DNA from: a virus
Taxonomy: Duplodnaviria; Heunggongvirae; Uroviricota; Caudoviricetes
Virus record (IMG/VR): IMGVR_UViG_2541047932_000021
Reading direction: 5' to 3' (one strand)
Length of the DNA: 33,489 nt
Part shown: piece by piece, positions 1 to 33,489 of the stretch
Numbering within the stretch: position 1 is the first letter of the stretch
How the letters are laid out: each line of letters opens with the position of its first letter
Program-made: the position numbers and the translations under genes
The notes under the pieces: generated by a model
The model's input: the letters and a program-made list of their open reading frames with translations, nothing else
What the model was told of the DNA's origin: nothing
Database searches by the model: none

Positions 1-1002
1 TTACCCTCTATTGTCAAAAGGGTTCAATTCAACAGCAGCCTCTAAATGACCTGGAGCAAAATGCGCATAACGCATAGTCATTTTTATATCGCTATGCCCC
101 AGTATTTTTTGCAACACAAGAATATTTCCGCCCCGCATCATAAAATGACTGGCAAACGTGTGACGTAGCACATGAGTTAATTGCCCATCAGGAAGCTCGA
201 TCTTCGCTCTCTTAATTGCAGCGTCAAAAGCCTCATAACATGGTGAAAATAGCGCTCCTCGTTTTTTAGGAAGCATAGCCTGCAATTGAGGTGAAATCGG
301 TACAGTGCGGTTCTTCTTTCCTTTAGTTTTAACAAATGTGATTCGACCGGGCAGTACTTGAGATTGCTTTAATCCTTCTGCTTCACTCCACCGAGCACCC
401 GTCGCAAGCCCAATACGGACAACAACCCCCAAATCTTTATTCCGTGACTCATCACACGCAATCAGAAGGCGTTCAATCTCATCTACATACAGAAACGCCA
501 GTTCCTTTTCTTCCTCACGAAACTTGCGAATACCAGTCAGGGGGTTTTCACCAGACCACTCCCCAAGGCGCTTCAGTTCGGCAAAAACAGCATGTAGATA
601 TGACTGCTCGCGATTAACGGTTGCTTCACTAAGTTTTTTCTTCCCCTTGGGATTCCATTCTCCTGATAGCCTTCTTTCCCGATAAGTAGCAAACATATTT
701 TTGTCAAACTGAGAAGCAAATGGATCTCCCAGCCTGGAACAAATCGCCTCAAGTTTGACTTTGCGCTCTGCACCAGAGGACAAGGTTTTACCGTACATCT
801 CAAACCAACGAGCAATCAACTCAGAAAGACGAGGACCAGAACCATCTTGAAACTCGTCTCCAACTCTACTATTCATTAAACGGCGCTCATAAGAGAGCGC
901 CTCACTTTTTGTCGCAAACTGTTTACGAATGCGTTTTCCCGATGCCCCGTAGGGATAACATTCGCAAAGCCATTTACCTGATGGAATCTTACGAACCGAC
1001 AT
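1..1002 (-). CDS. int: P2-family tyrosine integrase
   Basis: 333 aa; motifs TGARWSEA, RITFVKTKGKKNRTVPIS, HVLRHTFASHF, MTMRYAHFAP match P2 Int catalytic R-H-R-Y region; stop codon at positions 1-3. Confidence 0.9.
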   Translation of the reverse strand: MSVRKIPSGKWLCECYPYGASGKRIRKQFATKSEALSYERRLMNSRVGDEFQDGSGPRLSELIARWFEMYGKTLSSGAERKVKLEAICSRLGDPFASQFDKNMFATYRERRLSGEWNPKGKKKLSEATVNREQSYLHAVFAELKRLGEWSGENPLTGIRKFREEEKELAFLYVDEIERLLIACDESRNKDLGVVVRIGLATGARWSEAEGLKQSQVLPGRITFVKTKGKKNRTVPISPQLQAMLPKKRGALFSPCYEAFDAAIKRAKIELPDGQLTHVLRHTFASHFMMRGGNILVLQKILGHSDIKMTMRYAHFAPGHLEAAVELNPFDNRG

Positions 1003-1007
1003 TTTAG

Positions 1008-1355
1008 TTACTTATCACATAAATCAAATGCAGCCTTAGTGACATCCCCCAGACTCTTTTTTAACCCTGGGGCGGCATCATTATCTAGCCAAAATGGATT
1101 ATTGTTATCTAACGGTAACGCACCAAATGTTTTACCTTTTATTCGAGCCAAACCTGTAAGTGCATATAACTTATTATCGTCAAAATTCATCACATAAGGA
1201 TTACCATCAAGACACTGTAATTGAACCTCATCAGTATTAAATGGCCATACCCCATTGAAACTCTCACGTTCAATAGTTTTAAAAGGCATTGCGACGGCGG
1301 AAAAAGAAAACATAGATAAAAAAGTAACTAATAGTTGAACCTTTTTTACTTTCAT
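1008..1355 (-). CDS. Small secreted protein, unknown function (possibly YebY/DUF2511-like); cargo gene between repressor and int
   Basis: 115 aa; N-terminal signal peptide MKVKKVQLLVTFLSMFSFSAVA; two Cys (C49, C113); family guess is from memory only. Confidence 0.55.
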   Translation of the reverse strand: MKVKKVQLLVTFLSMFSFSAVAMPFKTIERESFNGVWPFNTDEVQLQCLDGNPYVMNFDDNKLYALTGLARIKGKTFGALPLDNNNPFWLDNDAAPGLKKSLGDVTKAAFDLCDK

Positions 1356-1384
1356 ATCATTACCTCAATTTAGCTCAAGTAAGA

Positions 1385-2035
1385 TTACAAATTAAAAAAC
1401 GCCCTAGAAATGACACCGCCTACCAAAACCCCTACGCAGATAAAGAATATTATTTCTTTTGGATAAAGTCGGATTAATTCTGAAGCACGAAGTCGGACTT
1501 CTGGTAAGGTCGAACTCTCTGTGTGGCTTGATGCCGATTGTTGCTCTAACCACGACAATGCAGACTGTAACTGAGAACGAGTAAGATCGTTTAAACGTCC
1601 TGTACCGAAATTGATATGGCAATACCGCAGAAGTTTTTGTCGAAGTCCACAGTCTTCACTGTTACGTAGTAATAAACTTACAAGAGCCTTACAGGCATCA
1701 TGATCTTTACATCGCTCAAGCATTGCATGCAGAAAACTCTCCGCTGTTTTATATTGATTTACTGTCATATCATCAATACCAGCTACACCAATCTCCGCAT
1801 GTACTTTTTGCCAAATAATAAACGCTTCAGTATTGCTAGCTTCTGCAATAGCAGCAACCAAGCTATTTAGCTCCTTACGCTGAGCCTTAAGCAAAGGGCG
1901 ATCGTCATCATCATTATTCGAAGGGATTGCGATATTGACGGTCTGAGAACCATCATATCGCTCTATCTGAATATTCTTTTCGTGAAAATCACGCCCAGCA
2001 ACGCGATTGTTTGAACCGTTTGAGTTGACGGCCAT
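1385..2035 (-). CDS. Tail-anchored membrane protein, unknown function; cargo gene in the lysogeny operon
   Basis: 216 aa; single C-terminal hydrophobic helix IIFFICVGVLVGGVISRAFF; N-terminal motif NGSNNRVAGRDFHE shared with the C-terminus of the upstream repressor; AT-rich. Confidence 0.6.
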   Translation of the reverse strand: MAVNSNGSNNRVAGRDFHEKNIQIERYDGSQTVNIAIPSNNDDDDRPLLKAQRKELNSLVAAIAEASNTEAFIIWQKVHAEIGVAGIDDMTVNQYKTAESFLHAMLERCKDHDACKALVSLLLRNSEDCGLRQKLLRYCHINFGTGRLNDLTRSQLQSALSWLEQQSASSHTESSTLPEVRLRASELIRLYPKEIIFFICVGVLVGGVISRAFFNL

Positions 2036-2050
2036 GTCACCTCCCTACTA

Positions 2051-2455
2051 TCACCTACCCTTAGTTTCGTTATAGTCACGACCAGCGATACGGTTATTAC
2101 CACCAGAAATATTTAACTCACGTCCTGATGGCTGAGTTTCCTTTTCACTGATCGCACCTTTTAAAGCCCCAATCACCGCATTTTTCACATCTAACGAAGC
2201 TGCTCGAAAGCGAGTAATCAACTCCTGCTCATCATCGTTATAAGTTTCAGGTGAGTGAATTCCCAACACAACATACTGAACATCAAGGCCAAAACGAGAC
2301 AGCGCTGCCAAATACGCAGCATCAGGAAAGCTATCTCCTTTCTCATATCTAAGCTGAGTTAGCTTTTTGACTCCACCAATGTCGCTCATGGCAACTTGAC
2401 TAAGTCCCAATCTTTCCCTTTCCTCACGCAACCGCTGACCAATATCATTTTTCAT
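2051..2455 (-). CDS. XRE-family HTH repressor, likely immunity repressor (functional analogue of P2 C / 186 CI)
   Basis: 134 aa; N-terminal HTH LGLSQVAMSDIGGVKKLTQLRYEKG; first gene of the leftward operon reading into int; divergent from the early operon. Confidence 0.7.
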   Translation of the reverse strand: MKNDIGQRLREERERLGLSQVAMSDIGGVKKLTQLRYEKGDSFPDAAYLAALSRFGLDVQYVVLGIHSPETYNDDEQELITRFRAASLDVKNAVIGALKGAISEKETQPSGRELNISGGNNRIAGRDYNETKGR

Positions 2456-2464
2456 ACAAAAACC

Positions 2465-2493
2465 TTGACAGGTATCTTTTTTGATACCAAAAT
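2465..2493. promoter_or_regulatory. Candidate early (rightward) promoter and operator in the lysis-lysogeny switch region
   Basis: TTGACA at 2465-2470; inverted repeat GGTATC-TTTTTT-GATACC at 2471-2488; weak -10 CAAAAT at 2488-2493; sits between divergent repressor and early genes. Confidence 0.3.
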
Positions 2494-2530
2494 GATTTCA
2501 CGAGCTATTAGATGATCACAATATACCACT

Positions 2531-2737
2531 ATGAAACAAGTTCTTCACGATACCAGATCACGCATTCCGCGTAACACCGCCACAGGTCCAAGACTGGCAC
2601 TTCGGCTGTCCCTCGAGGAGCGAGCCGTCATTGATGAAATGGCAGCTAAAGAACAACGCTCATCCTCTAACATGGCGCGCATGATCTTCCTTCGCGGCCT
2701 AGAGCTAACCCAGAAAGAACAAAACAAATCTTCCTGA
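2531..2737 (+). CDS. Ribbon-helix-helix (Arc/Mnt/CopG-like) DNA-binding protein, first early gene
   Basis: 68 aa; beta-strand then two helices pattern LALRLSLEERAVIDEMAAKE...SSNMARMIFLRGLE; no obvious SD. Confidence 0.5.
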   Translation: MKQVLHDTRSRIPRNTATGPRLALRLSLEERAVIDEMAAKEQRSSSNMARMIFLRGLELTQKEQNKSS

Positions 2738-2753
2738 TCAGGAGGCTAGTGGG

Positions 2754-2957
2754 ATGTCAGGTATAACCATCAATATCAATGTGAATGCCCCCTATGTATC
2801 CCTGCAGAAATATGCAGAGATAACAGGTATCCCTCTTAATACATGCAAAAAGATGTTGGCTGACGGTCGAATTATTATCCGACCCAAACGCGCCAAAATG
2901 GAAAAGCCTGAAGTAAACCTTGTGGCGATGTTAAAAGACGCTTTGGCTAACAGCTAA
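2754..2957 (+). CDS. Cox/excisionase-like HTH regulator
   Basis: 67 aa; SD GGAGG 8 nt upstream; segment APYVSLQKYAEITGIPLNTCKKMLADGRI resembles the P2 Cox DNA-binding region. Confidence 0.5.
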   Translation: MSGITININVNAPYVSLQKYAEITGIPLNTCKKMLADGRIIIRPKRAKMEKPEVNLVAMLKDALANS

Positions 2958-2978
2958 AACAATGAACAGAGCACCATC

Positions 2979-3329
2979 ATGAAAAAAAACGCTAATAATC
3001 CATACTCCAAATTTCGTAATGGCGTAGAACGCCATGTACACCACGTCGCTACCAGTGCATCACGTAGTAACAGTCGCTATAACCTGAACGAGACGCACGC
3101 AACACCGGATGGCCACGCTGTAAAACAAATCGGCGAGCATGCCTGGCTGATTGAGAAAGCTGGAATCGTGGTCCACAAATGCCCACGCAATCCGTTTACC
3201 GGAAACCGCATTTTTGCATTGAACTGCGGCGACAATCACTTCGGGCAGGATTTCACATTATACGAAGCACTTCGCACGGTTGATCGTCTGCTTCGCGGGC
3301 AAAGTTTTATTAAACAGGCTGATTTATAA
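2979..3329 (+). CDS. Hypothetical early protein
   Basis: 116 aa ORF in the early operon, same strand, tight spacing. Confidence 0.45.
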   Translation: MKKNANNPYSKFRNGVERHVHHVATSASRSNSRYNLNETHATPDGHAVKQIGEHAWLIEKAGIVVHKCPRNPFTGNRIFALNCGDNHFGQDFTLYEALRTVDRLLRGQSFIKQADL

Positions 3330-3339
3330 CAGGTGCTTT

Positions 3340-3618
3340 ATGACCAAAGAGCATGCACAAGGTGTATTTATCCGTTTTATTGATTTTCGCGGTGAACTGT
3401 TATTACGCGCATCAGCCATTGACGTAGTTGTTCCATCCGAAAAAAACGCAGCTACTTACGTTTATCTGAACGGTACGCGCCTGACTGTGGAGCTTCCGTA
3501 CCAGACCGTACGAGAAATCATTAGCGAAGCTGAAAAGGCACGTCAGGTTAATGGCGATGAACCCTATATCGAAATTATTTGTATGGATTCAGAAGCTGAA
3601 ATTCAGAAAGCAGATTAA
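3340..3618 (+). CDS. Hypothetical early protein
   Basis: ATG at 3340 follows the upstream stop at 3327-3329; the longer ORF from 3280 would overlap the preceding gene. Confidence 0.45.
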   Translation: MTKEHAQGVFIRFIDFRGELLLRASAIDVVVPSEKNAATYVYLNGTRLTVELPYQTVREIISEAEKARQVNGDEPYIEIICMDSEAEIQKAD

Positions 3619-3626
3619 AGGGCGTT

Positions 3627-3872
3627 GTGATGGGCAAAGAATATAAAACTCTCATTAACAAAGCACTTGAGCGTTTTTATTTTCGCTTAAGTGCATCAGG
3701 CGCTCATGCTGAACGTGCGGCCCGTGACTCATTGACCAGAGCAATCCGAAGTCTGTATGACGTGGCTTTTTACGCTGATGATCTGGATGCACTTAACGAA
3801 CTTTCCGAGCTGATCTATGCCGCAGAATGCGGGGAACATATTGAACCGTATAAGCTGGGAAATATCGCATGA
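3627..3872 (+). CDS. Hypothetical early protein
   Basis: 81 aa ORF, same operon. Confidence 0.45.
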   Translation: MMGKEYKTLINKALERFYFRLSASGAHAERAARDSLTRAIRSLYDVAFYADDLDALNELSELIYAAECGEHIEPYKLGNIA

Positions 3873-3982
3873 GTATATTTATCTCATGGCTTGTTCTGAT
3901 TATTTCGGTGGTCTGCGCCATTGGGATTATGCGAATTATTAATTCAGTAAAAAAGATTGAACGCTTTTTCACTGAAGAATAA
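3869..3982 (+). CDS. Candidate 37-aa single-pass membrane peptide
   Basis: ATG overlaps the upstream stop (ATGA at 3869-3872); MSIFISWLVLIISVVCAIGIMRIINSVKKIERFFTEE; below the ORF-track size cutoff, found by reading the gap. Confidence 0.3.
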   Translation: MSIFISWLVLIISVVCAIGIMRIINSVKKIERFFTEE

Positions 3983-4068
3983 CCGCGCAAATAAGACCCC
4001 AGGTTAAATAAGAAAATGTGAAAACAATCCGCATTCGCGGAGGTATTCGCACACGCCAAGGAGGCGTA

Positions 4069-4272
4069 ATGGCAATTAAGCATTTTCCCGTCGTTCGTTT
4101 CACCTCCAAAGGACGTGAATACGAAGTTGACGAACGCCTGATTACCACAATCGACAAACACCGTTCAGAAAAGGATGCATATCACATCTATCTCACTGAC
4201 GGCACTTACTTTTGCGCCACCAACGTGGTGCAGGTAAATCTTATCAGACAGGTACAGGAGTCACGCAGATGA
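4069..4272 (+). CDS. Hypothetical early protein
   Basis: ATG at 4069 preceded by AAGGAGG at 4058-4064. Confidence 0.45.
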   Translation: MAIKHFPVVRFTSKGREYEVDERLITTIDKHRSEKDAYHIYLTDGTYFCATNVVQVNLIRQVQESRR

Positions 4273-4514
4273 CCATTCTGGACTACATCGCTGCCAATCC
4301 GGGTTGTAGCGGTGGAGAAATCGCCGCAGCACTGAATACACCAACCACAACCATTAATGCGGAGCTACGCCGTCTCTGGCGCAGCGGTTCAGTCATAAGA
4401 AAAGAGCGCAAAACAGGCGGTCGCTTTTCTTATCAGGTAAACCCGATGCCGTTTGGGTGTAGCAACCCACTAACCCAGATGTTCAACCAGCTACTGAGGG
4501 AAATCAGAGCATGA
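4269..4514 (+). CDS. Small winged-helix-like DNA-binding protein
   Basis: 81 aa from ATG 4269 overlapping the upstream stop; MTILDYIAANPGCSGGEIAAALNTPTTTINAELRRLWRSGSVIRKE resembles a wHTH fold. Confidence 0.45.
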   Translation: MTILDYIAANPGCSGGEIAAALNTPTTTINAELRRLWRSGSVIRKERKTGGRFSYQVNPMPFGCSNPLTQMFNQLLREIRA

Positions 4515-4655
4515 GCACCTCCAACTGCCGGAAACCACGTCGGGCTTCAGCAGCTCATCCGGCAGCAAAACAAACTCCATTAATTCCTGTTCCGGGTCTT
4601 TCCTGCACCTTGTGGCGGGAGGCCTTCGCACATCTGTAACAAGAGGATTGCCGCA

Positions 4656-5021
4656 ATGATTCTCGCCAACGACTTTCTTGAATACCTGCTCAACACAGAG
4701 CGTGATCTTGCCGTTCGCGTGCGTGAACGTTATGACATGTACCTGAAATCCCTGCCTGTACCGCAGCTCGCTGACGGAAAGATTGTTATTGATGGTCGCT
4801 ACATGATTGACAGCCACGAGGGAAATTACAGGCTTTACCGCATTGAAGGTGGCACCCCGTCCGTTATTGGCATTTACCAGCGCCCATCCTCTGCAATCGT
4901 CAATGTGATTGCCGACAGCATCCGCATCACACATCGCCATGCCGACACAGAAGACACCGTGCTGGAAATTCAGCGGCTGGCTACAGTCTGCCGCGACACC
5001 CTGAATGGCATGACGAAGTAA
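4656..5021 (+). CDS. Hypothetical protein immediately upstream of A (position of P2 gene B)
   Basis: 121 aa ORF; function inferred from position only. Confidence 0.4.
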   Translation: MILANDFLEYLLNTERDLAVRVRERYDMYLKSLPVPQLADGKIVIDGRYMIDSHEGNYRLYRIEGGTPSVIGIYQRPSSAIVNVIADSIRITHRHADTEDTVLEIQRLATVCRDTLNGMTK

Positions 5022-5027
5022 ATCACT

Positions 5028-7685
5028 ATGACGGCAGAGTACATCAGGGACTGGCAACAACCGCGCCACGCAGTGGGGCGTGAAGGAACGGGGATCCCCG
5101 CTCCTGAATCCGCGCTTTCCTCCTGGCTGGATGCCTACCGGGCAGAGAACGAGCGCCGCCAGGAAATGGCTGATGCGGCGTTCTCCGCCACGCCGCTGGG
5201 CAACCTGATTAATAAAAGCCTGGACGCACAGGAAAAACAGGACAAAACAATCACACTGGCAGGAGACGCCAGAAAACAGGCACGCGGCGCGGTAGATGAG
5301 GCCATGGCCTCACTGCGCCTGCTGCCGTCCTATCTGCGCGATCCGCTTATTCGCCACCTCTCCTTCCTGCGCAAAAAACAGGAAGCCGATCGTCAGAAAG
5401 GAAAAAACGCCAGGCAGGCAGAACGCTATGCGCGTGGGACCCTGCGCAAAATATTCGAACGTCTGGAGCGCACCGATCACCGCTGGCTGACATCGGGTTA
5501 TCGCTCCCTTGCCGGACGTGAACGCCTGGACGATTTGCTTTACCTGCCGCAACTCAACAAACACCAGATACAGACGCTGGCCACCATGACGGCGGCGATG
5601 TTCAGCAGCACCTTCGAAAAACTCTGCGATGGTTTTGGCGCGACTGATGGCGAGCTGACCATGGATGTAACGCTGAAGGCGTATCAGATGCTGGCCCGCA
5701 TGGCGTTACACTTACACGCCATGCCTCCGCATTATGACGCACTGACAACAGACAAAGACCGGAGGCACGAACCGGACACAGAACTGCTGCCGGGCGCAAT
5801 CCTTCGCCTGACCTGTGCGGAATGGTGGAAACGCAAACTGTGGCTGTTACGTTGCGAGTGGAGAGAAGAACAACTCCGCGCCGCCTGTCTGGTTTCCAGA
5901 AAAACATCGCCCTATCTGAGCCAGGACGCGTTAAGCGAGTTTCGCGCACAGCGCGAGAAAACACGCGATTTCCTGAAAAGTTTCATGCTGGAAAATGAAG
6001 ACGGGTTCACGATTGATCTCGAGACGGTGTATTACGCGGGAGTAAGTAACCCGGTTCACCGTAAGGCAGAAATGATGGCCACCATGAAGGGGCTGGAACT
6101 TCTGGCCGAAGCCCGTGGCGACAAAGCGGTGTTTCTGACTGTCACCTGCCCGTCAAAATACCACGCCACAACGGAGAACGGTCATCCGAATCCCAAATGG
6201 AACGGGGCCACAATGCGCGACTCCAGCGATTACCTGGTTAACACGTTTTTTGCGGCGGTCCGCAAAAAACTGAACCGCGACGACCTGCGCTGGTATGGCA
6301 TCCGCACGGTGGAGCCTCATCATGACGGCACCGTGCACTGGCATATGATGGTCTTTGCACATCCGGAAGAAATCGACACCATTGTGTCCCATACCCGCGA
6401 TATTGCCATTCAGGAAGACCGCCACGAGCTGGGCAATGATATTACTCCGCGCTTTAAGGTGGAGTATGTCGACGGCTCAAAAGGCACGCCAACCAGCTAC
6501 ATCGCCACCTACATCGGAAAGAACCTGGACAGCCGCGCCGTGGATGGCATCGACCCGAAAACGGACAAGCCACGCGTGGACCACGAAACCGGAAAATCAA
6601 TGGCCGAGAGCGTGGAACGCGCCATCGGCTGGGCGCGTCTTCACCGCGTCCGCCAGTTCCAGTTCTTTGGTATCCCCCCCCGTCAGGTATGGCGTGAACT
6701 CCGCCGCCTTGCCAGTCAGATGGCCCGCAACCCGGAAGGTCCACAACGTCTGGAAAATGACGCAATGGATGCGGTACTCGCTGCCGCTGATGCCGGGTGT
6801 TTTGCCACCTACATTGAGAAACAGGGTGGCGTACTTGTTCCACGCAAAGACTACCTGATTCGCACCGCCTACGACCTCGCAGAAGAGCTGAACGATTACG
6901 GCGAGCAAAGCGTACAGATTTACGGGATCTGGTCGCCACAAATCGGGGAATCTTCCCGCGTGTGCACGCACCCGGATAACTGGAAGCTGGTAAGACGTAA
7001 ACCGGAAGCGGAAGACAGCGCCCGCGAAAATGGTTTTGACCTTCAGGGCGGCCCTGCCGCCCCTTGGACTCGTGGCAATAACTGTCCCCGTGTACAGGAA
7101 ACGGACAACAACGGGACAGAACAGCCGGAAGAACGGCCAGCACCGTGGCCGCAGCTCCCTGACGGCGTTGAAGTGAACGAATGGATGCGCTCACTGAAAC
7201 GGCACGAACGCCGGGCGCTGATGCGTTCGCTTCGTGACAAACAGGCAAAAAACAGCAGTGATGAAGCGCAGAGCTGGACACAGAGCCGCAAACAGCAGCG
7301 GCCTTTGCCTGATAACCACGAATTACTCGCTAAAGAATGGCGGGAGTCTGCTGAATCTCTCGGCCTGCATATCGGTGAACAACAGATGCAGCACCTGTTA
7401 CGGGGCGGCAGTCTGTACGTTGACGGCAGCATCATTGCACCGCAGGGATTTGAAATTGTACGCAAACCGGATACCCGCCTGGACAGCCGAATCACGCAGC
7501 TCTGGCAGCGCCTGAGCCGTAATCATGGCGTAAGCAGCACGGAGATCCGCCATAACCCGGTCGCCAGCTATCTGGCACAGCTGGGGGCATCAGACCCTGA
7601 AGCCGCCGCACGCCTGGCATCGCCCCCATCAGTTGCGGCGGAACGCGGTGCGCAGCCAGCACATCATCACGGGATGCCGCCTTAA
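5028..7685 (+). CDS. A: Rolling-circle replication initiator endonuclease gpA (HUH family); 3' end uncertain
   Basis: 885 aa; HUH motif region HHDGTVHWHMMVFAHPEE; tyrosine region TSYIATYIGKN; ORF overlaps convergent Q by 194 nt so the true stop may be earlier. Confidence 0.8.
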   Translation: MTAEYIRDWQQPRHAVGREGTGIPAPESALSSWLDAYRAENERRQEMADAAFSATPLGNLINKSLDAQEKQDKTITLAGDARKQARGAVDEAMASLRLLPSYLRDPLIRHLSFLRKKQEADRQKGKNARQAERYARGTLRKIFERLERTDHRWLTSGYRSLAGRERLDDLLYLPQLNKHQIQTLATMTAAMFSSTFEKLCDGFGATDGELTMDVTLKAYQMLARMALHLHAMPPHYDALTTDKDRRHEPDTELLPGAILRLTCAEWWKRKLWLLRCEWREEQLRAACLVSRKTSPYLSQDALSEFRAQREKTRDFLKSFMLENEDGFTIDLETVYYAGVSNPVHRKAEMMATMKGLELLAEARGDKAVFLTVTCPSKYHATTENGHPNPKWNGATMRDSSDYLVNTFFAAVRKKLNRDDLRWYGIRTVEPHHDGTVHWHMMVFAHPEEIDTIVSHTRDIAIQEDRHELGNDITPRFKVEYVDGSKGTPTSYIATYIGKNLDSRAVDGIDPKTDKPRVDHETGKSMAESVERAIGWARLHRVRQFQFFGIPPRQVWRELRRLASQMARNPEGPQRLENDAMDAVLAAADAGCFATYIEKQGGVLVPRKDYLIRTAYDLAEELNDYGEQSVQIYGIWSPQIGESSRVCTHPDNWKLVRRKPEAEDSARENGFDLQGGPAAPWTRGNNCPRVQETDNNGTEQPEERPAPWPQLPDGVEVNEWMRSLKRHERRALMRSLRDKQAKNSSDEAQSWTQSRKQQRPLPDNHELLAKEWRESAESLGLHIGEQQMQHLLRGGSLYVDGSIIAPQGFEIVRKPDTRLDSRITQLWQRLSRNHGVSSTEIRHNPVASYLAQLGASDPEAAARLASPPSVAAERGAQPAHHHGMPP

Positions 7686-8496
7686 CATTCATGAACTCAT
7701 CCTTTGCGGTGATCTGCTGGAACGGCAAAATTTGCACCCCCTCTTTGCCCCCGTTGGGCGCATGGATGAGCACGTTTTTAAACGCGCCACCACCACGCGC
7801 ACCCTGTAACGTTTCTTTCAGGGAGTCCATGCTTTCGCGGTTTACCTGCGCTGCACCGATGTAGATGATGCACCCGGCGTGGGATCCATTGTCGTAATAC
7901 AGTTTTCTGAACATGTCCGCCGAATGAGACAGGCTGGCCGAGAGTAATGCGCCAAGATATTCCGGCATGCCGTAAATTTCCTGGTTAATGTCCGGATTCA
8001 TCAGGTGGCACACTTTGCCAGGGCGAAACTGAAACGCATCCTTGCCATCCTGCACATACCACCATGATTCAAGATCGCTTCCGCGTCGCATGTATTTCGC
8101 CAGGGCGTGCCGTAATTTAAGCGGTTCGCCGAACATATTGCTTCGAAGCTCAAGGAATGCGTTACCGAACACAAACCAGTCCAGCGCCAGCGCCGAGAAA
8201 TCCTGCCGGGAAAGCAGCGGGTGCGGGATGTAGCACCCGAGCAATACGTTGCGCTTAAAGTAAAGCGCAGACTGATGCCAGGACGTTTGCCGGGCGGCTC
8301 TTGCCAGACCGTACCAGTCCACCGGGGTTTCATACCACCGCCCGTTATCAGCACAGTACATATTGTCCAGCAAATCATGCCCGGTCAGGCGATAAGGACC
8401 ATCAAAAGTGAATGCACTGAGCGACGATTCTTTCCTGAGCGCATCAGCGAGATCAATGCGTGAACTCATGCGCACTTTTTTATTTTTTCTGCTCAT
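7492..8496 (-). CDS. Q: Portal (capsid) protein gpQ; 3' end uncertain
   Basis: 334 aa; P2 Q-like sequence through VPPQLMG; Pro/Gly-rich tail overlaps the A ORF end. Confidence 0.8.
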   Translation of the reverse strand: MSRKNKKVRMSSRIDLADALRKESSLSAFTFDGPYRLTGHDLLDNMYCADNGRWYETPVDWYGLARAARQTSWHQSALYFKRNVLLGCYIPHPLLSRQDFSALALDWFVFGNAFLELRSNMFGEPLKLRHALAKYMRRGSDLESWWYVQDGKDAFQFRPGKVCHLMNPDINQEIYGMPEYLGALLSASLSHSADMFRKLYYDNGSHAGCIIYIGAAQVNRESMDSLKETLQGARGGGAFKNVLIHAPNGGKEGVQILPFQQITAKDEFMNVKAASRDDVLAAHRVPPQLMGAMPGVRRLQGLMPPAVPDSWRPGYGGSPCCLRHDYGSGAARAA

Positions 8497-10246
8497 CAGA
8501 ACTCCATAACTGTGAAACGCTCGTTTTCTCCTTCGCCGCCAATTGGTTCGTTAATGACAGCAAGCATGGTTGCCCACGCAAGGTCGCCGTGGCTGCTCCC
8601 CCTCGCGCGGTCCGTTTCGTAAGTGATAAAGCCGCCCGGTGTTTTCACCTTACGCACGGCGTTAAAGGCCGCGACCAGCTCGCGTTCGGCGCGATCGTAT
8701 TCCCACCGCCCGGCACGCATTATTTGCAGCATTTTCAGTACAAGCGACCGTTTTGATGACAGCGTGAAGGTGTACGGAATAGCGGCAGGGAAAAACCGTT
8801 TCACTATCTGATAAACAGCCTCCCCGTTCCCGCCCGTCACATCAATGCCGATGTGTTCCACGTTGTAGCGATACGTGAAATCTTCAATGACTCTGGCCTG
8901 TTCTTCAAACTCCAGCCCCTGAACGCGTCGCGTCTCCACCGTTCGAAAACGGCCACCAGGAACAGCCGGAGGAACCACCACGGACACAGCGCCGCTGTCG
9001 CCGTTGCCACTGCTGCCGTTTGCGTCATACCCAATCCATACCGGACGATTCCCCATCGGGCGGGGAGCAAAAGGTTTCCAGTCTTTCCAGTCGTCGTATC
9101 CGTCAACACCGCAGCCAATCAGGATATTCAGGTTAAATGCCGATTCCCCTTCGCGGACAAACTCACACATATAGAGATTGAGGAACTCGTCTTCGGTGTT
9201 TTCATCACGAATTTCGTCGATATCGGTGTGTTTCCAGCCGTGATTAACCACATCTTCCAGCGTGACAATTTGCCGCCACGTCCGGTCAGGGCAGATAAGC
9301 CCGTTATGCAGCGTTTTCCAGTCCACAGAAAAACGCTGGCGTTTATGCGTGGCCTTTTTCTCGTTCCAGCGGTCGCCGTTCCAGTAGGCGTATGCTTCGT
9401 GCGTTTCGGTGGATGGCGTGGAGAAGTAGGTGCGCCGCAATCCGCTGAGGGTTGCCATAGCGCCAGCCACCTTGCGCAGTTCAGCAAAGCGACTGACCCA
9501 GAAAAATTCATCAAAATAAAAATTGCCCGTATAGGACTGCGCCGACGCAGCAGAAGTGCCGAGAAAATGCAGCTCTGCGCCGTTGGAGAGGATGATTTTA
9601 TCGCCCCCTTTCAGCTCCACATCAACTTCAGCCGCAGCCTTCTGAATAATGCTTTTAAACTGGAACGCCTGACGACGCGACGCAGACAAAAAATCTGGTT
9701 ACGCTGGTAAGGTTGCGCCACATCGTCACGCAGCGCCATCAGCAGTGCTTCCTGTGCAAAATACCAGGTCGCGCCAATCTGTCGGGATTTCAGGATCATC
9801 CTGTTACGTATCCCGGCTTCCCTGCAAAGGGTCAGGGAGTCAAACCAGCCCCGCTGATGCCACTCCAGCCTGCTGATGATTTTTTCCCGCAGTGCGGCAA
9901 TCTGTTCCGGCGTGAAATGATTTTTGAGTTTTTTCGCCCGGCCTTTCTTTCCTGTGGCCGTCGCATCCGGCTGGCCATCATGCATTTTTTTAAGCTGCCG
10001 GGTCAGCAGGTCTATTTCCTTAAAGTCACCGCCTGTTTTATTCTGTTTTTCAGTAAGCTGGATGAGGCGCGCATCGATGGACTGCGTGACACGCTGCACG
10101 GGTGGCGTTTCATCCCACTGGTCGCGTTTTTTCCACGCATAAATCGTGTTCGGGTTTATTCCCATCAGACGTGATATTTCTGCGGGCGGATAACCCTGCC
10201 AGTAAAGTTGCCGCGCACGCTGGCGCACAAAAGCGTCCTGAATCAT
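8496..10246 (-). pseudogene. P: Large terminase (ATPase) subunit gpP, interrupted by a 1-nt frameshift in a homopolymer
   Basis: N-terminal ORF 9611..10246 and C-terminal ORF 8496..9689 are each P2 gpP-like; frames diverge at the A6 run 9688-9693; one extra A would give a continuous ~583-aa protein reading NQIF-LSAS. Confidence 0.75.
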
Positions 10247-10400
10247 TGCTCCCCCTGAGTAATTACAGGAAGATTACCCGCGCGCGAAACCGTTCTCCTT
10301 AACCCCCTGTTCTGGCCGTTTTCTTACAACAAAAGCCCTTTGTATCAGCCTGTTACGCTTTGCCATCATGACTGAAGAACCAGTCAGAGGGGCAAAAACT

Positions 10401-11237
10401 ATGGCTAATGAAAAAAAGACATCCCGCAAAAAGTTTCGCGTGGCTGTCTCCGGATCAACTGTTGATGGCCGCGAAATCAGCCAGGTACATCTGCGTGAAG
10501 CCGCCGAGAACTTCAACCCGGATGTTTACGCTGCCCGCGTGAACGTTGAGCACTATCTCTCGCCATGCCCGTCAAGCGAATTTTCCGCAATGGGCGATGT
10601 CACCGCGCTGAGTACGGAAGATATTACGGAAGGCCCGCTGGCCGGACGTACTGCGCTGTATGCAGAAATCGAACCGACCGAGCGCATGAAGCAGCTTGTC
10701 GCTGACGGCAAGAAAATCTATTCCAGTATCGAACTGCACCCGCAGTTCTCCGTTAACGGGCGCGCCTATCTGGTCGGGCTGGCGATGACCGACACCCCGG
10801 CAAGCCTGGGCACTGAGCGCCTGAAATTCACGGCACAGCAACGTCAGGCGGTGATGACGTTCAACAGTATCCAGGGTGAAGCACCGCTTATCTCCGAAGC
10901 CATCGAGTCTGAAATCATCGAAATGGCAGAACAACGCCAGGAAGAAGGCACCCAGTGGTTTAACCGCGTAATGGGGATTATTGGTCGTGGCCGCAAAGCG
11001 GATGACGCCAGTTTCTCCCGAATTCAGGAAGCGGTGGAAGGCGTTGCAACGTCACAGGCCGACATTATCGACCGTTTTAATGTGCTGGAAACCCGCCATC
11101 AGCAGGACCGCCAGAAAATCACGTCACTGACCACAGAGCTGACAGCATTGAAGGAAAAACTGCGCACGCAGGACGGCGATCCGCAGAACCGCTTCACCGC
11201 AACGGGCGCAGCCTCCGACCAGCTGGCTGACTTCTGA
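10401..11237 (+). CDS. O: Capsid scaffolding protein gpO
   Basis: Start ATG 10401 (MANEKKTSRKKFRVAV); P2 gpO-like motifs YLVGLAMTDTPASLGTE. Confidence 0.85.
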   Translation: MANEKKTSRKKFRVAVSGSTVDGREISQVHLREAAENFNPDVYAARVNVEHYLSPCPSSEFSAMGDVTALSTEDITEGPLAGRTALYAEIEPTERMKQLVADGKKIYSSIELHPQFSVNGRAYLVGLAMTDTPASLGTERLKFTAQQRQAVMTFNSIQGEAPLISEAIESEIIEMAEQRQEEGTQWFNRVMGIIGRGRKADDASFSRIQEAVEGVATSQADIIDRFNVLETRHQQDRQKITSLTTELTALKEKLRTQDGDPQNRFTATGAASDQLADF

Positions 11238-11260
11238 TAAGACAAAGGAGCAAATTTTTT

Positions 11261-12313
11261 ATGAATCTGGTGATGTCAGATATTACCCGCAACAAGCTGG
11301 GTTGCTATATGGCGCAGCAGGCGTCGCTTAACAATATCCCGGTATCTGCACTGGTATCGCGATTTACCGTGGAACCCGCGGTGCAGCAGCGTTTTGAAAA
11401 CGCCTCAAAGGAAAGTACCGAATTTACGAAAAGAATTAACGTGATCGGCGTGACCGACCAGAAAGGCGAAAAAATCCTCCTGGACACCACCGGGCCAATT
11501 GCGCGCACGAATAGCAGTTATGACGGCATCAAACGCCGTAACCCGAATAACGTGCTCGATATGAAGTCTCGTCAGTACCAGTGCGAACAGGTGAACTACG
11601 ATACCTTTATTTCGTACCCACAGCTTGATACCTGGGCAGCCCACAGCGATTTTCAGTCCCGTATCAGTACACAGATCGCCCGGCAGGTAGCGCTTGATCG
11701 CATCATGATTGGCTTTAACGGCACATCCCACGCCTACGAGTCTGATTTTCACACCAACAAGCTGCTTCAGGACGTTAACGTGGGCTGGCTGGAGCACATC
11801 AGAACCGATGCCAGCGAGCGCGTAATGAATGACGTGACGCTGACCTCCCGCAACATGGACAACACTGTGGCGCACGCGGGTAAGTATGCGAATGCCGATG
11901 CTCTGGTACAGGATGCGCGCTCATCCCTGCTGGATGAATGGCACAAGGAAGCTGACGACCTCGCGGTGATTATGGGGCGCAACCTGTTTAACTCGCTGCG
12001 TCTGCCCGTGCTGAACAGCATCAGCGGCCAGAATCCCAATGCGGAATTACTTGCCGGGCAGCTCATCCTGTCATCGCGCACCATTGGCGGGCTGGGCGTG
12101 TTCCTTGCGCCGTTCTTCCCGGATGCAACGATGCTTATCACCTCGTTCAACAACCTGTCGATTTACTGGCAGAAAGGTTCAATGCGTCGCCTGATGAAAG
12201 ACGAGCCGGAATACAACCGCATCGCCACCTACCAGTCCATCAATGACGCTTATGTCGTTGAAGACTATGGCAAGTGCGCGATGATCACTGGCCTGAAGTT
12301 CGCCGACAGCTAA
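11261..12313 (+). CDS. N: Major capsid protein gpN
   Basis: 350 aa; P2 gpN-like motifs FTVEP, VGWL, NLSIYW, YVVEDY. Confidence 0.9.
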   Translation: MNLVMSDITRNKLGCYMAQQASLNNIPVSALVSRFTVEPAVQQRFENASKESTEFTKRINVIGVTDQKGEKILLDTTGPIARTNSSYDGIKRRNPNNVLDMKSRQYQCEQVNYDTFISYPQLDTWAAHSDFQSRISTQIARQVALDRIMIGFNGTSHAYESDFHTNKLLQDVNVGWLEHIRTDASERVMNDVTLTSRNMDNTVAHAGKYANADALVQDARSSLLDEWHKEADDLAVIMGRNLFNSLRLPVLNSISGQNPNAELLAGQLILSSRTIGGLGVFLAPFFPDATMLITSFNNLSIYWQKGSMRRLMKDEPEYNRIATYQSINDAYVVEDYGKCAMITGLKFADS

Positions 12314-12358
12314 TCAACTCACGGCGGGCATCATGCCCGCCTGTAACGGAGAGAAAAA

Positions 12359-13159
12359 ATGATTACTCCTGCACAACAACACTGGCAGAACGTGATGGCA
12401 CAGCGCGCAGGCCGGGCGAATGAAGGTGTGGACCACGCCGCGCGTACCGCGCATGAAGAGGTGCTGTATCGTCTGCGTCTGGCACAGGCCAGGCTAAAGG
12501 GCGTACAGGCCAGAAGCGCGAAAGCCGCCATCAAAAAAGAGTTGTTGCCGGACTTTTCCGGCTGGATTGAGGGAACGCTGGAGACTGACGGCGGGCAACA
12601 GGACGAAGTAATTGCCACGCTGATGGTGTGGGCGATTGACTGCGGCGATCTTCCGCTGGCGCTGCGTATTGGTGCATATGTGGTCCGTCACAACCTCATC
12701 ATGCCGGATAACTTTGGCCGTACTGCTGCCACGGTACTGACCGAAGAAATCTGCAACCCGGTACTGACGCAGGCCGGGACGGATGCCGACGCGGATTTAT
12801 CCGCCTTTATCGAACCACTGGACACACTTTGGGAAATTGTCGCCAACCAGGACATGCCGGACGAAGTGCGCGCCAAATTATGCAAGGCGTGTGCCTTTGC
12901 CCGTCGTGGCCTGACCGATGCAGACAACATGGCCTCATCACTGAAGCTGCTGCGCGAAGCGATGCACCTGAACCCGAACGCAGGTGTGAAACGCGAGATT
13001 GCAACCCTTTCCCGCGCCCTGAAAAAAGCCGATTCCGCAGCCGCACCAGAAGACGCCAGCGCACAGCAGACGCAGGACGAAAGCAGCAAAAGTAAAAAGA
13101 CAACGCAGAAGCCTGCAACACGAAAAACCACCGCGTCGCAGAAGGCGAAGCGCGGTTAA
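12359..13159 (+). CDS. M: Terminase small (endonuclease) subunit gpM
   Basis: 266 aa; DMPDEVRAKL and AGVKREI motifs as in P2 gpM; basic C-terminal tail. Confidence 0.85.
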   Translation: MITPAQQHWQNVMAQRAGRANEGVDHAARTAHEEVLYRLRLAQARLKGVQARSAKAAIKKELLPDFSGWIEGTLETDGGQQDEVIATLMVWAIDCGDLPLALRIGAYVVRHNLIMPDNFGRTAATVLTEEICNPVLTQAGTDADADLSAFIEPLDTLWEIVANQDMPDEVRAKLCKACAFARRGLTDADNMASSLKLLREAMHLNPNAGVKREIATLSRALKKADSAAAPEDASAQQTQDESSKSKKTTQKPATRKTTASQKAKRG

Positions 13160-13262
13160 CGACTGACCCCGTCAGCGGGCGGCGTGCGCGGTGTTCCGGT
13201 TTGACTCCGTGACCGTTTACACCGCGCACCCACCGCCCGATTTTTTTTCAGGAGTGAACTCC

Positions 13263-13757
13263 ATGAGTATGGTTGCCAGAACTGAACCAGGACCCGCAGA
13301 GGACGACATCACCGATACCGATGATGGCGACACTCGCATTTCAGCAGGTGCATTCTGGCCGGATATTGTGCTGCGCGAGCTGCGTCTGGCGGTACGACTG
13401 CCGGGCCGCGTGACCACCTCCCGCCTGCTGCATACCGCCACTGGGGCCGTGGCTCACGTTACCCGCGAACTGGAAGCGTGGCAGCAGGAACAGCAGGCGG
13501 CTGGCCATCAGACGCTGGCCGATGTTCCGGCACCCGTAATTAACGGAGAAAGCGTCAATCTCTGGCACTGGCGCAATGCTGTTTATACCGCCACACGTGC
13601 CCTGATTCTGGAGCGTTACCGCGATGCGGACACAACGGACAAGGGCGATCGCCGGGCGGACGCACTGGATATACAGACATCGGATTTGTGGCGCGATGTG
13701 AGCTGGGCCATCTCTGACATTCTGTGCCGCCCGCGAATCTTTGCGGAGTTGTGCTGA
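13263..13757 (+). CDS. L: Head completion/stabilisation protein gpL
   Basis: ATG 13263 after SD AGGAGTG; the longer ORF from 13191 lacks an SD. Confidence 0.75.
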   Translation: MSMVARTEPGPAEDDITDTDDGDTRISAGAFWPDIVLRELRLAVRLPGRVTTSRLLHTATGAVAHVTRELEAWQQEQQAAGHQTLADVPAPVINGESVNLWHWRNAVYTATRALILERYRDADTTDKGDRRADALDIQTSDLWRDVSWAISDILCRPRIFAELC

Positions 13758-13957
13758 TGAAAGTGAAGGCACTGGAAGACGACACCGTGGATTCGCTCTG
13801 TTTCCGGTACTACGGCACGACGCAGGGCGTCACCGAAAAGGTGCTGGATGCCAACCCCGGACTCTGTCAGCAGGTATTTCTGGACGCCGGGCAGGAAGTG
13901 GAGATGCCGGAGCCGGAGAAGAAGAAACGAGAAATGATTCAGTTGTGGGGGGAGTAG
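13757..13957 (+). CDS. X: Tail protein X-like small protein
   Basis: 66 aa from ATG 13757, ATGA overlap with the L stop. Confidence 0.65.
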   Translation: MKVKALEDDTVDSLCFRYYGTTQGVTEKVLDANPGLCQQVFLDAGQEVEMPEPEKKKREMIQLWGE

Positions 13958-13959
13958 CA

Positions 13960-14283
13960 GTGAGCACCATTCAAACAGGGATCACAGAGCAGGTTATTGC
14001 GTGGCTCTTTGACCACCTGCCAACGGTGTATGCAGTAGGCGCGGCGGTCAGCATTTCAGCGCTGATGAGTCTTTATGACGGACGAACACTGGTTCAGACC
14101 GTAACGGGATCGCTGGCGTGCGGCGTTCTTGCCATGGCCGTGGCCGGGTCGTTGCGCTTCTTCGGGTTTCCTGAAGATGCCGTAACGTTTATCGGCGCAT
14201 CAATCGGTTTTATGGGGGCAGAGAAAGTACGCGACAAGGTTATTGCGGCCTTTAATCGCAGGGTGAAGGAGAAGGACGAATGA
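13960..14283 (+). CDS. Holin
   Basis: GTG at 13960 just after the X stop; about 107 aa with hydrophobic helices (AWLFDHLPTVYAVGAAVSISALM, LACGVLAMAVAGSL); first gene of the lysis cassette. Confidence 0.65.
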   Translation: MSTIQTGITEQVIAWLFDHLPTVYAVGAAVSISALMSLYDGRTLVQTVTGSLACGVLAMAVAGSLRFFGFPEDAVTFIGASIGFMGAEKVRDKVIAAFNRRVKEKDE

Positions 14284-14672
14284 GCAACACATTTAAATTC
14301 AGCAGCCGGAGCGAAAAGAATTTGCAGGGCGTAAATCCTGATCTGGTGAAAGTGACCCGACGGGCACTGGAAATTTCGGAAGTGGATTTTGGTATCACCG
14401 AAGGATTGCGCAGCCGTTACCGCCAGAAGCAACTTGTGGCCACGGGTAAGAGCCATACCATAAACAGCCGCCACCTTACGGGGCATGCCGTGGATGTTGT
14501 GGCTTATGTCGGCAGCCAGGTGTCATGGGAATGGCCGCTGTACGAAAAAATCGCAGCAGCATTCAGACAGGCCAGCCAGGAACTGAATATTCCGGTGGAA
14601 TGGGGCGGCGACTGGAAGACCCTGAAAGACGGACCGCATTTTCAGTTACCACACGGAGCCTATCCGGCATGA
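14280..14672 (+). CDS. Endolysin, peptidase M15 (L-alanyl-D-glutamate peptidase) type
   Basis: 130 aa; metal-binding motifs SRH...GHAVD characteristic of the M15 endolysin family. Confidence 0.75.
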   Translation: MSNTFKFSSRSEKNLQGVNPDLVKVTRRALEISEVDFGITEGLRSRYRQKQLVATGKSHTINSRHLTGHAVDVVAYVGSQVSWEWPLYEKIAAAFRQASQELNIPVEWGGDWKTLKDGPHFQLPHGAYPA

Positions 14673-15142
14673 AGCTCTGGCCCACGCTTGGCGTCGCTTT
14701 CCTTCTGATTGCCGCATGGGGAACATCCATGCGTCTGTCGTGGTCGCTGGGCCGGGAGAACGCCAGAAACGAAGCGCAGACCAGCACCCTGAAAAGTACC
14801 GTCGACACACTGAATATCATCAGCGCCGGGGTACAGGATATGCAGCAGGTGCTGGCTCAACTCCGCGCGGAAAATCAGCAACGCAATCAGGACGGAGAGG
14901 TAAGACGTGAACAGCTACGCAACGATATTGCAAAAGATGAATGCGCCCACGCTTTGCCTGACGCTCGTTTTACTGACAGGTTGCGCAGGCACGCAGAACG
15001 CGCCACGGCCAGCGCCGTCAATCCGGCTTATACCGCAGACGCTGACCATGCCGGTAACGCCTCCCCCCTTCCCTGCCCCACCCACATGGGGAAACCTCGG
15101 AATATGGGGCGACCGCCTTCTGGATGCACTGGAAACCTGTAA
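14669..15142 (+). CDS. i-spanin (Rz/LysB-like)
   Basis: ATG 14669 overlaps the endolysin stop; N-terminal transmembrane segment MKLWPTLGVAFLLIAAWGTS followed by a charged, helical periplasmic part. Confidence 0.7.
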   Translation: MKLWPTLGVAFLLIAAWGTSMRLSWSLGRENARNEAQTSTLKSTVDTLNIISAGVQDMQQVLAQLRAENQQRNQDGEVRREQLRNDIAKDECAHALPDARFTDRLRRHAERATASAVNPAYTADADHAGNASPLPCPTHMGKPRNMGRPPSGCTGNL

Positions 15143-15218
15143 CGCGGATAAACGGGCCATTGCTGAACTGGATAAGAGAATAGCCGAACTGACACACCAG
15201 ACGGGAGTAACACAATGA
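14907..15218 (+). CDS. o-spanin (Rz1/LysC-like outer-membrane lipoprotein), partly nested in the i-spanin gene
   Basis: Different frame starting inside the i-spanin gene; lipobox LLTGC; proline-rich; SD GGAGAGG before GTG 14907 (alternative start ATG 14937). Confidence 0.7.
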   Translation: MNSYATILQKMNAPTLCLTLVLLTGCAGTQNAPRPAPSIRLIPQTLTMPVTPPPFPAPPTWGNLGIWGDRLLDALETCNADKRAIAELDKRIAELTHQTGVTQ

Positions 15219-17095
15219 CCAGTAAGAACTTTGCACTGATTACAGCCATGACACAGGCTGAACTGACCCGGAAAGTGAATGAATATCTTGCGAAGGGGTG
15301 GCATCTTCAGGGGGACACACGGGTAGCTTACGAGCCCGGCACCCCGTGGTATCTCATGCAGGCCATGGTGGCCGATGGTGCCACCGAGACGCCCTCTGAG
15401 CCATTACCAAACAACAAGACGCCGGAATGGTACTACGTGGTTGTGCTTGCCGGGCAGTCCAACGGCATGGCTTACGGTGAAGGGCTTCCGTTACCGGATT
15501 CTTACGATGCTCCGGATCCGCGCATTAAACAGCTTGCGCGCCGCAGTACGGTAACCCCGGGTGGAGAGGGTTGTACGTATAACGACATCATCCCGGCTGA
15601 CCACTGTCTGCATGATGTGCAGGATATGAGTACGCTGAATCATCCGAAGGCGGACCTGAGCAAAGGTCAGTACGGCTGTGTGGGACAGGGACTTCATATT
15701 GCCAAAAAACTACTCCCGTATATCCCGAATAACGCGGGGATCCTGCTGGTACCATGCTGTCGTGGTGGTTCGGCATTCACTCAGGGCGCGGAGGGAACAT
15801 TCAGTACGACCACGGGGGCCAGCCAGGATTCGGCGCGCTGGGGTGCGGGTAAGCCGTTATATCAGGACCTGATCGCACGCACCAAAGCGGCATTACAGAA
15901 GAACCCGAAAAATGTGTTGCTGGCGGTGTGCTGGATGCAGGGCGAATTTGACATGAGCGCTGCCACCTACGCACAGCAACCGGACCTGTTCACGGCCATG
16001 CTGAAGCAGTTCCGTACTGACCTTTCCGGATTTAACGCGCAGTGCCATGGCGGCAGTGCTGCAGTTATACCGTGGATTTGTGGCGACACGACGTATTACT
16101 GGAAAAACACATACGGCACACAGTATGACTCCGTCTACGGCGCGTACAAAAACAGGGAGAGCGACAACGTTTTCTTTGTGCCGTTCATGACCGACGGTAA
16201 CGGCAACAACACGCCCACCAACTTACCGGCAGAAGACCCGGATATTGCTGATGCAGGTTATTACGGCGCGCAATCCCGTAGTAATGGTAATTGGGTATCG
16301 TCAAATCGTCCGACACATTTCAGTTCATGGGCGCGCAGGGGCATTATTTCGGATCGCCTGGCAACCGCTATTCTGAACGCAGTTGGTCGAACCAGCGCCT
16401 TCATCAGCGGTACCGCACCGGAAATCAAACCCTCGCCCGGCGGCGACACTCCATCGGGGCCGTCTGATGGTGACACATCCGTTCGTACAGTCTCCCTGCT
16501 GCCGACAGCCGGAGAGGCTGCTGCGCAGGGCTGGACCATCACCGGCGGCAGTGTTGCGCTGGAAGATGGTGTGTTTAAGGTTACCAAGCAGAGCAATAAA
16601 ACTTGGTCCCTGATGCATCCGGTGGATGACGCAGTCTCCCTGCTGACACGGGGTGGCAGACTGAGCTGTAAGTTTCGACTGTCAGGCGCACTGACCAACA
16701 ACCAGTTCGGTCTGGGAATTTATCTGTATACCGATGTAGCGTTACCTGACGTCGTGGCGATGACCGGGACTGGTAACCCGTTCCTGATGTCGTTCTTCAC
16801 CCAGACCACAGACGGCAAACTGAATCTGATGCATCACAAGAAAGCCGGAAACACAAAGTTGGGTGAGTTCGGGAATTACAGTAACGACTGGCAGACGCTG
16901 GAGCTGGTGTTCACCGCCGGCAGTGCCACGGTTACTCCGAAACTGAATGGAGTGGCTGGCCCGGCATTCCAGGTCATAAAAGACAGTCTGACACTGGGGC
17001 TGAATGCGCTGACGTTAACTGATATCACTAAAAATGCCGCGTACGGCGTCGATATCGGCAGCCTGGTGCTGGAAATCAATAATCCCGCAGTATAA
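15215..17095 (+). CDS. NanS-p-like carbohydrate O-acetylesterase (DUF1737 N-domain, SASA/SGNH-type esterase core, C-terminal beta-rich domain)
   Basis: 626 aa; N-terminus MTSKNFALITAMTQAELTRKVNEYLAKGWHLQGD; GQSN motif in VVVLAGQSNGMAYGE; ATG overlaps the o-spanin stop. Confidence 0.7.
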   Translation: MTSKNFALITAMTQAELTRKVNEYLAKGWHLQGDTRVAYEPGTPWYLMQAMVADGATETPSEPLPNNKTPEWYYVVVLAGQSNGMAYGEGLPLPDSYDAPDPRIKQLARRSTVTPGGEGCTYNDIIPADHCLHDVQDMSTLNHPKADLSKGQYGCVGQGLHIAKKLLPYIPNNAGILLVPCCRGGSAFTQGAEGTFSTTTGASQDSARWGAGKPLYQDLIARTKAALQKNPKNVLLAVCWMQGEFDMSAATYAQQPDLFTAMLKQFRTDLSGFNAQCHGGSAAVIPWICGDTTYYWKNTYGTQYDSVYGAYKNRESDNVFFVPFMTDGNGNNTPTNLPAEDPDIADAGYYGAQSRSNGNWVSSNRPTHFSSWARRGIISDRLATAILNAVGRTSAFISGTAPEIKPSPGGDTPSGPSDGDTSVRTVSLLPTAGEAAAQGWTITGGSVALEDGVFKVTKQSNKTWSLMHPVDDAVSLLTRGGRLSCKFRLSGALTNNQFGLGIYLYTDVALPDVVAMTGTGNPFLMSFFTQTTDGKLNLMHHKKAGNTKLGEFGNYSNDWQTLELVFTAGSATVTPKLNGVAGPAFQVIKDSLTLGLNALTLTDITKNAAYGVDIGSLVLEINNPAV

Positions 17096-17118
17096 GGAAG
17101 AGCAGGAGAGCAAAACAG

Positions 17119-17586
17119 ATGCTTAAGACAAACAGTCTGCGAGAGTCCATGCTTCATGGATGTCGGTGGTGCCAGGCTAATCCCGAGAAATTCACCATTT
17201 TCGTGGAGAGCGGCAACATTGAAACGACCGGAGAAGCGCCCTCGTTTGTTTACCGCTATCAGATGGTGATGTTTGTCATGGATTACGCCGGAGAGCTGGA
17301 CGACCTCACGCTGCCGCTGCTGGCGTGGTTATCCGAAAATCAGCCACAGTTGTTGCTCAATCCGGAGCGTAATCAGGACATCAAATTTTCTGCCGTTATC
17401 AATGACGATGACAGCGCCGATCTCCTGTTTACGCTCCCCCTGCGGGAACGCGTTCGCATCACGCGCAACAGTCAGGGCACACCGCAGGCAGAACACCTGC
17501 CGGAGCCAAAACCCCGTCTGCCTTCTTCCGAAGGCGACTGGTCGCATGTATTCCAGGATGTGACGTGGGGTGAAAGCGATGGATAA
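17119..17586 (+). CDS. R: Tail completion protein gpR
   Basis: 155 aa; P2 gpR-like (LPLLAWLSENQP). Confidence 0.8.
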   Translation: MLKTNSLRESMLHGCRWCQANPEKFTIFVESGNIETTGEAPSFVYRYQMVMFVMDYAGELDDLTLPLLAWLSENQPQLLLNPERNQDIKFSAVINDDDSADLLFTLPLRERVRITRNSQGTPQAEHLPEPKPRLPSSEGDWSHVFQDVTWGESDG

Positions 17587-18214
17587 GGCATTCACCCGCG
17601 TGGATGAAACCTTTGAGGCTATCCGCGACAGCCTGAATCAGCAGGCCATCAATAACATCGCCAGAAAGCTGGCACAGGATTTACGTCGCGCCCAGCAGGC
17701 ACGTATCCGGTCACAAAAAGCGCCGGACGGGACCGAATGGACACCACGCAGACGCCGCGTAACCCGGATACAGGAGCGCATTCGCTTTATCTGGAATAAC
17801 GAAGCACGCACGCTGAAAAACTGGCATCACGACACGGGGAAATACGGGCGAACCATTACCGGGTGGGATGAGGATAAAAACAATATCCGCACGTTTTACC
17901 GGGATGACATCGACCGTTTTCTGGAAATACGCACCCGGCGCATCAACCAGGACAGCACAAAGCGCGTCCCCATGTTCGTAAAACTGCGCACCGCCCGCTA
18001 CCTGAAAGCCCGTGCAGATGCCTCCGGTGTGACGGTGGGTTACAGCGGCGTGGCCGCACGTATTGCACGCGTTCATCAGTTCGGTGAGCGCGATCAGGTT
18101 GCGCCGGGCATTTTCACCGATTACCCGGTACGTGAGCTGTTGGGTATCAGCCAGGCAGATGAGCGCCTGATTTATAACACGGTGCTGGGCCGGATTGCGG
18201 AGGCTGTACGGTGA
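17570..18214 (+). CDS. S: Tail completion / virion morphogenesis protein gpS
   Basis: 214 aa from GTG 17570 (alternative ATG 17579); VHQFGERD motif. Confidence 0.7.
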   Translation: MKAMDKAFTRVDETFEAIRDSLNQQAINNIARKLAQDLRRAQQARIRSQKAPDGTEWTPRRRRVTRIQERIRFIWNNEARTLKNWHHDTGKYGRTITGWDEDKNNIRTFYRDDIDRFLEIRTRRINQDSTKRVPMFVKLRTARYLKARADASGVTVGYSGVAARIARVHQFGERDQVAPGIFTDYPVRELLGISQADERLIYNTVLGRIAEAVR

Positions 18215-18792
18215 GCGCAGAACTCATGCGACTGCTGAGCAACATCATCCGCACCGGGATCATCTCTGAAGTTGATGAGAAGTCCTGGCGCGTGCGCGTT
18301 CGCAGCGGCGAACTGGAAACAGGCTGGTTGCGCTGGAACACCACGCGCGCGGGAGCCTTCAATGTGTGGCTGCCGCCATCACCAGGCGAACAGGTGGTAA
18401 TTGCCTGCATTGGCGGCAACCCGGAAACCGCCATGATAATTGGCAGCCTGTGGAGTGATGCCAGTCCGGCCCCCGGCAAAAGCCTGAAAGAAATCGTGGT
18501 CAGCGCGCCGGATGGCGCGGTGTTCCGCTACGACGCAGACGCTGGCGCACTGAGCGCCAGCGGCATGAAAACAGCCACCCTGCAGGCATCCGTCAGCGTG
18601 ACACTGGATACGCCCGTCGTGGAATGCACAAACCTTCTGAGAACAGCGACGCTTGACGTCACAAAAGGGGGAAAGATGAGCGGCAATATCACGCACAGCG
18701 GCGGCAACTTCACCTCAAACGGCATCACAGTGCATACGCATAAACACGGTGGCGTTAAAGGTGGCAGCGATTCGACAGGAGGCCCGCAGTGA
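18211..18792 (+). CDS. V: Baseplate spike protein gpV
   Basis: 193 aa; strong similarity to P2 gpV (IRTGII, LDTPVVECTN, VHTHKHGG). Confidence 0.9.
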   Translation: MSAELMRLLSNIIRTGIISEVDEKSWRVRVRSGELETGWLRWNTTRAGAFNVWLPPSPGEQVVIACIGGNPETAMIIGSLWSDASPAPGKSLKEIVVSAPDGAVFRYDADAGALSASGMKTATLQASVSVTLDTPVVECTNLLRTATLDVTKGGKMSGNITHSGGNFTSNGITVHTHKHGGVKGGSDSTGGPQ

Positions 18793-19139
18793 CAGCCCGC
18801 TACACAGGAATGAACCCGGACGGGACGGGAAACCTGAATGATATGGAGCACCTGAAACAGTCAGCCAGGGACATCCTGACCACCCCGCTGGCCAGCCGGG
18901 TTATGCGACGGGAATATGGCAGCCTTGTACCTGATTTGATTGACGAACCCATGAATAACACCACGCGTCTGCAATGCATGAGTGCTGCCGTGATTGCGCT
19001 GACACGATGGGAACCCCGCATTGCCCTGGACGCCATCGACGTTGTCTGGAAAGCGGGAGGCCGCGCCGGGGTGACGCTGTCGGGCACAGTCATGCAGACC
19101 ATGCAGAATGTTGAGTTAACCATCACGCTGAGGGAGTAA
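18789..19139 (+). CDS. W: Baseplate wedge protein gpW
   Basis: 116 aa, GTG start overlapping the V stop. Confidence 0.85.
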   Translation: MTARYTGMNPDGTGNLNDMEHLKQSARDILTTPLASRVMRREYGSLVPDLIDEPMNNTTRLQCMSAAVIALTRWEPRIALDAIDVVWKAGGRAGVTLSGTVMQTMQNVELTITLRE

Positions 19140-19142
19140 ATC

Positions 19143-20039
19143 ATGCCTGCTGTTGACCTTTCCCAGTTACCGGAACCCGCCATCATCGCGGAGCCTGACT
19201 TTGAAGCAATTCTGGCTGACACAAAGGCCATGATGATTGCGTCCTATCCTGCCGAACAGCGTGAAGCCGTCTCCGCCGCGCTGGAGCTGGAATCGGAGCC
19301 CCTGAACGTTATCGCTCAAACCATGTCTTTTCGTGAAATGCTGTTACGCCAGCGGGTTAACGAGGGCGCACGCGCCTGCATGTTAAGCCACGGTTCAGGA
19401 ACAAACCTGGACAACCTCGCGGGCAATATGAACACAAAGCGCCTGGTTATCACTCCGGCAACGGATACCACCGACGCGGTGATGGAGAGCGACACCTCGC
19501 TGAGACTGCGGGCGCAGCGGGCGTATGACGGCCTGAGTGTTGCTGGCCCGTCAGGTGCATACGAGTATTTTGCACGCAGCGCCAGCGGTCTGGTGCGTAA
19601 TGCGCGGGCCATCAGCCCGTCTCCGGCCTGTGTGACGGTTTCCATTCTGTCCACTGAAGGCGACGGCACAGCAACGGAGGCGTTGCTTAATACCGTTCGC
19701 GCCGTTCTGAATGCAGAGGATACCCGCCCGGTGGCCGACCGCCTGACGGTACAGAGCGCCAGAATCGTGACATGGCGGCTGAATGCAAAACTGTACTTTT
19801 ACCCCGGCCCGGAATCCGAACCTATTCTGGCCGCGGCGGAATCGTCATTCAGGAAGTGGCTGGCTGAACAGGGGCTTATCGGTCAGGACGTGGCGTTGTC
19901 CGCCATTGCTGCCGCACTGCATGTGCACGGTGTGCAACGCGTGGAGATAATCGAACCCACACAGAATATGGCCATCAGCGACATACAGGCGGCGCGCTGT
20001 GAGTCATTCACCATCAGCGAAGGTGGGCGCAATGAGTAA
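19143..20039 (+). CDS. J: Baseplate assembly protein gpJ
   Basis: 298 aa, position and P2 gpJ-like sequence. Confidence 0.85.
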   Translation: MPAVDLSQLPEPAIIAEPDFEAILADTKAMMIASYPAEQREAVSAALELESEPLNVIAQTMSFREMLLRQRVNEGARACMLSHGSGTNLDNLAGNMNTKRLVITPATDTTDAVMESDTSLRLRAQRAYDGLSVAGPSGAYEYFARSASGLVRNARAISPSPACVTVSILSTEGDGTATEALLNTVRAVLNAEDTRPVADRLTVQSARIVTWRLNAKLYFYPGPESEPILAAAESSFRKWLAEQGLIGQDVALSAIAAALHVHGVQRVEIIEPTQNMAISDIQAARCESFTISEGGRNE

Positions 20040-20640
20040 TTCACTGTTACCACCATCAGCCAGCAATTTCATGCGTTGTGCCGAAGCCGTCGGAACACGC
20101 ATTACAGACATTCCGGTAGACCTCAACACGCTGTGGTCGCCGGACACCTGCCCGGTGCATCTGCTGCCTTATCTCGCCTGGGCGTTTTCCGTTGACCGCT
20201 GGGATCGCAACTGGCCGGAAGAGACAAAGCGACAGGTGATTCGTGATGCATGGCTGACACACCGACACAAAGGGACCATCAGCGCACTGCGAAGAGCCGT
20301 GGAGCCTCTCGGCTACCTGATTGAAGTAAAGGAGTGGTGGCAACTCAACGAGGAGCCAGGAACATTTCGCATTGTTGTCGGAGTACTTGATCAGGGCATC
20401 ACCGATGAAATGTATCAGGAACTTGAGCGCCTTATTGCGGATGCAAAACCAGTAAGTCGCCATCTGACGGGGCTGGCGATCAGCCTGAGTGTGAACGGAA
20501 AGATTTTCGTTGGTACGGGATGCTATCACGGCGATGCCCTGACGGTTTATCCCTACATCCCGGAGTCCATTATTGTCGAAGGGGATTATTTCCCTGCCCC
20601 GGCCATTCATTTAATTGATAATCTGAGAGTAAACGCATGA
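20032..20640 (+). CDS. I: Baseplate / tail formation protein gpI
   Basis: ATG 20032 overlaps the J stop; [14 protein letters not shown] and VSRHLTG motifs as in P2 gpI. Confidence 0.85.
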
Positions 20641-22640
20641 CAGTGAAATACTACGCCATTCTGACTAATCAGGGCGCGGCACGACTGGCTAACGCGACGA
20701 TGCTCGGCAGTAAGCTGAATCTGACGCAAATGGCCGTTGGTGATGCAAATGGTGTGTTACCAACACCAGACCCTGCACAAACAAAACTGATTAACCAGAA
20801 ACGCATTGCACCGCTGAATCTTCTGAATGTTGACCCTAACAATCAGAGCCAGATTATTGCGGAGCAAATCATCCCTGAAGACGAGGGAGGATTCTGGATC
20901 CGTGAGATTGGTCTTTATGATGATAAAGGTGTACTCATTGCGGTGGCAAACTGCCCGGAAACGTACAAACCGCAGTTGCAGGAAGGCAGTGGACGCACCC
21001 AGACTATCCGCATGATTCTGGTTGTCACGAACACCAAAGCCATCACGCTGAAAATCGACCCGTCTGTGGTTCTGGCAACCCGCAAATATGTGGATGATAA
21101 AATCTCAAAGCACGAGCAGTCACGACGTCACCCGGACGCCTCGCTGACCGCAAAAGGCTTTGTTCAACTCAGTAGCGCCACCAACAGCGATTCAGAAACG
21201 CTGGCGGCAACACCAAAGGCGGTAAAGGCAGCCTATGACCTTGCTAACGGGAAATATACCGCACAGGACGCCACGACAGCACAAAAAGGCATTGTCCAGC
21301 TCAGTAGCGCCACCAACAGCGATTCAGAAACGCTGGCGGCAACACCAAAGGCGGTAAAGGCAGCCTATGACCTTGCTAACGGGAAATATACCGCACAGGA
21401 CGCCACGACGGCACAAAAAGGAATTGTCCAGCTCAGTAGTGCAACCAACAGCACATCTGAAACGCTTGCTGCAACACCGAAAGCAGTGAAAGCAGCTAAT
21501 GACAATGCGAATGGTCGGGTACCTTCTGCCCGTAAGGTGAATGGTAAGGCGCTTTCGGCGGATATAACACTGACGCCGAAAGATATTGGTACGCTTAACT
21601 CAACAACAATGTCATTCAGCGGTGGTGCTGGTTGGTTCAAATTAGCAACGGTAACCATGCCACAGGCGAGTTCTGTTGTTTCAATTACGTTGATTGGTGG
21701 CGCTGGATTTAACGTCGGTTCACCTCAACAGGCAGGTATATCTGAACTTGTTTTGCGTGCAGGTAATGGTAATCCGAAGGGGATTACTGGTGCTTTATGG
21801 CAGCGCACATCGACAGGGTTTACAAATTTTGCCTGGGTCAATACATCTGGTGATACTTACGATATTTACGTTGCAATCGGAAATTATGCGACTGGTGTAA
21901 ATATTCAATGGGATTATACCAGTAATGCCAGCGTGACGATTCATACGTCACCAGCATATTCTGCTAATAAGCCGGAAGGGTTAACGGACGGTACAGTTTA
22001 TTCACTCTATACGCCATCAGAGCAGTTTTATCCGCCTGGCGCACCAATCCCGTGGCCATCGGATACCGTTCCGTCTGGTTATGCCCTGATGCAGGGGCAG
22101 ACTTTTGACAAATCTGCCTACCCGAAACTTGCAGCCGCTTATCCGTCAGGCGTGATCCCTGATATGCGTGGCTGGACGATTAAGGGCAAACCCGCCAGTG
22201 GCCGGGCCGTATTGTCTCAGGAACAGGACGGCATTAAATCGCACACCCACAGCGCCAGCGCATCCAATACGGATTTGGGGACGAAAACCACATCGTCGTT
22301 TGATTACGGTACTAAAACGACCAGTTCATTTGATTACGGCACAAAAACCACAAATAGCGCAGGAGCTCATTCACACAATATACCTGTTGGTCACACTGGC
22401 GCGGGGAATGGTGTATCAGCCGGTTATAACGCTGCGTTAGGTACTGGTACCACGTCGAGCGCAGGAGAGCATGCTCACAATGTATATATCGGTGCCCATA
22501 ACCACACTATCGGCATTGGTGCTCATGCCCATTCTGTCATTATTGGTCCCCACGGACACACCATCACCGTTAATGCTACGGGGAACGCAGAAAACACCGT
22601 AAAAAACATCGCATTTAACTATATTGTGAGGCTTGCATAA
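20637..22640 (+). CDS. H: Tail fibre protein gpH with internal tandem repeats and His-rich C-terminal region
   Basis: 667 aa; N-terminus and C-terminus ([39 protein letters not shown]...[18 protein letters not shown]) match P2 gpH as recalled. Confidence 0.9.
21168..21563 (+). repeat. Three in-frame tandem 132-bp (44-aa) repeats inside gene H
   Basis: Unit starts at 21168, 21300 and 21432; copies 1 and 2 differ at 2 of 132 nt; copy 3 is diverged. Confidence 0.9.
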
Positions 22641-23218
22641 TGACATTCAGAATGAGTGAACAATCACGGACCATAAAAATTTATAATCTACTGACCGGAA
22701 CCAATGAGTTTATTGGTGAAGGTGATGCATACATTTCACCTCATACAGGTCTGCCTGCAAACAGTACCGATATTGCCCCGCCAGATATTCCGGCTGGCTT
22801 CGTGGCCGTTTTCAACAGTGATGAGGCATCGTGGCATCTCGTTGAAGACCATCGGGGTAAAACGGTTTATGACGTGGCATCAGGGGACTCGTTATTTATT
22901 TCTGAACTCGGTCCGTTACCGGAAAATGTTACCTGGTTGTCGCCGTATGGAGAGTATCAGAAGTGGAACGGCACATCCTGGGTGAAAGATGCAGAAGCAG
23001 AAAAACTATTTCGGATAAGGGAGGCGGAAGAAACAAAAAACAGCCTGATGCAGGTAGCCAGTGAGCATATTGCACCACTTCAGGATGCTATAGATTTAGA
23101 TATTGCGACGGAGGAAGAGACATCGTTACTGGCTGCATGGAAGACATATCGAGTATTGTTGCATCGTGTTGATACAACAGTAGCAGCAGATATTGAGTGG
23201 CCAGTCGCCCCACAATAA
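22640..23218 (+). CDS. G: Tail fibre assembly chaperone gpG
   Basis: 192 aa; ATG overlaps the H stop; Tfa-like sequence. Confidence 0.85.
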
Positions 23219-23227
23219 AAAGAAAAA

Positions 23228-23251
23228 GCCATCGATAGAAATATCGATGGC
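23228..23251. terminator. Bidirectional hairpin terminator between convergent G and the acetyltransferase gene
   Basis: Perfect 10-bp stem GCCATCGATA / TATCGATGGC with GAAA loop, flanked by an A-run upstream and TTTAT downstream. Confidence 0.6.
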
Positions 23252-23261
23252 TTTATGTACT

Positions 23262-23834
23262 CTATTTATACAATACAGCACCGCTCTTTTTAGTTATATA
23301 TGTGCAGTTCGATGGTATATCTTTATTTATAAAAGACATTGCACCTATTTTTACATTATCCCCAATTTTACGGGATAATCCAATGATGCAACAATTAGCT
23401 CCGATATCAACGTTGCTACCAATTTTTACTCTTGAACCAGGTATGTCACCATCTATCTGTCCAATGGTCGTATTCTGTCGTAACACCAGATTTTCACCAG
23501 CATCAACAGCAAAATGAACAACAATTCCAGCATGATGGGGAATTGTTAACCCTTTTCCAATATTTGCGCCCAATCCAATTTCGCAACCAAATTTGTTAAT
23601 TATTTTACTGTTTAACTTCTTGGCTGCTTTCTTATGTAATTTATTACCATTAATATACATTTCGTTAGCCAACCGCCACCAGAAAAGGAAATTCCTGTTA
23701 CGCTGCTTTTTCTCTCTTAAAAGCCTCCAGATATCCATACGTTTCCGCCGAATTACTTCATGTTTCCAGAAGTTTTTTAAATTAGTAGAGTTCCCAAATA
23801 AAACAAAGTGAATTGCCATTAGGTAAGACAGCAC
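23262..23834 (-). CDS. Hexapeptide-repeat (left-handed beta-helix) acetyltransferase, CysE/NodL/NeuO-like; AT-rich cargo gene
   Basis: Core HHAGIVVHFAVDAGENLVLRQNTTIG...KIGSNVDIGANCCIIG; start set at GTG 23834 with AAGGAG 6 nt upstream (ORF track begins at 23867); AT-rich compared with flanking tail genes. Confidence 0.65.
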   Translation of the reverse strand: MLSYLMAIHFVLFGNSTNLKNFWKHEVIRRKRMDIWRLLREKKQRNRNFLFWWRLANEMYINGNKLHKKAAKKLNSKIINKFGCEIGLGANIGKGLTIPHHAGIVVHFAVDAGENLVLRQNTTIGQIDGDIPGSRVKIGSNVDIGANCCIIGLSRKIGDNVKIGAMSFINKDIPSNCTYITKKSGAVLYK

Positions 23835-23990
23835 GATAATCTCCTTAATTATTATTTCAGACCACACATGTTATAAGGTTAAGAGATTATAAAATCCTGT
23901 TGTTTATTATTCAAAAACAATTTTCTGAGAAGGACATACAACAGCAAGTCGCCAGTCACCTTCATCAGGAAATTGGCGACATACGTTAAA

Positions 23991-24485
23991 TCAGAGCAGC
24001 CCCTTAACTGAGCTGGCCGCGCTATTAAGGGATGATGTCACCTTATCTTTGAAGCCGGACAACATATCGCTGAACGATGAGGATTGCAGGCGCTCCCGCA
24101 AATCCTCATCACAGCGTTCAAGAGTCAGTGAAAATTCTATCTTTTTCGCCTTACCGTAGCGATCAAACTCGGAACGGCTCGTATTCGTTTCAGTCAGTAC
24201 ATACATGCCGTAAATCTGCCCGACACCATCAATCAGAGGCCAGGGCCGTCCTGTATATGCCTGCGTGGTCAGCAATGAAAGCGACACTTCGCCACCTGTA
24301 ATTTCAGGATAAAGCACGCCGGAAAGCACAATGCGATCATCACCTGCACCGATATACTGCCAGCTTGCTGAACGGTTAACGCGTTCATTTTTCACATGCC
24401 GCCAGCTTTTGTTTTGCTGTAACTGCTGATGCGGCAATGTGCGCAGCTCAAAAACAAACATGCCGTAGATCATCATCATGACCAT
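23991..24485 (-). CDS. U: Tail protein gpU
   Basis: 164 aa; P2 gpU-like. Confidence 0.8.
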   Translation of the reverse strand: MVMMMIYGMFVFELRTLPHQQLQQNKSWRHVKNERVNRSASWQYIGAGDDRIVLSGVLYPEITGGEVSLSLLTTQAYTGRPWPLIDGVGQIYGMYVLTETNTSRSEFDRYGKAKKIEFSLTLERCDEDLRERLQSSSFSDMLSGFKDKVTSSLNSAASSVKGLL

Positions 24486-24491
24486 GACTCC

Positions 24492-27308
24492 TCAATCTTT
24501 ATCGTAAAAACTGCCACGTCCGGCACGGGCGCGCCGTTCCATCTCTGCCCTGACCATTTCACCGACCAGTTTCGCCAGTTCGCGGGGATTCTGCGTAACA
24601 ACGTTATGCAGATGAACATGAATTTCACCGCAAAATCCGGAGACAGCAGGCTCCCGGTTACGGGAAGTTGCAGGAACTGATGCCACTGGCGATCGTATGG
24701 CCTCCGCCACCGGGCGGGAGCTGGCCGCAACAACAGGGACCAGCGCCGGAGGCAGCGGAGCCGAGACCACGGGTGTGATATTAATTGCGGGGGCAGGCTT
24801 ACTGACCTGCGCAATCTTCCGCTCCTGCCACTCCCCACGAACAGCAAGTGCGCGGGGCAGGTTCTTAAAGACAATATCGCCGGGGCCAATGCGTTTTTTC
24901 GTCTCATCAACCAGCTTACCTGTGTTATCAGCAATTTTGCTGAGTCTGCGTAGCGTCCCGGTATTGCTGTCTGTGAGCGGTTTGTTGTCTTTGGGTTTAT
25001 CACCTCCGGTGCCATTGCCATTTTCCACAGGCTTCGGCGGATTGATTTTCGCCAGGTCCCCCTGAAGCAAGGCAACCTTGTCCTGAAGAATGGCCGCACG
25101 CTGTGCGTCTTCGATTTTCTTGCGCGCCCTTTCCGCTTCATCCGGAAGGACACCAAGTTTTTCAAGTATCCACGCCAGCGTATCCAGTAGCATTTTTGCA
25201 GGTGTCAGAACAAGTTGTAACGCACCGCCAAGAACGTTACCGAATACCTCGCCAGCACTGGTGCATTTATCCAGCGTTTCCTTGCTGGACTCCATCGGTG
25301 ACAACAGCGATTTAAACCAGTTAAACACCAGGCTGATCCCGCTTCCGATTGCGTCAAAAACAGGGCCAAACCGTTCAAAGGTTTCACGCAACGGGGTCAG
25401 CCTTTCCATAATCCCGCTGAACACCCCGGCAAAAAATGCCCTGATGGGATCCCAGTATTTCCAGATAAGAACGGCAGCTCCGGCAAGCGCAGCCACGATA
25501 AGACCAACCGGACTGAACAGCGCCCCGATAGCGCCACCCAGCAAAGAAACAGAACCCGTCACCATTCCCCACAGCGCAGGCAACACCCTGATGACATTCA
25601 TTGACCGGGTAAGAATGTCGAAACCAAGACGCAAGGTGGCCAGCTTCCCGTAAAGCACCCCAATAACCAGCGACAACGAGCCAATCGTTGCAGTCATTGC
25701 CAGCAACGCACCGCCTGCTATCAGTAGCTGGCGCGTCAGTACCGGATGGGCCTGCGCCAGCGAGGTGATTTTTTCAAGCACCCGCGTGAGCCACTGCGTG
25801 ACAGAACGCAGCGGACCGTCAACCAGATCACTGATGCGAATACGAAGACCTTCCCATGCGCTGTCGAGATTTTTCAGGTCTCCATCAAGATTATCGGCCA
25901 TTACTTTTGCAACGCGATCGGCCTCTCCCCTTGCCCCCTGCAATTCTCTGGTCAGTTTTTGCAGTTCTCCTGAACCAGCCGCCGCAACAAGCGTCTGCAA
26001 ACCAACGAACGCCTCTTCTCCGGCGATGTCCTTGAAGAAGGAGACCTGGTCCACCTGTCCGTATTTTTGTGTCGCCTTATAGAGATCAAGCAGCACATCC
26101 TCCATCGGGCGCATTTTGCCTCTGGCGTCAGCAACTGACACCCCCAGCTCTTTCAGTGCATCAGCCGCAGCTTTTGGCGGTGATGCAAGGCGGGACAGAC
26201 TTGCGCGCATGGCCGTACCAGCATCGCTTCCGCGAAGACCATTATTGGCAAGCATCCCGGCCATGGCCGCCGCTTCTTCAAGACTGATACCAAGTTTTGC
26301 GGCAACCGGACCGGTATACTTCATGGTTTCGCCCAGCGCGCGTAAATCAGTATTGGTCCGGGTGAATGCTGCTGTCAGCGTATCGCCAACCCGGTCCATT
26401 TGATCGGCTGTCAGGTTGAACTGTGTGAGGATATTGGAGCCTATATCAGCCGTCTCGCCGAGTTCGACGCCACCTGCCAGCGCCATATTAAGAACACCGG
26501 GCAATGCGGTCTGAATGGCCTGCGGAGTAAAACCAGCCATTGCCAGAAAGCTCTGCCCACTGGCGGCATCACTCGCAGTAAACTGTGTTTCAGAACCAAG
26601 TTTTAACGCCTGCTCACGCAGCGCCTTAAACTGCGGGCTGTTTTTGTCGATTCGCGTCAGTGCCTGAACGCGGGACATCTCTTTGCCGAACCCGATCGCA
26701 GGCTGCAAAAAACGCCCGGCAGCATAGCCGCCAGCCGCTGCAGCACCAATTGCCAGCGCACCACCTGTTTTCAGTTTTCCCGCGGTTTCCTGCGCGCGCG
26801 AATACCGCTCACGCGCCCGCGTTACACGCGCAAGCGCCTGCCGTTCGCGTTCAAGCTGGTTGTTGTACTGTTCGGTGCGTCTGATGGCCTGCTGGATGGT
26901 GTTATCGCTGCCTGTCAGGGAAATGCCGTGGCGTTTCAGCTCTCCGCCAAGCTCCCGCATTTTCTGAATTTCCCGTGTGCGCGATTCATTCAGGCGTTCA
27001 AGCCGGGTGCTTAACTGCTGCATCAGCTTTTGTTGTTTTTCGCTGAGCACTGTACCCGTGCGTTGTAACTGATTAAGGGCGTTAAGCTGGCGTCGTGCTT
27101 TCACGATGCCAGCATCCGCTTTACTGACAGCGTCACGGGCGCGCTCAAATGAACGCGCCTGACGCTCGAGATTTTTGATCGCCCCCTGCGTTCGCTGGAT
27201 GGAGTCACCAAACTGCCCCATCAGGCGGCGGGCGTTTTCGGCAGGCCGGGTCAGCCTGTCAACGGCGCTGAAAGCGACCCGGATATCAAGAGTCTTCATT
27301 ATCTGCAT
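24492..27308 (-). CDS. T: Tail tape measure protein gpT
   Basis: 938 aa; long helical, Ala/Gly-rich protein downstream of E/E'. Confidence 0.85.
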   Translation of the reverse strand: MQIMKTLDIRVAFSAVDRLTRPAENARRLMGQFGDSIQRTQGAIKNLERQARSFERARDAVSKADAGIVKARRQLNALNQLQRTGTVLSEKQQKLMQQLSTRLERLNESRTREIQKMRELGGELKRHGISLTGSDNTIQQAIRRTEQYNNQLERERQALARVTRARERYSRAQETAGKLKTGGALAIGAAAAGGYAAGRFLQPAIGFGKEMSRVQALTRIDKNSPQFKALREQALKLGSETQFTASDAASGQSFLAMAGFTPQAIQTALPGVLNMALAGGVELGETADIGSNILTQFNLTADQMDRVGDTLTAAFTRTNTDLRALGETMKYTGPVAAKLGISLEEAAAMAGMLANNGLRGSDAGTAMRASLSRLASPPKAAADALKELGVSVADARGKMRPMEDVLLDLYKATQKYGQVDQVSFFKDIAGEEAFVGLQTLVAAAGSGELQKLTRELQGARGEADRVAKVMADNLDGDLKNLDSAWEGLRIRISDLVDGPLRSVTQWLTRVLEKITSLAQAHPVLTRQLLIAGGALLAMTATIGSLSLVIGVLYGKLATLRLGFDILTRSMNVIRVLPALWGMVTGSVSLLGGAIGALFSPVGLIVAALAGAAVLIWKYWDPIRAFFAGVFSGIMERLTPLRETFERFGPVFDAIGSGISLVFNWFKSLLSPMESSKETLDKCTSAGEVFGNVLGGALQLVLTPAKMLLDTLAWILEKLGVLPDEAERARKKIEDAQRAAILQDKVALLQGDLAKINPPKPVENGNGTGGDKPKDNKPLTDSNTGTLRRLSKIADNTGKLVDETKKRIGPGDIVFKNLPRALAVRGEWQERKIAQVSKPAPAINITPVVSAPLPPALVPVVAASSRPVAEAIRSPVASVPATSRNREPAVSGFCGEIHVHLHNVVTQNPRELAKLVGEMVRAEMERRARAGRGSFYDKD

Positions 27309-27552
27309 TCCCGCTGCGAAGTGCCGCCCGCTCGCGCCAGCTAACCACTTCGCCGGGCGTCATCATGAAGATTTCGGCGGGCGACCAGTTAAAAATGGCG
27401 GCAATATCCGCCACCAGATCTTCGATGTGCTCAAAGCACACCAGGGTGATTACGCTGCCGTCTCCTGCACGCTCTTCGCGCCAGAGTCTGGCTCGCTCAT
27501 AAAATTTACAGCCACTGCGCACAACTGAATAAAATCGCGTGACGACATTTTT
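27286..27552 (-). CDS. E' extension frame, expressed as an E+E' fusion by -1 frameshift
   Basis: -1 frame relative to E opens at 27552, immediately after a TAA in that frame, exactly at a run of 7 A on the coding strand (27548-27554). Confidence 0.55.
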   Translation of the reverse strand, partial: KNVVTRFYSVVRSGCKFYERARLWREERAGDGSVITLVCFEHIEDLVADIAAIFNWSPAEIFMMTPGEVVSWRERAALRSGNADNEDS

Positions 27553-27824
27553 TTAATCATCACTTCATCCAGTCGTGGCGAGGTCACGCGAGGCAACAGC
27601 GTAAACATGGTATCCGCTTTCAGATTCAGCACATCAGACAGCGACAGACCACGCAGGGATCCAGCCTGCTCAATAGCCCCGGTGATCTCCACATACGTGA
27701 TTTTTTCGCCACCACGCTCAATTGGTCGGGTCAGTTTTACGCCACGTTCGACAGCCATATCCTCACCTGCCGTCACATCATCCGCCACGGTGTTATTCCG
27801 GGTTTCAGTATCGATGTCTTTCAT
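27450..27824 (-). CDS. E: Tail assembly chaperone gpE
   Basis: 124 aa ORF between FII and T; start could be M23; overlaps E' in the -1 frame. Confidence 0.7.
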   Translation of the reverse strand: MKDIDTETRNNTVADDVTAGEDMAVERGVKLTRPIERGGEKITYVEITGAIEQAGSLRGLSLSDVLNLKADTMFTLLPRVTSPRLDEVMIKKMSSRDFIQLCAVAVNFMSEPDSGAKSVQETAA

Positions 27825-27879
27825 CAGTTGTCTCCTTTTCAGTCAAAGGCGACGCACTGCGCCGCCTGCATATTACTTA

Positions 27880-28392
27880 TCAGCCAAGCCCAAGCGCGGA
27901 ACGGATACGGTCAGGCACAATGTCCTTGCCGTCCTTCCGGTAGATGTGGTTCAACAGGTCGATTTCCCACAGCGGGCGATCGTTAACGCTCAGCTTGTAG
28001 TAGGTGTTTTTGACAGCGTAAGTGTGTGATGTGGCTTCGCCCTGTTTGGCTTCCCCCATATCAATTTCCGTCACACGCCCGCGCATCTCGATTTCATACA
28101 GATCGCTTTCTGCATCGGTGTAGTATTCACCCGCAAAACGCAGCAGCGTGCCGTCAATCGTGCCGCCATATTTAAGGAACAGCGCACGAACAGCTCCCCC
28201 CATGACAAAACTCGCATCAAGCGCGGAGTCGTCCAGACCGAGATCAATACTTACCGCCCCCATCATGCCACCACCACGATAGCTGTCGGTTTTGCGCGTC
28301 AGTTTGGGCGGCGTGACGGATGTCACTTTACCCACTTCGTTTTCACCATCCACAAACAACGTAAAAAAGCGAAGATGTTTTGGTACAGCCAT
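27880..28392 (-). CDS. FII: Major tail tube protein gpFII
   Basis: 170 aa; P2 FII-like. Confidence 0.85.
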   Translation of the reverse strand: MAVPKHLRFFTLFVDGENEVGKVTSVTPPKLTRKTDSYRGGGMMGAVSIDLGLDDSALDASFVMGGAVRALFLKYGGTIDGTLLRFAGEYYTDAESDLYEIEMRGRVTEIDMGEAKQGEATSHTYAVKNTYYKLSVNDRPLWEIDLLNHIYRKDGKDIVPDRIRSALGLG

Positions 28393-29576
28393 CAGGCACC
28401 TCCCAGCACCGCAAATGCGGGACCAAAGAATTCATCAGTAAACGTCTGGTAAAGCTCCATGTCTTCCAGCGGGGGAACAGGCGTATATTTGTAGCGAATA
28501 CGCACACGTCCCTGACGTAAATTCGTGGTGCCGTTATCCACCACGTCATACCAGCACTCCGCACCAATCAGTTTCCCGGCAGTAACCAGCGAATCCAGTT
28601 TTGCCCTGATGGCGCTGATAACATCCTTCACGTTCGCAGGTGTCAGTGGACTGTCGATGGTTTCAAACTGCGCTTCCGCAATTGAATCAGCCAGCACCTG
28701 TGCGGTTCGGGTATACACCTCAAAGATGTAGGCGTTCGTTTCCGGTGTGCGGTTGCCCCAGAAGCGGAACCCGTTGCGACGAATAATGGTCGTGATTTCT
28801 TTGTTGTTGAGGCTATTGGCATCGCTGTCTTCGGCCTGCAACGACCAGAACACATGCCTGGACATTCCCAGCACATTTTTAACCGGAACGTTGGACAGCG
28901 ATTTGTGCCAGCCCTGCTCATGGTCAATGTACGCACGAAGGCCGCACGCATAAGCAGGCGCGGGGAACGTTTCGTTTTTGCCACTTTTCGGGTTGTAGGC
29001 GATGAAGTCCGGCCATAAGAGCATCACCTCACGTTCGTTGAATTTCTGGCGGTAGGTAATCGCCTCAGCCATCGTGTTACAGCCGTGACATGAGGCATAC
29101 ACAAACGCGCGCAGTTTACCTGCAATCACGCACAGGGATTTTGTTACAGCCTCCGTGTCCAGCTCCGGCGCGGCCAGAATACGCGGACGGTATCCGATGC
29201 TTTCATCCTGCTCTGCAACAAGCAGCGCATACATCCCCGTATAGCTGCCGTCATCCTCAGAACCACCGATAACCAGTTGATCCTGCGTCTTTCCGTCTTC
29301 TTCTTTGTGTTCAGCCACGCGAACGACGATCACCTTTGTGCTCACCTGGTCTGCGATGGCCTTAAGCGCACGATAAAGCGTCCCCGTTGTCCCGCATTTT
29401 CCCAGCACGTCATTGACGCGGGTCAGCAGTGTGGGCTTATTCAGCGGGAACAGCTTCGCGTCCGCATCATCCGCCGTTGCCACGATACCGATAACGCTGG
29501 AATCAACATCGTTAATCGCTGTTACCAGGTCGGTATTTTCCGTAACACGGGCACCATGAAAACGAGTTTCACTCAT
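28392..29576 (-). CDS. FI: Tail sheath protein gpFI
   Basis: 394 aa; P2 FI-like motifs FPLNKP, LRAF, GWHK, FRFWGNRT, YTRTAQV, YTPVPPLE. Confidence 0.9.
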   Translation of the reverse strand: MSETRFHGARVTENTDLVTAINDVDSSVIGIVATADDADAKLFPLNKPTLLTRVNDVLGKCGTTGTLYRALKAIADQVSTKVIVVRVAEHKEEDGKTQDQLVIGGSEDDGSYTGMYALLVAEQDESIGYRPRILAAPELDTEAVTKSLCVIAGKLRAFVYASCHGCNTMAEAITYRQKFNEREVMLLWPDFIAYNPKSGKNETFPAPAYACGLRAYIDHEQGWHKSLSNVPVKNVLGMSRHVFWSLQAEDSDANSLNNKEITTIIRRNGFRFWGNRTPETNAYIFEVYTRTAQVLADSIAEAQFETIDSPLTPANVKDVISAIRAKLDSLVTAGKLIGAECWYDVVDNGTTNLRQGRVRIRYKYTPVPPLEDMELYQTFTDEFFGPAFAVLGGA

Positions 29577-29733
29577 AGCTTCAGCCCCTTGTATCCGTTA
29601 AATGATTCGGCAACAATCATCACCCACCACGTGCGTAATCTCACCCCTGCGCCGTTCTCCCGCCACGGCGACAACAAAAAGCAGTAACCCCCTCCGCACG
29701 CACATGCGACCATGCCGCACAGGGAGGGAACAG

Positions 29734-30843
29734 ATGACCGATACCACCATGCAATTGCTCAGTCAGGGCACAGACCCCGTGAAAATGCCGGATTTTGATA
29801 TTCTCGCGGAGGGTAAAACGCTGTCAGGCGTGGCAGAGCGCCTGATGAGCCTGTCACTGACCGACAACCGGGGATTTGAGGCGGACCAGCTCACCATCAC
29901 GCTGGATGATGCGGATGGTCAGTTGCAGCTACCGCCACGGGGCGCGCGCCTGACGGTTCTCATTGGCTGGAAAGGAGAACCGCTGACAGAAAAAGGCACT
30001 TACATTGTTGATGAAATCGCTCACGAAGGACCGCCGGACAGGCTGACTGTTTCAGCCAGAAGCGCAGATTTTCGGGATGAATTTAACGTTAAACGTGAGG
30101 TGTCCTGGCATGATGTGACCGTTGAGCGCGTGGTATCTGCCATCGCTCATCGGTACGGTCTGAAACCGCAAATCAGCGAAATGCTGATGGATATCGAAAT
30201 CGACCACGCCGACCAGACCGAAGAAAGCGATATGTCCTTCCTTACGCGCATGGCGGAAATGCTGGGCGCAATCACCACGGTAAAAAGCGGCAATCTGTTA
30301 TTCATCATGCCAGGTGGTGGCGTGAACGCACAGGGCCAGCCGTTGCCCTCGTTCGCCATTACACGCAGCAGCGGCGATCGCCATCAGTTCCGTATTGCTG
30401 ACCGCGAGGCGTATACGGGGGTACGCGCCTACTGGCTTGATCTTAATTACGGGAAAAAGAAAAAAGTCAGCGTGAAACGCCGTAAACCGCCAAAACCCAA
30501 AAAGGAGAAAAGCAGCAGCCGTGAAGGTGATTATATGGAAGGCGCGGAAGGCAATGTGTTTGTGTTACGCAAGACTTATCAGAACGAGCAGGCAGCAAGA
30601 CGCGCAGCGGCGGCAAAGTGGCAGCAGCTACAACGCGGAGCCGCATCATTCTCCATCACGCTGGCATGTGGTCGTGCAGAACTCTACCCCGAAATGCATG
30701 GCACGGTAACAGGATTTAAAAGCGAGATTGATAATCAGGACTGGATTATTGCAAAAGCCGAGCACACCATCGATAACAGCGGCTTTACCACGCAGCTTGA
30801 GCTTGAGGCAAAAATCTCGGAATGGATAGCAGAAACAGAGTGA
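29734..30843 (+). CDS. D: Late tail protein gpD
   Basis: ATG 29734 after SD AGGGAGGG; the ORF-track start at 29602 lacks an SD. Confidence 0.8.
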   Translation: MTDTTMQLLSQGTDPVKMPDFDILAEGKTLSGVAERLMSLSLTDNRGFEADQLTITLDDADGQLQLPPRGARLTVLIGWKGEPLTEKGTYIVDEIAHEGPPDRLTVSARSADFRDEFNVKREVSWHDVTVERVVSAIAHRYGLKPQISEMLMDIEIDHADQTEESDMSFLTRMAEMLGAITTVKSGNLLFIMPGGGVNAQGQPLPSFAITRSSGDRHQFRIADREAYTGVRAYWLDLNYGKKKKVSVKRRKPPKPKKEKSSSREGDYMEGAEGNVFVLRKTYQNEQAARRAAAAKWQQLQRGAASFSITLACGRAELYPEMHGTVTGFKSEIDNQDWIIAKAEHTIDNSGFTTQLELEAKISEWIAETE

Positions 30844-30885
30844 GCAACTTAGAATAGCAGCAGCACCACGTTAAGGGAGGTCGCT

Positions 30886-31146
30886 ATGTTCCGTTGTCCG
30901 CTTTGTGGCGCATCTGCCCGTATCCGCACCAGTCGTCCTGAAAATGATTCAAACACCGTGCGGCAAAAGTATTACCAGTGTAACAACCTGGAATGCGGCG
31001 TATGCTTCTCAACACTGGAAGCTTTCCATAAATTCACATCAAAACACACCTCCGGCGTTCACTCTTCAGAAGGTATCCCGTGGCATGAGCTGCCAGCTTC
31101 ACACAGGGGAAACAATCAGATGAGTTTGCCTTTACCTCAGAATTAA
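30886..31146 (+). CDS. ogr: Ogr/Delta-family zinc-finger late transcription activator
   Basis: 86 aa; MFRCPLCG...YYQCNNLECG Cys4 pattern as in P2 Ogr. Confidence 0.85.
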   Translation: MFRCPLCGASARIRTSRPENDSNTVRQKYYQCNNLECGVCFSTLEAFHKFTSKHTSGVHSSEGIPWHELPASHRGNNQMSLPLPQN

Positions 31147-31337
31147 CAGGCAGAATTGCCGGAGTAACAAAAAAGCGATAGATTACGCGCGGGTGCCTTT
31201 CGGCTGATGGTCGGAGGGAATACCCGAAGGCCAGATGTGGAAAGGCCCCGGAAAACATTTCTGTTTAACCGAGGCCCTAACATATCTACCTTAAGCAAGT
31301 GATAGGTTAGCGCCTCTCCAACAAAGGAGCAAGCGCT

Positions 31338-31478
31338 ATGTCGCAAAAATCGCTTACGGCCATCACGTTCTGCGTGACGGTAATCCTCATCATCTGGATG
31401 CTACACGGTTCGCTGTGTGAAATACGGATGAGCTTCTGGGGAGCGGAGTTTGCGGCGTTCTTACAGTGTAAGCAGTAA
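31338..31478 (+). CDS. Hok/Gef-family type I toxin (46 aa)
   Basis: MSQKSLTAITFCVTVILIIWMLHGSLCEIRMSFWGAEFAAFLQCKQ; N-terminal transmembrane helix plus conserved SLCEIR and AAF motifs; below the ORF-track size cutoff. Confidence 0.75.
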   Translation: MSQKSLTAITFCVTVILIIWMLHGSLCEIRMSFWGAEFAAFLQCKQ

Positions 31479-31566
31479 GGAAACCGCGACGGGGGAGCAA
31501 TCCCCCGTCAATCGGTTGCTAAGGTTGGCTGAAGTGGCACCCTATCTCACAGACATGAACAACAAA

Positions 31567-31598
31567 CCCGCAGCGTAAGAACTGCGGGTTTTCTTTTT
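31567..31598 (+). terminator. Rho-independent terminator downstream of hok
   Basis: Stem CCCGCAG / CTGCGGG followed by TTTTCTTTTT. Confidence 0.6.
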
Positions 31599-31666
31599 GG
31601 AACTATCACTAGCTAGTGTACCGTTAACGGCACATAATGCTCGCACAACAAACCTGTTAAAAGAGA

Positions 31667-31948
31667 TTACTCAGCATTCTCCTGCTTCCATTGCCGGATC
31701 ATTTCATCGGTAACATCACCCTCATAACATACCACGTCATACCCTCCATTACGGCTATATGCACTGCGTCCACCACATCTACTACCATTCCTTGCATGAT
31801 TATAAGGACACGCACAATTGCCTGGATAAGATTCAATGGATTCTTTAATTATTTCTTTTTTGATCTGAGCATCAGACTTTCCTGTTGCTGCATATCCGCT
31901 AAAAGATACTAAACAAAGGCAGATTGCCATTAATAAACCACATCGCAT
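31667..31948 (-). CDS. Small secreted cysteine-rich protein, unknown function
   Basis: Start taken at M39 of the ORF (signal peptide MRCGLLMAICLCLVSFSGYAA); four Cys in the mature part; AT-rich. Confidence 0.45.
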   Translation of the reverse strand: MRCGLLMAICLCLVSFSGYAATGKSDAQIKKEIIKESIESYPGNCACPYNHARNGSRCGGRSAYSRNGGYDVVCYEGDVTDEMIRQWKQENAE

Positions 31949-32175
31949 ACCGATACACTCTATTACTAACCAATCATAGCCCACATCATAAAATCGAGAT
32001 GAGGAGTACAATACCTTTAACAAGAAGGTGTCATAACGATAATATGTCGTGCAATTCATCAAAAAAAAGATCTATATCAAAGAGATAGAACTCTTATCAG
32101 TGCTTCAGACATCGGCATTCGAGGCAGCAGAAAAACAGTAAATCTGACGAATTTGCCTTTTCCCAAGATGTTGTC

Positions 32176-32334
32176 AGATTAAAAAGATAGATTAGCGCAG
32201 GTACCTGTTGGTGGATTGCAGGAGGAAAAATGAAGTCGAGTGGAAAAATCCCAGAAAAATTTTTGTTTAACAGAGGTCCTGGTTCACTATGCGAAATACG
32301 GAGGAGCTGCAGAAGAATTCTGCTTCATCCTTAG
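32176..32334 (+). pseudogene. Deleted hok-like locus remnant
   Basis: Leader similar to 31167-31290 and a retained SLCEIR-encoding segment, but the transmembrane-coding part is missing. Confidence 0.45.
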
Positions 32335-32418
32335 AGTTTAAACAGCACGTGCACTACCATTGTTTCTGCATATCGCCACACCATCGCCACTCAACCGCCA
32401 TTGCACAAAATACAAATA

Positions 32419-32441
32419 CAAAAAAACCACCCGAAGGTGGT
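32419..32441 (-). terminator. Rho-independent terminator of the glyW-cysT-leuZ operon
   Basis: Read on the minus strand: stem CCACC / GGTGG with 4-nt loop followed by a T-run, directly downstream of leuZ. Confidence 0.6.
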
Positions 32442-32486
32442 TTCACGACACTGCTTATTGCTTTGATTTTATTCTTATCTTTCCCA

Positions 32487-32573
32487 TGGTACCCGGAGCG
32501 GGACTTGAACCCGCACAGCGCGAACGCCGAGGGATTTTAAATCCCTTGTGTCTACCGATTCCACCATCCGGGC
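32487..32573 (-). tRNA. leuZ: tRNA-Leu (anticodon UAA)
   Basis: 87 nt; reverse complement reads GCCCGGATGGTGGAATCGGTAGACACAAGGGATTTAAAATCCC...GGGTACCA with CCA end. Confidence 0.9.
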
Positions 32574-32585
32574 TCGGGAAGAAAG

Positions 32586-32659
32586 TGGAGGCGCGTTCCG
32601 GAGTCGAACCGGACTAGACGGATTTGCAATCCGCTACATAACCGCTTTGTTAACGCGCC
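32586..32659 (-). tRNA. cysT: tRNA-Cys (anticodon GCA)
   Basis: 74 nt; reverse complement reads GGCGCGTTAACAAAGCGG...ATTGCAAATCC...GCGCCTCCA. Confidence 0.9.
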
Positions 32660-32713
32660 AAATTCTTCAGGCCTTTCAGCCAGACATCCGCTTGACGCCG
32701 ATGTCTTTTAAAC

Positions 32714-32789
<76 letters not shown>

Positions 32790-32940
32790 ATTCATCAAGC
32801 AATCAGTTAATCACTTGATTTTATTATCGTCTGGCAATCAGTGCCGCCGTTCGATGCGTTGCATTCTACTTACCTGGCGCGATGAGTCAACGATATTTTT
32901 CACCACTTTTGATCGTTTGCTGAAAATTACGCCGAAACGA

Positions 32941-33489
32941 TCACTGATCAAGCAAATCTGCACGCGCAGCGCTCAAATATTGCAACATTGACCACAGAGT
33001 CAGTACCGCAGCCACAAAGAAAAGTGCAATACCGGCGTACTCAACCCAAATGTTCGGACGCCACAGCAGCCAGGCCAACGCCACCATCTGGGCAGTGGTT
33101 TTCACTTTCCCAATCCAGGAGACAGCCACGCTACTGCGTTTACCCAACTCCGCCATCCATTCGCGTAGCGCAGAAATAATAATTTCACGGGCGATCATCG
33201 TTGCCGCCGGTAGGGTCACCCACCAGCTGTGATAATGCTCGGTTACCAGCACCATGGCGATAGCCACGAGAACTTTATCTGCTACAGGGTCAAGGAAAGC
33301 ACCAAACCGGGTACTCTGGTTCCAGCGGCGTGCCAGAAAACCATCGAACCAGTCAGTCACCGCCGCGACGCAGAAAATGAGCGCGGCGGCAAACGGCGAC
33401 CAGGTGACAGGCAGATAAAAGACCAATACAAAGAATGGGATAAGGATGACACGGAACAGTGTAAGCAACGTAGGGATATTAAATTGCAT
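32941..33489 (-). CDS. pgsA: CDP-diacylglycerol--glycerol-3-phosphate 3-phosphatidyltransferase
   Basis: 182 aa multi-pass membrane protein matching E. coli PgsA as recalled ([27 protein letters not shown]...); adjacent to glyW-cysT-leuZ as in E. coli. Confidence 0.85.

What the first reader, a model, noticed from the sequence alone, without database searches (positions are those of the whole stretch)
1008..2455. Two cargo genes in the lysogeny operon between the repressor and int: tail-anchored membrane protein plus secreted protein
P2 has C directly upstream of int. Here two extra genes sit between them on the same strand: a 216-aa protein with one C-terminal transmembrane helix (1385-2035) and a 115-aa signal-peptide protein (1008-1355). 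Genes in this position are transcribed with the repressor in lysogens, which is where temperate phages usually carry superinfection-exclusion, abortive-infection or conversion functions. I do not recognise either protein as a known defence family, so this is my best candidate for an undescribed lysogen-expressed envelope system. The region is also more AT-rich than the P2 backbone.
Basis: partly seen in the sequence, partly recalled or inferred. Interest (0 to 1): 0.75.

Follow-up and report, generated by a model that had tools for sequence, protein, structure and literature searches.

The report
Repressor-coupled membrane protein plus periplasmic moron
Between the repressor and integrase genes of this P2-like E. 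coli prophage sit a membrane-anchored Flk-family protein, which shares a co-evolving ~20-residue tail motif with the repressor and so is probably its physical partner, and a swappable periplasmic YebY-like gene; neither has a tested function, and the motif pairing has not been described.

Summary
On the minus strand, repressor (2051-2455), a 216-aa tail-anchored protein (1385-2035), a 115-aa signal-peptide protein (1008-1355) and int (1-1002) form one tight operon in a P2-family (Xuanwuvirus) prophage. About 10% of complete E. coli genomes carry it.

Both proteins belong to named families: Flk_N (PF27202) and YebY/DUF2511 (PF10709). Neither matches a PADLOC defence model.

Only the YebY-like gene sits in a variable slot. 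Sister prophages carry TIR-TM, PDC-S31, PDC-S48-like or BRCT proteins there.

The Flk_N gene is not free cargo. In all 28 Flk_N loci read (of 31 related loci examined; P2-like and Mu-like prophages; Enterobacterales, Gilliamella, Pseudomonas) it follows this family of short XRE repressors.

The repressor's disordered C-terminal tail and the membrane protein's disordered N-terminal tail carry the same motif (SINVSGxGNRVAGRDYNE / VNSxGxxNRVAGRDFNE). The motif changes type in both proteins together. A motif-less repressor relative has no Flk_N gene.

I infer homotypic tail pairing that couples the repressor to the inner membrane. The closest precedent is the Bab/Agp and HET-s/NWD2 amyloid-motif gene pairs. 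Whether the output is defence or control of the lysis-lysogeny switch is unresolved.

The parts
1..1002 (-). Tyrosine integrase, the last gene of the leftward (lysogenic) operon.
   Evidence: Pfam Int_N 5e-32 and Phage_integrase 2.5e-22; phrog_1 integrase.
1008..1355 (-). 115-aa periplasmic YebY/DUF2511-fold protein. Leader peptide is about 1290-1355. The conserved Cys48 and Cys113 codons lie at 1212-1214 and 1017-1019. It occupies the variable slot next to int.
   Evidence: Pfam PF10709 scores 28.4 bits against a cut-off of 21. PDB 7n0j (YebY) matches at E=0.003, with both cysteines aligned. phrog_2950 matches at 9e-40. YebY is periplasmic with a Cys48-Cys113 disulfide and an MlbQ-like fold (PMC8689200). 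Other prophages carry other genes in this slot.
1385..2035 (-). 216-aa tail-anchored, cytoplasm-facing Flk_N-domain protein.
   Evidence: phrog_5825 at 7e-103. NCBIfam Flk at 7.8e-16, below the equivalog cut-off. Precomputed Pfam label PF27202 Flk_N on its homologues. AlphaFold2 mean pLDDT 86.
1979..2029 (-). N-terminal tail motif of the Flk_N protein, residues 3-19 (VNSNGSNNRVAGRDFHE).
   Evidence: Regex scan. Consensus over 146 homologues is AVNSTGEQNRVAGRDFNENNIQ. pLDDT is 50-60, so the segment is disordered in the monomer.
1520..1903 (-). Helical Flk_N core, residues 45-172.
1394..1465 (-). C-terminal transmembrane tail anchor, residues 191-214.
   Evidence: AlphaFold2 helix 191-214. The Kyte-Doolittle maximum is 2.36 at window 195. 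A hydrophobic C-terminus is conserved across the family.
2051..2455 (-). 134-aa XRE-type HTH protein, the presumed immunity repressor and first gene of the leftward operon.
   Evidence: Pfam HTH_31/HTH_3 hits below their cut-offs. PHROG transcriptional repressor and regulator families. NCBIfam RstR and DicA weak hits. AlphaFold2: HTH at 1-65 with pLDDT about 90, helices at 74-106. It diverges from the Arc-like/Cox-like early genes.
2066..2113 (-). C-terminal tail motif of the repressor, residues 115-130 (NISGGNNRIAGRDYNE), ending 4 residues before the stop codon.
   Evidence: Regex scan. Consensus over 49 homologues is SINVSGSGNRVAGRDYNENKK. The tail at 105-134 has pLDDT 45-48. DNA identity to the Flk_N motif is 24/36.
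2456..2530 (.). Switch region between the divergent operons. A rightward promoter-like site lies at 2465-2493 (TTGACA-17-CAAAAT), and a 19-nt imperfect inverted repeat lies at 2444-2462/2478-2496.
   Evidence: These are consensus matches only.
2531..2957 (+). Early operon start: an Arc-like small repressor (2531-2737) and a Cox-like excisionase/repressor (2754-2957).
   Evidence: phrog_3431 Arc-like repressor at 1e-28. Annotation of the 97%-identical phage 520873.

Best explanation
The interval holds two different things.

**1. The 216-aa protein is a dedicated partner of this repressor family.** It is anchored in the inner membrane by its last ~20 residues and faces the cytoplasm. It has a well-folded helical Flk_N domain and a disordered N-terminal tail. 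That tail carries the same ~20-residue Gly/Asn-rich motif as the disordered C-terminal tail of the repressor encoded just upstream.

I infer that the two tails pair with each other as beta-strands, possibly as an amyloid-like stack, as in the Bab/Agp and HET-s/NWD2 gene pairs. This would tie repressor molecules, or information about their state, to the membrane-anchored protein.

The helical Flk_N domain would then bind a further cytoplasmic target. The chromosomal relative Flk does this when it holds the flagellar export gate in its early state.

- Shown: co-occurrence, co-variation, terminal placement and disorder of the motif.
- Inferred: the physical pairing.
- Not resolved: the output. 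My ranking is regulation or sequestration of the repressor (switch control) about equal to a repressor-guarded membrane effector (abortive infection or exclusion).

**2. The 115-aa protein is a periplasmic, disulfide-bonded YebY/MlbQ-fold protein in the swappable slot next to int.** It is most likely a lysogen-expressed moron that binds a periplasmic ligand, such as a peptide, a metal or an incoming phage component.
For: **Flk_N identity and topology:**

**Constant synteny with the repressor.** The order is repressor then Flk_N in:
- E. coli, Klebsiella and Erwinia;
- Rosenbergiella, Mixta, Izhakiella, Enterobacter, Kosakonia, Buttiauxella, Yersinia, Hafnia, Serratia and two Pseudomonas;
- Mu-like prophages of Pectobacterium, Gilliamella and P. 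aeruginosa, and a metagenome contig;
- Salmonella, and Citrobacter, Klebsiella and Serratia.

**Placement of the motif.** In the window and the 24 loci scanned, the motif occurs only at the repressor's extreme C-terminus and the Flk_N protein's extreme N-terminus. The exception is one Pseudomonas locus, where a third membrane protein also carries it at its N-terminus.

**Co-variation.** Four motif types each appear in both partners of a locus:
- NRVAGRD[FY]NE;
- QQFxGxVxxVxxGD[IV]xN;
- FNGxxxGQFxxxxIIN;
- QIAGxxIY.

The summed score of cognate pairs is reached by only 6 of 5040 permutations.

**Selection acts on the protein.** The two motif-coding DNA segments are only 24/36 identical.

**Negative control.** A motif-less relative of the repressor (P0316) has no Flk_N gene downstream.

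**Disorder.** Both tails are disordered in monomer models.

**Precedents.**
- Bab/Agp in an E. coli prophage share an amyloid motif, at the C-terminus of one product and the N-terminus of the neighbouring one (10.1101/2024.11.07.622273).
- Flk is a membrane-anchored cytoplasmic inhibitor that probably binds FlhA-C (PMC13344023).

**YebY-like protein:**. **Variable slot:**
Against: - No interaction was tested. A complex prediction could not be run.
- The motif contains charged residues (R, R, D, E) and does not match a catalogued BASS family by sequence. This was not tested formally.
- Co-variation could in principle come from gene conversion between the two nearby segments rather than from co-evolution of an interface.
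- The phage-type YebY protein was found next to an Flk_N gene in every context read: the window plus six other loci. A functional link between the two 'cargo' genes therefore cannot be excluded.
- That the HTH protein is the immunity repressor is inferred from position and family, not shown.
Confidence: 0.5

Rival explanations
1. The tail-anchored protein and the secreted protein form one two-gene, lysogen-expressed envelope defence or exclusion system, carried as cargo.
For: - Both genes are in the repressor operon.
- Neither matches a known defence family.
- The phage-type YebY protein is a small clade of 18 clusters.
- It lay beside an Flk_N gene in every context read, including one where the order is rearranged.
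Against: - Most Flk_N loci lack the YebY-like gene and carry unrelated genes in that slot.
- The Flk_N gene tracks the repressor, not the YebY-like gene.
- The Flk_N protein has essentially no periplasmic part, so the two proteins sit in different compartments.
Confidence: 0.15
2. This is a repressor-guarded abortive-infection or toxin-antitoxin-like module. The Flk_N protein is a membrane toxin whose N-terminal motif drives self-assembly, and the repressor's matching tail caps it or templates it. Loss, displacement or unfolding of the repressor, for example by an invading phage's antirepressor, unleashes membrane damage.
For: - The layout resembles a type II TA module: an HTH protein with a disordered C-terminal tail, followed by a downstream effector.
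- The Bab/Agp precedent.
- In one Pseudomonas locus a second membrane protein, with a zinc ribbon and two transmembrane segments, carries the same N-terminal motif.
- Defence genes lie immediately downstream in sister loci.
Against: - There are no toxicity data.
- The Flk_N core looks like a partner-binding helical domain, not a pore former.
- The relative Flk is a non-toxic regulator.
- The module is retained in about 10% of E. coli genomes with no sign of addiction-type decay.
Confidence: 0.2
3. The shared motif does not bind itself. It is a short linear motif recognised by a common third party, such as a host protease or adaptor, a chaperone or a phage antirepressor, so that both proteins are regulated together.
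For: The motif lies on disordered termini of both proteins, which is typical of degrons and docking motifs.
Against: - Motif type does not follow host taxonomy. The canonical type occurs in Enterobacterales and in two Pseudomonas species, while P. aeruginosa and a metagenome contig carry another type.
- A host factor therefore cannot easily explain the matched changes.
- No candidate third gene is conserved across the P2-like and Mu-like contexts.
Confidence: 0.15
4. This is lysogenic conversion of flagellar or type III secretion. The phage protein acts like Flk on the FlhA/FlhB export gate and alters motility or secretion in lysogens.
For: - Homology to Flk (NCBIfam 7.8e-16; Flk-length proteins in the family).
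- Flk acts at the export gate.
- The module is common in O157:H7 and other pathogenic E. coli.
Against: - The same module is abundant in Klebsiella pneumoniae: one variant occurs on 754 contigs. By general knowledge that species is non-flagellate.
- The phage protein has one Flk_N unit and an extra tail motif, whereas Flk has two units and no motif.
Confidence: 0.1
5. The motif duplication is a relic of an old gene fission or junction duplication and has no present function. The two genes are ordinary hypothetical morons.
For: - The two motifs flank the gene junction.
- In the window the two ORFs are even in the same frame, separated by three stop codons.
Against: - The motif is retained in both proteins across lineages whose Flk_N proteins are only 23-28% identical.
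- The motif-coding DNA has diverged by synonymous changes.
- Motif types are matched within loci.
Confidence: 0.05

Closest known systems
Bab/Agp (BASS11) antiphage pair of E. coli, and fungal HET-s/NWD2 amyloid signalling
   Same: - The genes are adjacent.
- A short (~20-25 aa) motif is shared between the C-terminus of the upstream product and the N-terminus of the downstream product.
- One partner acts at the membrane.
- Bab/Agp lies in a prophage.
- One Pseudomonas repressor even has two tandem motif copies separated by a short linker, like the two pseudo-repeats of HET-s. The HET-s comparison is from my own knowledge.
   Different: - Here the partners are an XRE repressor and an Flk_N tail-anchored protein, not a Bell/HeLo effector with an NLR or TPR-PIN sensor.
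- The motif sequence is different.
- Fibril formation, prion-like foci and any defence phenotype are untested.
Flk (Fluke/RflH), flagellar type III secretion-switch inhibitor of Salmonella and E. coli
   Same: It has an Flk_N helical domain and a C-terminal membrane anchor, and it faces the cytoplasm.
   Different: - Flk is about 330 aa with two Flk_N units and no GRD tail motif.
- It is chromosomal.
- The NCBIfam equivalog cut-off is not met: 58 bits against 353.
Lambda cI-rexA-rexB (own knowledge)
   Same: Accessory genes are co-transcribed with the immunity repressor in lysogens, and one product is a membrane protein.
   Different: - There is no homology.
- Rex proteins share no motif with CI and are not conserved partners of the CI family.
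YebY (E. coli AZY operon) and MlbQ (lantibiotic self-resistance protein), DUF2511
   Same: - The 115-aa protein matches PF10709 above the cut-off.
- It aligns to the YebY structure 7n0j with both disulfide cysteines conserved.
- The YebY paper already noted yebY homologues between a recombinase gene and a phage CI-type repressor gene in Enterobacteriaceae.
   Different: - It is only distantly related to YebY (phmmer E=0.003, 21 bits over 80 aligned residues).
- There is no copC/copD neighbour.
- The phage clade is small, 18 clusters.
- Its function is unknown.
Type II toxin-antitoxin modules with HTH antitoxins (own knowledge)
   Same: An N-terminal DNA-binding domain plus an intrinsically disordered C-terminal tail, followed by a tightly linked downstream gene.
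   Different: Antitoxin tails do not normally resemble the toxin's own terminus. Toxicity of the Flk_N protein is untested.
Accessory-gene and defence hotspots of P2-like phages (Rousset et al. 2022, PMC9122126; NAR 2026, PMC13586616)
   Same: The slot next to int varies between prophages and holds PADLOC-recognised candidates in relatives. The 2026 survey lists 'between integrase and primase' as a minor hotspot holding 8% of P2 systems.
   Different: The major described P2 hotspots are elsewhere, at gpA-gpQ and within the tail genes. The Flk_N gene itself is not variable cargo.

Membership tests
Flk_N domain family (Pfam PF27202) | Sequence match to the Flk_N domain. | tested here: met
   All full-length homologues carry the precomputed PF27202 label. 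The NCBIfam Flk model aligns residues 35-166 at E=7.8e-16. The local Pfam copy lacks this model, so it gave no direct hmmscan hit.
Flk (flagella biosynthesis regulator, NF007987 equivalog) | Full-length match above the curated cut-off, with two Flk_N units in about 330 aa. | tested here: not met
   58.3 bits against a cut-off of 353. The protein has one unit in 216 aa. True Flk-length relatives match in two stretches.
Tail-anchored inner-membrane protein | A single transmembrane helix at the extreme C-terminus and no signal peptide. | tested here: met
   AlphaFold2 helix at 191-214 of 216 residues. This is the only hydrophobic window. Actual membrane insertion was not tested.
YebY / DUF2511 (PF10709) | Pfam score above the gathering cut-off. 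| tested here: met
   28.4 bits against 21, covering model positions 2-87 of 87.
YebY / DUF2511 (PF10709) | Two strictly conserved cysteines forming the Cys48-Cys113-type disulfide, and export to the periplasm. | tested here: met
   Both cysteines align with those of 7n0j (PMC8689200). The leader peptide was read from the sequence and from a hydropathy peak only. Localisation was not tested.
Known anti-phage defence systems (PADLOC-DB v2) | HMM match of either protein to a defence-system component. | tested here: not met
   No hit at E<=1 for either the 115-aa or the 216-aa protein.
Amyloid-signalling gene pair (BASS/FASS type) | The same short motif at the C-terminus of one product and the N-terminus of the adjacent product. 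| tested here: met
Amyloid-signalling gene pair (BASS/FASS type) | The motif forms cross-beta fibrils or transmissible foci and templates its partner. | not testable with these tools
   Only monomer models were possible. Both tails are disordered in them.
Amyloid-signalling gene pair (BASS/FASS type) | The partners are an NLR/STAND-type or other sensor and a cell-death effector (Bell/HeLo-like). | tested here: not met
   The partners here are an XRE HTH repressor and an Flk_N tail-anchored protein.
Type II toxin-antitoxin module | The downstream product is toxic and is neutralised by the upstream HTH protein. | not testable with these tools
There is no match to known toxin families.
Variable accessory (moron/defence) slot of P2-like prophages | Different, unrelated genes at the same position between conserved flanks in related prophages. 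| tested here: met
   Between the Flk_N gene and int, related prophages carry:
- the YebY-like gene;
- DUF8087;
- BRCT proteins of 288-292 aa;
- a 291-aa PDC-S48-like protein;
- 242-244-aa membrane proteins;
- 126-aa and 198-aa secreted proteins;
- a 440-aa BRCT protein;
- nothing at all.

The most novel reading that the evidence does not exclude
A prophage master repressor is wired to a membrane-anchored Flk-family protein by a self-complementary, possibly amyloid-like, terminal motif. This would be a portable 'repressor plus tethered partner' immunity module, used by both P2-like and Mu-like phages. Homotypic templating would either trigger a membrane effector when the repressor is displaced (abortive infection), or pull the repressor out of action in response to a membrane signal (SOS-independent induction). 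It would be the first case of motif or amyloid signalling built into a lysis-lysogeny switch.
Probability: 0.22. Interest if true: 0.9.

Novelty: new variant of a known kind. Interest (0 to 1): 0.68.

Why it matters
- **Prevalence.** The module sits in roughly one in ten complete E. coli genomes, including O157:H7, O104-type 55989 and O111/O121 strains. It also occurs in Klebsiella, Salmonella, Yersinia, Serratia, Pectobacterium, Gilliamella and Pseudomonas prophages. Even so, both genes are annotated 'hypothetical' or 'membrane protein', and no paper in the searchable library deals with the phage Flk_N proteins.
- **The induction question.** These short repressors have no recognisable autocleavage domain. 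How such P2-like and Mu-like prophages sense when to induce, and what else the repressor operon does in lysogens, is an open question. A physically coupled membrane partner would make it directly testable.
- **Amyloid-style signalling.** If the tails do pair, the 'same motif on neighbouring gene products' signature would extend beyond NLR-type immune pairs.
- **Flk itself.** Such a result would give the enigmatic Flk family a second, phage-borne context that may illuminate how Flk works.
- **Discovery of new defence genes.** The adjacent slot is a compact place to look. TIR-TM, PDC-S31 and PDC-S48-like genes are already seen there.

Tried and rejected
- **Known defence families.** PADLOC gave nothing for either protein.
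- **A solved structure for the 216-aa protein.** Sequence search gave nothing meaningful.
- **Complex prediction.** The pairing of the tails therefore remains an inference.
- **First locus scan.** The scan with the 45-sequence alignment failed because it had no sufficiently conserved stretch. It worked with 12 closer sequences.
- **Isolated phages.** Only phage 520873 carries the two genes, and there they are frameshifted and unannotated. Almost all comparative evidence therefore comes from prophages.
- **Readthrough or frameshift fusion of repressor and Flk_N.** Rejected. Three tandem stops separate them here, and the two ORFs are not in the same frame in other loci.
- **Recent DNA duplication as the source of the motif.** Rejected, because the DNA identity is only 24/36.
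- **Literature.** Searches for Flk with prophage, for Flk_N/PF27202 and for CP-933T found nothing on this module. The 2011 survey of P2 regulatory regions mentions only 'less common, heterogeneous' regulatory regions.
Full report
**What is in the sequence.** On the minus strand, four ORFs follow one another with gaps of 15, 29 and 5 bp:
- a 134-aa HTH protein (2051-2455);
- a 216-aa protein (1385-2035);
- a 115-aa protein (1008-1355);
- a 333-aa tyrosine integrase (1-1002).

No terminator-like site lies in 900-2800. The only strong promoter-like site points rightward, at 2465-2493, in front of an Arc-like gene (2531-2737) and a Cox-like gene (2754-2957). GC falls to 0.35 at 1050-1500, against 0.52-0.60 further into the phage.

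The window is a P2-family prophage of the genus Xuanwuvirus. Its structural region is about 95% identical to phages 500465-2, P884B11 and 520873, and the left end is 97% identical to phage 520873. In that RefSeq record the two genes of interest are frameshifted and unannotated, and int is split.

P88, in the same genus, has int followed directly by a 93-aa C repressor and Cox.

**How common it is.** The 1458-bp stretch occurs in 521 of 5426 complete E. coli genomes, and in 480 of them at 99% identity or more. These include O157:H7, O111, O121 and strain 55989. RefSeq annotates it as 'membrane protein | helix-turn-helix | DUF2511' and places it next to yecA.

**The 115-aa protein.** It matches Pfam PF10709 (DUF2511/YebY) above the curated cut-off. 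[quoted passage not shown]

YebY is periplasmic. [quoted passage not shown] The authors of that study noted in passing that some homologues lie between a recombinase gene and a phage CI-type repressor gene (PMC8689200).

The phage-type clade is small, 18 clusters.

**The 216-aa protein.** It belongs to PHROG 5825, of unknown function. It aligns to the NCBIfam model of the flagellar regulator Flk at 7.8e-16, far below the equivalog cut-off. Its homologues carry the precomputed Pfam label PF27202, Flk_N.

An exhaustive search of 1.8 billion representative proteins found only 92 relatives. They fall into two groups:
- Phage-type proteins of about 190-215 aa, with one Flk_N unit, a C-terminal hydrophobic anchor and a conserved N-terminal tail.
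- True Flk proteins of about 330-410 aa, with two units and no such tail.

AlphaFold2 on a 45-sequence alignment gives three regions:
- a very confident five-helix core, residues 45-172, pLDDT about 97;
- a C-terminal helix, residues 191-214;
- a disordered N-terminal 44 residues.

Flk itself is a membrane-anchored cytoplasmic inhibitor that keeps the flagellar export gate in its early mode and probably binds FlhA-C (PMC13344023).

**Neither protein matches a PADLOC defence model**.

**Comparison of loci: one gene is constant, the other is cargo.** I read 31 related loci.

In P2-like prophages the order is always repressor, Flk_N gene, a variable stretch, then int. This holds in E. coli, Klebsiella, Erwinia, Rosenbergiella, Mixta, Izhakiella, Enterobacter, Kosakonia, Buttiauxella, Yersinia, Hafnia, Serratia, Salmonella and Citrobacter.

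The variable stretch holds one of the following:
- the YebY-like gene;
- DUF8087;
- BRCT-containing proteins of 288-292 aa;
- a 291-aa PDC-S48-like protein;
- 242-244-aa membrane proteins;
- small secreted proteins;
- a 440-aa BRCT protein;
- nothing.

The same repressor-Flk_N pair also occurs in transposable, Mu-like prophages of Pectobacterium, Gilliamella, P. aeruginosa and other Pseudomonas. There it is followed by variable genes and then the holin/SLT lysis cassette.

PADLOC recognises several of the variable genes: TIR-TM (4e-103), PDC-S31 (2e-17) and PDC-S48-like (1e-8). A 2026 survey lists 'between integrase and primase' as a minor P2 defence hotspot (PMC13586616).

The slot next to int is therefore a genuine accessory or defence slot, and the YebY-like gene is one of its occupants. 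The Flk_N gene, in contrast, travels with the repressor.

**The unexpected feature.** The repressor ends with ...NISGGNNRIAGRDYNETKGR, and the Flk_N protein begins with MAVNSNGSNNRVAGRDFHEK....

- **Placement.** A regex scan of all six frames of the window and 24 loci found this motif only at those two places. In the repressor it ends 4-6 residues before the stop codon; in the Flk_N protein its core starts 9-12 residues after the start codon. In one Pseudomonas locus, a third protein (zinc ribbon plus two transmembrane segments) also carries it at its N-terminus, and the repressor carries two tandem copies.
- **Consensus.** Over 49 repressor homologues it is SINVSGSGNRVAGRDYNENKK. Over 146 Flk_N homologues it is AVNSTGEQNRVAGRDFNENNIQ.
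- **DNA.** The two coding segments are only 24/36 identical, with differences mostly at third codon positions. Selection therefore acts on the protein.

The motif comes in types, and the type always matches within a locus:

| Locus | Repressor C-terminal tail | Flk_N N-terminal tail |
|---|---|---|
| Pectobacterium | QIFNGDISGQFAGNQIIN | QEFNGTAQGQFSSRDIIN |
| Gilliamella | GEGQIAGGNIY | AEQIAGRDIY |
| P. aeruginosa and a metagenome contig | GQQFNGPVGTVT[ST]GDVVN | QQFH..V.QVAAGDIKN |

In a score matrix of repressor tails against Flk_N heads, only 6 of 5040 permutations of seven representatives reach the cognate total.

Motif type does not follow host taxonomy. The canonical type occurs in Enterobacterales and in two Pseudomonas species.

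A close relative of the repressor that lacks the motif (P0316, common in E. coli P2-like prophages) has no Flk_N gene downstream. It is followed instead by a zinc-ribbon protein and a different tail-anchored protein.

AlphaFold2 places the repressor motif in a disordered tail (residues 105-134, pLDDT 45-48), behind a confident HTH domain and two helices.

**Interpretation.** The facts are a terminal motif shared by the products of adjacent genes, disordered in each monomer, co-varying, and absent from both when absent from one. The simplest reading is that the two tails bind each other.

This is the genomic signature used to discover amyloid-signalling pairs. The bacterial BASS motifs link Bell-domain effectors and NLRs. 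In E. coli, the prophage-borne Bab/Agp abortive-infection pair shares the BASS11 motif at the C-terminus of Bab and the N-terminus of Agp (10.1101/2024.11.07.622273).

Here the partners are different: a prophage repressor and a cytoplasm-facing, membrane-anchored Flk_N protein. I also cannot say whether the contact is a simple beta-zipper or a templated amyloid.

The biological output is open. The options I consider are:
- sequestration or regulation of the repressor at the membrane, which would be a route to SOS-independent switch control, since no hit to these short repressors reported an autocleavage domain;
- a repressor-guarded membrane effector, giving abortive infection or exclusion;
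- a common third-party binder, which is less likely because motif type does not follow host taxonomy;
- a Flk-like action on flagellar export, which is unlikely as a general role because the module is abundant in Klebsiella;
- a functionless relic, which is contradicted by the conservation and co-variation.

**A caveat on the YebY-like gene.** Every context I read for the phage-type YebY clade has an Flk_N gene adjacent: the window plus six other loci in Citrobacter, Klebsiella, Serratia, Rosenbergiella and Erwinia. In the Erwinia locus the gene order differs. This may reflect co-inheritance within one lineage, because the divergences are similar: 63-70% identity for YebY and 60-66% for Flk_N. 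A functional link is not excluded.

The Flk_N protein has virtually no periplasmic residues, so direct contact across the membrane is unlikely.

**Novelty and verdict.** The families are named and the locus is common, but no function is known. I found no description of the phage Flk_N proteins or of the motif pairing.

I rate this as a new variant of known kinds: repressor-co-transcribed prophage accessory modules, and gene pairs coupled by a homotypic motif. Interest is fairly high because the hypothesis is specific, testable with simple experiments, and bears on a module present in about 10% of E. coli genomes.

Its interpretation is partly supported: the position and the defence-slot idea hold, while 'two cargo genes forming an envelope system' does not.

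Noticed in passing
window 2036-2053 (minus strand): The repressor ORF ends with three consecutive in-frame stop codons (TGA TAG TAG). The Flk_N ORF starts 9 nt later in the same frame, behind a GGAGG ribosome-binding site. The shared frame is not conserved in other loci.
   Followed up: partly
L001 (NC_049344, Escherichia phage 520873), 1039-3485: In the only sequenced phage record that carries this module, int is annotated as two fragments. The Flk_N and YebY-like genes are unannotated, and tblastn needs 3 pieces for each. This points to frameshifts or sequencing errors in that record.
   Followed up: partly
L025 (Pseudomonas carbonaria), 2926-4591: Three consecutive proteins carry the motif. 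The repressor (195 aa) has two tandem copies separated by about 17 residues. A 152-aa protein with a zinc ribbon and two transmembrane segments has it at the N-terminus, and so does the Flk_N protein. A PDC-S31 candidate defence gene lies downstream.
   Followed up: partly
L037 (Salmonella enterica), 767-4193: Three tandem paralogous HTH repressor genes (141, 124 and 121 aa) precede the Flk_N gene. Two have the canonical tail motif and one has a degenerate tail. A 440-aa protein with a C-terminal BRCT domain fills the slot before int.
   Followed up: no
L034-L036 (E. coli P2-like prophages), 3001-4132: A motif-less relative of the repressor is followed by a 117-aa zinc-ribbon protein and a 140-aa coiled-coil protein with its own C-terminal transmembrane anchor, then int. 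This looks like a different small membrane module in the same interval. Related 123-aa and 106-aa proteins occur after the Flk_N gene in L023.
   Followed up: no
window 2531-2737 (+) versus 2545-2727 (-): The Arc-like ORF (phrog_3431, 1e-28) overlaps an antisense ORF of 60 aa. In several genomes the gene callers and RefSeq annotate a 45-aa protein on the repressor strand here instead of the Arc-like gene (L007 4365-4502; L044 3661-3798). Which one is expressed was not examined.
   Followed up: no
window about 3010-3030: Nucleotide similarity to P88-type phages (P2-type C/Cox immunity) begins only inside the DUF4761 gene at about 3012-3027. This marks the right-hand boundary of the swapped immunity module.
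   Followed up: partly
L027-L033 (Mu-like prophages): In transposable prophages the repressor-Flk_N pair lies between the divergent ner-like/transposase genes and the holin/SLT lysis cassette. One to four variable genes sit in between, among them lipoproteins, a TIR-TM gene and a 285-aa unknown. In L031 the Flk_N gene is split into two fragments.
   Followed up: partly
window 1385-2035, residues 23-38 of the product: The N-terminal tail seems to hold a degenerate second repeat, (D/V)G(R/S)x(T/I)(V/I)N(I)x(I/L)P, after the main motif. It is much clearer in relatives, for example 'DQLIGRDIVNISLP'. Two rungs per molecule would fit a beta-solenoid-type stack.
   Followed up: no

Follow-up and report, generated by a model that had tools for sequence, protein, structure and literature searches.

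The A/Q gene overlap of a P88-type Escherichia coli prophage as the scar of a 2,983-bp deletion

In P2-like phages gpA and gpQ flank the cos-proximal region (PMC9122126), with which the P2 annotation agrees. Phage P2 (NC_001895) carries this interval in the order A–orf91–tin–old–cos–Q, and P88-type phages share the general layout, in which a replication gene with an internal origin and a cargo hotspot are followed by cos and a convergent portal gene. The two types differ in that they belong to separate genera, with an A protein of 761 aa in P2 and 940 aa in P88-type phages, and with tin/old replaced by parM/parR as cargo.

The closest described relatives of the locus analyzed here are phage P88 and Xuanwuvirus prophages such as that of E. 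coli 2013C-3342 (NZ_CP027766.1, 1892636-1928215), which share its gene order from the B-like gene to D at 96-99% nucleotide identity. Prophages of the 2013C-3342 type also have in common with it the yecA/tRNA-Leu site, a 124-bp att repeat, a 940-aa-type A gene, and portal, terminase, capsid, lysis and tail genes. A member of the same prophage family occupies the same chromosomal site in E. coli O157:H7 strain TR01 (NZ_CP033605.1). It, too, is inactivated by a deletion spanning cos and portal, but that deletion is far larger: it starts beyond parR, runs as far as the tail-fibre assembly gene, has an IS3-family element at its border and does not touch A. The deletion described below is small, bordered by microhomology, and spares all other structural genes. 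The degraded TR01 prophage is probably the cryptic prophage CP-933T.

Prophage identity and the A/Q junction

The window, by which we mean the whole 33,489-nt stretch of DNA analyzed, is a P88-type (Xuanwuvirus, Peduoviridae) E. coli prophage and not a P2-type one. It is collinear with P88 at 96.5-97.9% identity (blastn), and its top phage matches are Xuanwuvirus records. Twenty-six P88 proteins align over approximately their full length, most at 94-100% identity, with four diverged (39-78%; integrase, I and E; H and G partly). Only A, Q and P are interrupted relative to P88, the fibre genes H and G aligning in part through divergence. Unlike the rest, the immunity/integrase module departs from P88 (integrase 39% identical) and matches the 2013C-3342 prophage. 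Integration occurred at the 3′ end of tRNA-Leu(taa), between yecA and pgsA: the 124-bp repeat (32418..32541) overlaps the 3′ 55 nt of this tRNA gene, and a second att copy lies outside the window, just left of int in the 2013C-3342 prophage and in contigs L009, L010 and L011. Compared with intact P88-type prophages, the window lacks 2,983 bp and carries a −1 frameshift in the large terminase gene.

The ORF listing of the window places A, with 885 aa, at 5028..7685 on the plus strand and Q, with 334 aa, at 7492..8496 on the minus strand, so that the two overlap tail to tail over 194 nt (7492..7685). The initial annotation had recorded this overlap correctly, along with its high GC content (64.9%, compared with 56.7% across the A and Q genes and 52.3% in the window) and the lack of a cargo gene; no accessory gene lies between A and the cos position, the P2-type cargo hotspot, anywhere in the window. 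It had also described A as about 120 aa longer than P2 gpA, which holds numerically (885 versus 761 aa), but the two proteins are 31% identical and the right comparator is the P88-type A of 940 aa, relative to which the ORF is 55 aa shorter. We conclude that the overlap is almost certainly the scar of a 2,983-bp deletion, which fused two truncated genes in a P88-type prophage that cannot package.

The deletion was delimited against P88 and the 99%-identical intact prophage of 2013C-3342. Homology to both references breaks exactly at 7611-7621, from either side, with a gap at the junction of 2,965 bp relative to P88 and 2,983 bp relative to the 2013C-3342 prophage. In blastn alignments, window positions 4586..7621 match P88 positions 1..3036 (96.5% identity) and 7611..11000 match 6001..9391 (97.6%); positions 1..7621 correspond to 637..8274 of the 2013C-3342 prophage record (99.6%). 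At the junction (7611..7621) a single repeat copy, CGCCTGGCATC, is kept, with a perfect core, GGCATC, at 7616..7621.

A base-by-base three-way comparison, together with translation of the tails, resolves each ORF into a genuine gene fragment and an out-of-context extension. The truncated replication endonuclease gene A′ (5028..7621, plus strand) comprises codons 1-864 of the 940-codon P88-type A, and in tblastn P88 A aligns over aa 1-865 only of the 885-aa ORF. Its tail (7622..7685, plus strand) consists of 21 codons, SPPSVAAERGAQPAHHHGMPP, and a stop, and is 100% portal-gene sequence on the opposite strand. Conversely, the truncated portal gene Q′ (7616..8496, minus strand) retains codons 1-293 of 348, with ~54 C-terminal codons gone, and continues through 41 codons and a stop (7492..7615, minus strand) that are antisense to A and 100% identical to intact A genes of many E. 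coli genomes. The P88 portal aligns to aa 1-297 of the 334-aa ORF, similarity to P2 gpQ (47% identity) ends at aa 294, and coverage of the Pfam portal profile falls from 60-294 to 46-241 of 321. In place of the intact P88-type portal of 348 aa, the window thus encodes aa 1-293 followed by 41 unrelated residues.

Based on the reference annotation, the missing segment holds the 3′ end of A, ParM, a plasmid-stability protein, two hypothetical genes, a non-coding block and the 3′ end of the portal gene. Intact relatives encode as cargo ParM (PF06406/PF21523), a Plasmid_stab_B protein (PF10784) and two small ORFs without a Pfam match, and their A and Q genes have separate stops ~2.6 kb apart. No part of the 2,983-bp segment was found elsewhere in the window, and its relocation within the window was therefore rejected. 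A terminator scan detected no terminator-like site between the two ORFs in the window; hairpins of the intact A–Q interval disappeared with the deletion, an observation to which we attach no functional claim.

The cos region and packaging functions

The initial annotation had found no P2-type cos sequence, and indeed the P2 cos 19-mer has no match in the window at up to 3 mismatches on either strand, the best match having 5. Yet the complete genome of P88, a viable phage, lacks the P2 and 186 19-mers just as the window does; in P88, the intact relative and the window alike, even the best matches to either have at least 4-5 mismatches. Absence from the window is therefore uninformative by itself; the P2 19-mer is an invalid probe for P88-type phages, and the P2 frame of reference as a whole (a 761-aa gpA, tin/old and the P2 cos 19-mer) is unfit for them.

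Where, then, would cos lie in this group? Each of the 16 P88-like phage records has a conserved non-coding block in the A–Q interval (10610-11085 of the 2013C-3342 prophage record), and a phage of another genus shares the core of this block. The most conserved core, GCGCAGGTGACGGGGGAACAGCCC, is a candidate cos. The linear record of phage P88_4B11 begins inside the block, without terminal redundancy; it is the only such start among the record and contig ends, and the IMG/VR contigs with the block are mostly proviruses, whose ends are uninformative. In gapped scans with P2 and 186 cos probes, similarity of the block did not rise above the genome-wide background. A 45-nt match to the flank of P2 cos (P2 nt 39-82) scored 44, above the 39 reached at most by shuffled sequences, but it lies in the inverted orientation and was set aside as a cos locator, and a literature search on cos of P88 or Xuanwuvirus returned nothing. 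Based on synteny and conservation rather than on a mapped cleavage site, we infer that cos lay within the deleted block. The entire A–Q interval between the replication and portal genes, this conserved block included, is gone from the window without remnant, and the earlier suggestion that cos might be embedded in coding sequence is wrong.

A second lesion affects the large terminase subunit (gpP; 8496..10246, minus strand), whose gene is a pseudogene: a poly-A run at 9688, A7 in intact relatives, is A6 in the window and shifts the frame by −1. Two ORFs of 211 and 397 aa result, divided at codon 186, close to where the ATPase domain starts. The small subunit, gpM (12359..13159), has its full length in alignment to viable P88, and so do the late genes other than portal and large terminase. 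The A6 frameshift is common to carrier contigs L003, L009, L010 and L012-L015, and one carrier, L011, retains the A7 run and a terminase of 583 aa together with the deletion, suggesting that the deletion probably preceded the frameshift.

With the cos region deleted, the portal truncated and, in the window copy, the large terminase frameshifted, the prophage cannot package its own DNA, and the suspicion of compromised packaging voiced in the initial annotation was well founded. A′, in turn, keeps the catalytic domain and a putative origin. The Phage_GPA domain (aa 179-503; PF05840, E=3.6e-131) is intact, and within the gene, 555 bp ahead of the junction, an ori-like sequence (7037..7086, plus strand; nick equivalent ~7066/7067) has been kept. 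In local alignment to the P2 origin, positioned from the P2 annotation (29892 ± 60), it scored 45, compared with a maximum of 30 in 200 shuffles.

Origin of the deletion

In the intact progenitor, represented by the 2013C-3342 prophage, short direct repeats mark both breakpoints: CGCCTGGCATC on the A side (8264-8274) and CGCCCGGCATC on the Q side (11247-11257). The copy left at the junction and the Q-side copy agree at 10 of 11 bases, with GGCATC as their core. By an empirical estimate, microhomology of at least 6 nt is expected at just 0.27% (0.0027) of random 2,983-bp deletions in the prophage.

The course of events can be reconstructed as follows. Probably while the prophage resided in the chromosome, 2,983 bp were lost between the imperfect direct repeats CGCC(T/C)GGCATC, one situated 229 nt before the A stop and the other within the convergent Q, 161 nt from its 3′ end. 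The deletion took A codons 865-940 (the last 76) and Q codons ~295-348, and with them the parM/parR partition cassette and two small genes, the terminators on which the two transcription units ended, and the ~480-bp conserved block adjoining Q that presumably contains cos in the P88-type group. Deprived of their own stops, A′ and Q′ read across the junction into each other's antisense strand until a chance stop, adding 21 and 41 codons, respectively, and this read-through of both genes produces the 194-nt GC-rich overlap. The initial annotation had considered an artificially extended ORF end. Both ends are artificial, but the cause is the 2,983-bp deletion and not a small indel or error.

Retention of one repeat copy (10/11 nt, 6-nt core) and loss of the intervening DNA are typical of microhomology-mediated, RecA-independent deletions in bacteria, and no feature sets the present one apart from that class. 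We infer such a recombination event, to which replication slippage and end joining fit equally, and an origin in the prophage state, since a genome lacking cos and a functional portal could not have been packaged and delivered.

The most credible alternative, though on balance an unlikely one, is that terminase cut cos in situ in an un-excised prophage during abortive induction, and that the resulting lethal break in the chromosome was resected to both sides and sealed by microhomology-mediated (alternative) end joining, leaving only cos-less cells as survivors. The deletion spans the putative cos-containing block, junction microhomology is typical of end joining, P88-type phages are inducible (PMC5285337, PMC6456863), and cos ends have been speculated to be recombination substrates (PMC9122126). 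The intact terminase of L011 suggests that the enzyme was probably functional when the deletion arose, and the independent, larger O157:H7 deletion in the same prophage family also spans cos. However, slippage between the 10/11-nt direct repeats gives an identical scar, and the breakpoints sit at very unequal distances from the candidate cos (roughly 2.4-2.7 kb to the left versus 0.3-0.6 kb to the right). In O157:H7, moreover, the deletion goes with an IS element and not with microhomology. Such repair would bear on how the deletion originated and not on the identity of the locus.

More broadly, it is improbable that the deletion was non-random, either as the scar of terminase-cut survivors or as a selected step toward a non-transmissible tail/lysis/cargo module. 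The form of domestication in which selection keeps the cos-less prophage as a tailocin or lysis cassette, or for its immunity or cargo genes, with packaging loss being adaptive, appears very improbable. In its favour, comparison with viable P88 shows every tail, baseplate, fibre, lysis and late-control gene at full length, many isolates still carry the allele, and the cargo genes for a SASA/DUF6645 esterase, a serine acetyltransferase and Hok/Gef are intact. Against this, carriers differ by ~0.03-0.2%, indicating a recent event after which intactness is expected without selection, and the capsid genes, needless for a tailocin, are equally intact. The accumulation of more inactivating terminase mutations fits neutral decay of the packaging module but is silent on selection for tail genes.

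The deletion is inherited by many isolates. The same junction occurs in at least 10 independent public assemblies. Its exact 40-mer is present in an independent IMG/VR contig, which over 14.3 kb aligns to the window without gaps and with 4 SNPs, and at least 19 contigs, drawn from NCBI and from Logan assemblies of different projects, encode the chimeric 334-aa ORF in identical form. The 9 of these contigs that were compared in full all contain the junction, at 0-28 SNPs from the window, and two of them have the same yecA flank; carrier strains include E. coli UMEA 3292-1 and that of assembly GCA_001285965.1. Support comes throughout from draft or short-read assemblies, many of them independent; a search for the junction in 5,426 complete E. 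coli genomes and in GTDB species-representative genomes gave no match. Its absence from the complete E. coli genomes searched, and a homopolymer-length frameshift in terminase of the type that sequencing errors make, might be taken to indicate an artefact, in which ~3 kb was collapsed, or one ORF lengthened by an indel error, in a genome whose A and Q genes are separate with cos between them. This explanation is effectively refuted, as the same junction and chimeric ORFs recur in at least four NCBI assemblies, in several Logan assemblies built from unrelated runs and in the genome of an IMG isolate. These assemblies differ from the window by SNPs, most share the terminase A6 allele, and a repeat of 11 nt is too short for assembly collapse; recurrence across so many independent assemblies identifies the junction as an inherited allele.

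A genuinely compact arrangement, with a true overlap of A and Q tails and cos inside coding sequence, is suggested by the long, uninterrupted ORFs and their GC-rich overlap but is refuted by intact relatives of 99% identity, which have 2,983 bp more and separate stops, by the truncated portal Pfam match, and by the tails themselves, which are partner-gene antisense, are not conserved in orthologues and begin where orthologue homology ends; no element of the conserved cos block is present in the window.

Implications for annotation and prophage decay

We read the deletion as ordinary prophage decay. Its main value lies in annotation and triage, and it opens no new biological question. Most prophage callers would score this 33-kb prophage as intact, every functional module being present, and both chimeric ORFs have been deposited publicly, as "portal protein" and "replication protein A". 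If the deletion were non-random after all, and if P2-like prophages repeatedly undergo cos-spanning deletions at microhomologies, such deletions would define a specific, testable route of domestication. As ordinary decay, the locus offers a small, clean case of stepwise inactivation in one E. coli lineage, from deletion to terminase frameshift to nonsense mutation.

Origin of the convergent overlap

The truncated replication endonuclease gene (A'; 885 aa, 5028..7685, + strand) and the truncated portal gene (Q'; 334 aa, 7492..8496, − strand) overlap tail-to-tail by 194 nt (7492..7685) in the ORF list of the window. The overlap is GC-rich (64.9%, vs 56.7% across both genes), and no further ORF, and hence no cargo gene, lies between A' and Q', all as described in the initial annotation. 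Its choice of P2 as reference frame was misleading. In megablast searches of phage records, the right part of the region is 96–98% identical to P88-type phages (Xuanwuvirus, Peduoviridae), not to P2, and the matches all begin at window ~7609–7616 rather than at the ORF end. The P88 annotation gives a replication protein of 940 aa and a portal of 348 aa; A', which had been considered about 120 aa longer than P2 gpA, falls 55 aa short of its true orthologue.

Comparison with P88 by blastn yields two collinear blocks (window 4586..7621 = P88 locus 1..3036; window 7611..11000 = P88 locus 6001..9391) that have 11 nt of the window in common, with ~2.97 kb of P88 absent between them. Base by base, A-gene sequence is perfect up to 7621, and antisense portal-gene sequence is perfect from 7616, or from 7611 with one mismatch. 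Relative to the closest intact relative, the prophage of E. coli 2013C-3342 (NZ_CP027766.1; 99.2–99.6% identical), the window lacks exactly 2,983 bp (8275..11257 of that locus). The repeat kept at the junction is CGCCTGGCATC; the copies in the 2013C-3342 genome are CGCCTGGCATC on the A side and CGCCCGGCATC on the Q side. Of random deletions of this size in the prophage, only 0.27% would be expected to show microhomology of at least 6 nt, and the short-repeat junction is a signature of microhomology-mediated illegitimate recombination.

Neither A' nor Q' has its own stop codon. A' continues through 21 codons of antisense portal sequence and Q' through 41 codons of antisense A sequence, with similarity to P88 A ending at residue 865 of 885 and similarity to P2 gpQ at residue 294 of 334. 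The overlap exists because each truncated gene, its stop lost, reads into the antisense strand of its partner, and this explains it entirely. The earlier suspicion of an artificially extended ORF end was thus correct, for both ORFs, but the cause is a 3-kb deletion instead of an indel.

The 2013C-3342 prophage has its own lesions, not found in the window: W and the tail fibre are frameshifted, and the portal has lost 6 nt in frame (at window 8181). Its early region also carries the 17-nt segment CATGAGTATATTTATCT as a tandem duplication, a segment absent from the window at 3868.

The deleted segment and the probable site of cos

The inventory of the deleted segment, drawn from the intact relative's annotation and Pfam, comprises A codons 865–940, genes for a ParM actin-like segregation ATPase and a Plasmid_stab_B (ParR/StbB-like) protein, two small ORFs for which Pfam gave no hits, roughly 510 bp of non-coding DNA, and the final ~54 portal codons; no fragment of it was found elsewhere in the window. 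In the 2013C-3342 prophage the ParM/ParR-like (StbA/StbB) plasmid-partition cassette lies between A and cos (8580..9858 of its locus), as it does in P88 and P88_4B11. This cargo, lost from the window, is kept across several records of intact P88-type phages, which may point to a plasmid-like phase or to a role in stabilisation.

What was the function of the lost non-coding DNA? In P2-like phages cos generally lies between the A-side cargo and Q (PMC9122126), and in P2 and 186 it is found there 170–180 bp past the portal stop. In P88-type phages, ~480 bp adjoining Q are non-coding and conserved in 16/16 related phage records. A 150-bp core (10629..10779 in the 2013C-3342 locus) is conserved even in another Peduoviridae genus, in Enterobacter phage phiT5282H (1501..1651 of its locus). 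This core holds a near-invariant GCGCAGGTGACGGGGGAACAGCCC and three TGCAC(A)A repeats, and the linear record of P88_4B11 begins within the conserved block. We regard the core as a candidate P88-type cos or terminase-binding region. The block's similarity to P2 cos is not above background, and a 45-nt match to the P2 cos flank is in inverted orientation; neither P2 cos similarity nor the P2/186 19-mers pinned down the cleavage site of P88-type phages. The P2 cos 19-mer has no match in the window at ≤3 mismatches, in line with the initial annotation, but the P2 and 186 19-mers are missing even from viable P88. From synteny and conservation we infer, with good support, that cos has been deleted from the window. 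The proposal that cos is embedded in coding sequence is wrong, given that both ORF ends are artificial and the non-coding block next to Q is gone.

Inheritance of the allele and the remaining genes

The junction 40-mer was found in one IMG/VR isolate-genome contig; over 14.3 kb this contig aligns to the window without gaps and differs by 4 SNPs. At least 19 contigs bear the exact chimeric 334-aa ORF, their sources including GCA_001285965.1 and GCA_017117645.1 (NCBI), strain UMEA 3292-1 and a number of unrelated Logan runs, and the exact chimeric 885-aa A ORF occurs in strain 3-475-03_S3_C2. All nine fetched loci carry the junction, with 0–28 SNPs relative to the window, and the two longest have the same yecA flank. 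Independent assemblies share the junction while differing by SNPs, so that it represents not an assembly artefact but an inherited allele of a single chromosomal prophage. The allele is rare, being absent from GTDB representative genomes and from all 5,426 complete E. coli genomes, though 1,381 of the latter carry related A or Q sequence. One carrier (ERR180867) shows ~20 clustered SNPs and a 2-nt indel in the small-terminase/head-completion region (equivalent to window 12915..13346), a pattern suggestive of a patch acquired by homologous recombination from another P88-type prophage.

The large terminase gene (8496..10246, −) has lost 1 nt from a poly-A run (A7 to A6 at 9688); the resulting −1 frameshift breaks it at codon 186, close to where the ATPase domain begins, into ORFs of 211 and 397 aa. 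Intact relatives have A7. One carrier (SRR12769913) keeps A7 and an intact 583-aa terminase, whereas most have A6, and two carriers (L009 and L012) combine this frameshift with a nonsense change at window 10060. Since the carriers show three terminase states, one of them intact, the parsimonious order is A–Q deletion, then frameshift, then nonsense mutation. Elsewhere, O, N, M, L, X, holin, endolysin, LysB-like, R, S, V, W, J, I, U, T, E, FII, FI and D align over their full length to viable P88; H and G are diverged from it but uninterrupted. Replication of the prophage might survive, because both the P2 origin-homologous sequence inside A (7037..7086) and the catalytic GPA domain of A' are kept.

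A 124-bp att repeat (32418..32541) overlaps the 3' 55 nt of tRNA-Leu(taa) (32487..32573, −). The window runs exactly from the integrase stop codon (position 1) to the pgsA start codon (33489); attL is not in it because the second copy lies 107–230 bp left of that stop. A gene of 626 aa (15215..17095, +), whose product has SASA (sialate O-acetylesterase-like) and DUF6645 domains, separates the lysis genes from tail gene R. It looks like a ~2-kb cargo insertion common to the window and the 2013C-3342 prophage; P88 has nothing at this place. A serine O-acetyltransferase-like gene (23262..23867, −) follows the tail-fibre assembly gene, where P88 instead has an invertible alternative fibre segment and a DNA invertase, and may be lysogenic-conversion cargo. 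An Rfam IS009 match (22983..23181, +; 177 bits, gathering score 117) lies wholly within the tail-fibre assembly gene (22640..23218), and what this "sRNA" family captures is probably conserved prophage coding sequence.

Proposed deletion mechanism and probable loss of packaging

Since a genome that lacks cos and portal cannot be packaged, we propose that the deletion arose in a lysogen, probably when the short repeat allowed replication slippage or end joining. It is also conceivable that in situ cleavage of cos by terminase left a break that microhomology-mediated joining then mended, an attractive but unproven alternative. The intact terminase of one carrier is compatible with such a cut, though not diagnostic, and the same holds for an independent cos-spanning deletion in E. 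coli O157:H7 TR01 (NZ_CP033605.1 2498643..2520379), whose prophage belongs to this family and occupies the same yecA/tRNA-Leu site. That deletion, however, is IS-associated: much larger than the one in the window, it extends from just past parR to the tail-fibre assembly gene and is edged by an IS3-family element, in a prophage where IS elements have also damaged gene D and the tape-measure gene is frameshifted.

By either route, the deletion would abolish packaging through the loss of cos and of the C-terminal ~54 portal residues, and the broken terminase ATPase of this copy would add to the defect; the initial annotation rightly saw packaging ability at stake. The window prophage is a member of the P88-type family that lacks three of the features defining a packaging-competent cos phage, and its convergent overlap is the scar of a deletion, a form of prophage decay that is well known.

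Follow-up and report, generated by a model that had tools for sequence, protein, structure and literature searches.

The closest described relatives of the locus analysed here are the Xuanwuvirus phages P88, which was induced from E. coli K88 (PMC5285337), and Shae_phiSM. The large terminase in both records is a single CDS of 1752 nt encoding 583 aa, with the Pfam architecture Terminase_5, Terminase_6N and Terminase_6C. The portal and terminase genes share one strand, and the head genes gpO, gpN and gpM are divergent on the other. The locus described below has the same gene order and domain architecture as these two phages. When the maps of P88, Shae_phiSM, the E. coli 2013C-3342 prophage and P2 were compared with it, the terminase gene was found next to the portal gene and divergent from the gpO-gpN-gpM head operon. 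The terminase of P2, gpP (590 aa, NP_046758), is 44% identical in amino acids to the product of the gene under study, end to end. Rousset et al. (PMC9122126) place the cos-proximal region of P2-like phages between gpA and gpQ, and in P2 cosL is 187 nt from the end of Q.

The window, by which we mean the whole 33,489-nt stretch of DNA that was analysed, contains a P2-like, P88-like (Xuanwuvirus, Peduoviridae) E. coli prophage at the leuZ tRNA beside pgsA. Its left edge is the end of the integrase gene (positions 1-1002, minus strand), and int is followed by the early region, the head, lysis and tail genes, gpD, ogr and hok/gef, the last of these near the right end of the window. The window then ends with a tRNA-Leu(taa)-Cys-Gly cluster and pgsA, where two features mark the boundary of the element:

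32487-32789: tRNA-Leu(taa), tRNA-Cys and tRNA-Gly genes
32418-32541: 124-bp stretch repeating the int-flanking sequence of relatives, overlapping the tRNA-Leu(taa) gene

The 124-bp repeat is the att duplication (attR); attL lies outside the window, since the window begins at the int end. With the exception of the terminase, portal and gpA genes, the ORF lengths in the window equal those of the annotated genes in the 2013C-3342 prophage.

Several other features of the element were recorded. Cargo-like genes are present within the late region, namely a gene for a 626-aa SASA/DUF6645 protein (15215-17095), which separates the lysis from the tail genes, and, beside the gene for tail fibre assembly, a serine acetyltransferase gene (23262-23867). 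Towards its 3' end (22360-22470) the tail fibre gene departs sharply, through many small indels, from the otherwise 99%-identical 2013C-3342 prophage, as is usual for this mosaic host-range cassette in P2-like phages. Two genes of the 2013C-3342 prophage, the tail fibre gene and gpW (which has an extra G), are themselves annotated as frameshifted; the window copies of gpW (18789-19139) and of the tail fibre gene (20637-22640) are intact. The 2013C-3342 prophage also carries a 17-bp tandem duplication, at or next to the start of an early-region gene, that is absent from the window (position 3868). A 6-bp in-frame Ala-Leu repeat in the portal gene (8189-8194) is present in the window and in P88, and absent from the 2013C-3342 prophage.

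The gene under study lies at 8496-10246 and is 97.4-98.9% identical in nucleotide sequence, over the whole 1751-nt stretch, to the large terminase genes of 16 Xuanwuvirus phage records, including P88 and Shae_phiSM. Its parts, and the domains identified in them by Pfam, are as follows:

8496-10246, minus strand: large terminase pseudogene (P2 gpP type; Xuanwuvirus/P88-like), 1751 nt against 1752 nt in intact relatives
9611-10246, minus strand: N-terminal fragment ORF of 211 aa, made up of 186 native residues and a 25-residue out-of-frame tail (CLRRVV...LMWS)
8496-9689, minus strand: C-terminal frame of 397 codons, beginning LSASRRQAF
9688-9693: A6 on the plus strand, T6 on the coding strand of the minus-strand gene; site of the 1-nt deletion, T7 in relatives
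N-terminal fragment, residues 6-63: gpP-type HTH domain (PF06056), E = 1.8e-27, full profile coverage
N-terminal fragment: Terminase_6N ATPase domain (PF03237), profile positions 1-34
C-terminal frame: Terminase_6N ATPase domain (PF03237), profile positions 34-211
C-terminal fragment, residues 219-380: RNaseH-like nuclease domain (PF17289), E = 2.2e-32
Intact relative: all three domains on one chain, Terminase_6N profile positions 1-211

The ORF map of the window shows the two minus-strand frames overlapping at 9611-9689. The first 186 residues of the upstream ORF finish in ...NQIF, and together with the 397 codons of the downstream frame they give 583, the exact length of the intact homologue in P88, Shae_phiSM and E. 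coli 2013C-3342. As the frames sum to 583 aa and align with these homologues, the pair represents a homology-supported split gene and not a chance pair of ORFs. Gene callers place the start of the C-terminal frame at a GTG at 9620, giving a protein of 374 aa, and the public NCBI records name the two fragments separately, as an "HTH protein" and a "terminase family protein". By its sequence the gene is a member of the gpP-type family, but is predicted to be a pseudogene.

The lesion itself is a single missing base. Alignment with P88, Shae_phiSM and phage 503458 showed that the window differs in length from all three only by one T missing from a run of seven, and comparison with the 2013C-3342 prophage showed the same single loss. 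The plus-strand context of the run is ...GCAGAC AAAAAA TCTGG..., and the coding strand reads AAC CAG ATT TTT TGT CTG, where the T7 run of the relatives reads ATT TTT TTG (Ile-Phe-Leu). The window thus differs from P88 and Shae_phiSM in the loss of one T, and its frame breaks after residue 186. P2 gpP shares the NQIFLSAS motif at the break point; it encodes Ile-Phe-Leu as ATT TTT CTG, with a T5 run, so that the T7 run is specific to the P88-like lineage. The intact gene holds just two 7-nt runs, and the other (A7 on the coding strand, 9985-9991 in the window) is unaltered. The initial annotation had described a gpP-type terminase split by the loss of one nucleotide in the A6 run, with 186 and 397 codons on either side, and both its coordinates and its codon counts were correct. 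Its proposal that one extra base would restore a continuous protein across an NQIF-LSAS junction agrees with the alignment of the relatives, which gives 583 aa. It had also suggested comparing the run length in related prophages; the active phages P88 and Shae_phiSM have T7 and an uninterrupted gene, and not two proteins split at A6.

The break falls at position 34 of 215 in the Terminase_6N profile, and the ATPase domain is not contiguous in the window, being divided over two polypeptides. KSRQIGAT, which lies among the native residues of the N-terminal fragment and is shared by P2 gpP, was assigned by eye as a putative Walker A motif; FYFDEF was assigned in the same way as a putative Walker B region. 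On this assignment the break would separate the Walker A motif from the Walker B region, and neither fragment should therefore work as a packaging motor.

A mononucleotide run is a classic location for errors in 454, Ion Torrent and long-read data, and the true genome could in principle have T7 and an intact terminase, with the missing T produced by sequencing or assembly. A related phage record would give some weight to this explanation: the terminase gene of phage 503458 carries four separate 1-nt deletions. However, the exact 211-aa frameshift product, including its out-of-frame tail, was found on 22 contigs. Ten of these, from ten different samples, were fetched from NCBI (GCA_040330875.1 and GCA_019591045.1), the ENA (metagenome ERZ28580088) and Logan (assemblies SRR6396339, ERR180867, ERR10882377, ERR3097308, SRR29545841, SRR15369461 and ERR14760744), and T6 was present in all ten of the loci examined. 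Compared with the window, the loci show 0-30 SNPs, and shared SNPs and two recombined patches divide them into sub-lineages. NCBI protein records assign the fragments to E. coli, including strains UMEA 3292-1 and 3-475-03_S3_C2. The occurrence of T6 in ten differing samples identifies the frameshift as an inherited allele of one E. coli lineage, for which draft and read-set assemblies are the only known sources.

The quality of the window assembly was assessed by alignment of more than 30 kb with the prophage of E. coli 2013C-3342, to which it is 99% identical. Among frameshifting 1-nt indels, only the one in the terminase run can be ascribed to the window; the other, at 19048, is the annotated gpW frameshift of 2013C-3342 itself. 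The remaining gaps correspond to the mosaic tail-fibre tip or to 6-nt and 17-nt length polymorphisms. All other runs of at least 7 nt in the window, including the second 7-nt run in the terminase gene, equal those of the relative in length. As the terminase run is the one frameshifting lesion that the window contributes to this alignment, the window assembly is not generally error-prone. The option of a sequencing error, raised in the initial annotation, is refuted by the presence of T6 in ten samples that differ from one another by SNPs, and we consider an artefact extremely improbable. The phage 503458 record (RefSeq NC_049341.1, locus 3001-5861) is a separate matter. Its four 1-nt deletions lie in short runs of the terminase gene, its terminase and portal genes are annotated as three and four ORFs, respectively, and its lesions look like uncorrected sequencing error, unlike the single lesion of the window.

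The distribution of the run was also analysed in 5,426 complete E. coli genomes. A 71-nt stretch spanning the run matched 1,238 places, with no exact match to the T6 version among them; all of the top matches listed for this 71-nt query span 72 nt, and among the full-gene matches listed in E. coli, 40 of 40 are 1752 nt long. The sampled top matches in phages likewise have a gene of intact length. From these comparisons, T7 is the functional and conserved state, and the run is seemingly no recurrent mutation hot spot.

A second and larger lesion lies beside the terminase gene. When aligned with the 2013C-3342 prophage, the window matches over positions 1-7621 and again over 7611-30234, and 2,972 bp of the relative are left out between these two blocks. 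The initial annotation had overlooked this deletion. The affected features are as follows:

7611-7621: deletion junction, with GGCATC microhomology (GCCYGGCATC shared at 9 of 10 bases)
7492-8496, minus strand: truncated portal gene, 334 aa
5028-7685, plus strand: truncated replication endonuclease gene (gpA-like), 885 aa against 940 aa, with the PF05840 catalytic domain kept

The deletion runs from within the portal gene to within gpA: it takes the last ~53 portal codons and the intergenic sequence beyond them, two hypothetical genes, parM with a parP-like gene, and the 3' end of gpA. In the portal protein, ~51 conserved C-terminal residues give way to 39 unrelated ones encoded across the junction; the lost C-terminus is conserved from P88 to P2 gpQ, and the Pfam match stops at profile position 241, against position 294 of 321 for the intact protein. 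The gpA-like protein has lost its last ~76 native residues, with read-through of the junction in their place. The two truncated ORFs are now convergent and overlap by ~190 nt. The junction was present in every fetched contig long enough to reach it, which included seven of the ten T6 loci; the remaining three contigs end just before it. No place in the complete E. coli genomes covered the junction, and a search with the junction as an exact pattern found no match in the GTDB species-representative genomes.

The interval between gpA and gpQ holds cos in P2-like phages and is deleted here, and on the basis of this synteny the cos site was probably lost with it. The 19-nt cohesive end of P2, which we take to be GGCGNGGCGGGGAAAGCA, was not found in 14 loci, a set that includes the intact 2013C-3342 prophage and three phage loci. 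Within the window, the same 19-mer gave a single match with three mismatches, inside gpA, a level that was reached by 12 of 100 shuffled sequences. A short-word BLAST comparison of P2 bases 1-190 with the intact relative returned matches of chance length only. The linear record LR595891 begins ~400 nt past the portal stop codon, inside the interval that is deleted in the window; this position is the start of a record and perhaps not a physical end.

Whether the deletion or the frameshift arose first is addressed by contigs with the truncated portal gene, for which a look-up returned 19 contigs. One of these (L017, also L025; Logan SRR21910924) carries the deletion junction together with T7, and its terminase is a continuous 583 aa. 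Over 3 kb the contig shows no other difference from the window. It has the ancestral base at the one informative site (11638) and one private SNP, and T6 is common to all three sub-lineages. An order in which the deletion came before the frameshift requires one change in the run, against two for a reversion, so the deletion most parsimoniously came first. This order, in which the deletion would have preceded the T6 frameshift, is suggested by one read-set assembly. The T7 contig could instead be a revertant, or a collapsed assembly bubble if the sample also has an intact P88-like prophage.

Further lesions were identified in sister lineages. In L018 and L021 (L021/L027), a CAG>TAG nonsense change at window position 10060 shortens the N-terminal fragment to 62 aa. 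In five other loci (L005, L007, L011, L013 and L014), a 1-nt deletion at 10950, outside any homopolymer, splits the scaffold gene gpO into parts of 88 and 189 aa. Such additional nonsense and frameshift lesions are the pattern expected of genes that are no longer selected. Dense clusters of SNPs, each in a single sub-lineage, were observed at window positions 12594-13346 (L006/L009) and 15535-15853 (L005), and suggest small patches of recombination from other P88-like prophages after the deletion. As all other structural genes in the window are intact, the inactivation appears to be recent.

A coding run at the boundary of two overlapping frames also raises the question of recoding, by which a -1 ribosomal frameshift, or insertion of a U during transcription, would restore full-length terminase from T6. 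Programmed -1 frameshift sites include the A AAA AAG of dnaX and the E/E+E' site of P2, and P2-like phages have a T-rich -1 frameshift site in the tail chaperone gene. The window resembles these sites in having a T-rich mononucleotide run where two frames overlap. If the P-site tRNA-Phe slipped by -1 on UUU_U, the product would be exactly the native NQIF-LSAS, and the length of the run varies within the lineage, given the T7 contig described above. The window nevertheless differs from programmed frameshift and slippage sites in several respects. The two-ORF layout is not conserved, with T7 in frame in the active phages and in effectively all of the 1,238 copies. The zero-frame codons are AUU UUU UGU, so that no X XXY YYZ heptamer is in phase. 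No stimulatory structure was found downstream, as the 88 nt 3' of the run fold no better than shuffled sequences (z = -0.16). Transcriptional slippage is exemplified by the U run of mxiE and the A9 of Thermus dnaX, and selection against it is evident at runs of ~9 nt in many bacteria (PMC1088944); the run in the window, at 6 nt, is below this length and too short for the polymerase to slip efficiently.

The genetic background also argues against recoding. T6 is confined to a lineage without the portal C-terminus and the cos region, and an upstream nonsense change follows in some members; there is thus no sign of selection to keep the gene expressed. A full-length terminase would meet no intact portal and, presumably, no cos. 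Trace -1 slippage of the P-site tRNA on U6 is possible, and nothing suggests that it is used. We therefore regard recoding at this site as very unlikely. The suggestion in the initial annotation that the run might be a slippage-prone functional tract was likewise not supported, with T7 effectively fixed in more than 1,200 copies, a short run, and neither a heptamer in phase nor a stable downstream fold.

The same T7 contig is the argument for a phase-variable switch, in which the run would toggle between T6 and T7 to control packaging: T6, in many assemblies, and T7 occur on the same deletion background and are otherwise identical over 3 kb. However, T7 is represented there by a single contig, for which the ancestral state is simpler and requires one event in the tract rather than two, and T6 is absent from the 1,238 copies in complete genomes. 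Seven bases is also short for a contingency locus, and a terminase that was turned on would achieve nothing with the portal truncated and the cos region deleted. A switch of this kind is in our view exceedingly improbable. A wider form of the idea is also given very little credence: in a domesticated P88-like prophage without cos, the T6/T7 run would act either as a switch that can be reversed or as a site of low-level recoding. If this were true, the host would keep conditional expression of the terminase rather than lose the gene outright, for instance for particle production or in the service of a satellite.

The findings are best explained, with high confidence, by a real and inherited loss-of-function frameshift in a decaying, defective prophage. 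A microhomology-mediated deletion of 2,972 bp removed the C-termini of the portal and gpA proteins together with the interval between them, and the prophage was probably already defective when the terminase frameshift arose. Selection on the packaging genes would then have been relaxed, and one T was subsequently lost from the T7 run inside the terminase ATPase domain, most likely via replication slippage. As one of the two longest homopolymers in the gene, this run may be considered an expected early target of mutation under relaxed selection. The nonsense and frameshift lesions in the sister lineages would have followed later. The comparisons support the terminase lesion being secondary, in a prophage already crippled by the 3-kb deletion. 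The initial annotation had offered a real inactivating mutation that makes the prophage unable to package DNA; the mutation is real, but it would not be the cause of the predicted packaging failure. The portal and gpA C-termini and the gpA-gpQ interval are deleted, and one assembly combines the deletion with T7.

A prophage is classed as defective when essential replication or packaging elements have been lost, and the window has a truncated portal, a truncated gpA and a frameshifted terminase. It resembles the cryptic prophages of E. coli in its large deletion over essential genes (including, by inference, cos), in the frameshift of a packaging gene and in the further lesions of its sister lineages. 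It differs from them in being at an early stage of decay, with the other lysis, tail and head genes at full length against the annotation of the relative.

The significance of these findings beyond annotation is small. The decay of a defective prophage through a homopolymer frameshift is well understood as a class of event, and the allele is already in public databases as two proteins. The region 8496-10246 should be annotated as one frameshifted terminase pseudogene, and not as an HTH protein and a terminase family protein. The lineage provides a small, clean case of stepwise prophage decay, from a deletion to what would then be a homopolymer frameshift, followed by nonsense and further frameshift lesions. 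With its portal and gpA truncated and the cos region apparently gone, the prophage is to be scored as defective, which affects predictions of inducibility for the E. coli lineage that carries it.

Follow-up and report, generated by a model that had tools for sequence, protein, structure and literature searches.

A P2-type prophage carries a NanS-p family sialate O-acetylesterase gene, with its own version of DUF1737, between the lysis cassette and tail gene R

The window analysed here is the whole 33,489-nucleotide stretch of the Caudoviricetes record IMGVR_UViG_2541047932_000021 from IMG/VR. It represents an E. coli prophage, and between the last lysis gene and the tail completion gene R of its P2-type backbone lies a 626-aa open reading frame that belongs to the NanS-p family. 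The features of this locus are listed below.

14937-15218, + strand: LysC (Rz1-like o-spanin), last gene of the lysis cassette (Pfam LysC, 52.3 bits; lipobox LLTGC in the translation)
15163-17136, + strand: segment absent from phage P88, 1974 bp in place of 69 bp (blastn of the window against P88)
15203-15218, + strand: ribosome-binding site GGGAG (15203-15207) and ATGA start/stop overlap (15215-15218), read from the sequence
15215-17095, + strand: NanS-p family sialate O-acetylesterase gene, 626 aa (ORF with ATG start; PHROG 143, 1081 bits, full length)
15215-15379, + strand: DUF1737, aa 1-55, P2-type clade, proposed virion (capsid) anchor (Pfam, AF2, clade analysis)
15380-15418, + strand: linker 1, aa 56-68, ATETPSEPLPNNK, disordered and unconstrained (pLDDT <50; dN/dS 0.8-1.9)
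15419-16378, + strand: esterase core, aa 69-388, SASA/SGNH fold (NanS 3PT5, E=1.3e-122, 58% identity)
16379-16504, + strand: linker 2, aa 389-430, Pro/Ser/Gly-rich
16505-17092, + strand: C-terminal DUF6645 lectin-like beta-sandwich, aa 431-626, putative carbohydrate-binding module (Pfam, 6YP6, Foldseek)
17119-17586, + strand: tail completion protein R, next gene of the same late operon (Pfam P2_Phage_GpR, 132.5 bits)

The esterase ATG (15215-17) overlaps the TGA of LysC (15216-18) as ATGA. Genes for a holin, an M15 endolysin, a DUF2570 i-spanin and LysC lie 5' of the esterase, and on its 3' side 23 nt separate it from P2 GpR, which is followed by an S-family protein. The gene order in this prophage late region, adjoining the lysis genes, is therefore holin, endolysin, spanins, esterase, R. 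A sequence-only reading of the same DNA had described the 626-aa frame, its overlap with the LysC stop, its position as an insert in a P2-type backbone with the lysis cassette on one side and R on the other, and the NanS-p architecture of DUF1737, GQSN esterase core and beta-rich C-terminus. All of this was confirmed, the architecture by Pfam matches to DUF1737, SASA and DUF6645. The homology is so strong that chance is not an issue for this frame. Its RefSeq name is only 'DUF6645 domain-containing protein'.

The GC content of the esterase gene equals that of its flanks. A promoter and terminator scan found no such sites above shuffle expectation, with counts at or below it, and a terminator scan found none on the + strand 3' of 14066. 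No hydrophobic N-terminus and no signal peptide were found in the protein, and PADLOC gave no defence-system match for the esterase or for the acetyltransferase discussed below. With neither a promoter or terminator of its own nor a signal peptide, the enzyme would be made only on prophage induction and would leave the cell by phage lysis.

The closest phage backbone lacking the esterase is that of P88 (Xuanwuvirus P88, Peduoviridae), in which LysC overlaps R directly. On both sides the late genes share 97% nucleotide identity with those of P88, and related prophages have a major capsid protein that is 99% identical. The P2-family capsid protein of the window is encoded at 11261-12313. In the blastn alignment, identity is 96.9% up to 15162 and resumes at 96.6% from 17137. 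The intervening segment holds an alternative LysC 3' end (its last ~18 codons, from 15163), the esterase gene, the 23-nt spacer with a Shine-Dalgarno sequence and the first 18 nt of R. P88 is not among the matches of the acetyltransferase.

We found that the esterase core aligns end to end with the chromosomal E. coli NanS (YjhS, 3PT5; aa 69-388 against 17-332), and that the 58% identity to this biochemically characterised enzyme spans 316 residues. Pfam SASA matched aa 75-271 at 47.6 bits, above the gathering cut-off. The core carries GQSN at aa 80-83 with Ser82 (15458-60), QGE at aa 242-244, and His368 (16316-18) within RPTHFSS. In an alignment of 42 homologues Ser82, Gly243, Glu244 and His368 were invariant and Gln242 nearly so; Ser82 and His368 align to Ser19 and His301 of NanS. 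The classical SGNH triad with a block V of the form D-x-x-H is not found here, where block V reads RPTH. Block V of NanS has no Asp either (PMC9487903), so that only the Ser and the His are expected in the present protein. The sequence-only reading had asked for a conserved Ser/His/Asp triad; the Ser and His stood, while the Asp is absent as in NanS, and a triad is thus an ill-suited yardstick. The RPTH block V is the norm of the NanS family and gives no sign of inactivity. The two proteins share the Ser-His dyad, GQSN, QGE and the missing Asp, whereas NanS has neither DUF1737 nor DUF6645. The reading frame is intact and the core has a dN/dS of 0.07-0.11. The full-length AF2 model of the core was poor (pLDDT <50 for aa 56-169) because the alignment was shallow, and the core structure was therefore judged from the 58% identical crystal structure. 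All NanS-p tested from EDL933 and O104:H4 are active esterases (PMC8065619). These data suggest that the frame encodes a functional NanS-p-type esterase.

The C-terminal domain matched Pfam DUF6645 (PF20350) at aa 477-587 with 70.1 bits, above the gathering cut-off, and the lectin-like domain of phi24B NanS-p (6YP6) with E=3.7e-30. Foldseek of the C-terminal model returned 6yp6 (TM 0.84, rmsd 1.9), then L-type lectins and a sialic-acid-binding domain. At the positions of the four aromatics proposed to bind sugar in phi24B, Tyr503 is identical, Phe498 and Phe528 are conservative Tyr-to-Phe changes, and a Phe is replaced by Leu594. Linker 1 has 0% identity to the corresponding linker of vB_EcoM-569R5, and its ETPSEP is resembled by DTPSGP in linker 2. 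The phi24B esterase gp84 is reportedly cleaved in both linkers (bioRxiv 10.64898/2026.04.10.717836), and by analogy the linkers of the present protein may be cleaved by proteolysis too.

The N-terminal domain matched Pfam DUF1737 (PF08410) at aa 4-53 with 27.5 bits against a gathering cut-off of 24. In the AF2 model (pLDDT 78) it consists of a strand (5-11), a helix (14-26) and two further strands (29-40 and 43-53), which agrees with the published phi24B description of a helix and three antiparallel strands. Foldseek of the N-terminal model against a PDB copy that does not hold the phi24B capsid model gave nothing below E=0.1. A search with the 68-aa N-terminus alone returned only fragments when word-indexed, and seven representatives with exhaustive HMMER; its only matches among phage records were three P88-like ones, two of them filed under Peduoviridae. 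The N-terminus is 48-93% identical in six proteins, all six encoded in Phage_cap_P2 backbones in the same slot between LysC and R. This P2-type clade conserves EPG[TV]P[WF]YLMQ. Identity to the lambdoid DUF1737 classes is 22-36%, and to phi24B ~22%. The dN/dS of the domain (0.06-0.27) is similar to that of the core and indicates purifying selection. A lambda-like phage protein (P0014) has a 98% identical core and a 29% identical N-terminus. The gene is thus a mosaic, with a core and C-terminal domain up to 98% identical to lambdoid alleles and a DUF1737 of only 22-36% identity. What is new here is a DUF1737 version that was found only in P2-type phages and forms its own clade under purifying selection.

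A strict one-to-one relation between DUF1737 class and head type was also considered inside the lambdoids and was rejected, as members of the 'ITPYTLMQ' class are found with lambda-like heads as well as with HK97-like ones, and one head type is shared by two classes. The correspondence between class and backbone holds only at the level of the family (P2, lambdoid, Mu).

We then looked at the distribution of the locus. The lysis-esterase-R arrangement was present in 373 of 5,426 complete E. coli genomes and the site was empty in 689, so that the esterase fills about a third of the P88-like prophage sites in these genomes. The sequence-only reading had regarded such a gene in a P2-type backbone as a rarity, which was not borne out: the arrangement is also found in three P88-like phage records and in a second P2-type lineage, and a Mu-like prophage has the esterase gene as well. 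The N-terminus of the Mu-type NanS-p is an unrelated 110-aa domain. Carriers of the arrangement include 55989 and O104:H4 outbreak strains. The O104:H4 outbreak genome has the same prophage gene (626 aa, core 95% and C-terminal domain 100% identical), and O104:H4 genomes have five SASA-core-like places. In the O104:H4 strain C227-11 the protein is WP_000202135.1 (locus AAF13_RS08490). The nanS-p alleles of O104:H4 have already been studied experimentally, and the literature counts five (PMC8065619). The listed sources of the 373 genomes are human, bovine, amphibian and environmental, which shows that the arrangement is not confined to O104:H4 strains. Our literature search found no paper linking nanS-p or an acetylesterase to P2-type phages of E. 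coli. The enzyme is an ordinary, intact member of the NanS-p family in a common arrangement.

A 2026 preprint reports that DUF1737 anchors gp84 to the phi24B capsid, binding only on the flat facet-centre hexons of a T=9 capsid; this is the only demonstrated function of DUF1737 (bioRxiv 10.64898/2026.04.10.717836). Together with the P2-only clade, this makes a P2-specific anchor a testable proposal. Gly55 of the present protein aligns with Gly54 of phi24B, the last residue visible in the capsid density (bioRxiv 10.64898/2026.04.10.717836). The 'tooth' residue Tyr42 of phi24B aligns to Thr43, and Tyr39, Trp45 and Tyr46 flank the hairpin.

Taken together, we consider it likely that the gene encodes a functional NanS-p esterase that is an accessory of the late operon, is released by lysis and is at least transiently attached to the virion. 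The P2-type late operon runs capsid, lysis, esterase, R, S, and the accessory enzyme made from it would take 7/8/9-O-acetyl groups off sialic acids, Neu5,9Ac2 among them. Catalysis would use the NanS-type dyad of Ser82 and His368 together with the blocks GQSN and QGE, and the C-terminal lectin-like domain would target glycans. The P2-type DUF1737 may be a version of the phi24B capsid-anchoring module, with the enzyme most likely at least transiently on the P2-type virion and otherwise released in soluble form. The soluble enzyme could de-O-acetylate mucin or free sialic acid for surviving lysogens, and possibly for phage in mucus.

To this we compared the possibility, which we put at somewhat under an even chance, that the enzyme is soluble only. 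It would then serve lysogen fitness, with a lysing subpopulation feeding its siblings on O-acetylated sialic acid, and DUF1737 would not bind capsids in P2-type phages; it might be a folding, oligomerisation or regulatory module, or a conserved passenger. This is the classical NanS-p model, with its growth advantage on Neu5,9Ac2. The T=7 capsids of the P2 family have no facet-centre hexon of the phi24B type. The T=7 capsid against T=9, the change of the Tyr42 tooth to Thr43 and the identity of ~22% to the phi24B domain would all speak against virion anchoring, and the occurrence of one DUF1737 class with two head types fits a soluble enzyme. The tracking of backbones by the 5' end could simply reflect linkage to the upstream genes and recombination in the conserved core. 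On the other side, purifying selection acts on DUF1737 as strongly as on the catalytic core, the clade of this domain occurs only in P2-type backbones whereas the remainder of the gene is freely exchanged with lambdoid alleles, and the sole demonstrated function of DUF1737 is capsid binding. These observations point to the likely reading above, with at least transient attachment to the virion.

The window also contains an acetyltransferase ORF at 23262-23834 on the - strand, and the sequence-only reading had paired it with the esterase. Both ORFs exist, and both are present in 55989 and O104:H4 as well, but the pairing found no support. The idea is that the two enzymes act on the same bacterial surface glycan at different stages, for example with the O-antigen acetylated in the lysogen and stripped at infection or release. 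A possible substrate for a sialate esterase is the O104 antigen, one of five O antigens containing Neu5Ac or derivatives, e.g. Neu5Ac,7Ac,9Ac (PMC7685785), and a review raises O-antigen de-acetylation by NanS-p as a possibility (PMC8065619). Against this, the acetyltransferase was absent from all 5 of the 5 other esterase-bearing P2-type loci and had 91% identical counterparts in phage records of 80 and 100 kb, sizes well above those of P2-type genomes. Its GC content (0.356 vs 0.55) and its strand, opposite to that of the esterase, indicate a separate history and regulation. It is CysE/EpsC/WcaB-like and falls below every curated cut-off (EpsC 74.8 vs 150, CysE 61 vs 211), including that of the sialate O-acetyltransferase model NeuD_NnaD (30.5 bits against 160.8), and its best PDB matches are serine acetyltransferases. 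The spread of the esterase arrangement over 373 genomes of varied sources, beyond O104:H4, also weighs against a joint role, which we regard as improbable.

That the protein is an unrelated SGNH lipase, an acetylxylan esterase or an inactive remnant is hardly credible: the SASA family also has putative acetylxylan esterases (PMC9487903) and the RefSeq name is noncommittal, but homology leads to NanS rather than to the unrelated lipase that the earlier reading had kept in view (58% identity over 316 residues, and 71-98% core identity to NanS-p alleles), and the intact frame, invariant catalytic residues and dN/dS of 0.07-0.11 argue against decay.

A role of NanS-p esterases in the fitness or virulence of EHEC is under discussion, and these enzymes are usually assigned to Stx/lambdoid prophages. 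The many filled P88-like sites, the second P2-type lineage and the Mu-like carrier widen the pool of mobile nanS-p genes far past EHEC. We tentatively raise the possibility, doubtful as yet, that NanS-p N-termini are interchangeable virion adaptors, through which the same esterase-lectin cargo rides on lambdoid, P2-type (EPGxPWYLMQ hairpin) and Mu-type particles. P2-type myovirus capsids, to our knowledge so far considered undecorated, would in that case carry a sialate O-acetylesterase, and the enzyme could modify the receptor on hosts such as O104, with its O-antigen of O-acetylated sialic acid. The domain-wise mosaic makes the recent claim of a capsid-anchoring role for DUF1737 concretely testable. 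If the claim is true, aa 1-55 would be on P2-type virions and N-terminal swaps would retarget the enzyme between phage types.

Compared with known systems, the lambdoid NanS-p (933W L0105/z1466; phi24B vb_24B_21, i.e. gp84; the 'yjhS' of Stx1a phages) have the same three-domain architecture. Their core identity to the present protein is 71% for phi24B and 89-98% for Stx1a-type alleles, with 37-97% in the C-terminal domain. In both settings the gene lies in the late region adjoining the lysis cassette. However, the lambdoid loci have the order esterase, (DUF1378/DUF826), holin, whereas the present gene is 3' of the lysis genes and not between stx and S, has no DUF1378 or DUF826 small ORFs on its 3' side, and sits in the backbone of a P2-type myovirus (Phage_cap_P2, GpR, GpU). 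The present DUF1737 also falls in a separate clade. The lambdoid proteins share the block motifs with the present one, among them the RPTH variant known from Stx2 phage 86. The phi24B gp84 differs in its Tyr42, which is not kept here, and in its T=9 capsid as against a P2-family one. It is similar in its homologous DUF1737, with the same predicted helix and three strands, and in the short motifs of both linkers.

The gene for the NanS-p esterase was found to lie between the lysis genes and tail gene R, in the following order (neighbours assigned with Pfam).

Upstream, in order: lambda-family holin, M15 endolysin, DUF2570 i-spanin
Immediately 5' of the esterase gene: LysC/Rz1-like o-spanin (Pfam LysC, 52 bits)
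15215-17095, + strand: esterase, 626 aa in translation of the window, ATG start
Downstream, after a 23-nt spacer: P2 GpR, then an S-family morphogenesis protein

The esterase ATG shares the sequence ATGA with the TGA of the preceding ORF, and GGGAG is located 8 nt upstream. Every structural detail of the sequence-only reading (the ORF, its overlap with the o-spanin stop, and its position between lysis genes and R) proved correct on translation, Pfam search, and comparison with phage P88. All three esterase domains have the GC content of the flanking late genes (0.55), and a promoter and terminator scan of the window returned nothing exceeding shuffle expectation, with no terminator-like site on the + strand after 14066. 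From this we infer that the gene rides on the late capsid-lysis-R-S transcript. In the i-spanin ORF (14669-15142), the stop codon of P88 and of the E. coli 55989 prophage is lost at 15074-15076 (C, not A, at 15076), so that the DUF2570 protein has 157 aa instead of 135; in LysC, whose frame overlaps, this base change turns Asp into Ala.

The window is a P88-like prophage (Xuanwuvirus, Peduoviridae). Identity to P88, the closest backbone without the esterase, was 96.9% up to 15162 and 96.6% from 17137 onward, and between these positions 1974 bp of the window stand in place of 69 bp of P88. In P88, the LysC reading frame continues into the start of R, whereas in the window LysC overlaps the esterase instead, and a separate Shine-Dalgarno sequence precedes R. 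The 55989 prophage was 99.2-99.9% identical outside a roughly 3-kb parM/partition module. At about 7611-7621, the window is without about 3 kb of 55989 (L001 7438-10411) comprising ParM-like segregation and partition genes and two hypothetical genes. The tail-fibre protein (20637-22640) has three tandem copies of a ~44-aa repeat, and megablast gave no alignment of its stretch 22322-22470 to 55989. The right end of the window carries tRNA-Leu(taa), tRNA-Cys(gca), and tRNA-Gly(gcc) (32487-32789, - strand); in 55989, these tRNA genes are found past the prophage ogr and hok/gef genes, adjoining pgsA.

As an enzyme, the protein is unremarkable within a known family. Pfam identified DUF1737 (aa 4-53), SASA (aa 75-271), and DUF6645 (aa 477-587), each above its gathering score, and PHROG 143, labelled 'unknown function', matched end to end (1081 bits). 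The NanS-p identity proposed from the sequence was borne out by matches of aa 69-388 to crystallised E. coli NanS (3PT5; E=1.3e-122, 58% identity) and of aa 431-623 to the crystallised C-terminal domain of phi24B NanS-p (6YP6; E=3.7e-30). An AF2 model of the C-terminal domain (pLDDT about 88) superposed on 6YP6 with a TM of 0.84 and an rmsd of 1.9 Å, followed by L-type lectins, the sialic-acid-binding domain of the V. cholerae sialidase, and clostridial toxin Hc domains. Ser82 (GQSN) aligned with NanS Ser19 and His368 (RPTHFSS) with NanS His301; across 42 aligned full-length homologues, Ser82, Gly243, Glu244, and His368 were invariant and Gln242 nearly so. The Ser and His of the catalytic Ser/His/Asp first expected are thus conserved, while the Asp is not applicable to this family, because EcNanS is without the block V Asp, according to a review of the SASA family (PMC9487903). 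No hydrophobic N-terminus was found in the esterase sequence. Judged on each feature that can be tested in sequence, the protein belongs to the NanS-p family. Every tested NanS-p of EDL933 and O104:H4 is an active Neu5,9Ac2 esterase (PMC8065619), and the same activity is predicted for the window protein.

Such an esterase had appeared unusual in a P2-type backbone, but the arrangement is widespread and turns up in strains that have been studied intensively. The 3.5-kb lysis-esterase-R stretch was detected at >= 80% coverage in 373 of 5,426 complete E. coli genomes, including 55989 and strains of the 2011 O104:H4 outbreak, with human, bovine, amphibian, and environmental sources listed. The uninterrupted P88-type LysC-R junction was found in 689 genomes of the same set, so the esterase occupies roughly one in three of these sites. 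Among phage records, three that are P88-like carry the esterase, two of them filed under Peduoviridae, and each ends within the gene (vB_EcoM-569R5, vB_EcoM-705R2, and PV468777; L003 2935-4185, L005 4004-5467); they resemble prophage predictions that were truncated at the esterase gene or broken within it. The record ON470599 also begins with the host genes ycaO, focA, and pflB. A second P2-type lineage, with a capsid protein 61-63% identical and a lysozyme-type endolysin, holds homologues in the same LysC-R slot (P0046, P0061, P0087, P0112); at three of these four loci a DUF1378 ORF comes next. A relative of 682 aa (L014 9001-11049) is encoded by a Mu-like prophage with Mu Gp45/46/48, an invertase, Com, and a DNA methylase; the 110-aa N-terminal domain of this protein is without DUF1737 and without Pfam or PHROG match. 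A small DUF1378 ORF just downstream accompanies the esterase in lambdoid, Mu-like, and second-lineage P2-type loci (L010, L012, L013, L014, L016-L018), joined by DUF826 in L014, L016, and L017; it is absent from the window and L011. The same gene (626 aa, WP_000202135.1) is present in the prophage of O104:H4 strain C227-11. Five SASA-core-like loci occur in O104:H4 genomes, and five nanS-p alleles are described for O104:H4 in the literature; the window-type allele has probably already been handled experimentally.

The one non-obvious result is a mosaic within the gene, and the result worth keeping is its backbone-specific DUF1737 clade. Relative to a lambdoid Stx1a-phage NanS-p, identity was 89% in the core and 85% in the C-terminal domain but only 34% in DUF1737. 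The homologue P0014, from a lambda-like phage (Nu1, GpA, gpW, portal_2), was 98% identical in the core, 97% in the C-terminal domain, and 29% at the N-terminus. N-termini 48-93% identical to that of the window protein always occurred in a Phage_cap_P2 backbone, even with a core at only 71-85%, and a tblastn search of 50,697 phage records with the N-terminus matched only the three P88-like records. Between the window and C227-11 alleles, dS by domain was 0.38, 0.28, 0.06, and 0.014, a signature of recombination within the esterase gene. Linkage of the 5' end to upstream genes could alone yield backbone tracking, but it leaves unexplained the strong purifying selection on DUF1737, which is as constrained as the catalytic core (dN/dS 0.06-0.27 and 0.07-0.11, respectively), whereas linker 1 is unconstrained (0.8-1.9). 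The P2-type clade has in common the hairpin motif EPG[TV]P[WF]YLMQ; lambdoid DUF1737 classes are nearly identical over the first 33 residues and differ mainly in the same hairpin. P0132, a metagenomic representative of 596 aa, has five separate stretches resembling a DUF1737-type N-terminus, with no Pfam hit, and may be a tandem array of this domain.

The esterase had also been paired with an acetyltransferase as candidate enzymes that might act on one surface glycan.

23262-23834, - strand: left-handed beta-helix (hexapeptide-repeat) acetyltransferase, between a tail-fibre assembly gene and gpU

This pairing was not supported. None of the five other esterase-bearing P2-type loci examined has the acetyltransferase, and copies 91% identical to it are found in two phage records (vB_EcoM-Ro157c2YLVW, JL22) whose lengths, 80 and 100 kb, far exceed P2-type genome size; the two genes were therefore acquired independently. 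The acetyltransferase has a GC content of 0.356, P88 was not among its matches, and PADLOC gave no hit. It is closest to EpsC, CysE, and WcaB, under every curated cut-off, and its NeuD score was 30, where the cut-off is 161. That the esterase acts on a bacterial glycan in the O104 serogroup is very improbable, although the O104 antigen, present in 55989 and the outbreak strains, belongs to a set of five that contain Neu5Ac or derivatives such as Neu5Ac,7Ac,9Ac (PMC7685785).

According to a 2026 preprint, the NanS-p gp84 of phage phi24B is a major virion protein, cleaved in both linkers; its DUF1737, a helix and three antiparallel strands, attaches as a hexamer within the pore of facet-centre hexons, with hairpin-loop Tyr42 as a 'tooth' (10.64898/2026.04.10.717836). 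By analogy, the P2-type DUF1737 clade may be a virion adaptor of the P2-type backbone, with the esterase-lectin cargo swapping between phage families via recombination in the conserved core. Against this adaptor role, Tyr42 is not conserved in the window protein, DUF1737 is only about 22% identical to that of phi24B, and P2-family capsids are T=7, without a facet-centre hexon. Within lambdoids, moreover, DUF1737 class and head type are not one-to-one: one class occurs with both lambda-like and HK97-like heads, and two classes with one ClpP-capsid/cement head. With the backbone-specific clade, the capsid-anchor model can be tested directly on a P2-type virion. Besides the gp84 report itself, the adaptor proposal draws on two likenesses to phi24B: modelled with AF2, aa 1-68 (pLDDT 78) show their elements in the order of the phi24B DUF1737, with the hairpin tip at Pro41-Gly42, and Gly55 is aligned to the final residue that can be seen in phi24B.

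Follow-up and report, generated by a model that had tools for sequence, protein, structure and literature searches.

The gene block FI-FII-E/E'-T-U of the P2-like element analysed here lies on the opposite strand from H, G, D and ogr, and our data on the window, i.e. the whole stretch of 33,489 nucleotides of virus record IMGVR_UViG_2541047932_000021, identify this inversion as the inherited order of a large P2-like branch. In the reading that we consider highly probable, the block was inverted a single time in an ancestor together with its late promoter PF, has been passed on since then as a fixed order, and would leave one Ogr site serving both FI and D.

The layout of the region was derived from the list of open reading frames, Pfam searches and tblastn with P2 proteins, and it agrees with the original prediction: FI, FII, E/E', T and U occupy the minus strand, from 29576 down to 23991, and H, G, D and ogr the plus strand. 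Specifically, the rightward late operon beginning at O (10401) is closed by H and tfa/G (20637-23218). The tail fibre gene H (20637-22640) encodes a protein 65% identical to residues 1-251 of P2 H and is followed by tfa/G (22640-23218); the Pfam matches of this pair are Phage_tail_fib, Phage_fiber_2, Collar and Caudo_TAP. The leftward F operon opens with the tail sheath gene FI (28392-29576; Pfam sheath domains; 45% identity to P2 FI), followed by the tail tube gene FII (27880-28392; Phage_tube, 2.1e-45; 42% identity), gpE (27450-27824; 35%), the tape measure gene T (24492-27308; PhageMin_Tail, 1.5e-56; 33%) and, as the final gene of the inverted block, U (23991-24485; Phage_P2_GpU, 7.8e-39; 46%). 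Frame analysis extends gpE on the minus strand to 27286, as E', via a -1 frameshift on the slippery sequence A_AAT_TTT (27507-27501), and RefSeq assigns the -1 frame of E. coli 55989 a CDS of the 'GpE family'.

On the plus strand, D (29734-30843; Pfam Phage_GPD) is intact, encodes 369 amino acids and forms a separate rightward unit. Its reading frame is open from 29602, a conserved Shine-Dalgarno sequence and ATG mark the start at 29734, and from residue 15 on the product shares 49% identity with P2 D. Located 42 bp 3' of D, the last gene (30886-31146, plus strand) encodes an 86-amino-acid zinc-finger late activator of the Ogr/Delta family (CX2C-X24-CX4C), scoring 52.4 bits against Pfam Ogr_Delta (PF04606), with a cut-off of 26.3. 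The ORF coordinates also bear out that D diverges from FI across 157 bp (29577-29733); since the inversion cuts D off from the F operon, the expectation that D needs its own promoter holds as well.

In P2, the genes from FI to U are co-directional with V-G and with D, U and D abut, and D is the last gene of the F operon under PF. In the window, by contrast, the block points the other way, D diverges from FI and the D N-terminus differs, whereas the F-operon genes are orthologous to those of P2 (33-49% amino-acid identity), and the E/E' frameshift, the Ogr-type activator and the dyad found ~82 bp upstream of FI in P2 are kept. The stretch orthologous to the P2 F operon, promoter included, runs from 23991 to ~29690. 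The inversion previously proposed is real relative to P2, but measures ~5.7 kb and not 6.4 kb, as 23220-23985 is cargo.

The window is a P2-family prophage of the P88-like (Xuanwuvirus) type and is 99% identical across 32 kb to the E. coli 55989 prophage, which adjoins tRNA-Leu/pgsA. Homologues of P2 Q, P, O, N, M, L, X, R, S, V, W, J, I, H and G, as well as of FI, FII, E, T, U, D and ogr, were found by tblastn (26-65% identity overall), and the Pfam families of the late genes agree with these assignments. About 23.8 kb of the window, entire tail block included, aligns to P88 at 77-97%, the ICTV criterion for membership of the genus Xuanwuvirus being ~70% nucleotide identity over the full length; the immunity end, the DUF6645 gene and the fibre cassette are without alignment to P88. 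The tail block, the 157-bp FI-D spacer, D and ogr are collinear with those of P88, P884B11, 500465-2 and Citrobacter phiSM, at 93-96% nucleotide identity. The G-U slot, which in P88 and phiSM holds an invertible tail-fibre segment and a DNA invertase gene, is occupied in the window by a tail-fibre C-terminus/tfa/acetyltransferase cassette. The window further differs from these two phages in its extra DUF6645 gene, in an A-Q deletion of 2.97 kb at 7611-7621 and in a frameshift of the terminase gene at the A-run 9686-9691; deletion and frameshift probably make this copy defective. P88 and phiSM themselves, both with the inverted order, form plaques and hence infectious particles (PMC5285337, PMC6456863).

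The same divergent FI/D order, with a dyad in the spacer, is present in Salmonella SEN5 (Senquatrovirus), Klebsiella Kp4848-1 (Reipivirus) and Serratia KSP20, whose FI proteins are just 55-71% identical and whose G-U cargo is different. The canonical FI...U-D order is a feature of P2 (Peduovirus) and not of the Peduoviridae as a family, being absent from three other genera. The one-strand order attributed to P2 and its relatives thus applies to P2 itself, but not to P88, P884B11, 500465-2, phiSM, SEN5, Kp4848-1 and KSP20, and the arrangement cannot be peculiar to this element, as related phages share it as their normal order. Papers on P88, phiSM, SEN4/5 and the Serratia PP4 prophage hold no statement on gene orientation, and a search of the Xuanwuvirus literature returned nothing relevant.

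The FI-D spacer (29577-29733) is a divergent control region with blocks conserved among 24 distinct sequences of the clade. It contains an Ogr-box-like dyad, GTTCT-N12-ACAACAAAA (29654-29679, plus strand), with the core TCT-N12-ACA at 29656-29673 and its centre at 29664.5. With up to 2 mismatches permitted, this extended motif is expected 0.22 times and matches exactly twice in the window, both times in a divergent late spacer, the second dyad mapping at 10309-10334 (plus strand) between the ATG codons of P (10246) and O (10401). Dyads are likewise paired in the P/O and FI/D spacers of P88, SEN5 and Kp4848-1. The P/O-spacer dyad serves as this element's own example of a late control region; the two sites were found by comparing the divergent spacers, and their left half is TCT. 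The strict TGT-N12-ACA has 2 irrelevant matches in the window, below chance, and the short dyad pattern, with 3 matches against 2.2 expected, is not rarer than chance, the third match, inside T (25214-25233), falling within this expectation. Evidential weight is therefore given to the extended motif and its conservation only. In SEN5, where a gap separates S and V, a further dyad match lies at the 3' end of S (9235-9254), just before the gap.

The geometry of the site is conserved throughout the clade. T[GC]T-N12-ACAA occurs in the 22 distinct clade spacer sequences scored, and in the 24-sequence alignment the ACAAC arm is near-invariant (ACAAT in locus L007), the left arm being CCT in loci L015 and L054. 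The window's left half-site TCT departs from TGT; SEN5, Pectobacterium and LSJC7 relatives have TGT-N12-ACA. From the dyad centre, the FI ATG is 78.5-88.5 bp away across the clade (88.5 in the window) and the D ATG 68.5-73.5 bp (69.5 in the window), and the dyad and both distances are kept even where FI is just 58% identical. In P2, 82.5 bp separate the PF dyad from the FI ATG, and in 19 canonical loci this distance is 79.5-82.5 bp.

Hexamers resembling -10 elements are arranged symmetrically about the dyad, each 43.5-48.5 bp from its centre. On the FI side, the geometry points to GATGAT (29616-29621, minus strand) as the -10 of the PF equivalent, with a predicted transcription start near 29609. 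At the mirror position, TGcGACCAT (29705-29713, plus strand; TGaAATCAT in relatives) is the putative extended -10 of a D-side late promoter, with a predicted start near 29720. Late promoters of the Ogr/Delta/B-dependent class start transcription ~55 bp from the dyad centre and depend on the activator and on RNA polymerase alpha. A comparable architecture is known from P2, where the sequence record gives pO and pP a single activator site, with starts 55.5 bp on either side of the dyad centre; PMC3931495 gives TGT-N12-ACA as the consensus and reports a shared PP'/PO' site for Stenotrophomonas phage Smp131. Like these two cases, the FI-D spacer combines a single dyad, a spacer of ~150-170 bp, divergent late genes and predicted starts ~55 bp away; unlike in P2 PP/PO, the gene pair is FI/D and not P/O, and the function is read here from sequence. 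We infer that the FI-D spacer acts as a bidirectional late promoter supplying D, with Ogr binding the dyad and activating from both of its sides. That a new rightward D promoter, with read-through into ogr, arose after the inversion by co-option of PF's palindromic Ogr site seems to us somewhat more plausible than not; such co-option is undiscussed in the accessible papers on P88, phiSM, SEN4/5 and PP4.

The alternative that survives best, although we judge it unlikely, is that D is expressed from an independent promoter, for instance a constitutive or otherwise regulated one, and that the dyad serves FI only. The D-side -10 hexamer, GACCAT, is indeed weak, the predicted leader is only ~13 nt long, and the interval from the dyad to D contains a GC-rich block, CGCGCGCGTG, that is conserved. 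However, a consensus scan of the plus strand found no sigma-70-like promoter in 29577-29733, the distance from the dyad to the D ATG is held across the clade, the D-side hexamer mirrors that on the FI side, and P2 PP/PO offers a precedent for the shared site.

With regard to its history, the inversion relative to P2 is a single, old and fixed one, because the inverted loci form one clade in the trees and the alternative orientation is absent from E. coli. When one genome per species was scanned, the inverted order was seen at 23 of 80 loci and the canonical order at all others; the two groups are split perfectly by FI similarity, and none of the 23 loci of the inverted clade showed the other orientation. 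Inverted loci are monophyletic in the FI, FII, U, D and V trees, and the J tree does not track the clade, which indicates some mosaicism. According to the mechanism that we propose, FI-FII-E/E'-T-U and PF would have been inverted once in the ancestor of a broad enterobacterial branch of the Peduoviridae, with breakpoints, deduced from present-day geometry only, placed upstream of PF and at the U/D boundary. In every inverted locus, the N-terminal ~14 amino acids of D resist alignment with P2 D, consistent with a break at the latter position. The inversion would have put the palindromic Ogr-binding site of PF ~70 bp upstream of D, and from there a single site may activate FI...U leftward and D rightward, probably on into ogr, as in P2 PP/PO.

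A different origin of the same gene order, by loss of the F block and gain, in reverse orientation, of a foreign sheath-tube-tape-measure module, could be envisaged, given that P2-like genomes are mosaic, that J falls outside the clade and that tail-fibre cassettes are exchanged. We regard it as improbable: genes of the block (FI, FII, U) and genes outside it (D, V) define the same monophyletic group and are equally distant from P2 (42-49%), and the PF dyad-to-ATG geometry is the canonical P2-type one. The late proteins of the window are all similarly diverged from P2 (33-65% identity by tblastn), and the F block is therefore orthologous and not foreign; neither the P2 distances nor the trees support a foreign origin. 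Still less credible is a segment switched by a site-specific invertase of the Gin/Cin/Hin type, with both orientations coexisting in populations. A DNA invertase gene does adjoin U in P88 and phiSM, where it serves the invertible tail-fibre segment, but the window lacks homology to the invertase region and SEN5 shows the inverted order without an invertase. As foreseen, no inverted repeats were found bracketing the block at 23.2-24.0 kb and 29.58-29.73 kb, and these data, together with the orientation counts (0 of 1415 E. coli genomes carrying these genes yielded the canonical U-D junction, searched with a synthetic query, besides 0 of 23 species loci), lead us to reject flipping. The assembly artefact initially considered, a mis-oriented segment of 5.7-6.4 kb, has a negligible probability: apart from the departure from P2 order, only an unusual deletion junction elsewhere in the window speaks for it, and it is refuted by the collinearity with isolated phages, by an FI/D junction contiguous in 1357 of 5426 complete E. 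coli genomes (about a quarter) and a tfa-acetyltransferase-U junction in 495, all independently finished, and by the absent canonical junction.

The acetyltransferase gene was correctly placed on the minus strand beyond U, but it is not an F-operon gene by descent: it belongs to the mobile tail-fibre cassette, and 23220-23985 is separately acquired cargo. The gene (23262-23867, GC ~37%) encodes a hexapeptide-repeat protein with a weak Pfam Hexapep match, named serine acetyltransferase by RefSeq, and with EpsC/CysE/WcaB-like NCBIfam matches under the curated cut-offs; for this protein and the DUF6645 protein, PADLOC and NCBIfam gave no defence system or family above cut-off. Similarity to P88 begins at 23985, and P88 is without a match at 21511-23985. 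Phages JL22 and Ro157c2YLVW carry the acetyltransferase gene at 93-95% nucleotide identity and likewise oriented, and in a P1-like phage the tail-fibre C-terminus/tfa/acetyltransferase cassette shows this convergent arrangement too. Just upstream of the gene, a pattern match to a sigma-70-like promoter of its own, TTGAAT-17-TATAAT (23886-23914, minus strand), agrees with 10 of 12 consensus positions. Between the convergent tfa and acetyltransferase genes, the terminator scan detected a hairpin with a 13-bp stem and a minus-strand T-run (23225-23254), which likely terminates leftward transcripts and possibly those of both directions. The acetyltransferase gene would thus be unrelated cargo, brought into the variable G-U slot by an exchange of tail-fibre cassettes.

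In conclusion, a very common group of enterobacterial prophages has the inverted order as its standard layout, and annotators using P2 as a template should flag this order neither as an error nor as a novelty. The regulatory point is a modest one, namely that an orphaned D could keep its Ogr control from the other side of a symmetric site. If true, the use of one site by two divergent late units would represent a second, independently evolved PP/PO design, and a natural case of an operon that survives its breakage by inversion thanks to a symmetric activator site.

The window holds a P2-family prophage and, after it, host DNA with the tRNA-Leu, tRNA-Cys and tRNA-Gly genes (32487-32789) and pgsA (32941-33489). 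Searches by tblastn with the P2 proteins gave matches, at 26-65% identity, for Q, P, O, N, M, L, X, R, S, V, W, J, I, H, G, FI, FII, E, T, U, D, ogr, int and A, the tail-gene identities being also backed by Pfam. Specifically, O through G are read rightward, while U (23991-24485), T (24492-27308), E (27450-27824), FII (27880-28392) and FI (28392-29576) are read leftward, and D (29734-30843) and ogr (30886-31146) rightward again, with a spacer of 157 bp between FI and D. These tblastn and Pfam assignments agree with the strands and the gap given in the original prediction. In P2, the same tail genes share one strand and the F operon ends with D, whereas here the block from FI to U is opposite to D. 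The programmed -1 frameshift of E/E' is kept on the minus strand (slippery sequence A_AAT_TTT, 27507-27501).

Some further features of the two ends deserve mention. An ORF 3' of ogr (31339-31479) encodes a small toxin of the Hok/Gef type and is so annotated in both E. coli 55989 and phage P88. In 55989 (31331-31797 of that locus), RefSeq/PGAP starts D at the equivalent of 30043, giving a 266-aa product of the 'VgrG/Pvc8 family', and adds an opposite-strand pseudogene fragment; the stretch concerned is 29734-30043 in the window, whose ORF is intact from 29734. The same product labels recur in several more top-match genomes. At the integrase/immunity end, positions 1-3026 have no nucleotide match in P88 and contain a 216-aa ORF with a weak Flk-like match, a repressor-like HTH ORF and a 115-aa ORF, the similarity to the 55989 prophage beginning at 1244.

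The order was then compared with that of phage records and complete genomes. With positions 22000-31200 as a megablast query, Citrobacter phage phiSM, Xuanwuvirus P884B11 and Escherichia phage P88 gave one-piece collinear matches over 23985-31200 (93-95% identity) that cross the FI/D junction, and phage 500465-2 a two-piece match (95.8%) spanning the same range; the annotated tail-gene strands of P88 and phiSM are identical to those of the window. Among 5426 complete E. coli genomes, the FI/D junction (29200-30100) is unbroken in 1357 and the tfa-acetyltransferase-U junction in 495. A synthetic U-D junction, built as in P2, served as query for the flipped form: in none of the 1415 genomes carrying these sequences does the 3' end of U stand straight before the 5' end of D. 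An assembly artefact is thus ruled out, as both junctions are intact across isolated phages and complete genomes, and the order is not a peculiarity of this element either. In addition, P88 (PMC5285337) and phiSM (PMC6456863) form plaques, and therefore the inverted order is compatible with viable tailed particles. According to the paper on phiSM (PMC6456863), its virion is that of a siphovirus, with a long tail that does not contract, yet the sheath protein of the deposited genome is 99% identical to the window FI, and this genome has a complete contractile tail set of the P2 type.

The present copy is about 99% identical to the 55989 prophage, from which it shows two differences. Firstly, it lacks a stretch of 2.97 kb that runs from the 3' part of A to the 3' end of Q, the junction (7611-7621) showing an 11-bp microhomology, CGCC[T/C]GGCATC, and fusing the truncated replication gene A to the truncated portal gene Q; this junction was found in none of the 5426 complete E. 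coli genomes. Secondly, the terminase gene P carries A6 (9686-9691) where 55989 has A7, which splits the large subunit into overlapping ORFs (8496-9689 and 9611-10246) and reflects either a genuine frameshift or an error in sequencing the homopolymer. Should these differences be genuine, no phage could be made from this copy, for reasons unrelated to tail-gene order. A DUF6645 gene (626 aa, 15215-17095), inserted within the late operon between the lysis genes and R, is present in 55989 and absent from P88, and its protein has no NCBIfam or PADLOC match.

The inverted block had been put at about 6.4 kb with the acetyltransferase gene as its distal part. The region 22027-23826, which takes in the end of H that encodes the C-terminus, tfa and the greater part of the acetyltransferase gene, has matches of 93-95% identity in phage JL22 and in the P1-like phage Ro157c2YLVW, whose annotation has the acetyltransferase gene convergent on tfa, as in the window. 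This gene, which has a low GC content, is preceded by a predicted sigma-70-like promoter (23914-23886) and followed by a strong hairpin (23225-23254). It belongs, as cargo, to a mobile tail-fibre cassette. This cassette occupies the variable slot between G and U, where it replaces the invertible fibre segment and the DNA invertase of P88 and phiSM; the equivalent slot of P2 holds fun(Z). The gene lies outside the ancestral block, which measures about 5.7 kb without it. Transcription of the F operon may read through into the gene, since the hairpin that overlaps the U stop codon is a weak one. The acetyltransferase is of the hexapeptide type, the fibre and tfa part of the cassette is about 88% identical to lambda stf/tfa, and the 3' part of tfa contains an Rfam IS009 match (22983-23181; 177 bits, gathering score 117).

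The depth of the inversion was assessed by a scan of one genome per bacterial species with an FI alignment as query, which returned 80 loci, and by tblastn strand calls for V, J, I, H, G, FII, E, T, U, D and ogr at each locus. In 23 loci, FI to U are opposite to both V-J-I-H and D-ogr. Their hosts are Salmonella, Citrobacter, Edwardsiella, Enterobacter, Kosakonia, Symbiopectobacterium, Mixta, Pantoea, Erwinia, Trabulsiella, Izhakiella, Klebsiella and Pectobacterium, together with a few other records, and their FI proteins are 58-98% identical to that of the window. At the remaining 57 loci, where FI identity does not exceed 51%, all detected genes lie on the FI strand, except for one G match, and the 51 loci with both U and D detected have the canonical order; the canonical loci include those of Burkholderia, the outgroup. 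With Burkholderia as the root, neighbour-joining trees show the inverted set as monophyletic for three genes of the block (FI, FII and U) and two genes beyond it (D and V), and not for J, which has evidently been exchanged. The inverted-clade locus of Trabulsiella odontotermitis, where D is truncated (its match begins at residue 208) and the FI strand also carries I and H, is apparently a decayed or further rearranged copy.

The inverted order, which the original prediction had treated as suspect, is the normal one in related phages, as it is shared, besides the P88 group, by Salmonella phage SEN5 (Senquatrovirus), Klebsiella phage Kp4848-1 (Reipivirus) and Serratia phage KSP20; in the depositors' annotation of the KSP20 fragment AB452988, the gpD-like and gpFI-like genes are on opposite strands. 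By tblastn, the block proteins have diverged from P2 to the same extent as those of the head and baseplate. Read most simply, these comparisons point to a single in-situ inversion in an ancestor of the branch, and not to the acquisition of a foreign module. The prediction was right that this is a true inversion relative to P2 and that D needs a promoter of its own: no upstream plus-strand gene reaches D, and therefore a promoter is needed in the 157-bp spacer.

By comparing this spacer with the other divergent late spacer of the window, between P (ATG at 10246) and O (ATG at 10401), we found a common motif, GTTCT-N12-ACAACAAAA, at 29654-29679 (FI/D) and 10309-10334 (P/O). No further match occurs in the window when up to two mismatches are allowed, so that two are observed against 0.22 expected; 1 of 100 shuffles reached two matches. 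The dyad core, T[C/G]T-N12-ACA, corresponds to the P2 late-promoter consensus TGT-N12-ACA (PMC3931495), the sites at P2's own PF and PO/PP being TGT-N12-CCA. T[GC]T-N12-ACAA is present in all 22 distinct inverted-clade spacers scored, with small departures in the alignment (left arm CCT in loci L015 and L054, ACAAT in L007); measured from its centre, the FI ATG is 78.5-88.5 bp away and the D ATG 68.5-73.5 bp. P88, SEN5 and Kp4848-1 also carry the dyad in both the P/O and FI/D spacers. The shorter pattern TCT-N12-ACAAC has a third match in the tape-measure gene (25214-25233, minus strand), seen also in P88 and not conserved in Kp4848-1 or SEN5; three occurrences against 2.2 expected in the window fall within the chance range.

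The dyad is flanked by -10-like hexamers at exact mirror positions, 43.5-48.5 bp either side of its centre: GATGAT on the FI side (29616-29621; GATTAT in most relatives) and, on the D side, the extended TGcGACCAT (29705-29713; TGaAATCAT in relatives). The P2 record gives a single activator site for both pP and pO; the dyad centre (3071.5) is midway between their mapped starts, 3016 and 3127, at 55.5 bp from each. The PF dyad lies 82.5 bp upstream of FI in P2 and 79.5-82.5 bp upstream in 19 canonical loci; as this distance is the same as in the inverted clade, PF therefore moved with the block. D residues 1 to about 14 are unalignable with P2 D in every inverted locus, and in most canonical enterobacterial loci the alignment starts from residue 1-2, a pattern that fits a break at the U/D boundary. 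Such an inversion would bring the symmetric Ogr site of PF as close as about 70 bp to D, where a suitably spaced -10 element would make it bidirectional. The weak points of this model are the left half-site of the window (TCT), the poor match of the D-side -10, a predicted D leader of only about 13 nt and a GC-rich block (29694-29706; CGCGCGCGTG in relatives) between the dyad and the predicted D-side -10, which is conserved in otherwise diverged loci (L006-L025 as aligned); P2 PF and PP also carry GC-rich stretches at this position.

In conclusion, phage genomes from at least three ICTV genera that have been deposited and published already show this arrangement, and gene orientation is undiscussed in the accessible papers on phages with this order. 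The sole mildly new element is the putative bidirectional Ogr site: we infer that a single site may drive both FI and D, with predicted starts near 29609 (leftward) and near 29720 (rightward).

Follow-up and report, generated by a model that had tools for sequence, protein, structure and literature searches.

An AT-rich acetyltransferase gene beside the tail fibre genes of a P88-like prophage as a candidate lysogenic-conversion gene

Between the tail fibre assembly gene and gpU, the window (the whole 33,489-nucleotide stretch of DNA analysed here) carries an AT-rich gene for a soluble acetyltransferase that databases name serine acetyltransferase. Our analyses lead us to consider it probable that this gene is a lysogenic-conversion moron whose product would O-acetylate an envelope glycan precursor. 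The reading is supported by the anatomy of the gene, the fold of its product, the loss of CysE features, purifying selection, linkage to the fibre tip and the tail fibre assembly gene (G/tfa), and the glycan enzymes encoded beside homologues. Acetyltransferase morons next to tail fibre genes are well known, and such a gene is an ordinary kind of prophage cargo. What is noteworthy about this one is its wide spread, its misnaming, the scant study it has received and its joint travel with a fibre tip and chaperone.

Gene anatomy and the slot in a P88-like prophage

The window holds a complete prophage, bounded by the integrase at one end and the tRNA-Leu/Cys/Gly-pgsA junction at the other. With a 24.5-kb query (window 9000-33489), P88-like phages (Xuanwuvirus, Peduoviridae) matched at 95% nucleotide identity over ~70% of the query, and by this comparison the phage is P88-like and not P2. 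The tail block (sheath-tube-E-T-U) lies on the minus strand, unlike in P2, and gpU is its last gene. Because of this inversion, the slot reads tfa(+), acetyltransferase(-), gpU(-), with the acetyltransferase gene convergent with G, in the same direction as the sheath-to-U genes and downstream of them. The initial annotation had placed the gene in the Z/fun slot of P2, with the FI/U side of the tail block as its neighbour. The neighbour was misjudged, as the actual border is gpU of an inverted, P88-like block, but the slot itself is analogous. In the P2-like contigs L091, L095 and L107, homologues of 48-65% identity fill the true slot between G and the sheath gene FI; the Z/fun slot is an analogy for the window and is literal for these relatives. 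The G-FI slot of P2-like phages is a defence hotspot. In P2-like phages, it has been described as a variable cargo site under the name "moron position 2" (PMC3573123).

The corresponding slot of P88 contains a second tfa gene (tfa'), an alternative fibre end and a DNA invertase, which belong to an invertible fibre segment. The acetyltransferase gene is absent from P88 and other Xuanwuviruses, and homology to P88 restarts at ~23985 (the match covers positions 886-1001 of a query of 23100-24100). We considered whether the slot is a leftover of a P88-type invertible segment and rejected this, since the matching prophage has no annotated invertase and there is no cix-like inverted repeat between the fibre gene and the slot.

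The longest mechanical open reading frame in the slot (23262..23867, minus strand) encodes 201 aa from an upstream GTG. The GTG at 23834, which lies 6 nt after an AAGGAG motif, is likely the start codon and gives a protein of 190 aa (Table 1). RefSeq has a 573-nt CDS with the same borders (WP_000954200) in an identical prophage of E. coli 2013C-3342, and the AAGGAG site is kept in all P88-type upstream regions, including that of a 70%-identity allele. As the initial annotation had noted, this is a single, strongly AT-rich gene: its GC content is 0.356 (GC3 of 0.325) compared with a window value of 0.523, no 573-nt stretch of the window is lower in GC, and the surrounding island (23219..23990) has a GC content of 0.348.

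Table 1. Features of the acetyltransferase gene and its surroundings, in window coordinates
Feature	Position	Strand	Basis
Acetyltransferase CDS, 190 aa, GTG start	23262..23834	-	ORF list; RefSeq; NCBIfam/Pfam; phrog_2154; AF2; Foldseek; dN/dS
Ribosome-binding site AAGGAG	23841..23846	-	Sequence reading
Sigma70-like promoter, TTGAAT-17-TATAAT, 10/12 consensus positions (predicted)	23886..23914	-	Promoter scan
Hairpin terminator, 13-bp stem, 4-nt loop, minus-strand T-run (predicted)	23225..23254	-	Terminator scan and sequence
Inverted repeat GTCGCCA(19 nt)TGGCGAC, right after gpU stop	23948..23980	-	Sequence reading
Tail fibre assembly gene G/tfa	22640..23218	+	Caudo_TAP 1e-40; convergent neighbour
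Tail fibre gene H	20637..22640	+	Pfam Phage_tail_fib, Phage_fiber_2, Collar
gpU tail gene, other slot border	23991..24485	-	Phage_P2_GpU 8e-39

The signals around the gene suggest a transcription unit with its own predicted sigma70 promoter, ribosome-binding site and terminator. Both promoter hexamers are unchanged upstream of an allele of 70% amino acid identity, whose 161-nt upstream region has diverged to 73% identity and whose coding dS amounts to ~1.8. The promoter scan found six promoter-like sites in the region against 4.8 expected, a count not above chance that weighs against our main reading. The hairpin is situated between the stop codons of the acetyltransferase gene and tfa, so that the convergence with G behind a hairpin terminator that had been proposed initially is borne out. 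The inverted repeat that follows gpU may be a weak terminator shielding the acetyltransferase gene from late read-through of the tail operon. H-NS often silences AT-rich genes, which also speaks against the main reading. The predicted promoter and terminator, the low GC content and the absence from P88 and its relatives together are the features of a moron.

Protein fold and the serine acetyltransferase name

We built an AlphaFold model of the acetyltransferase on 47 homologues (pLDDT of 87), in which five N-terminal helices (residues 2-82) are followed by a beta-helix. In a Foldseek comparison with the PDB, all top 50 matches were serine acetyltransferases (probability of 1.00, TM of 0.72-0.74, 19-27% identity). 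The top NCBIfam matches were EpsC (7e-21, 74.6 bits), CysE (1.5e-16) and WcaB (4e-14, 52 bits), of which EpsC and WcaB did not reach equivalog level (cut-offs of 150 and 196 bits, respectively), and 25 beta-helix families were among the matches listed. The Pfam Hexapep match was below threshold (23.6 versus 27 bits), phrog_2154, a family of unknown function, matched at 3e-86, and the viral structure library BFVD gave no match at E<=0.001. Consistent with the hexapeptide acyltransferase of about 190 aa in the initial annotation, which had called for such a structure comparison, the model and profile matches place the predicted protein in the left-handed beta-helix (hexapeptide-repeat) acyltransferase superfamily.

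Residues expected for catalysis are also present. In HMMER alignments to CysE structures, His100 fell on the catalytic His of their "DH" motif, and it is kept in 98% of the 47 homologues. Glu85 aligned with the catalytic Asp of CysE, a position that is D or E in the family and Asp in most homologues. The family has signature motifs of its own, FLFWWRLANEMY and RQNTTIG, and WWR at 52-54 and QN at 120-121 are invariant.

PGAP, GenBank and PHROG-linked annotations all name the product "serine acetyltransferase", and the fold matches to CysE are in keeping with this name. A gene for a true serine O-acetyltransferase could have an auxiliary metabolic role, with cysteine synthesis raised and no longer under feedback control. 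Score, domain content, residues and gene context nevertheless rule out a true CysE. The protein scored far under the CysE equivalog cut-offs (TIGR01172, 60.9 versus 210.65 bits; NF008349, 36 versus 397 bits), and no SATase_N domain was found by Pfam at E<=0.1. Just 82 residues forming the five helices precede the beta-helix, and the PDB matches begin at about residue 115-140 of CysE. In CysE, the Asp of "DH" and the Arg-His of "GDRHP" bind serine or cysteine, with the GDRHP loop holding the serine carboxylate. At the first of these sites, the acetyltransferase has the variable Pro99 (45% conserved, entropy of 2.5 bits). The GDRHP loop aligned with "GSR-V", where positions 134-135 (entropy of 3.4-3.7 bits) fall in the segment at which the family varies most. 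Equivalents of both Asp157 and Arg192-His193 of CysE are thus missing, and these positions are not conserved in the family. The CysK-binding tail of CysE ends in Ile; the acetyltransferase ends in ...SGAVLYK, and C-termini in the family are variable. Finally, only 1 of 157 neighbours examined around homologues was a sulfur-assimilation gene. We therefore regard a serine acetyltransferase as extremely improbable. The protein resembles CysE in fold and probably also in chemistry, and the name is a misnomer. Orthology to housekeeping CysE, which the initial annotation had named as grounds against its proposal, is clearly not borne out by score, N-terminal domain or serine-binding residues; the alternative it offered, a metabolic serine-acetyltransferase-like role in defence, found no support.

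Linkage, spread, selection and gene neighbours

We analysed 80 IMG/VR loci with a homologue of the acetyltransferase gene. A convergent tfa gene was present within 150 nt in 67 of the 75 loci that could be assessed, a set that is highly redundant and corresponds to about six of nine distinct lineages with tfa linkage in our own grouping by identity. The arrangement was kept where identity had fallen to 44-65% for the acetyltransferase and 38-49% for tfa (L091-95, L098 and L107-110). Relatives of ~35% identity in vB_EcoM-613R2, where the gene occupies the same gpU-x-tfa slot, and in Hafnia phage yong2 also have this arrangement. A block that takes in the 3' portion of the fibre gene (starting at ~21598) together with tfa and the acetyltransferase gene was shared, at 93-95% nucleotide identity, with the P1-like phage-plasmids JL22 and Ro157c2YLVW, in which the acetyltransferase gene is located between tfa and U'/S'/cin inside the invertible C segment. 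These comparisons indicate that the acetyltransferase gene, the fibre tip and tfa are exchanged together among P88-like and P1-like phages.

We rejected a universal linkage to tfa, which holds in the phage contigs but fails in a survey of one genome per species (L111-L190), where tfa was adjacent in 5 of 80 loci. This low count, which also weighs against our main reading, means that the acetyltransferase family as a whole is not restricted to phages. The tfa adjacency may merely reflect a permissive insertion site behind a terminator, an account that counts against our main reading.

In a fixed-frame comparison of 35 distinct alleles of 70-99% nucleotide identity, dN/dS relative to the window allele was 0.02-0.26 and no stop codon was found. 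At the chromosomal site of the window prophage, O157:H7 has a decayed prophage, which we take to be CP-933T, partly from an old annotation string in the literature. This prophage is riddled with IS elements, to which the head genes and the fibre gene have been lost, with tfa and the acetyltransferase gene still present. Its acetyltransferase gene is intact with a dN/dS of 0.04. The gene is under strong purifying selection, even in this decayed prophage.

Among 5426 complete E. coli genomes, 530 contained the 761-nt island plus flanks, and in 510 at least 80% of the query was covered. The occurrences amounted to 600 places, 66 of them on plasmids. Carriers include O157:H7, O26, O111, O103 and O104:H4, and have many different O antigens overall, a diversity that blurs the target and counts against the main reading. 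Our literature search found annotation-level mentions of the gene and no experiments: a k-mer study has it among signatures that discriminate STEC (PMC5737611), its role or reason for presence in P1-like JL22 is given as unknown (PMC9603915), and it appears in a cargo list of C. rodentium phiNP (PMC6456863). Gammaproteobacteria from insect guts, plants and the environment commonly carry homologues. A homologue of 50% identity follows the bfp operon on the EPEC EAF plasmid, and others are at a prophage end by hok/gef or beside an integrase.

The neighbours of homologues were also examined. In Xenorhabdus prophages, a 50% homologue is in an operon with a Glyco_transf_25 gene beside a tail fibre gene, and in the IMG/VR locus L096, an HtrL_YibB gene lies between the acetyltransferase gene and tfa. 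Direct neighbours in the one-genome-per-species survey included GT2 glycosyltransferases (three loci), NeuB (five loci), WaaP-family kinases (three loci), Glyco_transf_9 and a polysaccharide pyruvyl transferase. The informative neighbours of homologues encode glycan enzymes. In the survey, roughly three in four homologues were orphan genes with uninformative neighbours, which tells against the main reading. In eight Rahnella species, the homologue is at one locus, flanked by a POT transporter gene on one side and a GGDEF protein gene on the other. A 44%-identical homologue adjoins an abortive-infection gene and an integrase at the opposite end of a Peduoviridae genome.

Proposed function and comparison with known systems

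We favour a model in which the independently transcribed cargo gene would produce a soluble, acetyl-CoA-dependent O-acetyltransferase of the CysE/WcaB/EpsC branch, presumed from its family to be trimeric. For its expression, acetyl donor, acceptor and phenotype, we infer the following. In the lysogen, its own sigma70 promoter would drive transcription of the gene, to which tail-operon read-through may also contribute. With His100 as the general base, the enzyme would act at the cytoplasmic face and acetylate an intermediate of an envelope glycan on a sugar hydroxyl. A cytoplasmic location can only give it access to glycan precursors, a limit that counts against the model. Candidate acceptors are the LPS core or O-unit, enterobacterial common antigen and colanic acid. 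The altered cell surface would amount to lysogenic conversion, with masking of a phage receptor as the likely benefit and possibly a changed interaction with the animal host. As for the acceptor, we tentatively favour, at most, a conserved structure such as the LPS core, given the many O types among carriers and the predominance of core-type enzymes (GT9, GT25, WaaP and HtrL) among the informative partners of homologues. Lysogenic conversion or receptor masking had been suggested initially, and the glycan partners, tfa linkage and purifying selection favour it.

A more elaborate form of this model, which we regard as doubtful, would make the acetyltransferase the third component of a portable cassette of fibre tip, chaperone and receptor editor. 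Each part of it we hold with similar reserve: conceivably, O-acetylation from the cytoplasmic side would modify a conserved glycan, such as the LPS core, that is recognised by the co-transferred tip; every receptor-binding module across P88-, P2- and P1-like phages could, on this speculative account, bring its own exclusion function; and the hypervariable loop at 122-137 might, just as tentatively, set acceptor specificity. Since the gene lies inside the invertible C segment of P1-like phages, its expression in these phages might depend on the orientation of the segment.

Among the alternatives, the first retains O-acetylation of an envelope glycan but attributes its selection to interaction with an animal host, through immune evasion or colonisation as for NeuO and NeaT. 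Carriers include O157:H7, O26, O111, O103 and O104:H4, and the gene is a STEC-discriminating signature (PMC5737611), has its 50% homologue beside the bfp operon of EPEC and has been kept in the dead O157:H7 prophage. However, the enrichment may just mirror which hosts P88-like phages infect, homologues are frequent in insect-gut, plant and environmental bacteria, and the close linkage to the receptor-binding cassette points to phage biology. We consider this explanation unlikely.

Anti-phage defence through a non-glycan target, with a phage component, nucleotide or metabolite being acetylated, would suit a gene in a defence hotspot. The G-FI position of P2-like phages is a variable cargo site (PMC3573123), the gene is a single-gene unit with its own predicted promoter, and the 44% homologue in a Peduoviridae genome neighbours an abortive-infection gene and an integrase. 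In contrast, none of the PADLOC 2.0 defence models matched at E<=0.1, the partners of homologues are glycan enzymes with no nucleases, sensors or toxins among them, and chromosomal members are fixed in whole genera, as in the eight Rahnella species. These findings make such a role quite unlikely.

A virion or lytic role would involve modification of the tail fibre or its chaperone, or acetylation of the receptor on lysing cells to spare progeny from adsorption to debris. Although tfa adjoins the gene almost invariably in phages, the gene follows the tail operon in the same direction here, and it is inside the invertible C segment in P1-like phages, the predicted sigma70-type promoter is its own, its strand is opposite to that of H and G, and many family members are outside phages. 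Furthermore, it is intact under purifying selection in O157:H7 prophages without head genes or a fibre gene. We judge this role very improbable. An enzyme that acetylates antibiotics or other xenobiotics, of the CatB/Vat type, shares the superfamily and carriage on mobile elements but has next to no probability in our estimate, as the N-terminal helical domain is CysE-like and no CatB, Vat or streptogramin acetyltransferase was among the 25 NCBIfam matches listed or the 37 PDB sequence matches.

O-acetylation of an envelope glycan precursor in the lysogen thus remains our preferred reading. Roughly a tenth of complete E. coli genomes have the gene, as do P1-like phage-plasmids, under an unsupported "serine acetyltransferase" name. 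If its product does O-acetylate LPS or another envelope glycan, phage receptors would be altered, which would matter for phage typing and phage therapy of STEC, and antigenicity could change. A soluble enzyme of the CysE branch would then join the known conversion enzymes of phages, which are membrane Acyl_transf_3 proteins and NeuO. If co-transfer with fibre tips has this meaning, attack and exclusion functions would travel as one unit.

NeuO of the CUS-3 prophage is a beta-helix polysialic acid O-acetyltransferase that is encoded near receptor-binding genes and converts the surface of the lysogen. The initial annotation had drawn a parallel to NeuO, which stands as a functional concept and does not extend to sequence: NeuO represents a different branch of the superfamily, no NeuO-like family or chain was found among the NCBIfam, PDB sequence or PDB fold matches, and carriers of the acetyltransferase gene are not K1. 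Phase variation in the manner of NeuO was likewise rejected, as Tandem Repeats Finder detected no tandem repeat in 23200..24000 that could serve as the 5' heptanucleotide repeat behind such variation. The closest parallel in position is neaT (c0970) of a P2-like prophage in CFT073, an acyltransferase moron at moron position 2 that is strongly AT-rich, opposite in orientation to the flanking tail genes and associated with surface-related phenotypes (PMC3573123). The two genes are alike in position, orientation and AT-richness, but their proteins are unrelated. NeaT and Oac/OafA-type enzymes are integral-membrane Acyl_transf_3 proteins (PF01757), whereas the window protein is modelled as a soluble helical and beta-helix protein, and PF01757 was absent from its Pfam matches. 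Z/fun of P2 and the invertible fibre segments of P88, P1 and Mu occupy the corresponding physical slot behind the tail fibre assembly gene. In the window, this slot borders gpU and, unlike that of P88, is free of an invertase or cix-like inverted repeat.

With regard to the protein, CysE (PDB 1T3D, 6WYE and 4N69) is the nearest relative in fold and sequence, sharing a beta-helix after a helical N-terminal domain and the catalytic His with its acidic partner. In comparison to CysE, the N-terminal domain is ~60 residues shorter and gives no SATase_N match, and the serine-binding Asp, GDRHP loop, CysK-binding tail and cys-gene context are all missing. WcaB, of colanic acid synthesis, and EpsC are the best NCBIfam families and have in common a short, CysE-like architecture. 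The acetyltransferase differs from both in scoring under their equivalog cut-offs, in its own family signature and in being a lone phage gene outside a polysaccharide locus. WcaB and EpsC, whose presumed substrates are glycan intermediates in the cytoplasm, are its nearest functional analogues.

Cargo beside the tail fibre assembly gene

P88-like prophages carrying a 70%-identity allele of the acetyltransferase (L018-L023) contain two additional genes between the acetyltransferase and the full tail fibre assembly gene, tfa (about 5617..6605): a fragment of tfa itself and a gene for a SAM-dependent methyltransferase. This arrangement shows that cargo in the slot of these prophages accreted stepwise via recombination within tfa. 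In some related prophages (L039 and L089), a Macro domain (1e-18 to 2e-21) makes up the N-terminal part of an ORF of 270-300 aa, and the C-terminal part of the L039 ORF is similar to the His-rich repeats of the fibre tip.

Coordinates of features in the window and in related loci
Feature	Sequence	Coordinates	Strand	Location or remark
DUF2511 ORF	window	1008..1355		integrase-side low-GC patch
Unassigned 216-aa ORF	window	1385..2035		integrase-side low-GC patch
626-aa ORF	window	15215..17095	+	late region; DUF1737, SASA (sialate-specific acetylesterase), DUF6645
132-nt tandem repeats	window	21134..21529	+	tail fibre gene
tfa fragment, 87 aa	L018-L023	within about 5617..6605		slot, acetyltransferase-to-full-tfa interval
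SAM-dependent methyltransferase, 222 aa	L018-L023	within about 5617..6605		slot, acetyltransferase-to-full-tfa interval
Macro-domain ORF	L039	6204..7106	-	between fibre gene and tfa
Macro-domain ORF	L089	6208..7017	-	between fibre gene and tfa
Acetyltransferase relative, ~35% identity	L191, phage vB_EcoM-613R2	283..846		beside tfa
Acetyltransferase relative, ~35% identity	L193, Hafnia phage yong2	4043..4588		beside tfa

Acetyltransferase relatives on other elements

In the P1-like phage-plasmids JL22 (L001; 4541..8888) and Ro157c2YLVW (L002), the acetyltransferase is flanked by tfa and inverted U'/S', with cin adjoining. Because it lies between tfa and U'/S' and beside cin, we place the gene within the invertible C segment of these elements. 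Inversion of this segment would bring the acetyltransferase into the sense direction behind U', and its expression in P1-like phage-plasmids could possibly depend on C-segment orientation.

On the EPEC EAF plasmid (L011-L015), the bundle-forming pilus (bfp) operon is followed by a 157-aa ORF, and a 50%-identical homologue is encoded about 300 nt further downstream, among fragments of IS elements. In the distant relatives of phages vB_EcoM-613R2 and yong2, the catalytic His100 is replaced by Tyr and the otherwise invariant RQN motif by KPG. Judged from these substitutions, both proteins may perform different chemistry or be inactive.

Other genes and repeats of the prophage

Two more patches with a GC content of 0.37-0.39 are found at the prophage ends, one adjoining the integrase (about 800..1400) and the other (about 31600..31950) near a hok/gef gene, as annotated in the matching strain 2013C-3342; both probably represent further cargo. 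Stx phages have yjhS/nanS-p genes for a 9-O-acetyl-sialate esterase, and the 626-aa late-region ORF is 87% identical to these at the nucleotide level; the prophage accordingly carries an O-acetyl esterase together with an O-acetyltransferase. The tail fibre gene contains three tandem units, corresponding to Phage_fiber_2 repeats; identity to the first copy is 92% for the second and 67% for the third. Whereas the tail fibre gene of strain 2013C-3342 is annotated as frameshifted, the copy in the window is intact.

What the first reader, a model, noticed from the sequence alone, without database searches (positions are those of the whole stretch)
31147..31610. Intact hok-family type I toxin locus abutting the prophage right end
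A 46-aa ORF (31338-31478), too short for the ORF track, has the hallmarks of Hok/Gef toxins: an N-terminal transmembrane helix and the SLCEIR...AAF core. It is followed by GC-rich stem-loops (31489-31509 and 31567-31588) and a T-run, consistent with a structured hok mRNA 3' end, and preceded by a short SD-led leader ORF (31235-31294). It lies about 190 bp after ogr, so it is either the first host-side element or cargo at the prophage end. Its position next to the prophage/host junction suggests a role in stabilising the region. No antisense RNA was mapped.
Basis: partly seen in the sequence, partly recalled or inferred. Interest (0 to 1): 0.55.

Follow-up and report, generated by a model that had tools for sequence, protein, structure and literature searches.

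The report
Prophage-borne hok/Sok toxin-antitoxin locus
The short ORF is a real, already annotated Hok-family membrane toxin gene with its antisense-RNA control region. It is carried as cargo about 0.8 kb inside a P2-like (P88-type) prophage, not at the prophage/host junction, and it lacks the usual overlapping 'mok' helper reading frame.

Summary
ORF 31338-31478 (+) encodes a 46-aa Hok/Gef peptide (Pfam PF01848, 30.1 bits, cut-off 22). It keeps every residue that is conserved across Hok proteins. It sits in a roughly 408-nt structured mRNA (31191-31598) built like plasmid R1 hok. That build comprises 5'-3' fold-back pairing, a 3' protective hairpin, a terminator, and a predicted ~60-nt Sok-like antisense RNA (about 31297 to 31235, minus strand).

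The fold is supported by covariation in 48 distinct relatives. The peptide is under purifying selection.

The same protein is annotated in phage P88 and in RefSeq (WP_000078920.1). The locus occurs in 1545 of 5426 complete E. coli genomes. A one-residue variant was cloned for a toxicity assay in a 2026 preprint and is not among the three non-toxic homologs it names.

Two parts of the interpretation fail:
- The locus does not abut the prophage end. attR is a 124-bp leuZ repeat at 32418-32541, so hok is phage cargo.
- The leader ORF is not a conserved Mok. No reading frame reaches the hok ribosome-binding site here or in 75% of relatives.

Overall this is a known kind of element of low interest. 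Its mok-less regulation has not been characterised.

The parts
30886..31146 (+). ogr (late-gene activator) of the P88-like prophage. It is the gene immediately upstream, with no terminator between it and hok.
   Evidence: Pfam Ogr_Delta 52.4 bits. The terminator scan of 31050-31700 finds no + strand terminator before 31564.
31156..31184 (+). Predicted hok promoter: -35 TTGCCG (31156-61), 17-nt spacer, -10 TAGATT (31179-84).
   Evidence: Read from the sequence. The spacing and -10 box are kept in the Stx-phage copy. It falls below the stringent scan threshold (4+4 of 12 matches), so it was not called.
31191..31598 (+). Full-length hok mRNA (predicted, about 408 nt).
   Evidence: The 5' end is set by the start of the Rfam sok/leader model match and by homology to the R1 +1. 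MFE is -178.1 kcal/mol, z -7.9. The R1 control folds with the same architecture.
31191..31205 (+). tac-like 5' element. It pairs with fbi in the full-length RNA, with 31209-31225 in a 5' hairpin, or with the ucb-like box.
   Evidence: Duplex energies are tac:fbi -25.6 and tac:ucb -21.8 kcal/mol.
31235..31294 (+). Short leader ORF (19 codons). It is not a conserved peptide and stops 44 nt before the hok ATG.
   Evidence: Frame and stop position vary. The ATG is absent in L017 and L018.
31241..31276 (+). ucb-like box AAAGGCCCC (31241-49) paired with CCGAGGCC. The GAGG at 31271-74 is the position homologous to the R1 mok ribosome-binding site. On the opposite strand this stem is the Sok-like terminator hairpin.
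   Evidence: (helix 4).
31235..31297 (-). Predicted Sok-like antisense RNA (about 55-62 nt): an 11-nt single-stranded 5' tail, then a hairpin and a U-rich tail.
   Evidence: Fold -24.4 kcal/mol, z -4.3. The offset from the hok ATG matches annotated K-12 sokC, sokB and sokE. Expression is not shown.
31304..31332 (-). Predicted Sok promoter: -35 TTGCTC (31332-31327), 17-nt spacer, -10 TAACCT (31309-31304).
   Evidence: The -10 box is invariant in all 48 distinct relatives, and the TTG of the -35 box is conserved.
31308..31338 (+). Hairpin that sequesters the hok ribosome-binding site (GGAG 31326-29, paired with CUCC 31316-19) and the start codon.
   Evidence: helix 7, 96.8% paired. Local fold -19.9 kcal/mol against -13.8 for R1.
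31338..31478 (+). hok coding sequence, 46 aa.
   Evidence: Pfam PF01848 above the gathering score. Identical to P88 gp52 and annotated as WP_000078920.1 in strain 55989. dN/dS 0.26; 12 synonymous-only against 2 non-synonymous polymorphic codons.
31488..31509 (+). GC-rich 3' hairpin. It is the predicted protective 3' end of the processed, active mRNA.
   Evidence: Three pairs carry compensatory changes (helix 16). It plays the role of the last stem-loop of truncated R1 hok mRNA (PMC9841398).
31511..31525 (+). 3' UTR segment that pairs with the Sok-target region 31288-31303 in the full-length RNA.
   Evidence: Five pairs carry changes on both sides (helix 6).
31527..31542 (+). fbi-like fold-back element GGCUGAAG-U-GGCACCC.
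   Evidence: helix 1, 94.6% paired. G-C to A-U compensation is seen in L017 and L018.
31564..31598 (+). Intrinsic terminator of the hok mRNA.
   Evidence: Homology to P88 ends here.
32418..32541 (.). attR: a 124-bp direct repeat (3'ETS-leuZ plus the 3' 55 nt of leuZ). This is the true right boundary of the prophage.
   Evidence: The same 124 bp occurs in P2-like phage records, and a related segment is annotated as attP in mEp390.

Best explanation
This is a hok/Sok-type type I toxin-antitoxin module. It is carried as accessory cargo between ogr and attP of a P88-like (Xuanwuvirus, P2-family) prophage integrated into leuZ.

Shown or strongly supported:
- A weak constitutive-type promoter is predicted to give a roughly 408-nt hok mRNA.
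- The 5' end of that mRNA (tac-like) pairs with a 3' element (fbi-like).
- The Sok-target region is paired with the 3' UTR.
- The hok ribosome-binding site and AUG are locked in a local hairpin of about -20 kcal/mol.
- The opposite strand encodes a roughly 60-nt Sok-like RNA. Its promoter overlaps the hok translation-initiation hairpin.
- The 46-aa peptide is a single-pass inner-membrane toxin of the Hok family.

Inferred by analogy with R1:
- The full-length RNA is inert.
- Slow 3' trimming back to the hairpin at 31488-31509 removes fbi and the partner of the Sok target. That refolds the 5' end (tac with the ucb-like box) and exposes the target.
- Abundant, unstable Sok then pairs with the target, and RNase III destroys the duplex.
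- When Sok supply stops, processed mRNA is translated and Hok depolarises the membrane.

Difference from R1: there is no mok frame. Hok translation must be activated without coupling to an overlapping ORF, and how that happens is unknown.

The biological role is unresolved. My rough weights are:
- about 0.4 for helping lysis or release during lytic growth. hok lies directly downstream of D-ogr with no terminator, so late read-through would raise hok RNA and run against Sok transcription. This matches hokW-sokW in Sp5.
- about 0.3 for addiction or stabilisation of the prophage.
- about 0.2 for abortive infection against other phages.
For: Identity of the toxin:
- Pfam PF01848 above its cut-off; PHROG 251.
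- All family-conserved residues are kept; one hydrophobic helix.
- 43.5% identity to HokA and 32.6% to R1 Hok.

RNA architecture:
- The Rfam sok/leader model matches 31191-31348, E 2.7e-9.
- The MFE fold closes the 5' and 3' ends, z -7.9. The R1 control behaves the same way.
- On 48 distinct relatives, 96.2% of cells are paired. Eighteen pairs change on both sides, against 6.1 in shuffles (0 of 500 reach it) and 4-10 in slid controls.
- Sok-like fold z -4.3. Its -10 box is invariant. Its offsets match K-12 sokB, sokC and sokE.

Selection on the peptide:
- dN/dS 0.26; 12 synonymous-only against 2 non-synonymous polymorphic codons.

Toxicity (literature):
- The V15A variant (72_1621) and the Stx-phage variant (72_1589) were cloned for the arabinose-induction assay.
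- Neither is among the three non-toxic homologs of the 45 tested.

Cargo status:
- att repeats.
- Same position in phages P88 and Chuche.
- The prophage is 95% identical to Xuanwuvirus genomes.

Role analogy:
- hokW-sokW of Sp5 (PMC8621323).
Against: - No transcript, processing event or antisense RNA has been observed for this locus.
- The Rfam sok score (47.9 bits) is below the gathering score (59).
- No mok ORF reaches the hok ribosome-binding site. In R1, premature mok stops abolish Hok translation.
- The initiation hairpin is more stable than in R1. The copy could therefore be translationally silent.
- The covariation test used a structure derived from the window sequence itself.
- hok genes are not enriched near defence systems (section heading).
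Confidence: 0.85

Rival explanations
1. The locus is a translationally silent relic. The RNA and the ORF look intact. Loss of mok and the very stable hairpin over the ribosome-binding site and AUG mean that Hok is never made. This would resemble the inactivated chromosomal hok loci of E. coli K-12.
For: - No ORF reaches the hok ribosome-binding site in the window or in 52 of 69 related loci.
- In R1, mok translation up to the hok ribosome-binding site is mandatory.
- The initiation hairpin is -19.9 kcal/mol, against -13.8 in R1.
- K-12 hokA, hokC and hokE carry IS insertions next to or inside the locus.
Against: - The peptide is under purifying selection.
- Compensatory changes maintain the inactive full-length fold and the 3' hairpin.
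- Both promoters are conserved.
- The locus is retained in 28% of complete E. coli genomes and in many phages.
- K-12 hokE also has no annotated mok and no ATG at the R1 mok position.
Confidence: 0.12
2. The short leader ORF (ATG 31235) is the working equivalent of mok. Ribosomes translating it melt downstream structure and so license hok translation, and Sok controls it.
For: - The ATG and the GAAGG upstream of it are conserved across the P88 and Stx-phage clade.
- In three relatives (L015, L085, L089) the same ATG opens a 61-79-aa ORF that runs across the hok start.
- In the common Chuche-type variant the ORF stops at -30, inside the 5' arm of the hairpin over the ribosome-binding site.
Against: - In the window the ORF stops at -46, before the hairpin.
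- Stop positions range from -71 to read-through, and the frame changes by indels.
- The ATG is missing in L017 and L018, which keep a conserved Hok.
- The homologous position is ATA in hokC and AAA in hokB.
- Polymorphisms within the ORF are non-synonymous.
- The share of relatives with any read-through frame (17 of 69) is roughly what chance gives for a 90-nt frame.
Confidence: 0.15
3. The locus is a host chromosomal element that merely lies next to the prophage/host junction.
For: Prophage predictors often end proviruses at or inside hok. Many IMG/VR contigs stop at the hok stop codon, and the phage 520873 record ends in mid-hok.
Against: - K-12 has only 128 bp between yecA and 3'ETS-leuZ at this site and no hok.
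- The 124-bp att repeats bracket hok.
- The identical locus is in the genome of phage P88 and in Chuche.
Confidence: 0.01

Closest known systems
hok/sok (parB) of plasmid R1
   Same: - Hok-family peptide.
- Structured mRNA of about 400 nt, with 5'-3' fold-back (tac/fbi).
- An upstream box paired with a GAGG motif.
- A 3' protective hairpin just upstream of fbi.
- An antisense RNA of about 60 nt whose promoter lies in the hok initiation region.
   Different: - No mok: the R1 mok AUG position reads AUA here and is followed by stops.
- The peptide is 46 aa rather than 52, at 32.6% identity.
- It has His-Gly where R1 has Arg-Lys after the helix.
- The initiation hairpin is more stable.
- It is carried by a phage, not a plasmid.
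Hok 'cluster 72' of Escalera-Maurer et al. (bioRxiv 10.1101/2025.08.07.668861): P88 gp52 and RefSeq WP_000078920.1
   Same: The protein is identical to P88 gp52 and is annotated as WP_000078920.1 in strain 55989. It differs by V15A from tested construct 72_1621 and is 76% identical to the Stx-phage member 72_1589. Neither construct is on the preprint's list of three non-toxic homologs.
   Different: Nothing at the protein level. The preprint did not analyse mok, Sok or mRNA structure.
hokW-sokW of Stx2 prophage Sp5 (Takada et al. 2021, PMC8621323)
   Same: A prophage-borne hok/Sok module. The antitoxin RNA is complementary to the 5' UTR. It is described without any mok. It is proposed to aid lysis after induction.
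   Different: - HokW is a 51-aa peptide starting MKQQKAM (primer YO-357), so it is a different paralog.
- It sits in a lambdoid phage.
- The database label 'MokW-like' for the present protein is a PHROG family name, not evidence of a Mok.
Chromosomal hokA and hokE/sokE of E. coli K-12
   Same: HokA is the nearest characterised peptide (43.5% identity; the NCBIfam HokA model is the best hit). hokE also lacks an ATG at the R1 mok position and has no annotated mok.
   Different: The match scores 35.8 bits against the HokA equivalog cut-off of 89, so it is not HokA. The K-12 loci are chromosomal and IS-disrupted.

Membership tests
Hok/Gef toxin family (Pfam PF01848) | Profile match above the curated gathering score | tested here: met
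   30.1 bits against a cut-off of 22, residues 7-44. PHROG 251 scores 82.8 bits.
Hok/Gef toxin family (Pfam PF01848) | Residues conserved in more than 80% of Hok peptides (M1, C16, T18, L30, C31, E32, E41 of the published logo) | tested here: met
   M1, C12, T14, L26, C27, E28 and E37 align to these positions (logo). C44 matches the optional C/Y48.
Hok/Gef toxin family (Pfam PF01848) | Single N-terminal transmembrane helix in a peptide of about 50 aa | tested here: met
   The Kyte-Doolittle 19-residue mean reaches 2.15, with windows starting at residues 1-11 all at 1.5 or higher.
Hok/Gef toxin family (Pfam PF01848) | Toxic when expressed | not testable with these tools
   Literature only. The V15A variant 72_1621 and variant 72_1589 were cloned for the assay and are not among the three non-toxic homologs of the 45 tested.
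[quoted passage not shown] | Cis-encoded antisense RNA (Sok) against the hok leader, with its own promoter and terminator hairpin | tested here: inconclusive
   Predicted: the -10 box TAACCT is invariant in 48 of 48 relatives. Hairpin fold z -4.3. The position matches K-12 sokB, sokC and sokE. The Rfam sok match of 47.9 bits is below the gathering score of 59. No expression data.
[quoted passage not shown] | Long-range 5'-3' fold-back (tac/fbi) that closes the full-length mRNA | tested here: met
   Present in the MFE fold. 94.6% of cells are paired across 48 relatives, with G-C to A-U compensation in L017 and L018.
[quoted passage not shown] | mok: an upstream ORF that overlaps hok and whose translation is coupled to it | tested here: not met
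   No ATG/GTG/TTG-initiated frame reaches the hok ribosome-binding site in the window or in 52 of 69 related loci. The R1 mok AUG position reads AUA.
[quoted passage not shown] | 3' processing to an active truncated mRNA, and RNase III cleavage of the Sok duplex | not testable with these tools
   Only the required 3' hairpin (31488-31509, with compensatory changes) is seen.
HokA (NCBIfam NF007290 equivalog) | Score at or above the equivalog cut-off | tested here: not met
   35.8 bits against a cut-off of 89.
P2-family (Xuanwuvirus/P88-like) prophage cargo | Lies between the att repeats and is present at the same position in phage genomes | tested here: met
   attR lies at 32418-32541 and attL is outside the window. 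The locus follows ogr in P88 and Chuche.

The most novel reading that the evidence does not exclude
This widespread Hok subfamily (cluster 72) may be a truly mok-independent variant of hok/Sok. The toxin's ribosome-binding site and AUG are locked in a hairpin of about -20 kcal/mol that doubles as the Sok promoter. Activation would then depend on something other than coupled translation. One candidate is late-operon read-through from D-ogr during lytic growth. That would raise hok RNA and interfere with convergent Sok transcription, making Hok a timed lysis helper of P2-like phages.
Probability: 0.3. Interest if true: 0.45.

Novelty: already known. Interest (0 to 1): 0.2.

Why it matters
For genome annotation there are three practical points:
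- The right end of this prophage lies at the leuZ repeat, not at hok.
- Several database 'phage' records and IMG/VR proviruses are cut at or inside hok.
- The label 'MokW-like' is misleading for a Hok toxin.

For toxin-antitoxin biology, the only point of interest concerns regulation. A very common prophage-borne Hok subfamily keeps the R1-style RNA switch but has no mok frame. The rule from R1 that mok translation is obligatory therefore cannot be general. This is easy to test with reporter fusions.

Tried and rejected
A three-sequence alignment worked.
- The consensus promoter scan called nothing in 31050-31700. The hok and Sok promoters are assigned by homology, spacing and conservation only.
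- I looked for mok at the R1-homologous position (GAGG plus 7 nt). It reads ATA here and CAT, CGT or CCG in relatives, so it was rejected.
- I considered the leader ORF and the ATG-130/GTG-100 frame as mok. Read-through is patchy (17 of 69 loci), as expected by chance.
- I checked whether the locus is the published hokW. It is not: that is a 51-aa paralog.
- I checked HokA equivalence. The score is below the cut-off.
- The AT-rich ORF downstream has no Pfam or NCBIfam family, only a weak Sclerostin hit and PHROG 27544 of unknown function.
- The truncated-RNA MFE gave the 5' hairpin rather than tac:ucb pairing. Both elements are nearly invariant, so covariation cannot test tac:ucb.

Full report
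**1. Observation**

The ORF at 31338-31478 (+) is present. It encodes MSQKSLTAITFCVTVILIIWMLHGSLCEIRMSFWGAEFAAFLQCKQ.
- It matches Pfam HOK_GEF above the curated cut-off: 30.1 bits against 22.
- It matches PHROG 251 at 82.8 bits.
- It has one hydrophobic N-terminal segment.
- It aligns with R1 Hok and K-12 HokA, HokB, HokC and HokE.
- It keeps the C-x-T motif, the L-C-E motif, the E of E(F/V)AAF and the C-terminal Cys.
- These are the positions reported as conserved in more than 80% of 1264 Hok peptides.
- Identity is 43.5% to HokA and 32.6% to R1 Hok.

The other described features are also real:
- the two GC-rich stem-loops, at 31488-31509 and 31564-31591;
- the T-run after the second stem-loop;
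- the 19-codon leader ORF at 31235-31294;
- the 191-bp distance from ogr.

**2. Where the locus sits**

The window is E. coli. It is 100% identical to strain 2013C-3342 and 99.9% identical to strain 55989 over 31100-33489. In 55989 the ORF is already annotated as the Hok/Gef family protein WP_000078920.1.

The prophage is a P2-family Xuanwuvirus, about 95% identical to phages 520873, P884B11 and P88.

Comparing K-12 (yecA, 128 bp, 3'ETS-leuZ, leuZ) with both junctions in 55989 gives the boundaries:
- The insertion is bounded by a perfect 124-bp direct repeat.
- The repeat consists of the 3'ETS-leuZ spacer plus the last 55 nt of leuZ.
- attR lies at window 32418-32541.
- attL lies just left of the window start, beyond the integrase stop codon.
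- The same 124 bp is found in P2-like phage records, and a related segment is annotated as attP in mEp390.

hok therefore lies about 0.8 kb inside the element. An AT-rich segment with a minus-strand ORF separates it from attR.

The identical hok locus follows ogr in phage P88, where it is gp52 with the label 'MokW-like host killing'. It also follows ogr in Chuche, and other Peduoviridae records match the same segment.

It is phage cargo, not the first host-side element. It does not abut the junction. The interval between hok and attP is a variable slot: P88 has another small ORF there, and Chuche has Com plus a DNA methyltransferase.

**3. Anatomy of the RNA**

The Rfam 'sok' model covers the sense-strand hok leader. 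It matches 31191-31348 with E 2.7e-9 but scores 47.9 bits, below the gathering score of 59.

Folding 31191-31598 gives -178.1 kcal/mol, z = -7.9. The fold contains these pairings:
- The 5' end GGGUGCCUUUCGGCU pairs with GGCUGAAG-U-GGCACCC at 31527-31542 (tac/fbi-like).
- AAAGGCCCC (31241-49) pairs with CCGAGGCC. This holds the GAGG homologous to the R1 mok ribosome-binding site.
- The region 31288-31303 pairs with the 3' UTR at 31511-31525.
- The hok ribosome-binding site (GGAG 31326-29) and the AUG sit in the hairpin 31308-31338.

The R1 hok mRNA served as a control. My recalled R1 sequence was verified at 100% identity against plasmid records. It folds with the same overall architecture, z = -8.3.

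I tested the fold on 48 distinct relatives from IMG/VR, GTDB genomes and phage records. The results are:
- 96.2% of cells are paired.
- Eighteen pairs show changes on both sides. Shuffles give 6.1 (0 of 500 reach the observed value), and slid controls give 4-10.
- Compensatory changes are concentrated in the Sok-target/3' UTR helix (5 pairs), the 3' hairpin (3 pairs) and the leader hairpin (3 pairs).
- The structure was derived from the window sequence, which inflates the percentage paired. It does not inflate the counts of double changes.

Alternative pairings needed for an R1-like switch also exist:
- a 5' hairpin at 31191-31225, -19.6 kcal/mol;
- a tac:ucb duplex, -21.8 kcal/mol.

These elements are invariant among the relatives, so they cannot be tested by covariation.

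**4. The antisense RNA**

On the minus strand, TTGCTC-17 nt-TAACCT (31332-31304) precedes a predicted RNA running from about 31297 to about 31235.
- It has an 11-nt single-stranded 5' tail, then a hairpin and a U-rich tail (-24.4 kcal/mol, z = -4.3).
- The -10 box is invariant in all 48 relatives, including the most divergent ones.
- Its distance from the hok ATG (about -42 to -103) matches annotated K-12 sokC, sokB and sokE, which lie at -44 to -107.

This is a prediction. No expression data were available.

**5. mok**

In R1 the mok AUG lies 7 nt after GAGG. Translation of mok up to the hok ribosome-binding site is required for Hok synthesis (PMC9841398).

Here the homologous triplet is AUA (31282-84). 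It is followed by a stop after six codons, and relatives have CAU, CGU or CCG at that position.

Across 69 related loci:
- its stop position ranges from -71 to read-through;
- its frame changes through indels;
- its polymorphisms are non-synonymous;
- its ATG is absent from the Salmonella diarizonae and Citrobacter copies.

Only 17 of the 69 loci have any upstream-initiated frame that reaches the hok ribosome-binding site. That is about what chance gives. The subfamily therefore has no conserved mok.

K-12 hokE likewise lacks an ATG at the R1 position and has no annotated mok.

The hok initiation hairpin is stronger than in R1: -19.9 against -13.8 kcal/mol. How translation is activated is open.

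**6. Is the locus functional?**

Several results point to a maintained, working module rather than a relic:
- Among 24 close distinct coding sequences, 12 polymorphic codons are purely synonymous. Two carry conservative replacements (V15A, F33L).
- dN/dS is 0.26 against the Stx-phage and S. diarizonae copies.
- The preprint 10.1101/2025.08.07.668861 cloned the V15A variant (72_1621) and the Stx-phage variant (72_1589) under an arabinose promoter.
- It reports 42 of 45 tested homologs as toxic and names the three exceptions, which do not include these two.
- The RNA covariation and the conserved promoters agree with this.

I put the silent-relic alternative at about 0.12.

**7. Biological role (inferred)**

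The molecular logic should follow R1: an inert full-length RNA, 3' trimming to the 31488-31509 hairpin, and exposure of the Sok target. Sok then directs RNase III decay of the processed mRNA, and Hok is made when Sok is lost.

Three roles are possible, and I could not separate them:
- Lysis help. There is no terminator between ogr and hok. Late transcription would therefore read into hok and against the Sok promoter. In Sp5, sokW disappears and HokW appears after induction, and the locus aids phage release (PMC8621323).
- Prophage addiction or stabilisation.
- Exclusion of other phages.

**8. Novelty**

- The protein is annotated in RefSeq and in phage P88.
- It belongs to a catalogued, experimentally sampled Hok cluster.
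- hok enrichment in prophages is published.
- The subfamily occurs in 1545 of 5426 complete E. coli genomes, with up to 7 copies per genome.

The finding is a correct identification of a known element, with a wrong placement relative to the prophage boundary. The only under-described aspect is the absence of mok.

Noticed in passing
window 31599-32417 (ORF 31667-31948/32062, minus strand): An AT-rich segment (GC 0.33-0.45) lies between the hok terminator and attR. It encodes a 93-131-aa protein with a signal-peptide-like N-terminus and a Cys-rich motif (YPGNCACPYN..RNG..CGGRSAYSR). It matches PHROG 27544 (unknown function, E 7e-58) but has no significant Pfam match (only a weak Sclerostin hit below threshold) and no NCBIfam match. 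At megablast sensitivity it has no DNA match in the phage collection. The slot between hok and attP holds different cargo in P88 and Chuche (Com plus a DNA methyltransferase).
   Followed up: partly
window 32418-32541 (attR), and attL just left of the window start: The att repeat is 124 bp and includes the whole 3'ETS-leuZ small-RNA sequence plus 55 nt of leuZ. Lysogens therefore carry a second copy of the 3'ETS-leuZ sequence at attL, detached from the glyW-cysT-leuZ operon.
   Followed up: partly
window 22983-23181 (+): An Rfam IS009 match above the gathering score (177.2 bits against 117) lies inside the tail-fibre region of the prophage.
   Followed up: no
L099 (NC_049344.1 positions 1-2300) and IMG/VR loci such as L023, L028, L031: The RefSeq 'phage 520873' record is a prophage cut-out. 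It starts in host yecA and ends in the middle of hok. Many IMG/VR proviruses end exactly at the hok stop codon. These are boundary-calling artefacts and make hok look like the prophage end.
   Followed up: partly
L012 (Planococcaceae MAG), L013 (Vagococcus sp.), L016 (Xanthomonas pisi contig): Hok loci identical (L012, L013) or 74% identical (L016) to this enterobacterial peptide appear in assemblies labelled as unrelated taxa. The likely cause is contamination of those assemblies with Enterobacteriaceae or phage DNA.
   Followed up: no
window 31308-31310: The in-frame TAG ten codons upstream of the hok ATG overlaps the invariant Sok -10 box (AGGTTA on the + strand). In the common Chuche-type variant the leader ORF is in frame with hok and ends at this TAG. 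The antisense promoter itself therefore imposes the stop that separates the leader from Hok.
   Followed up: no
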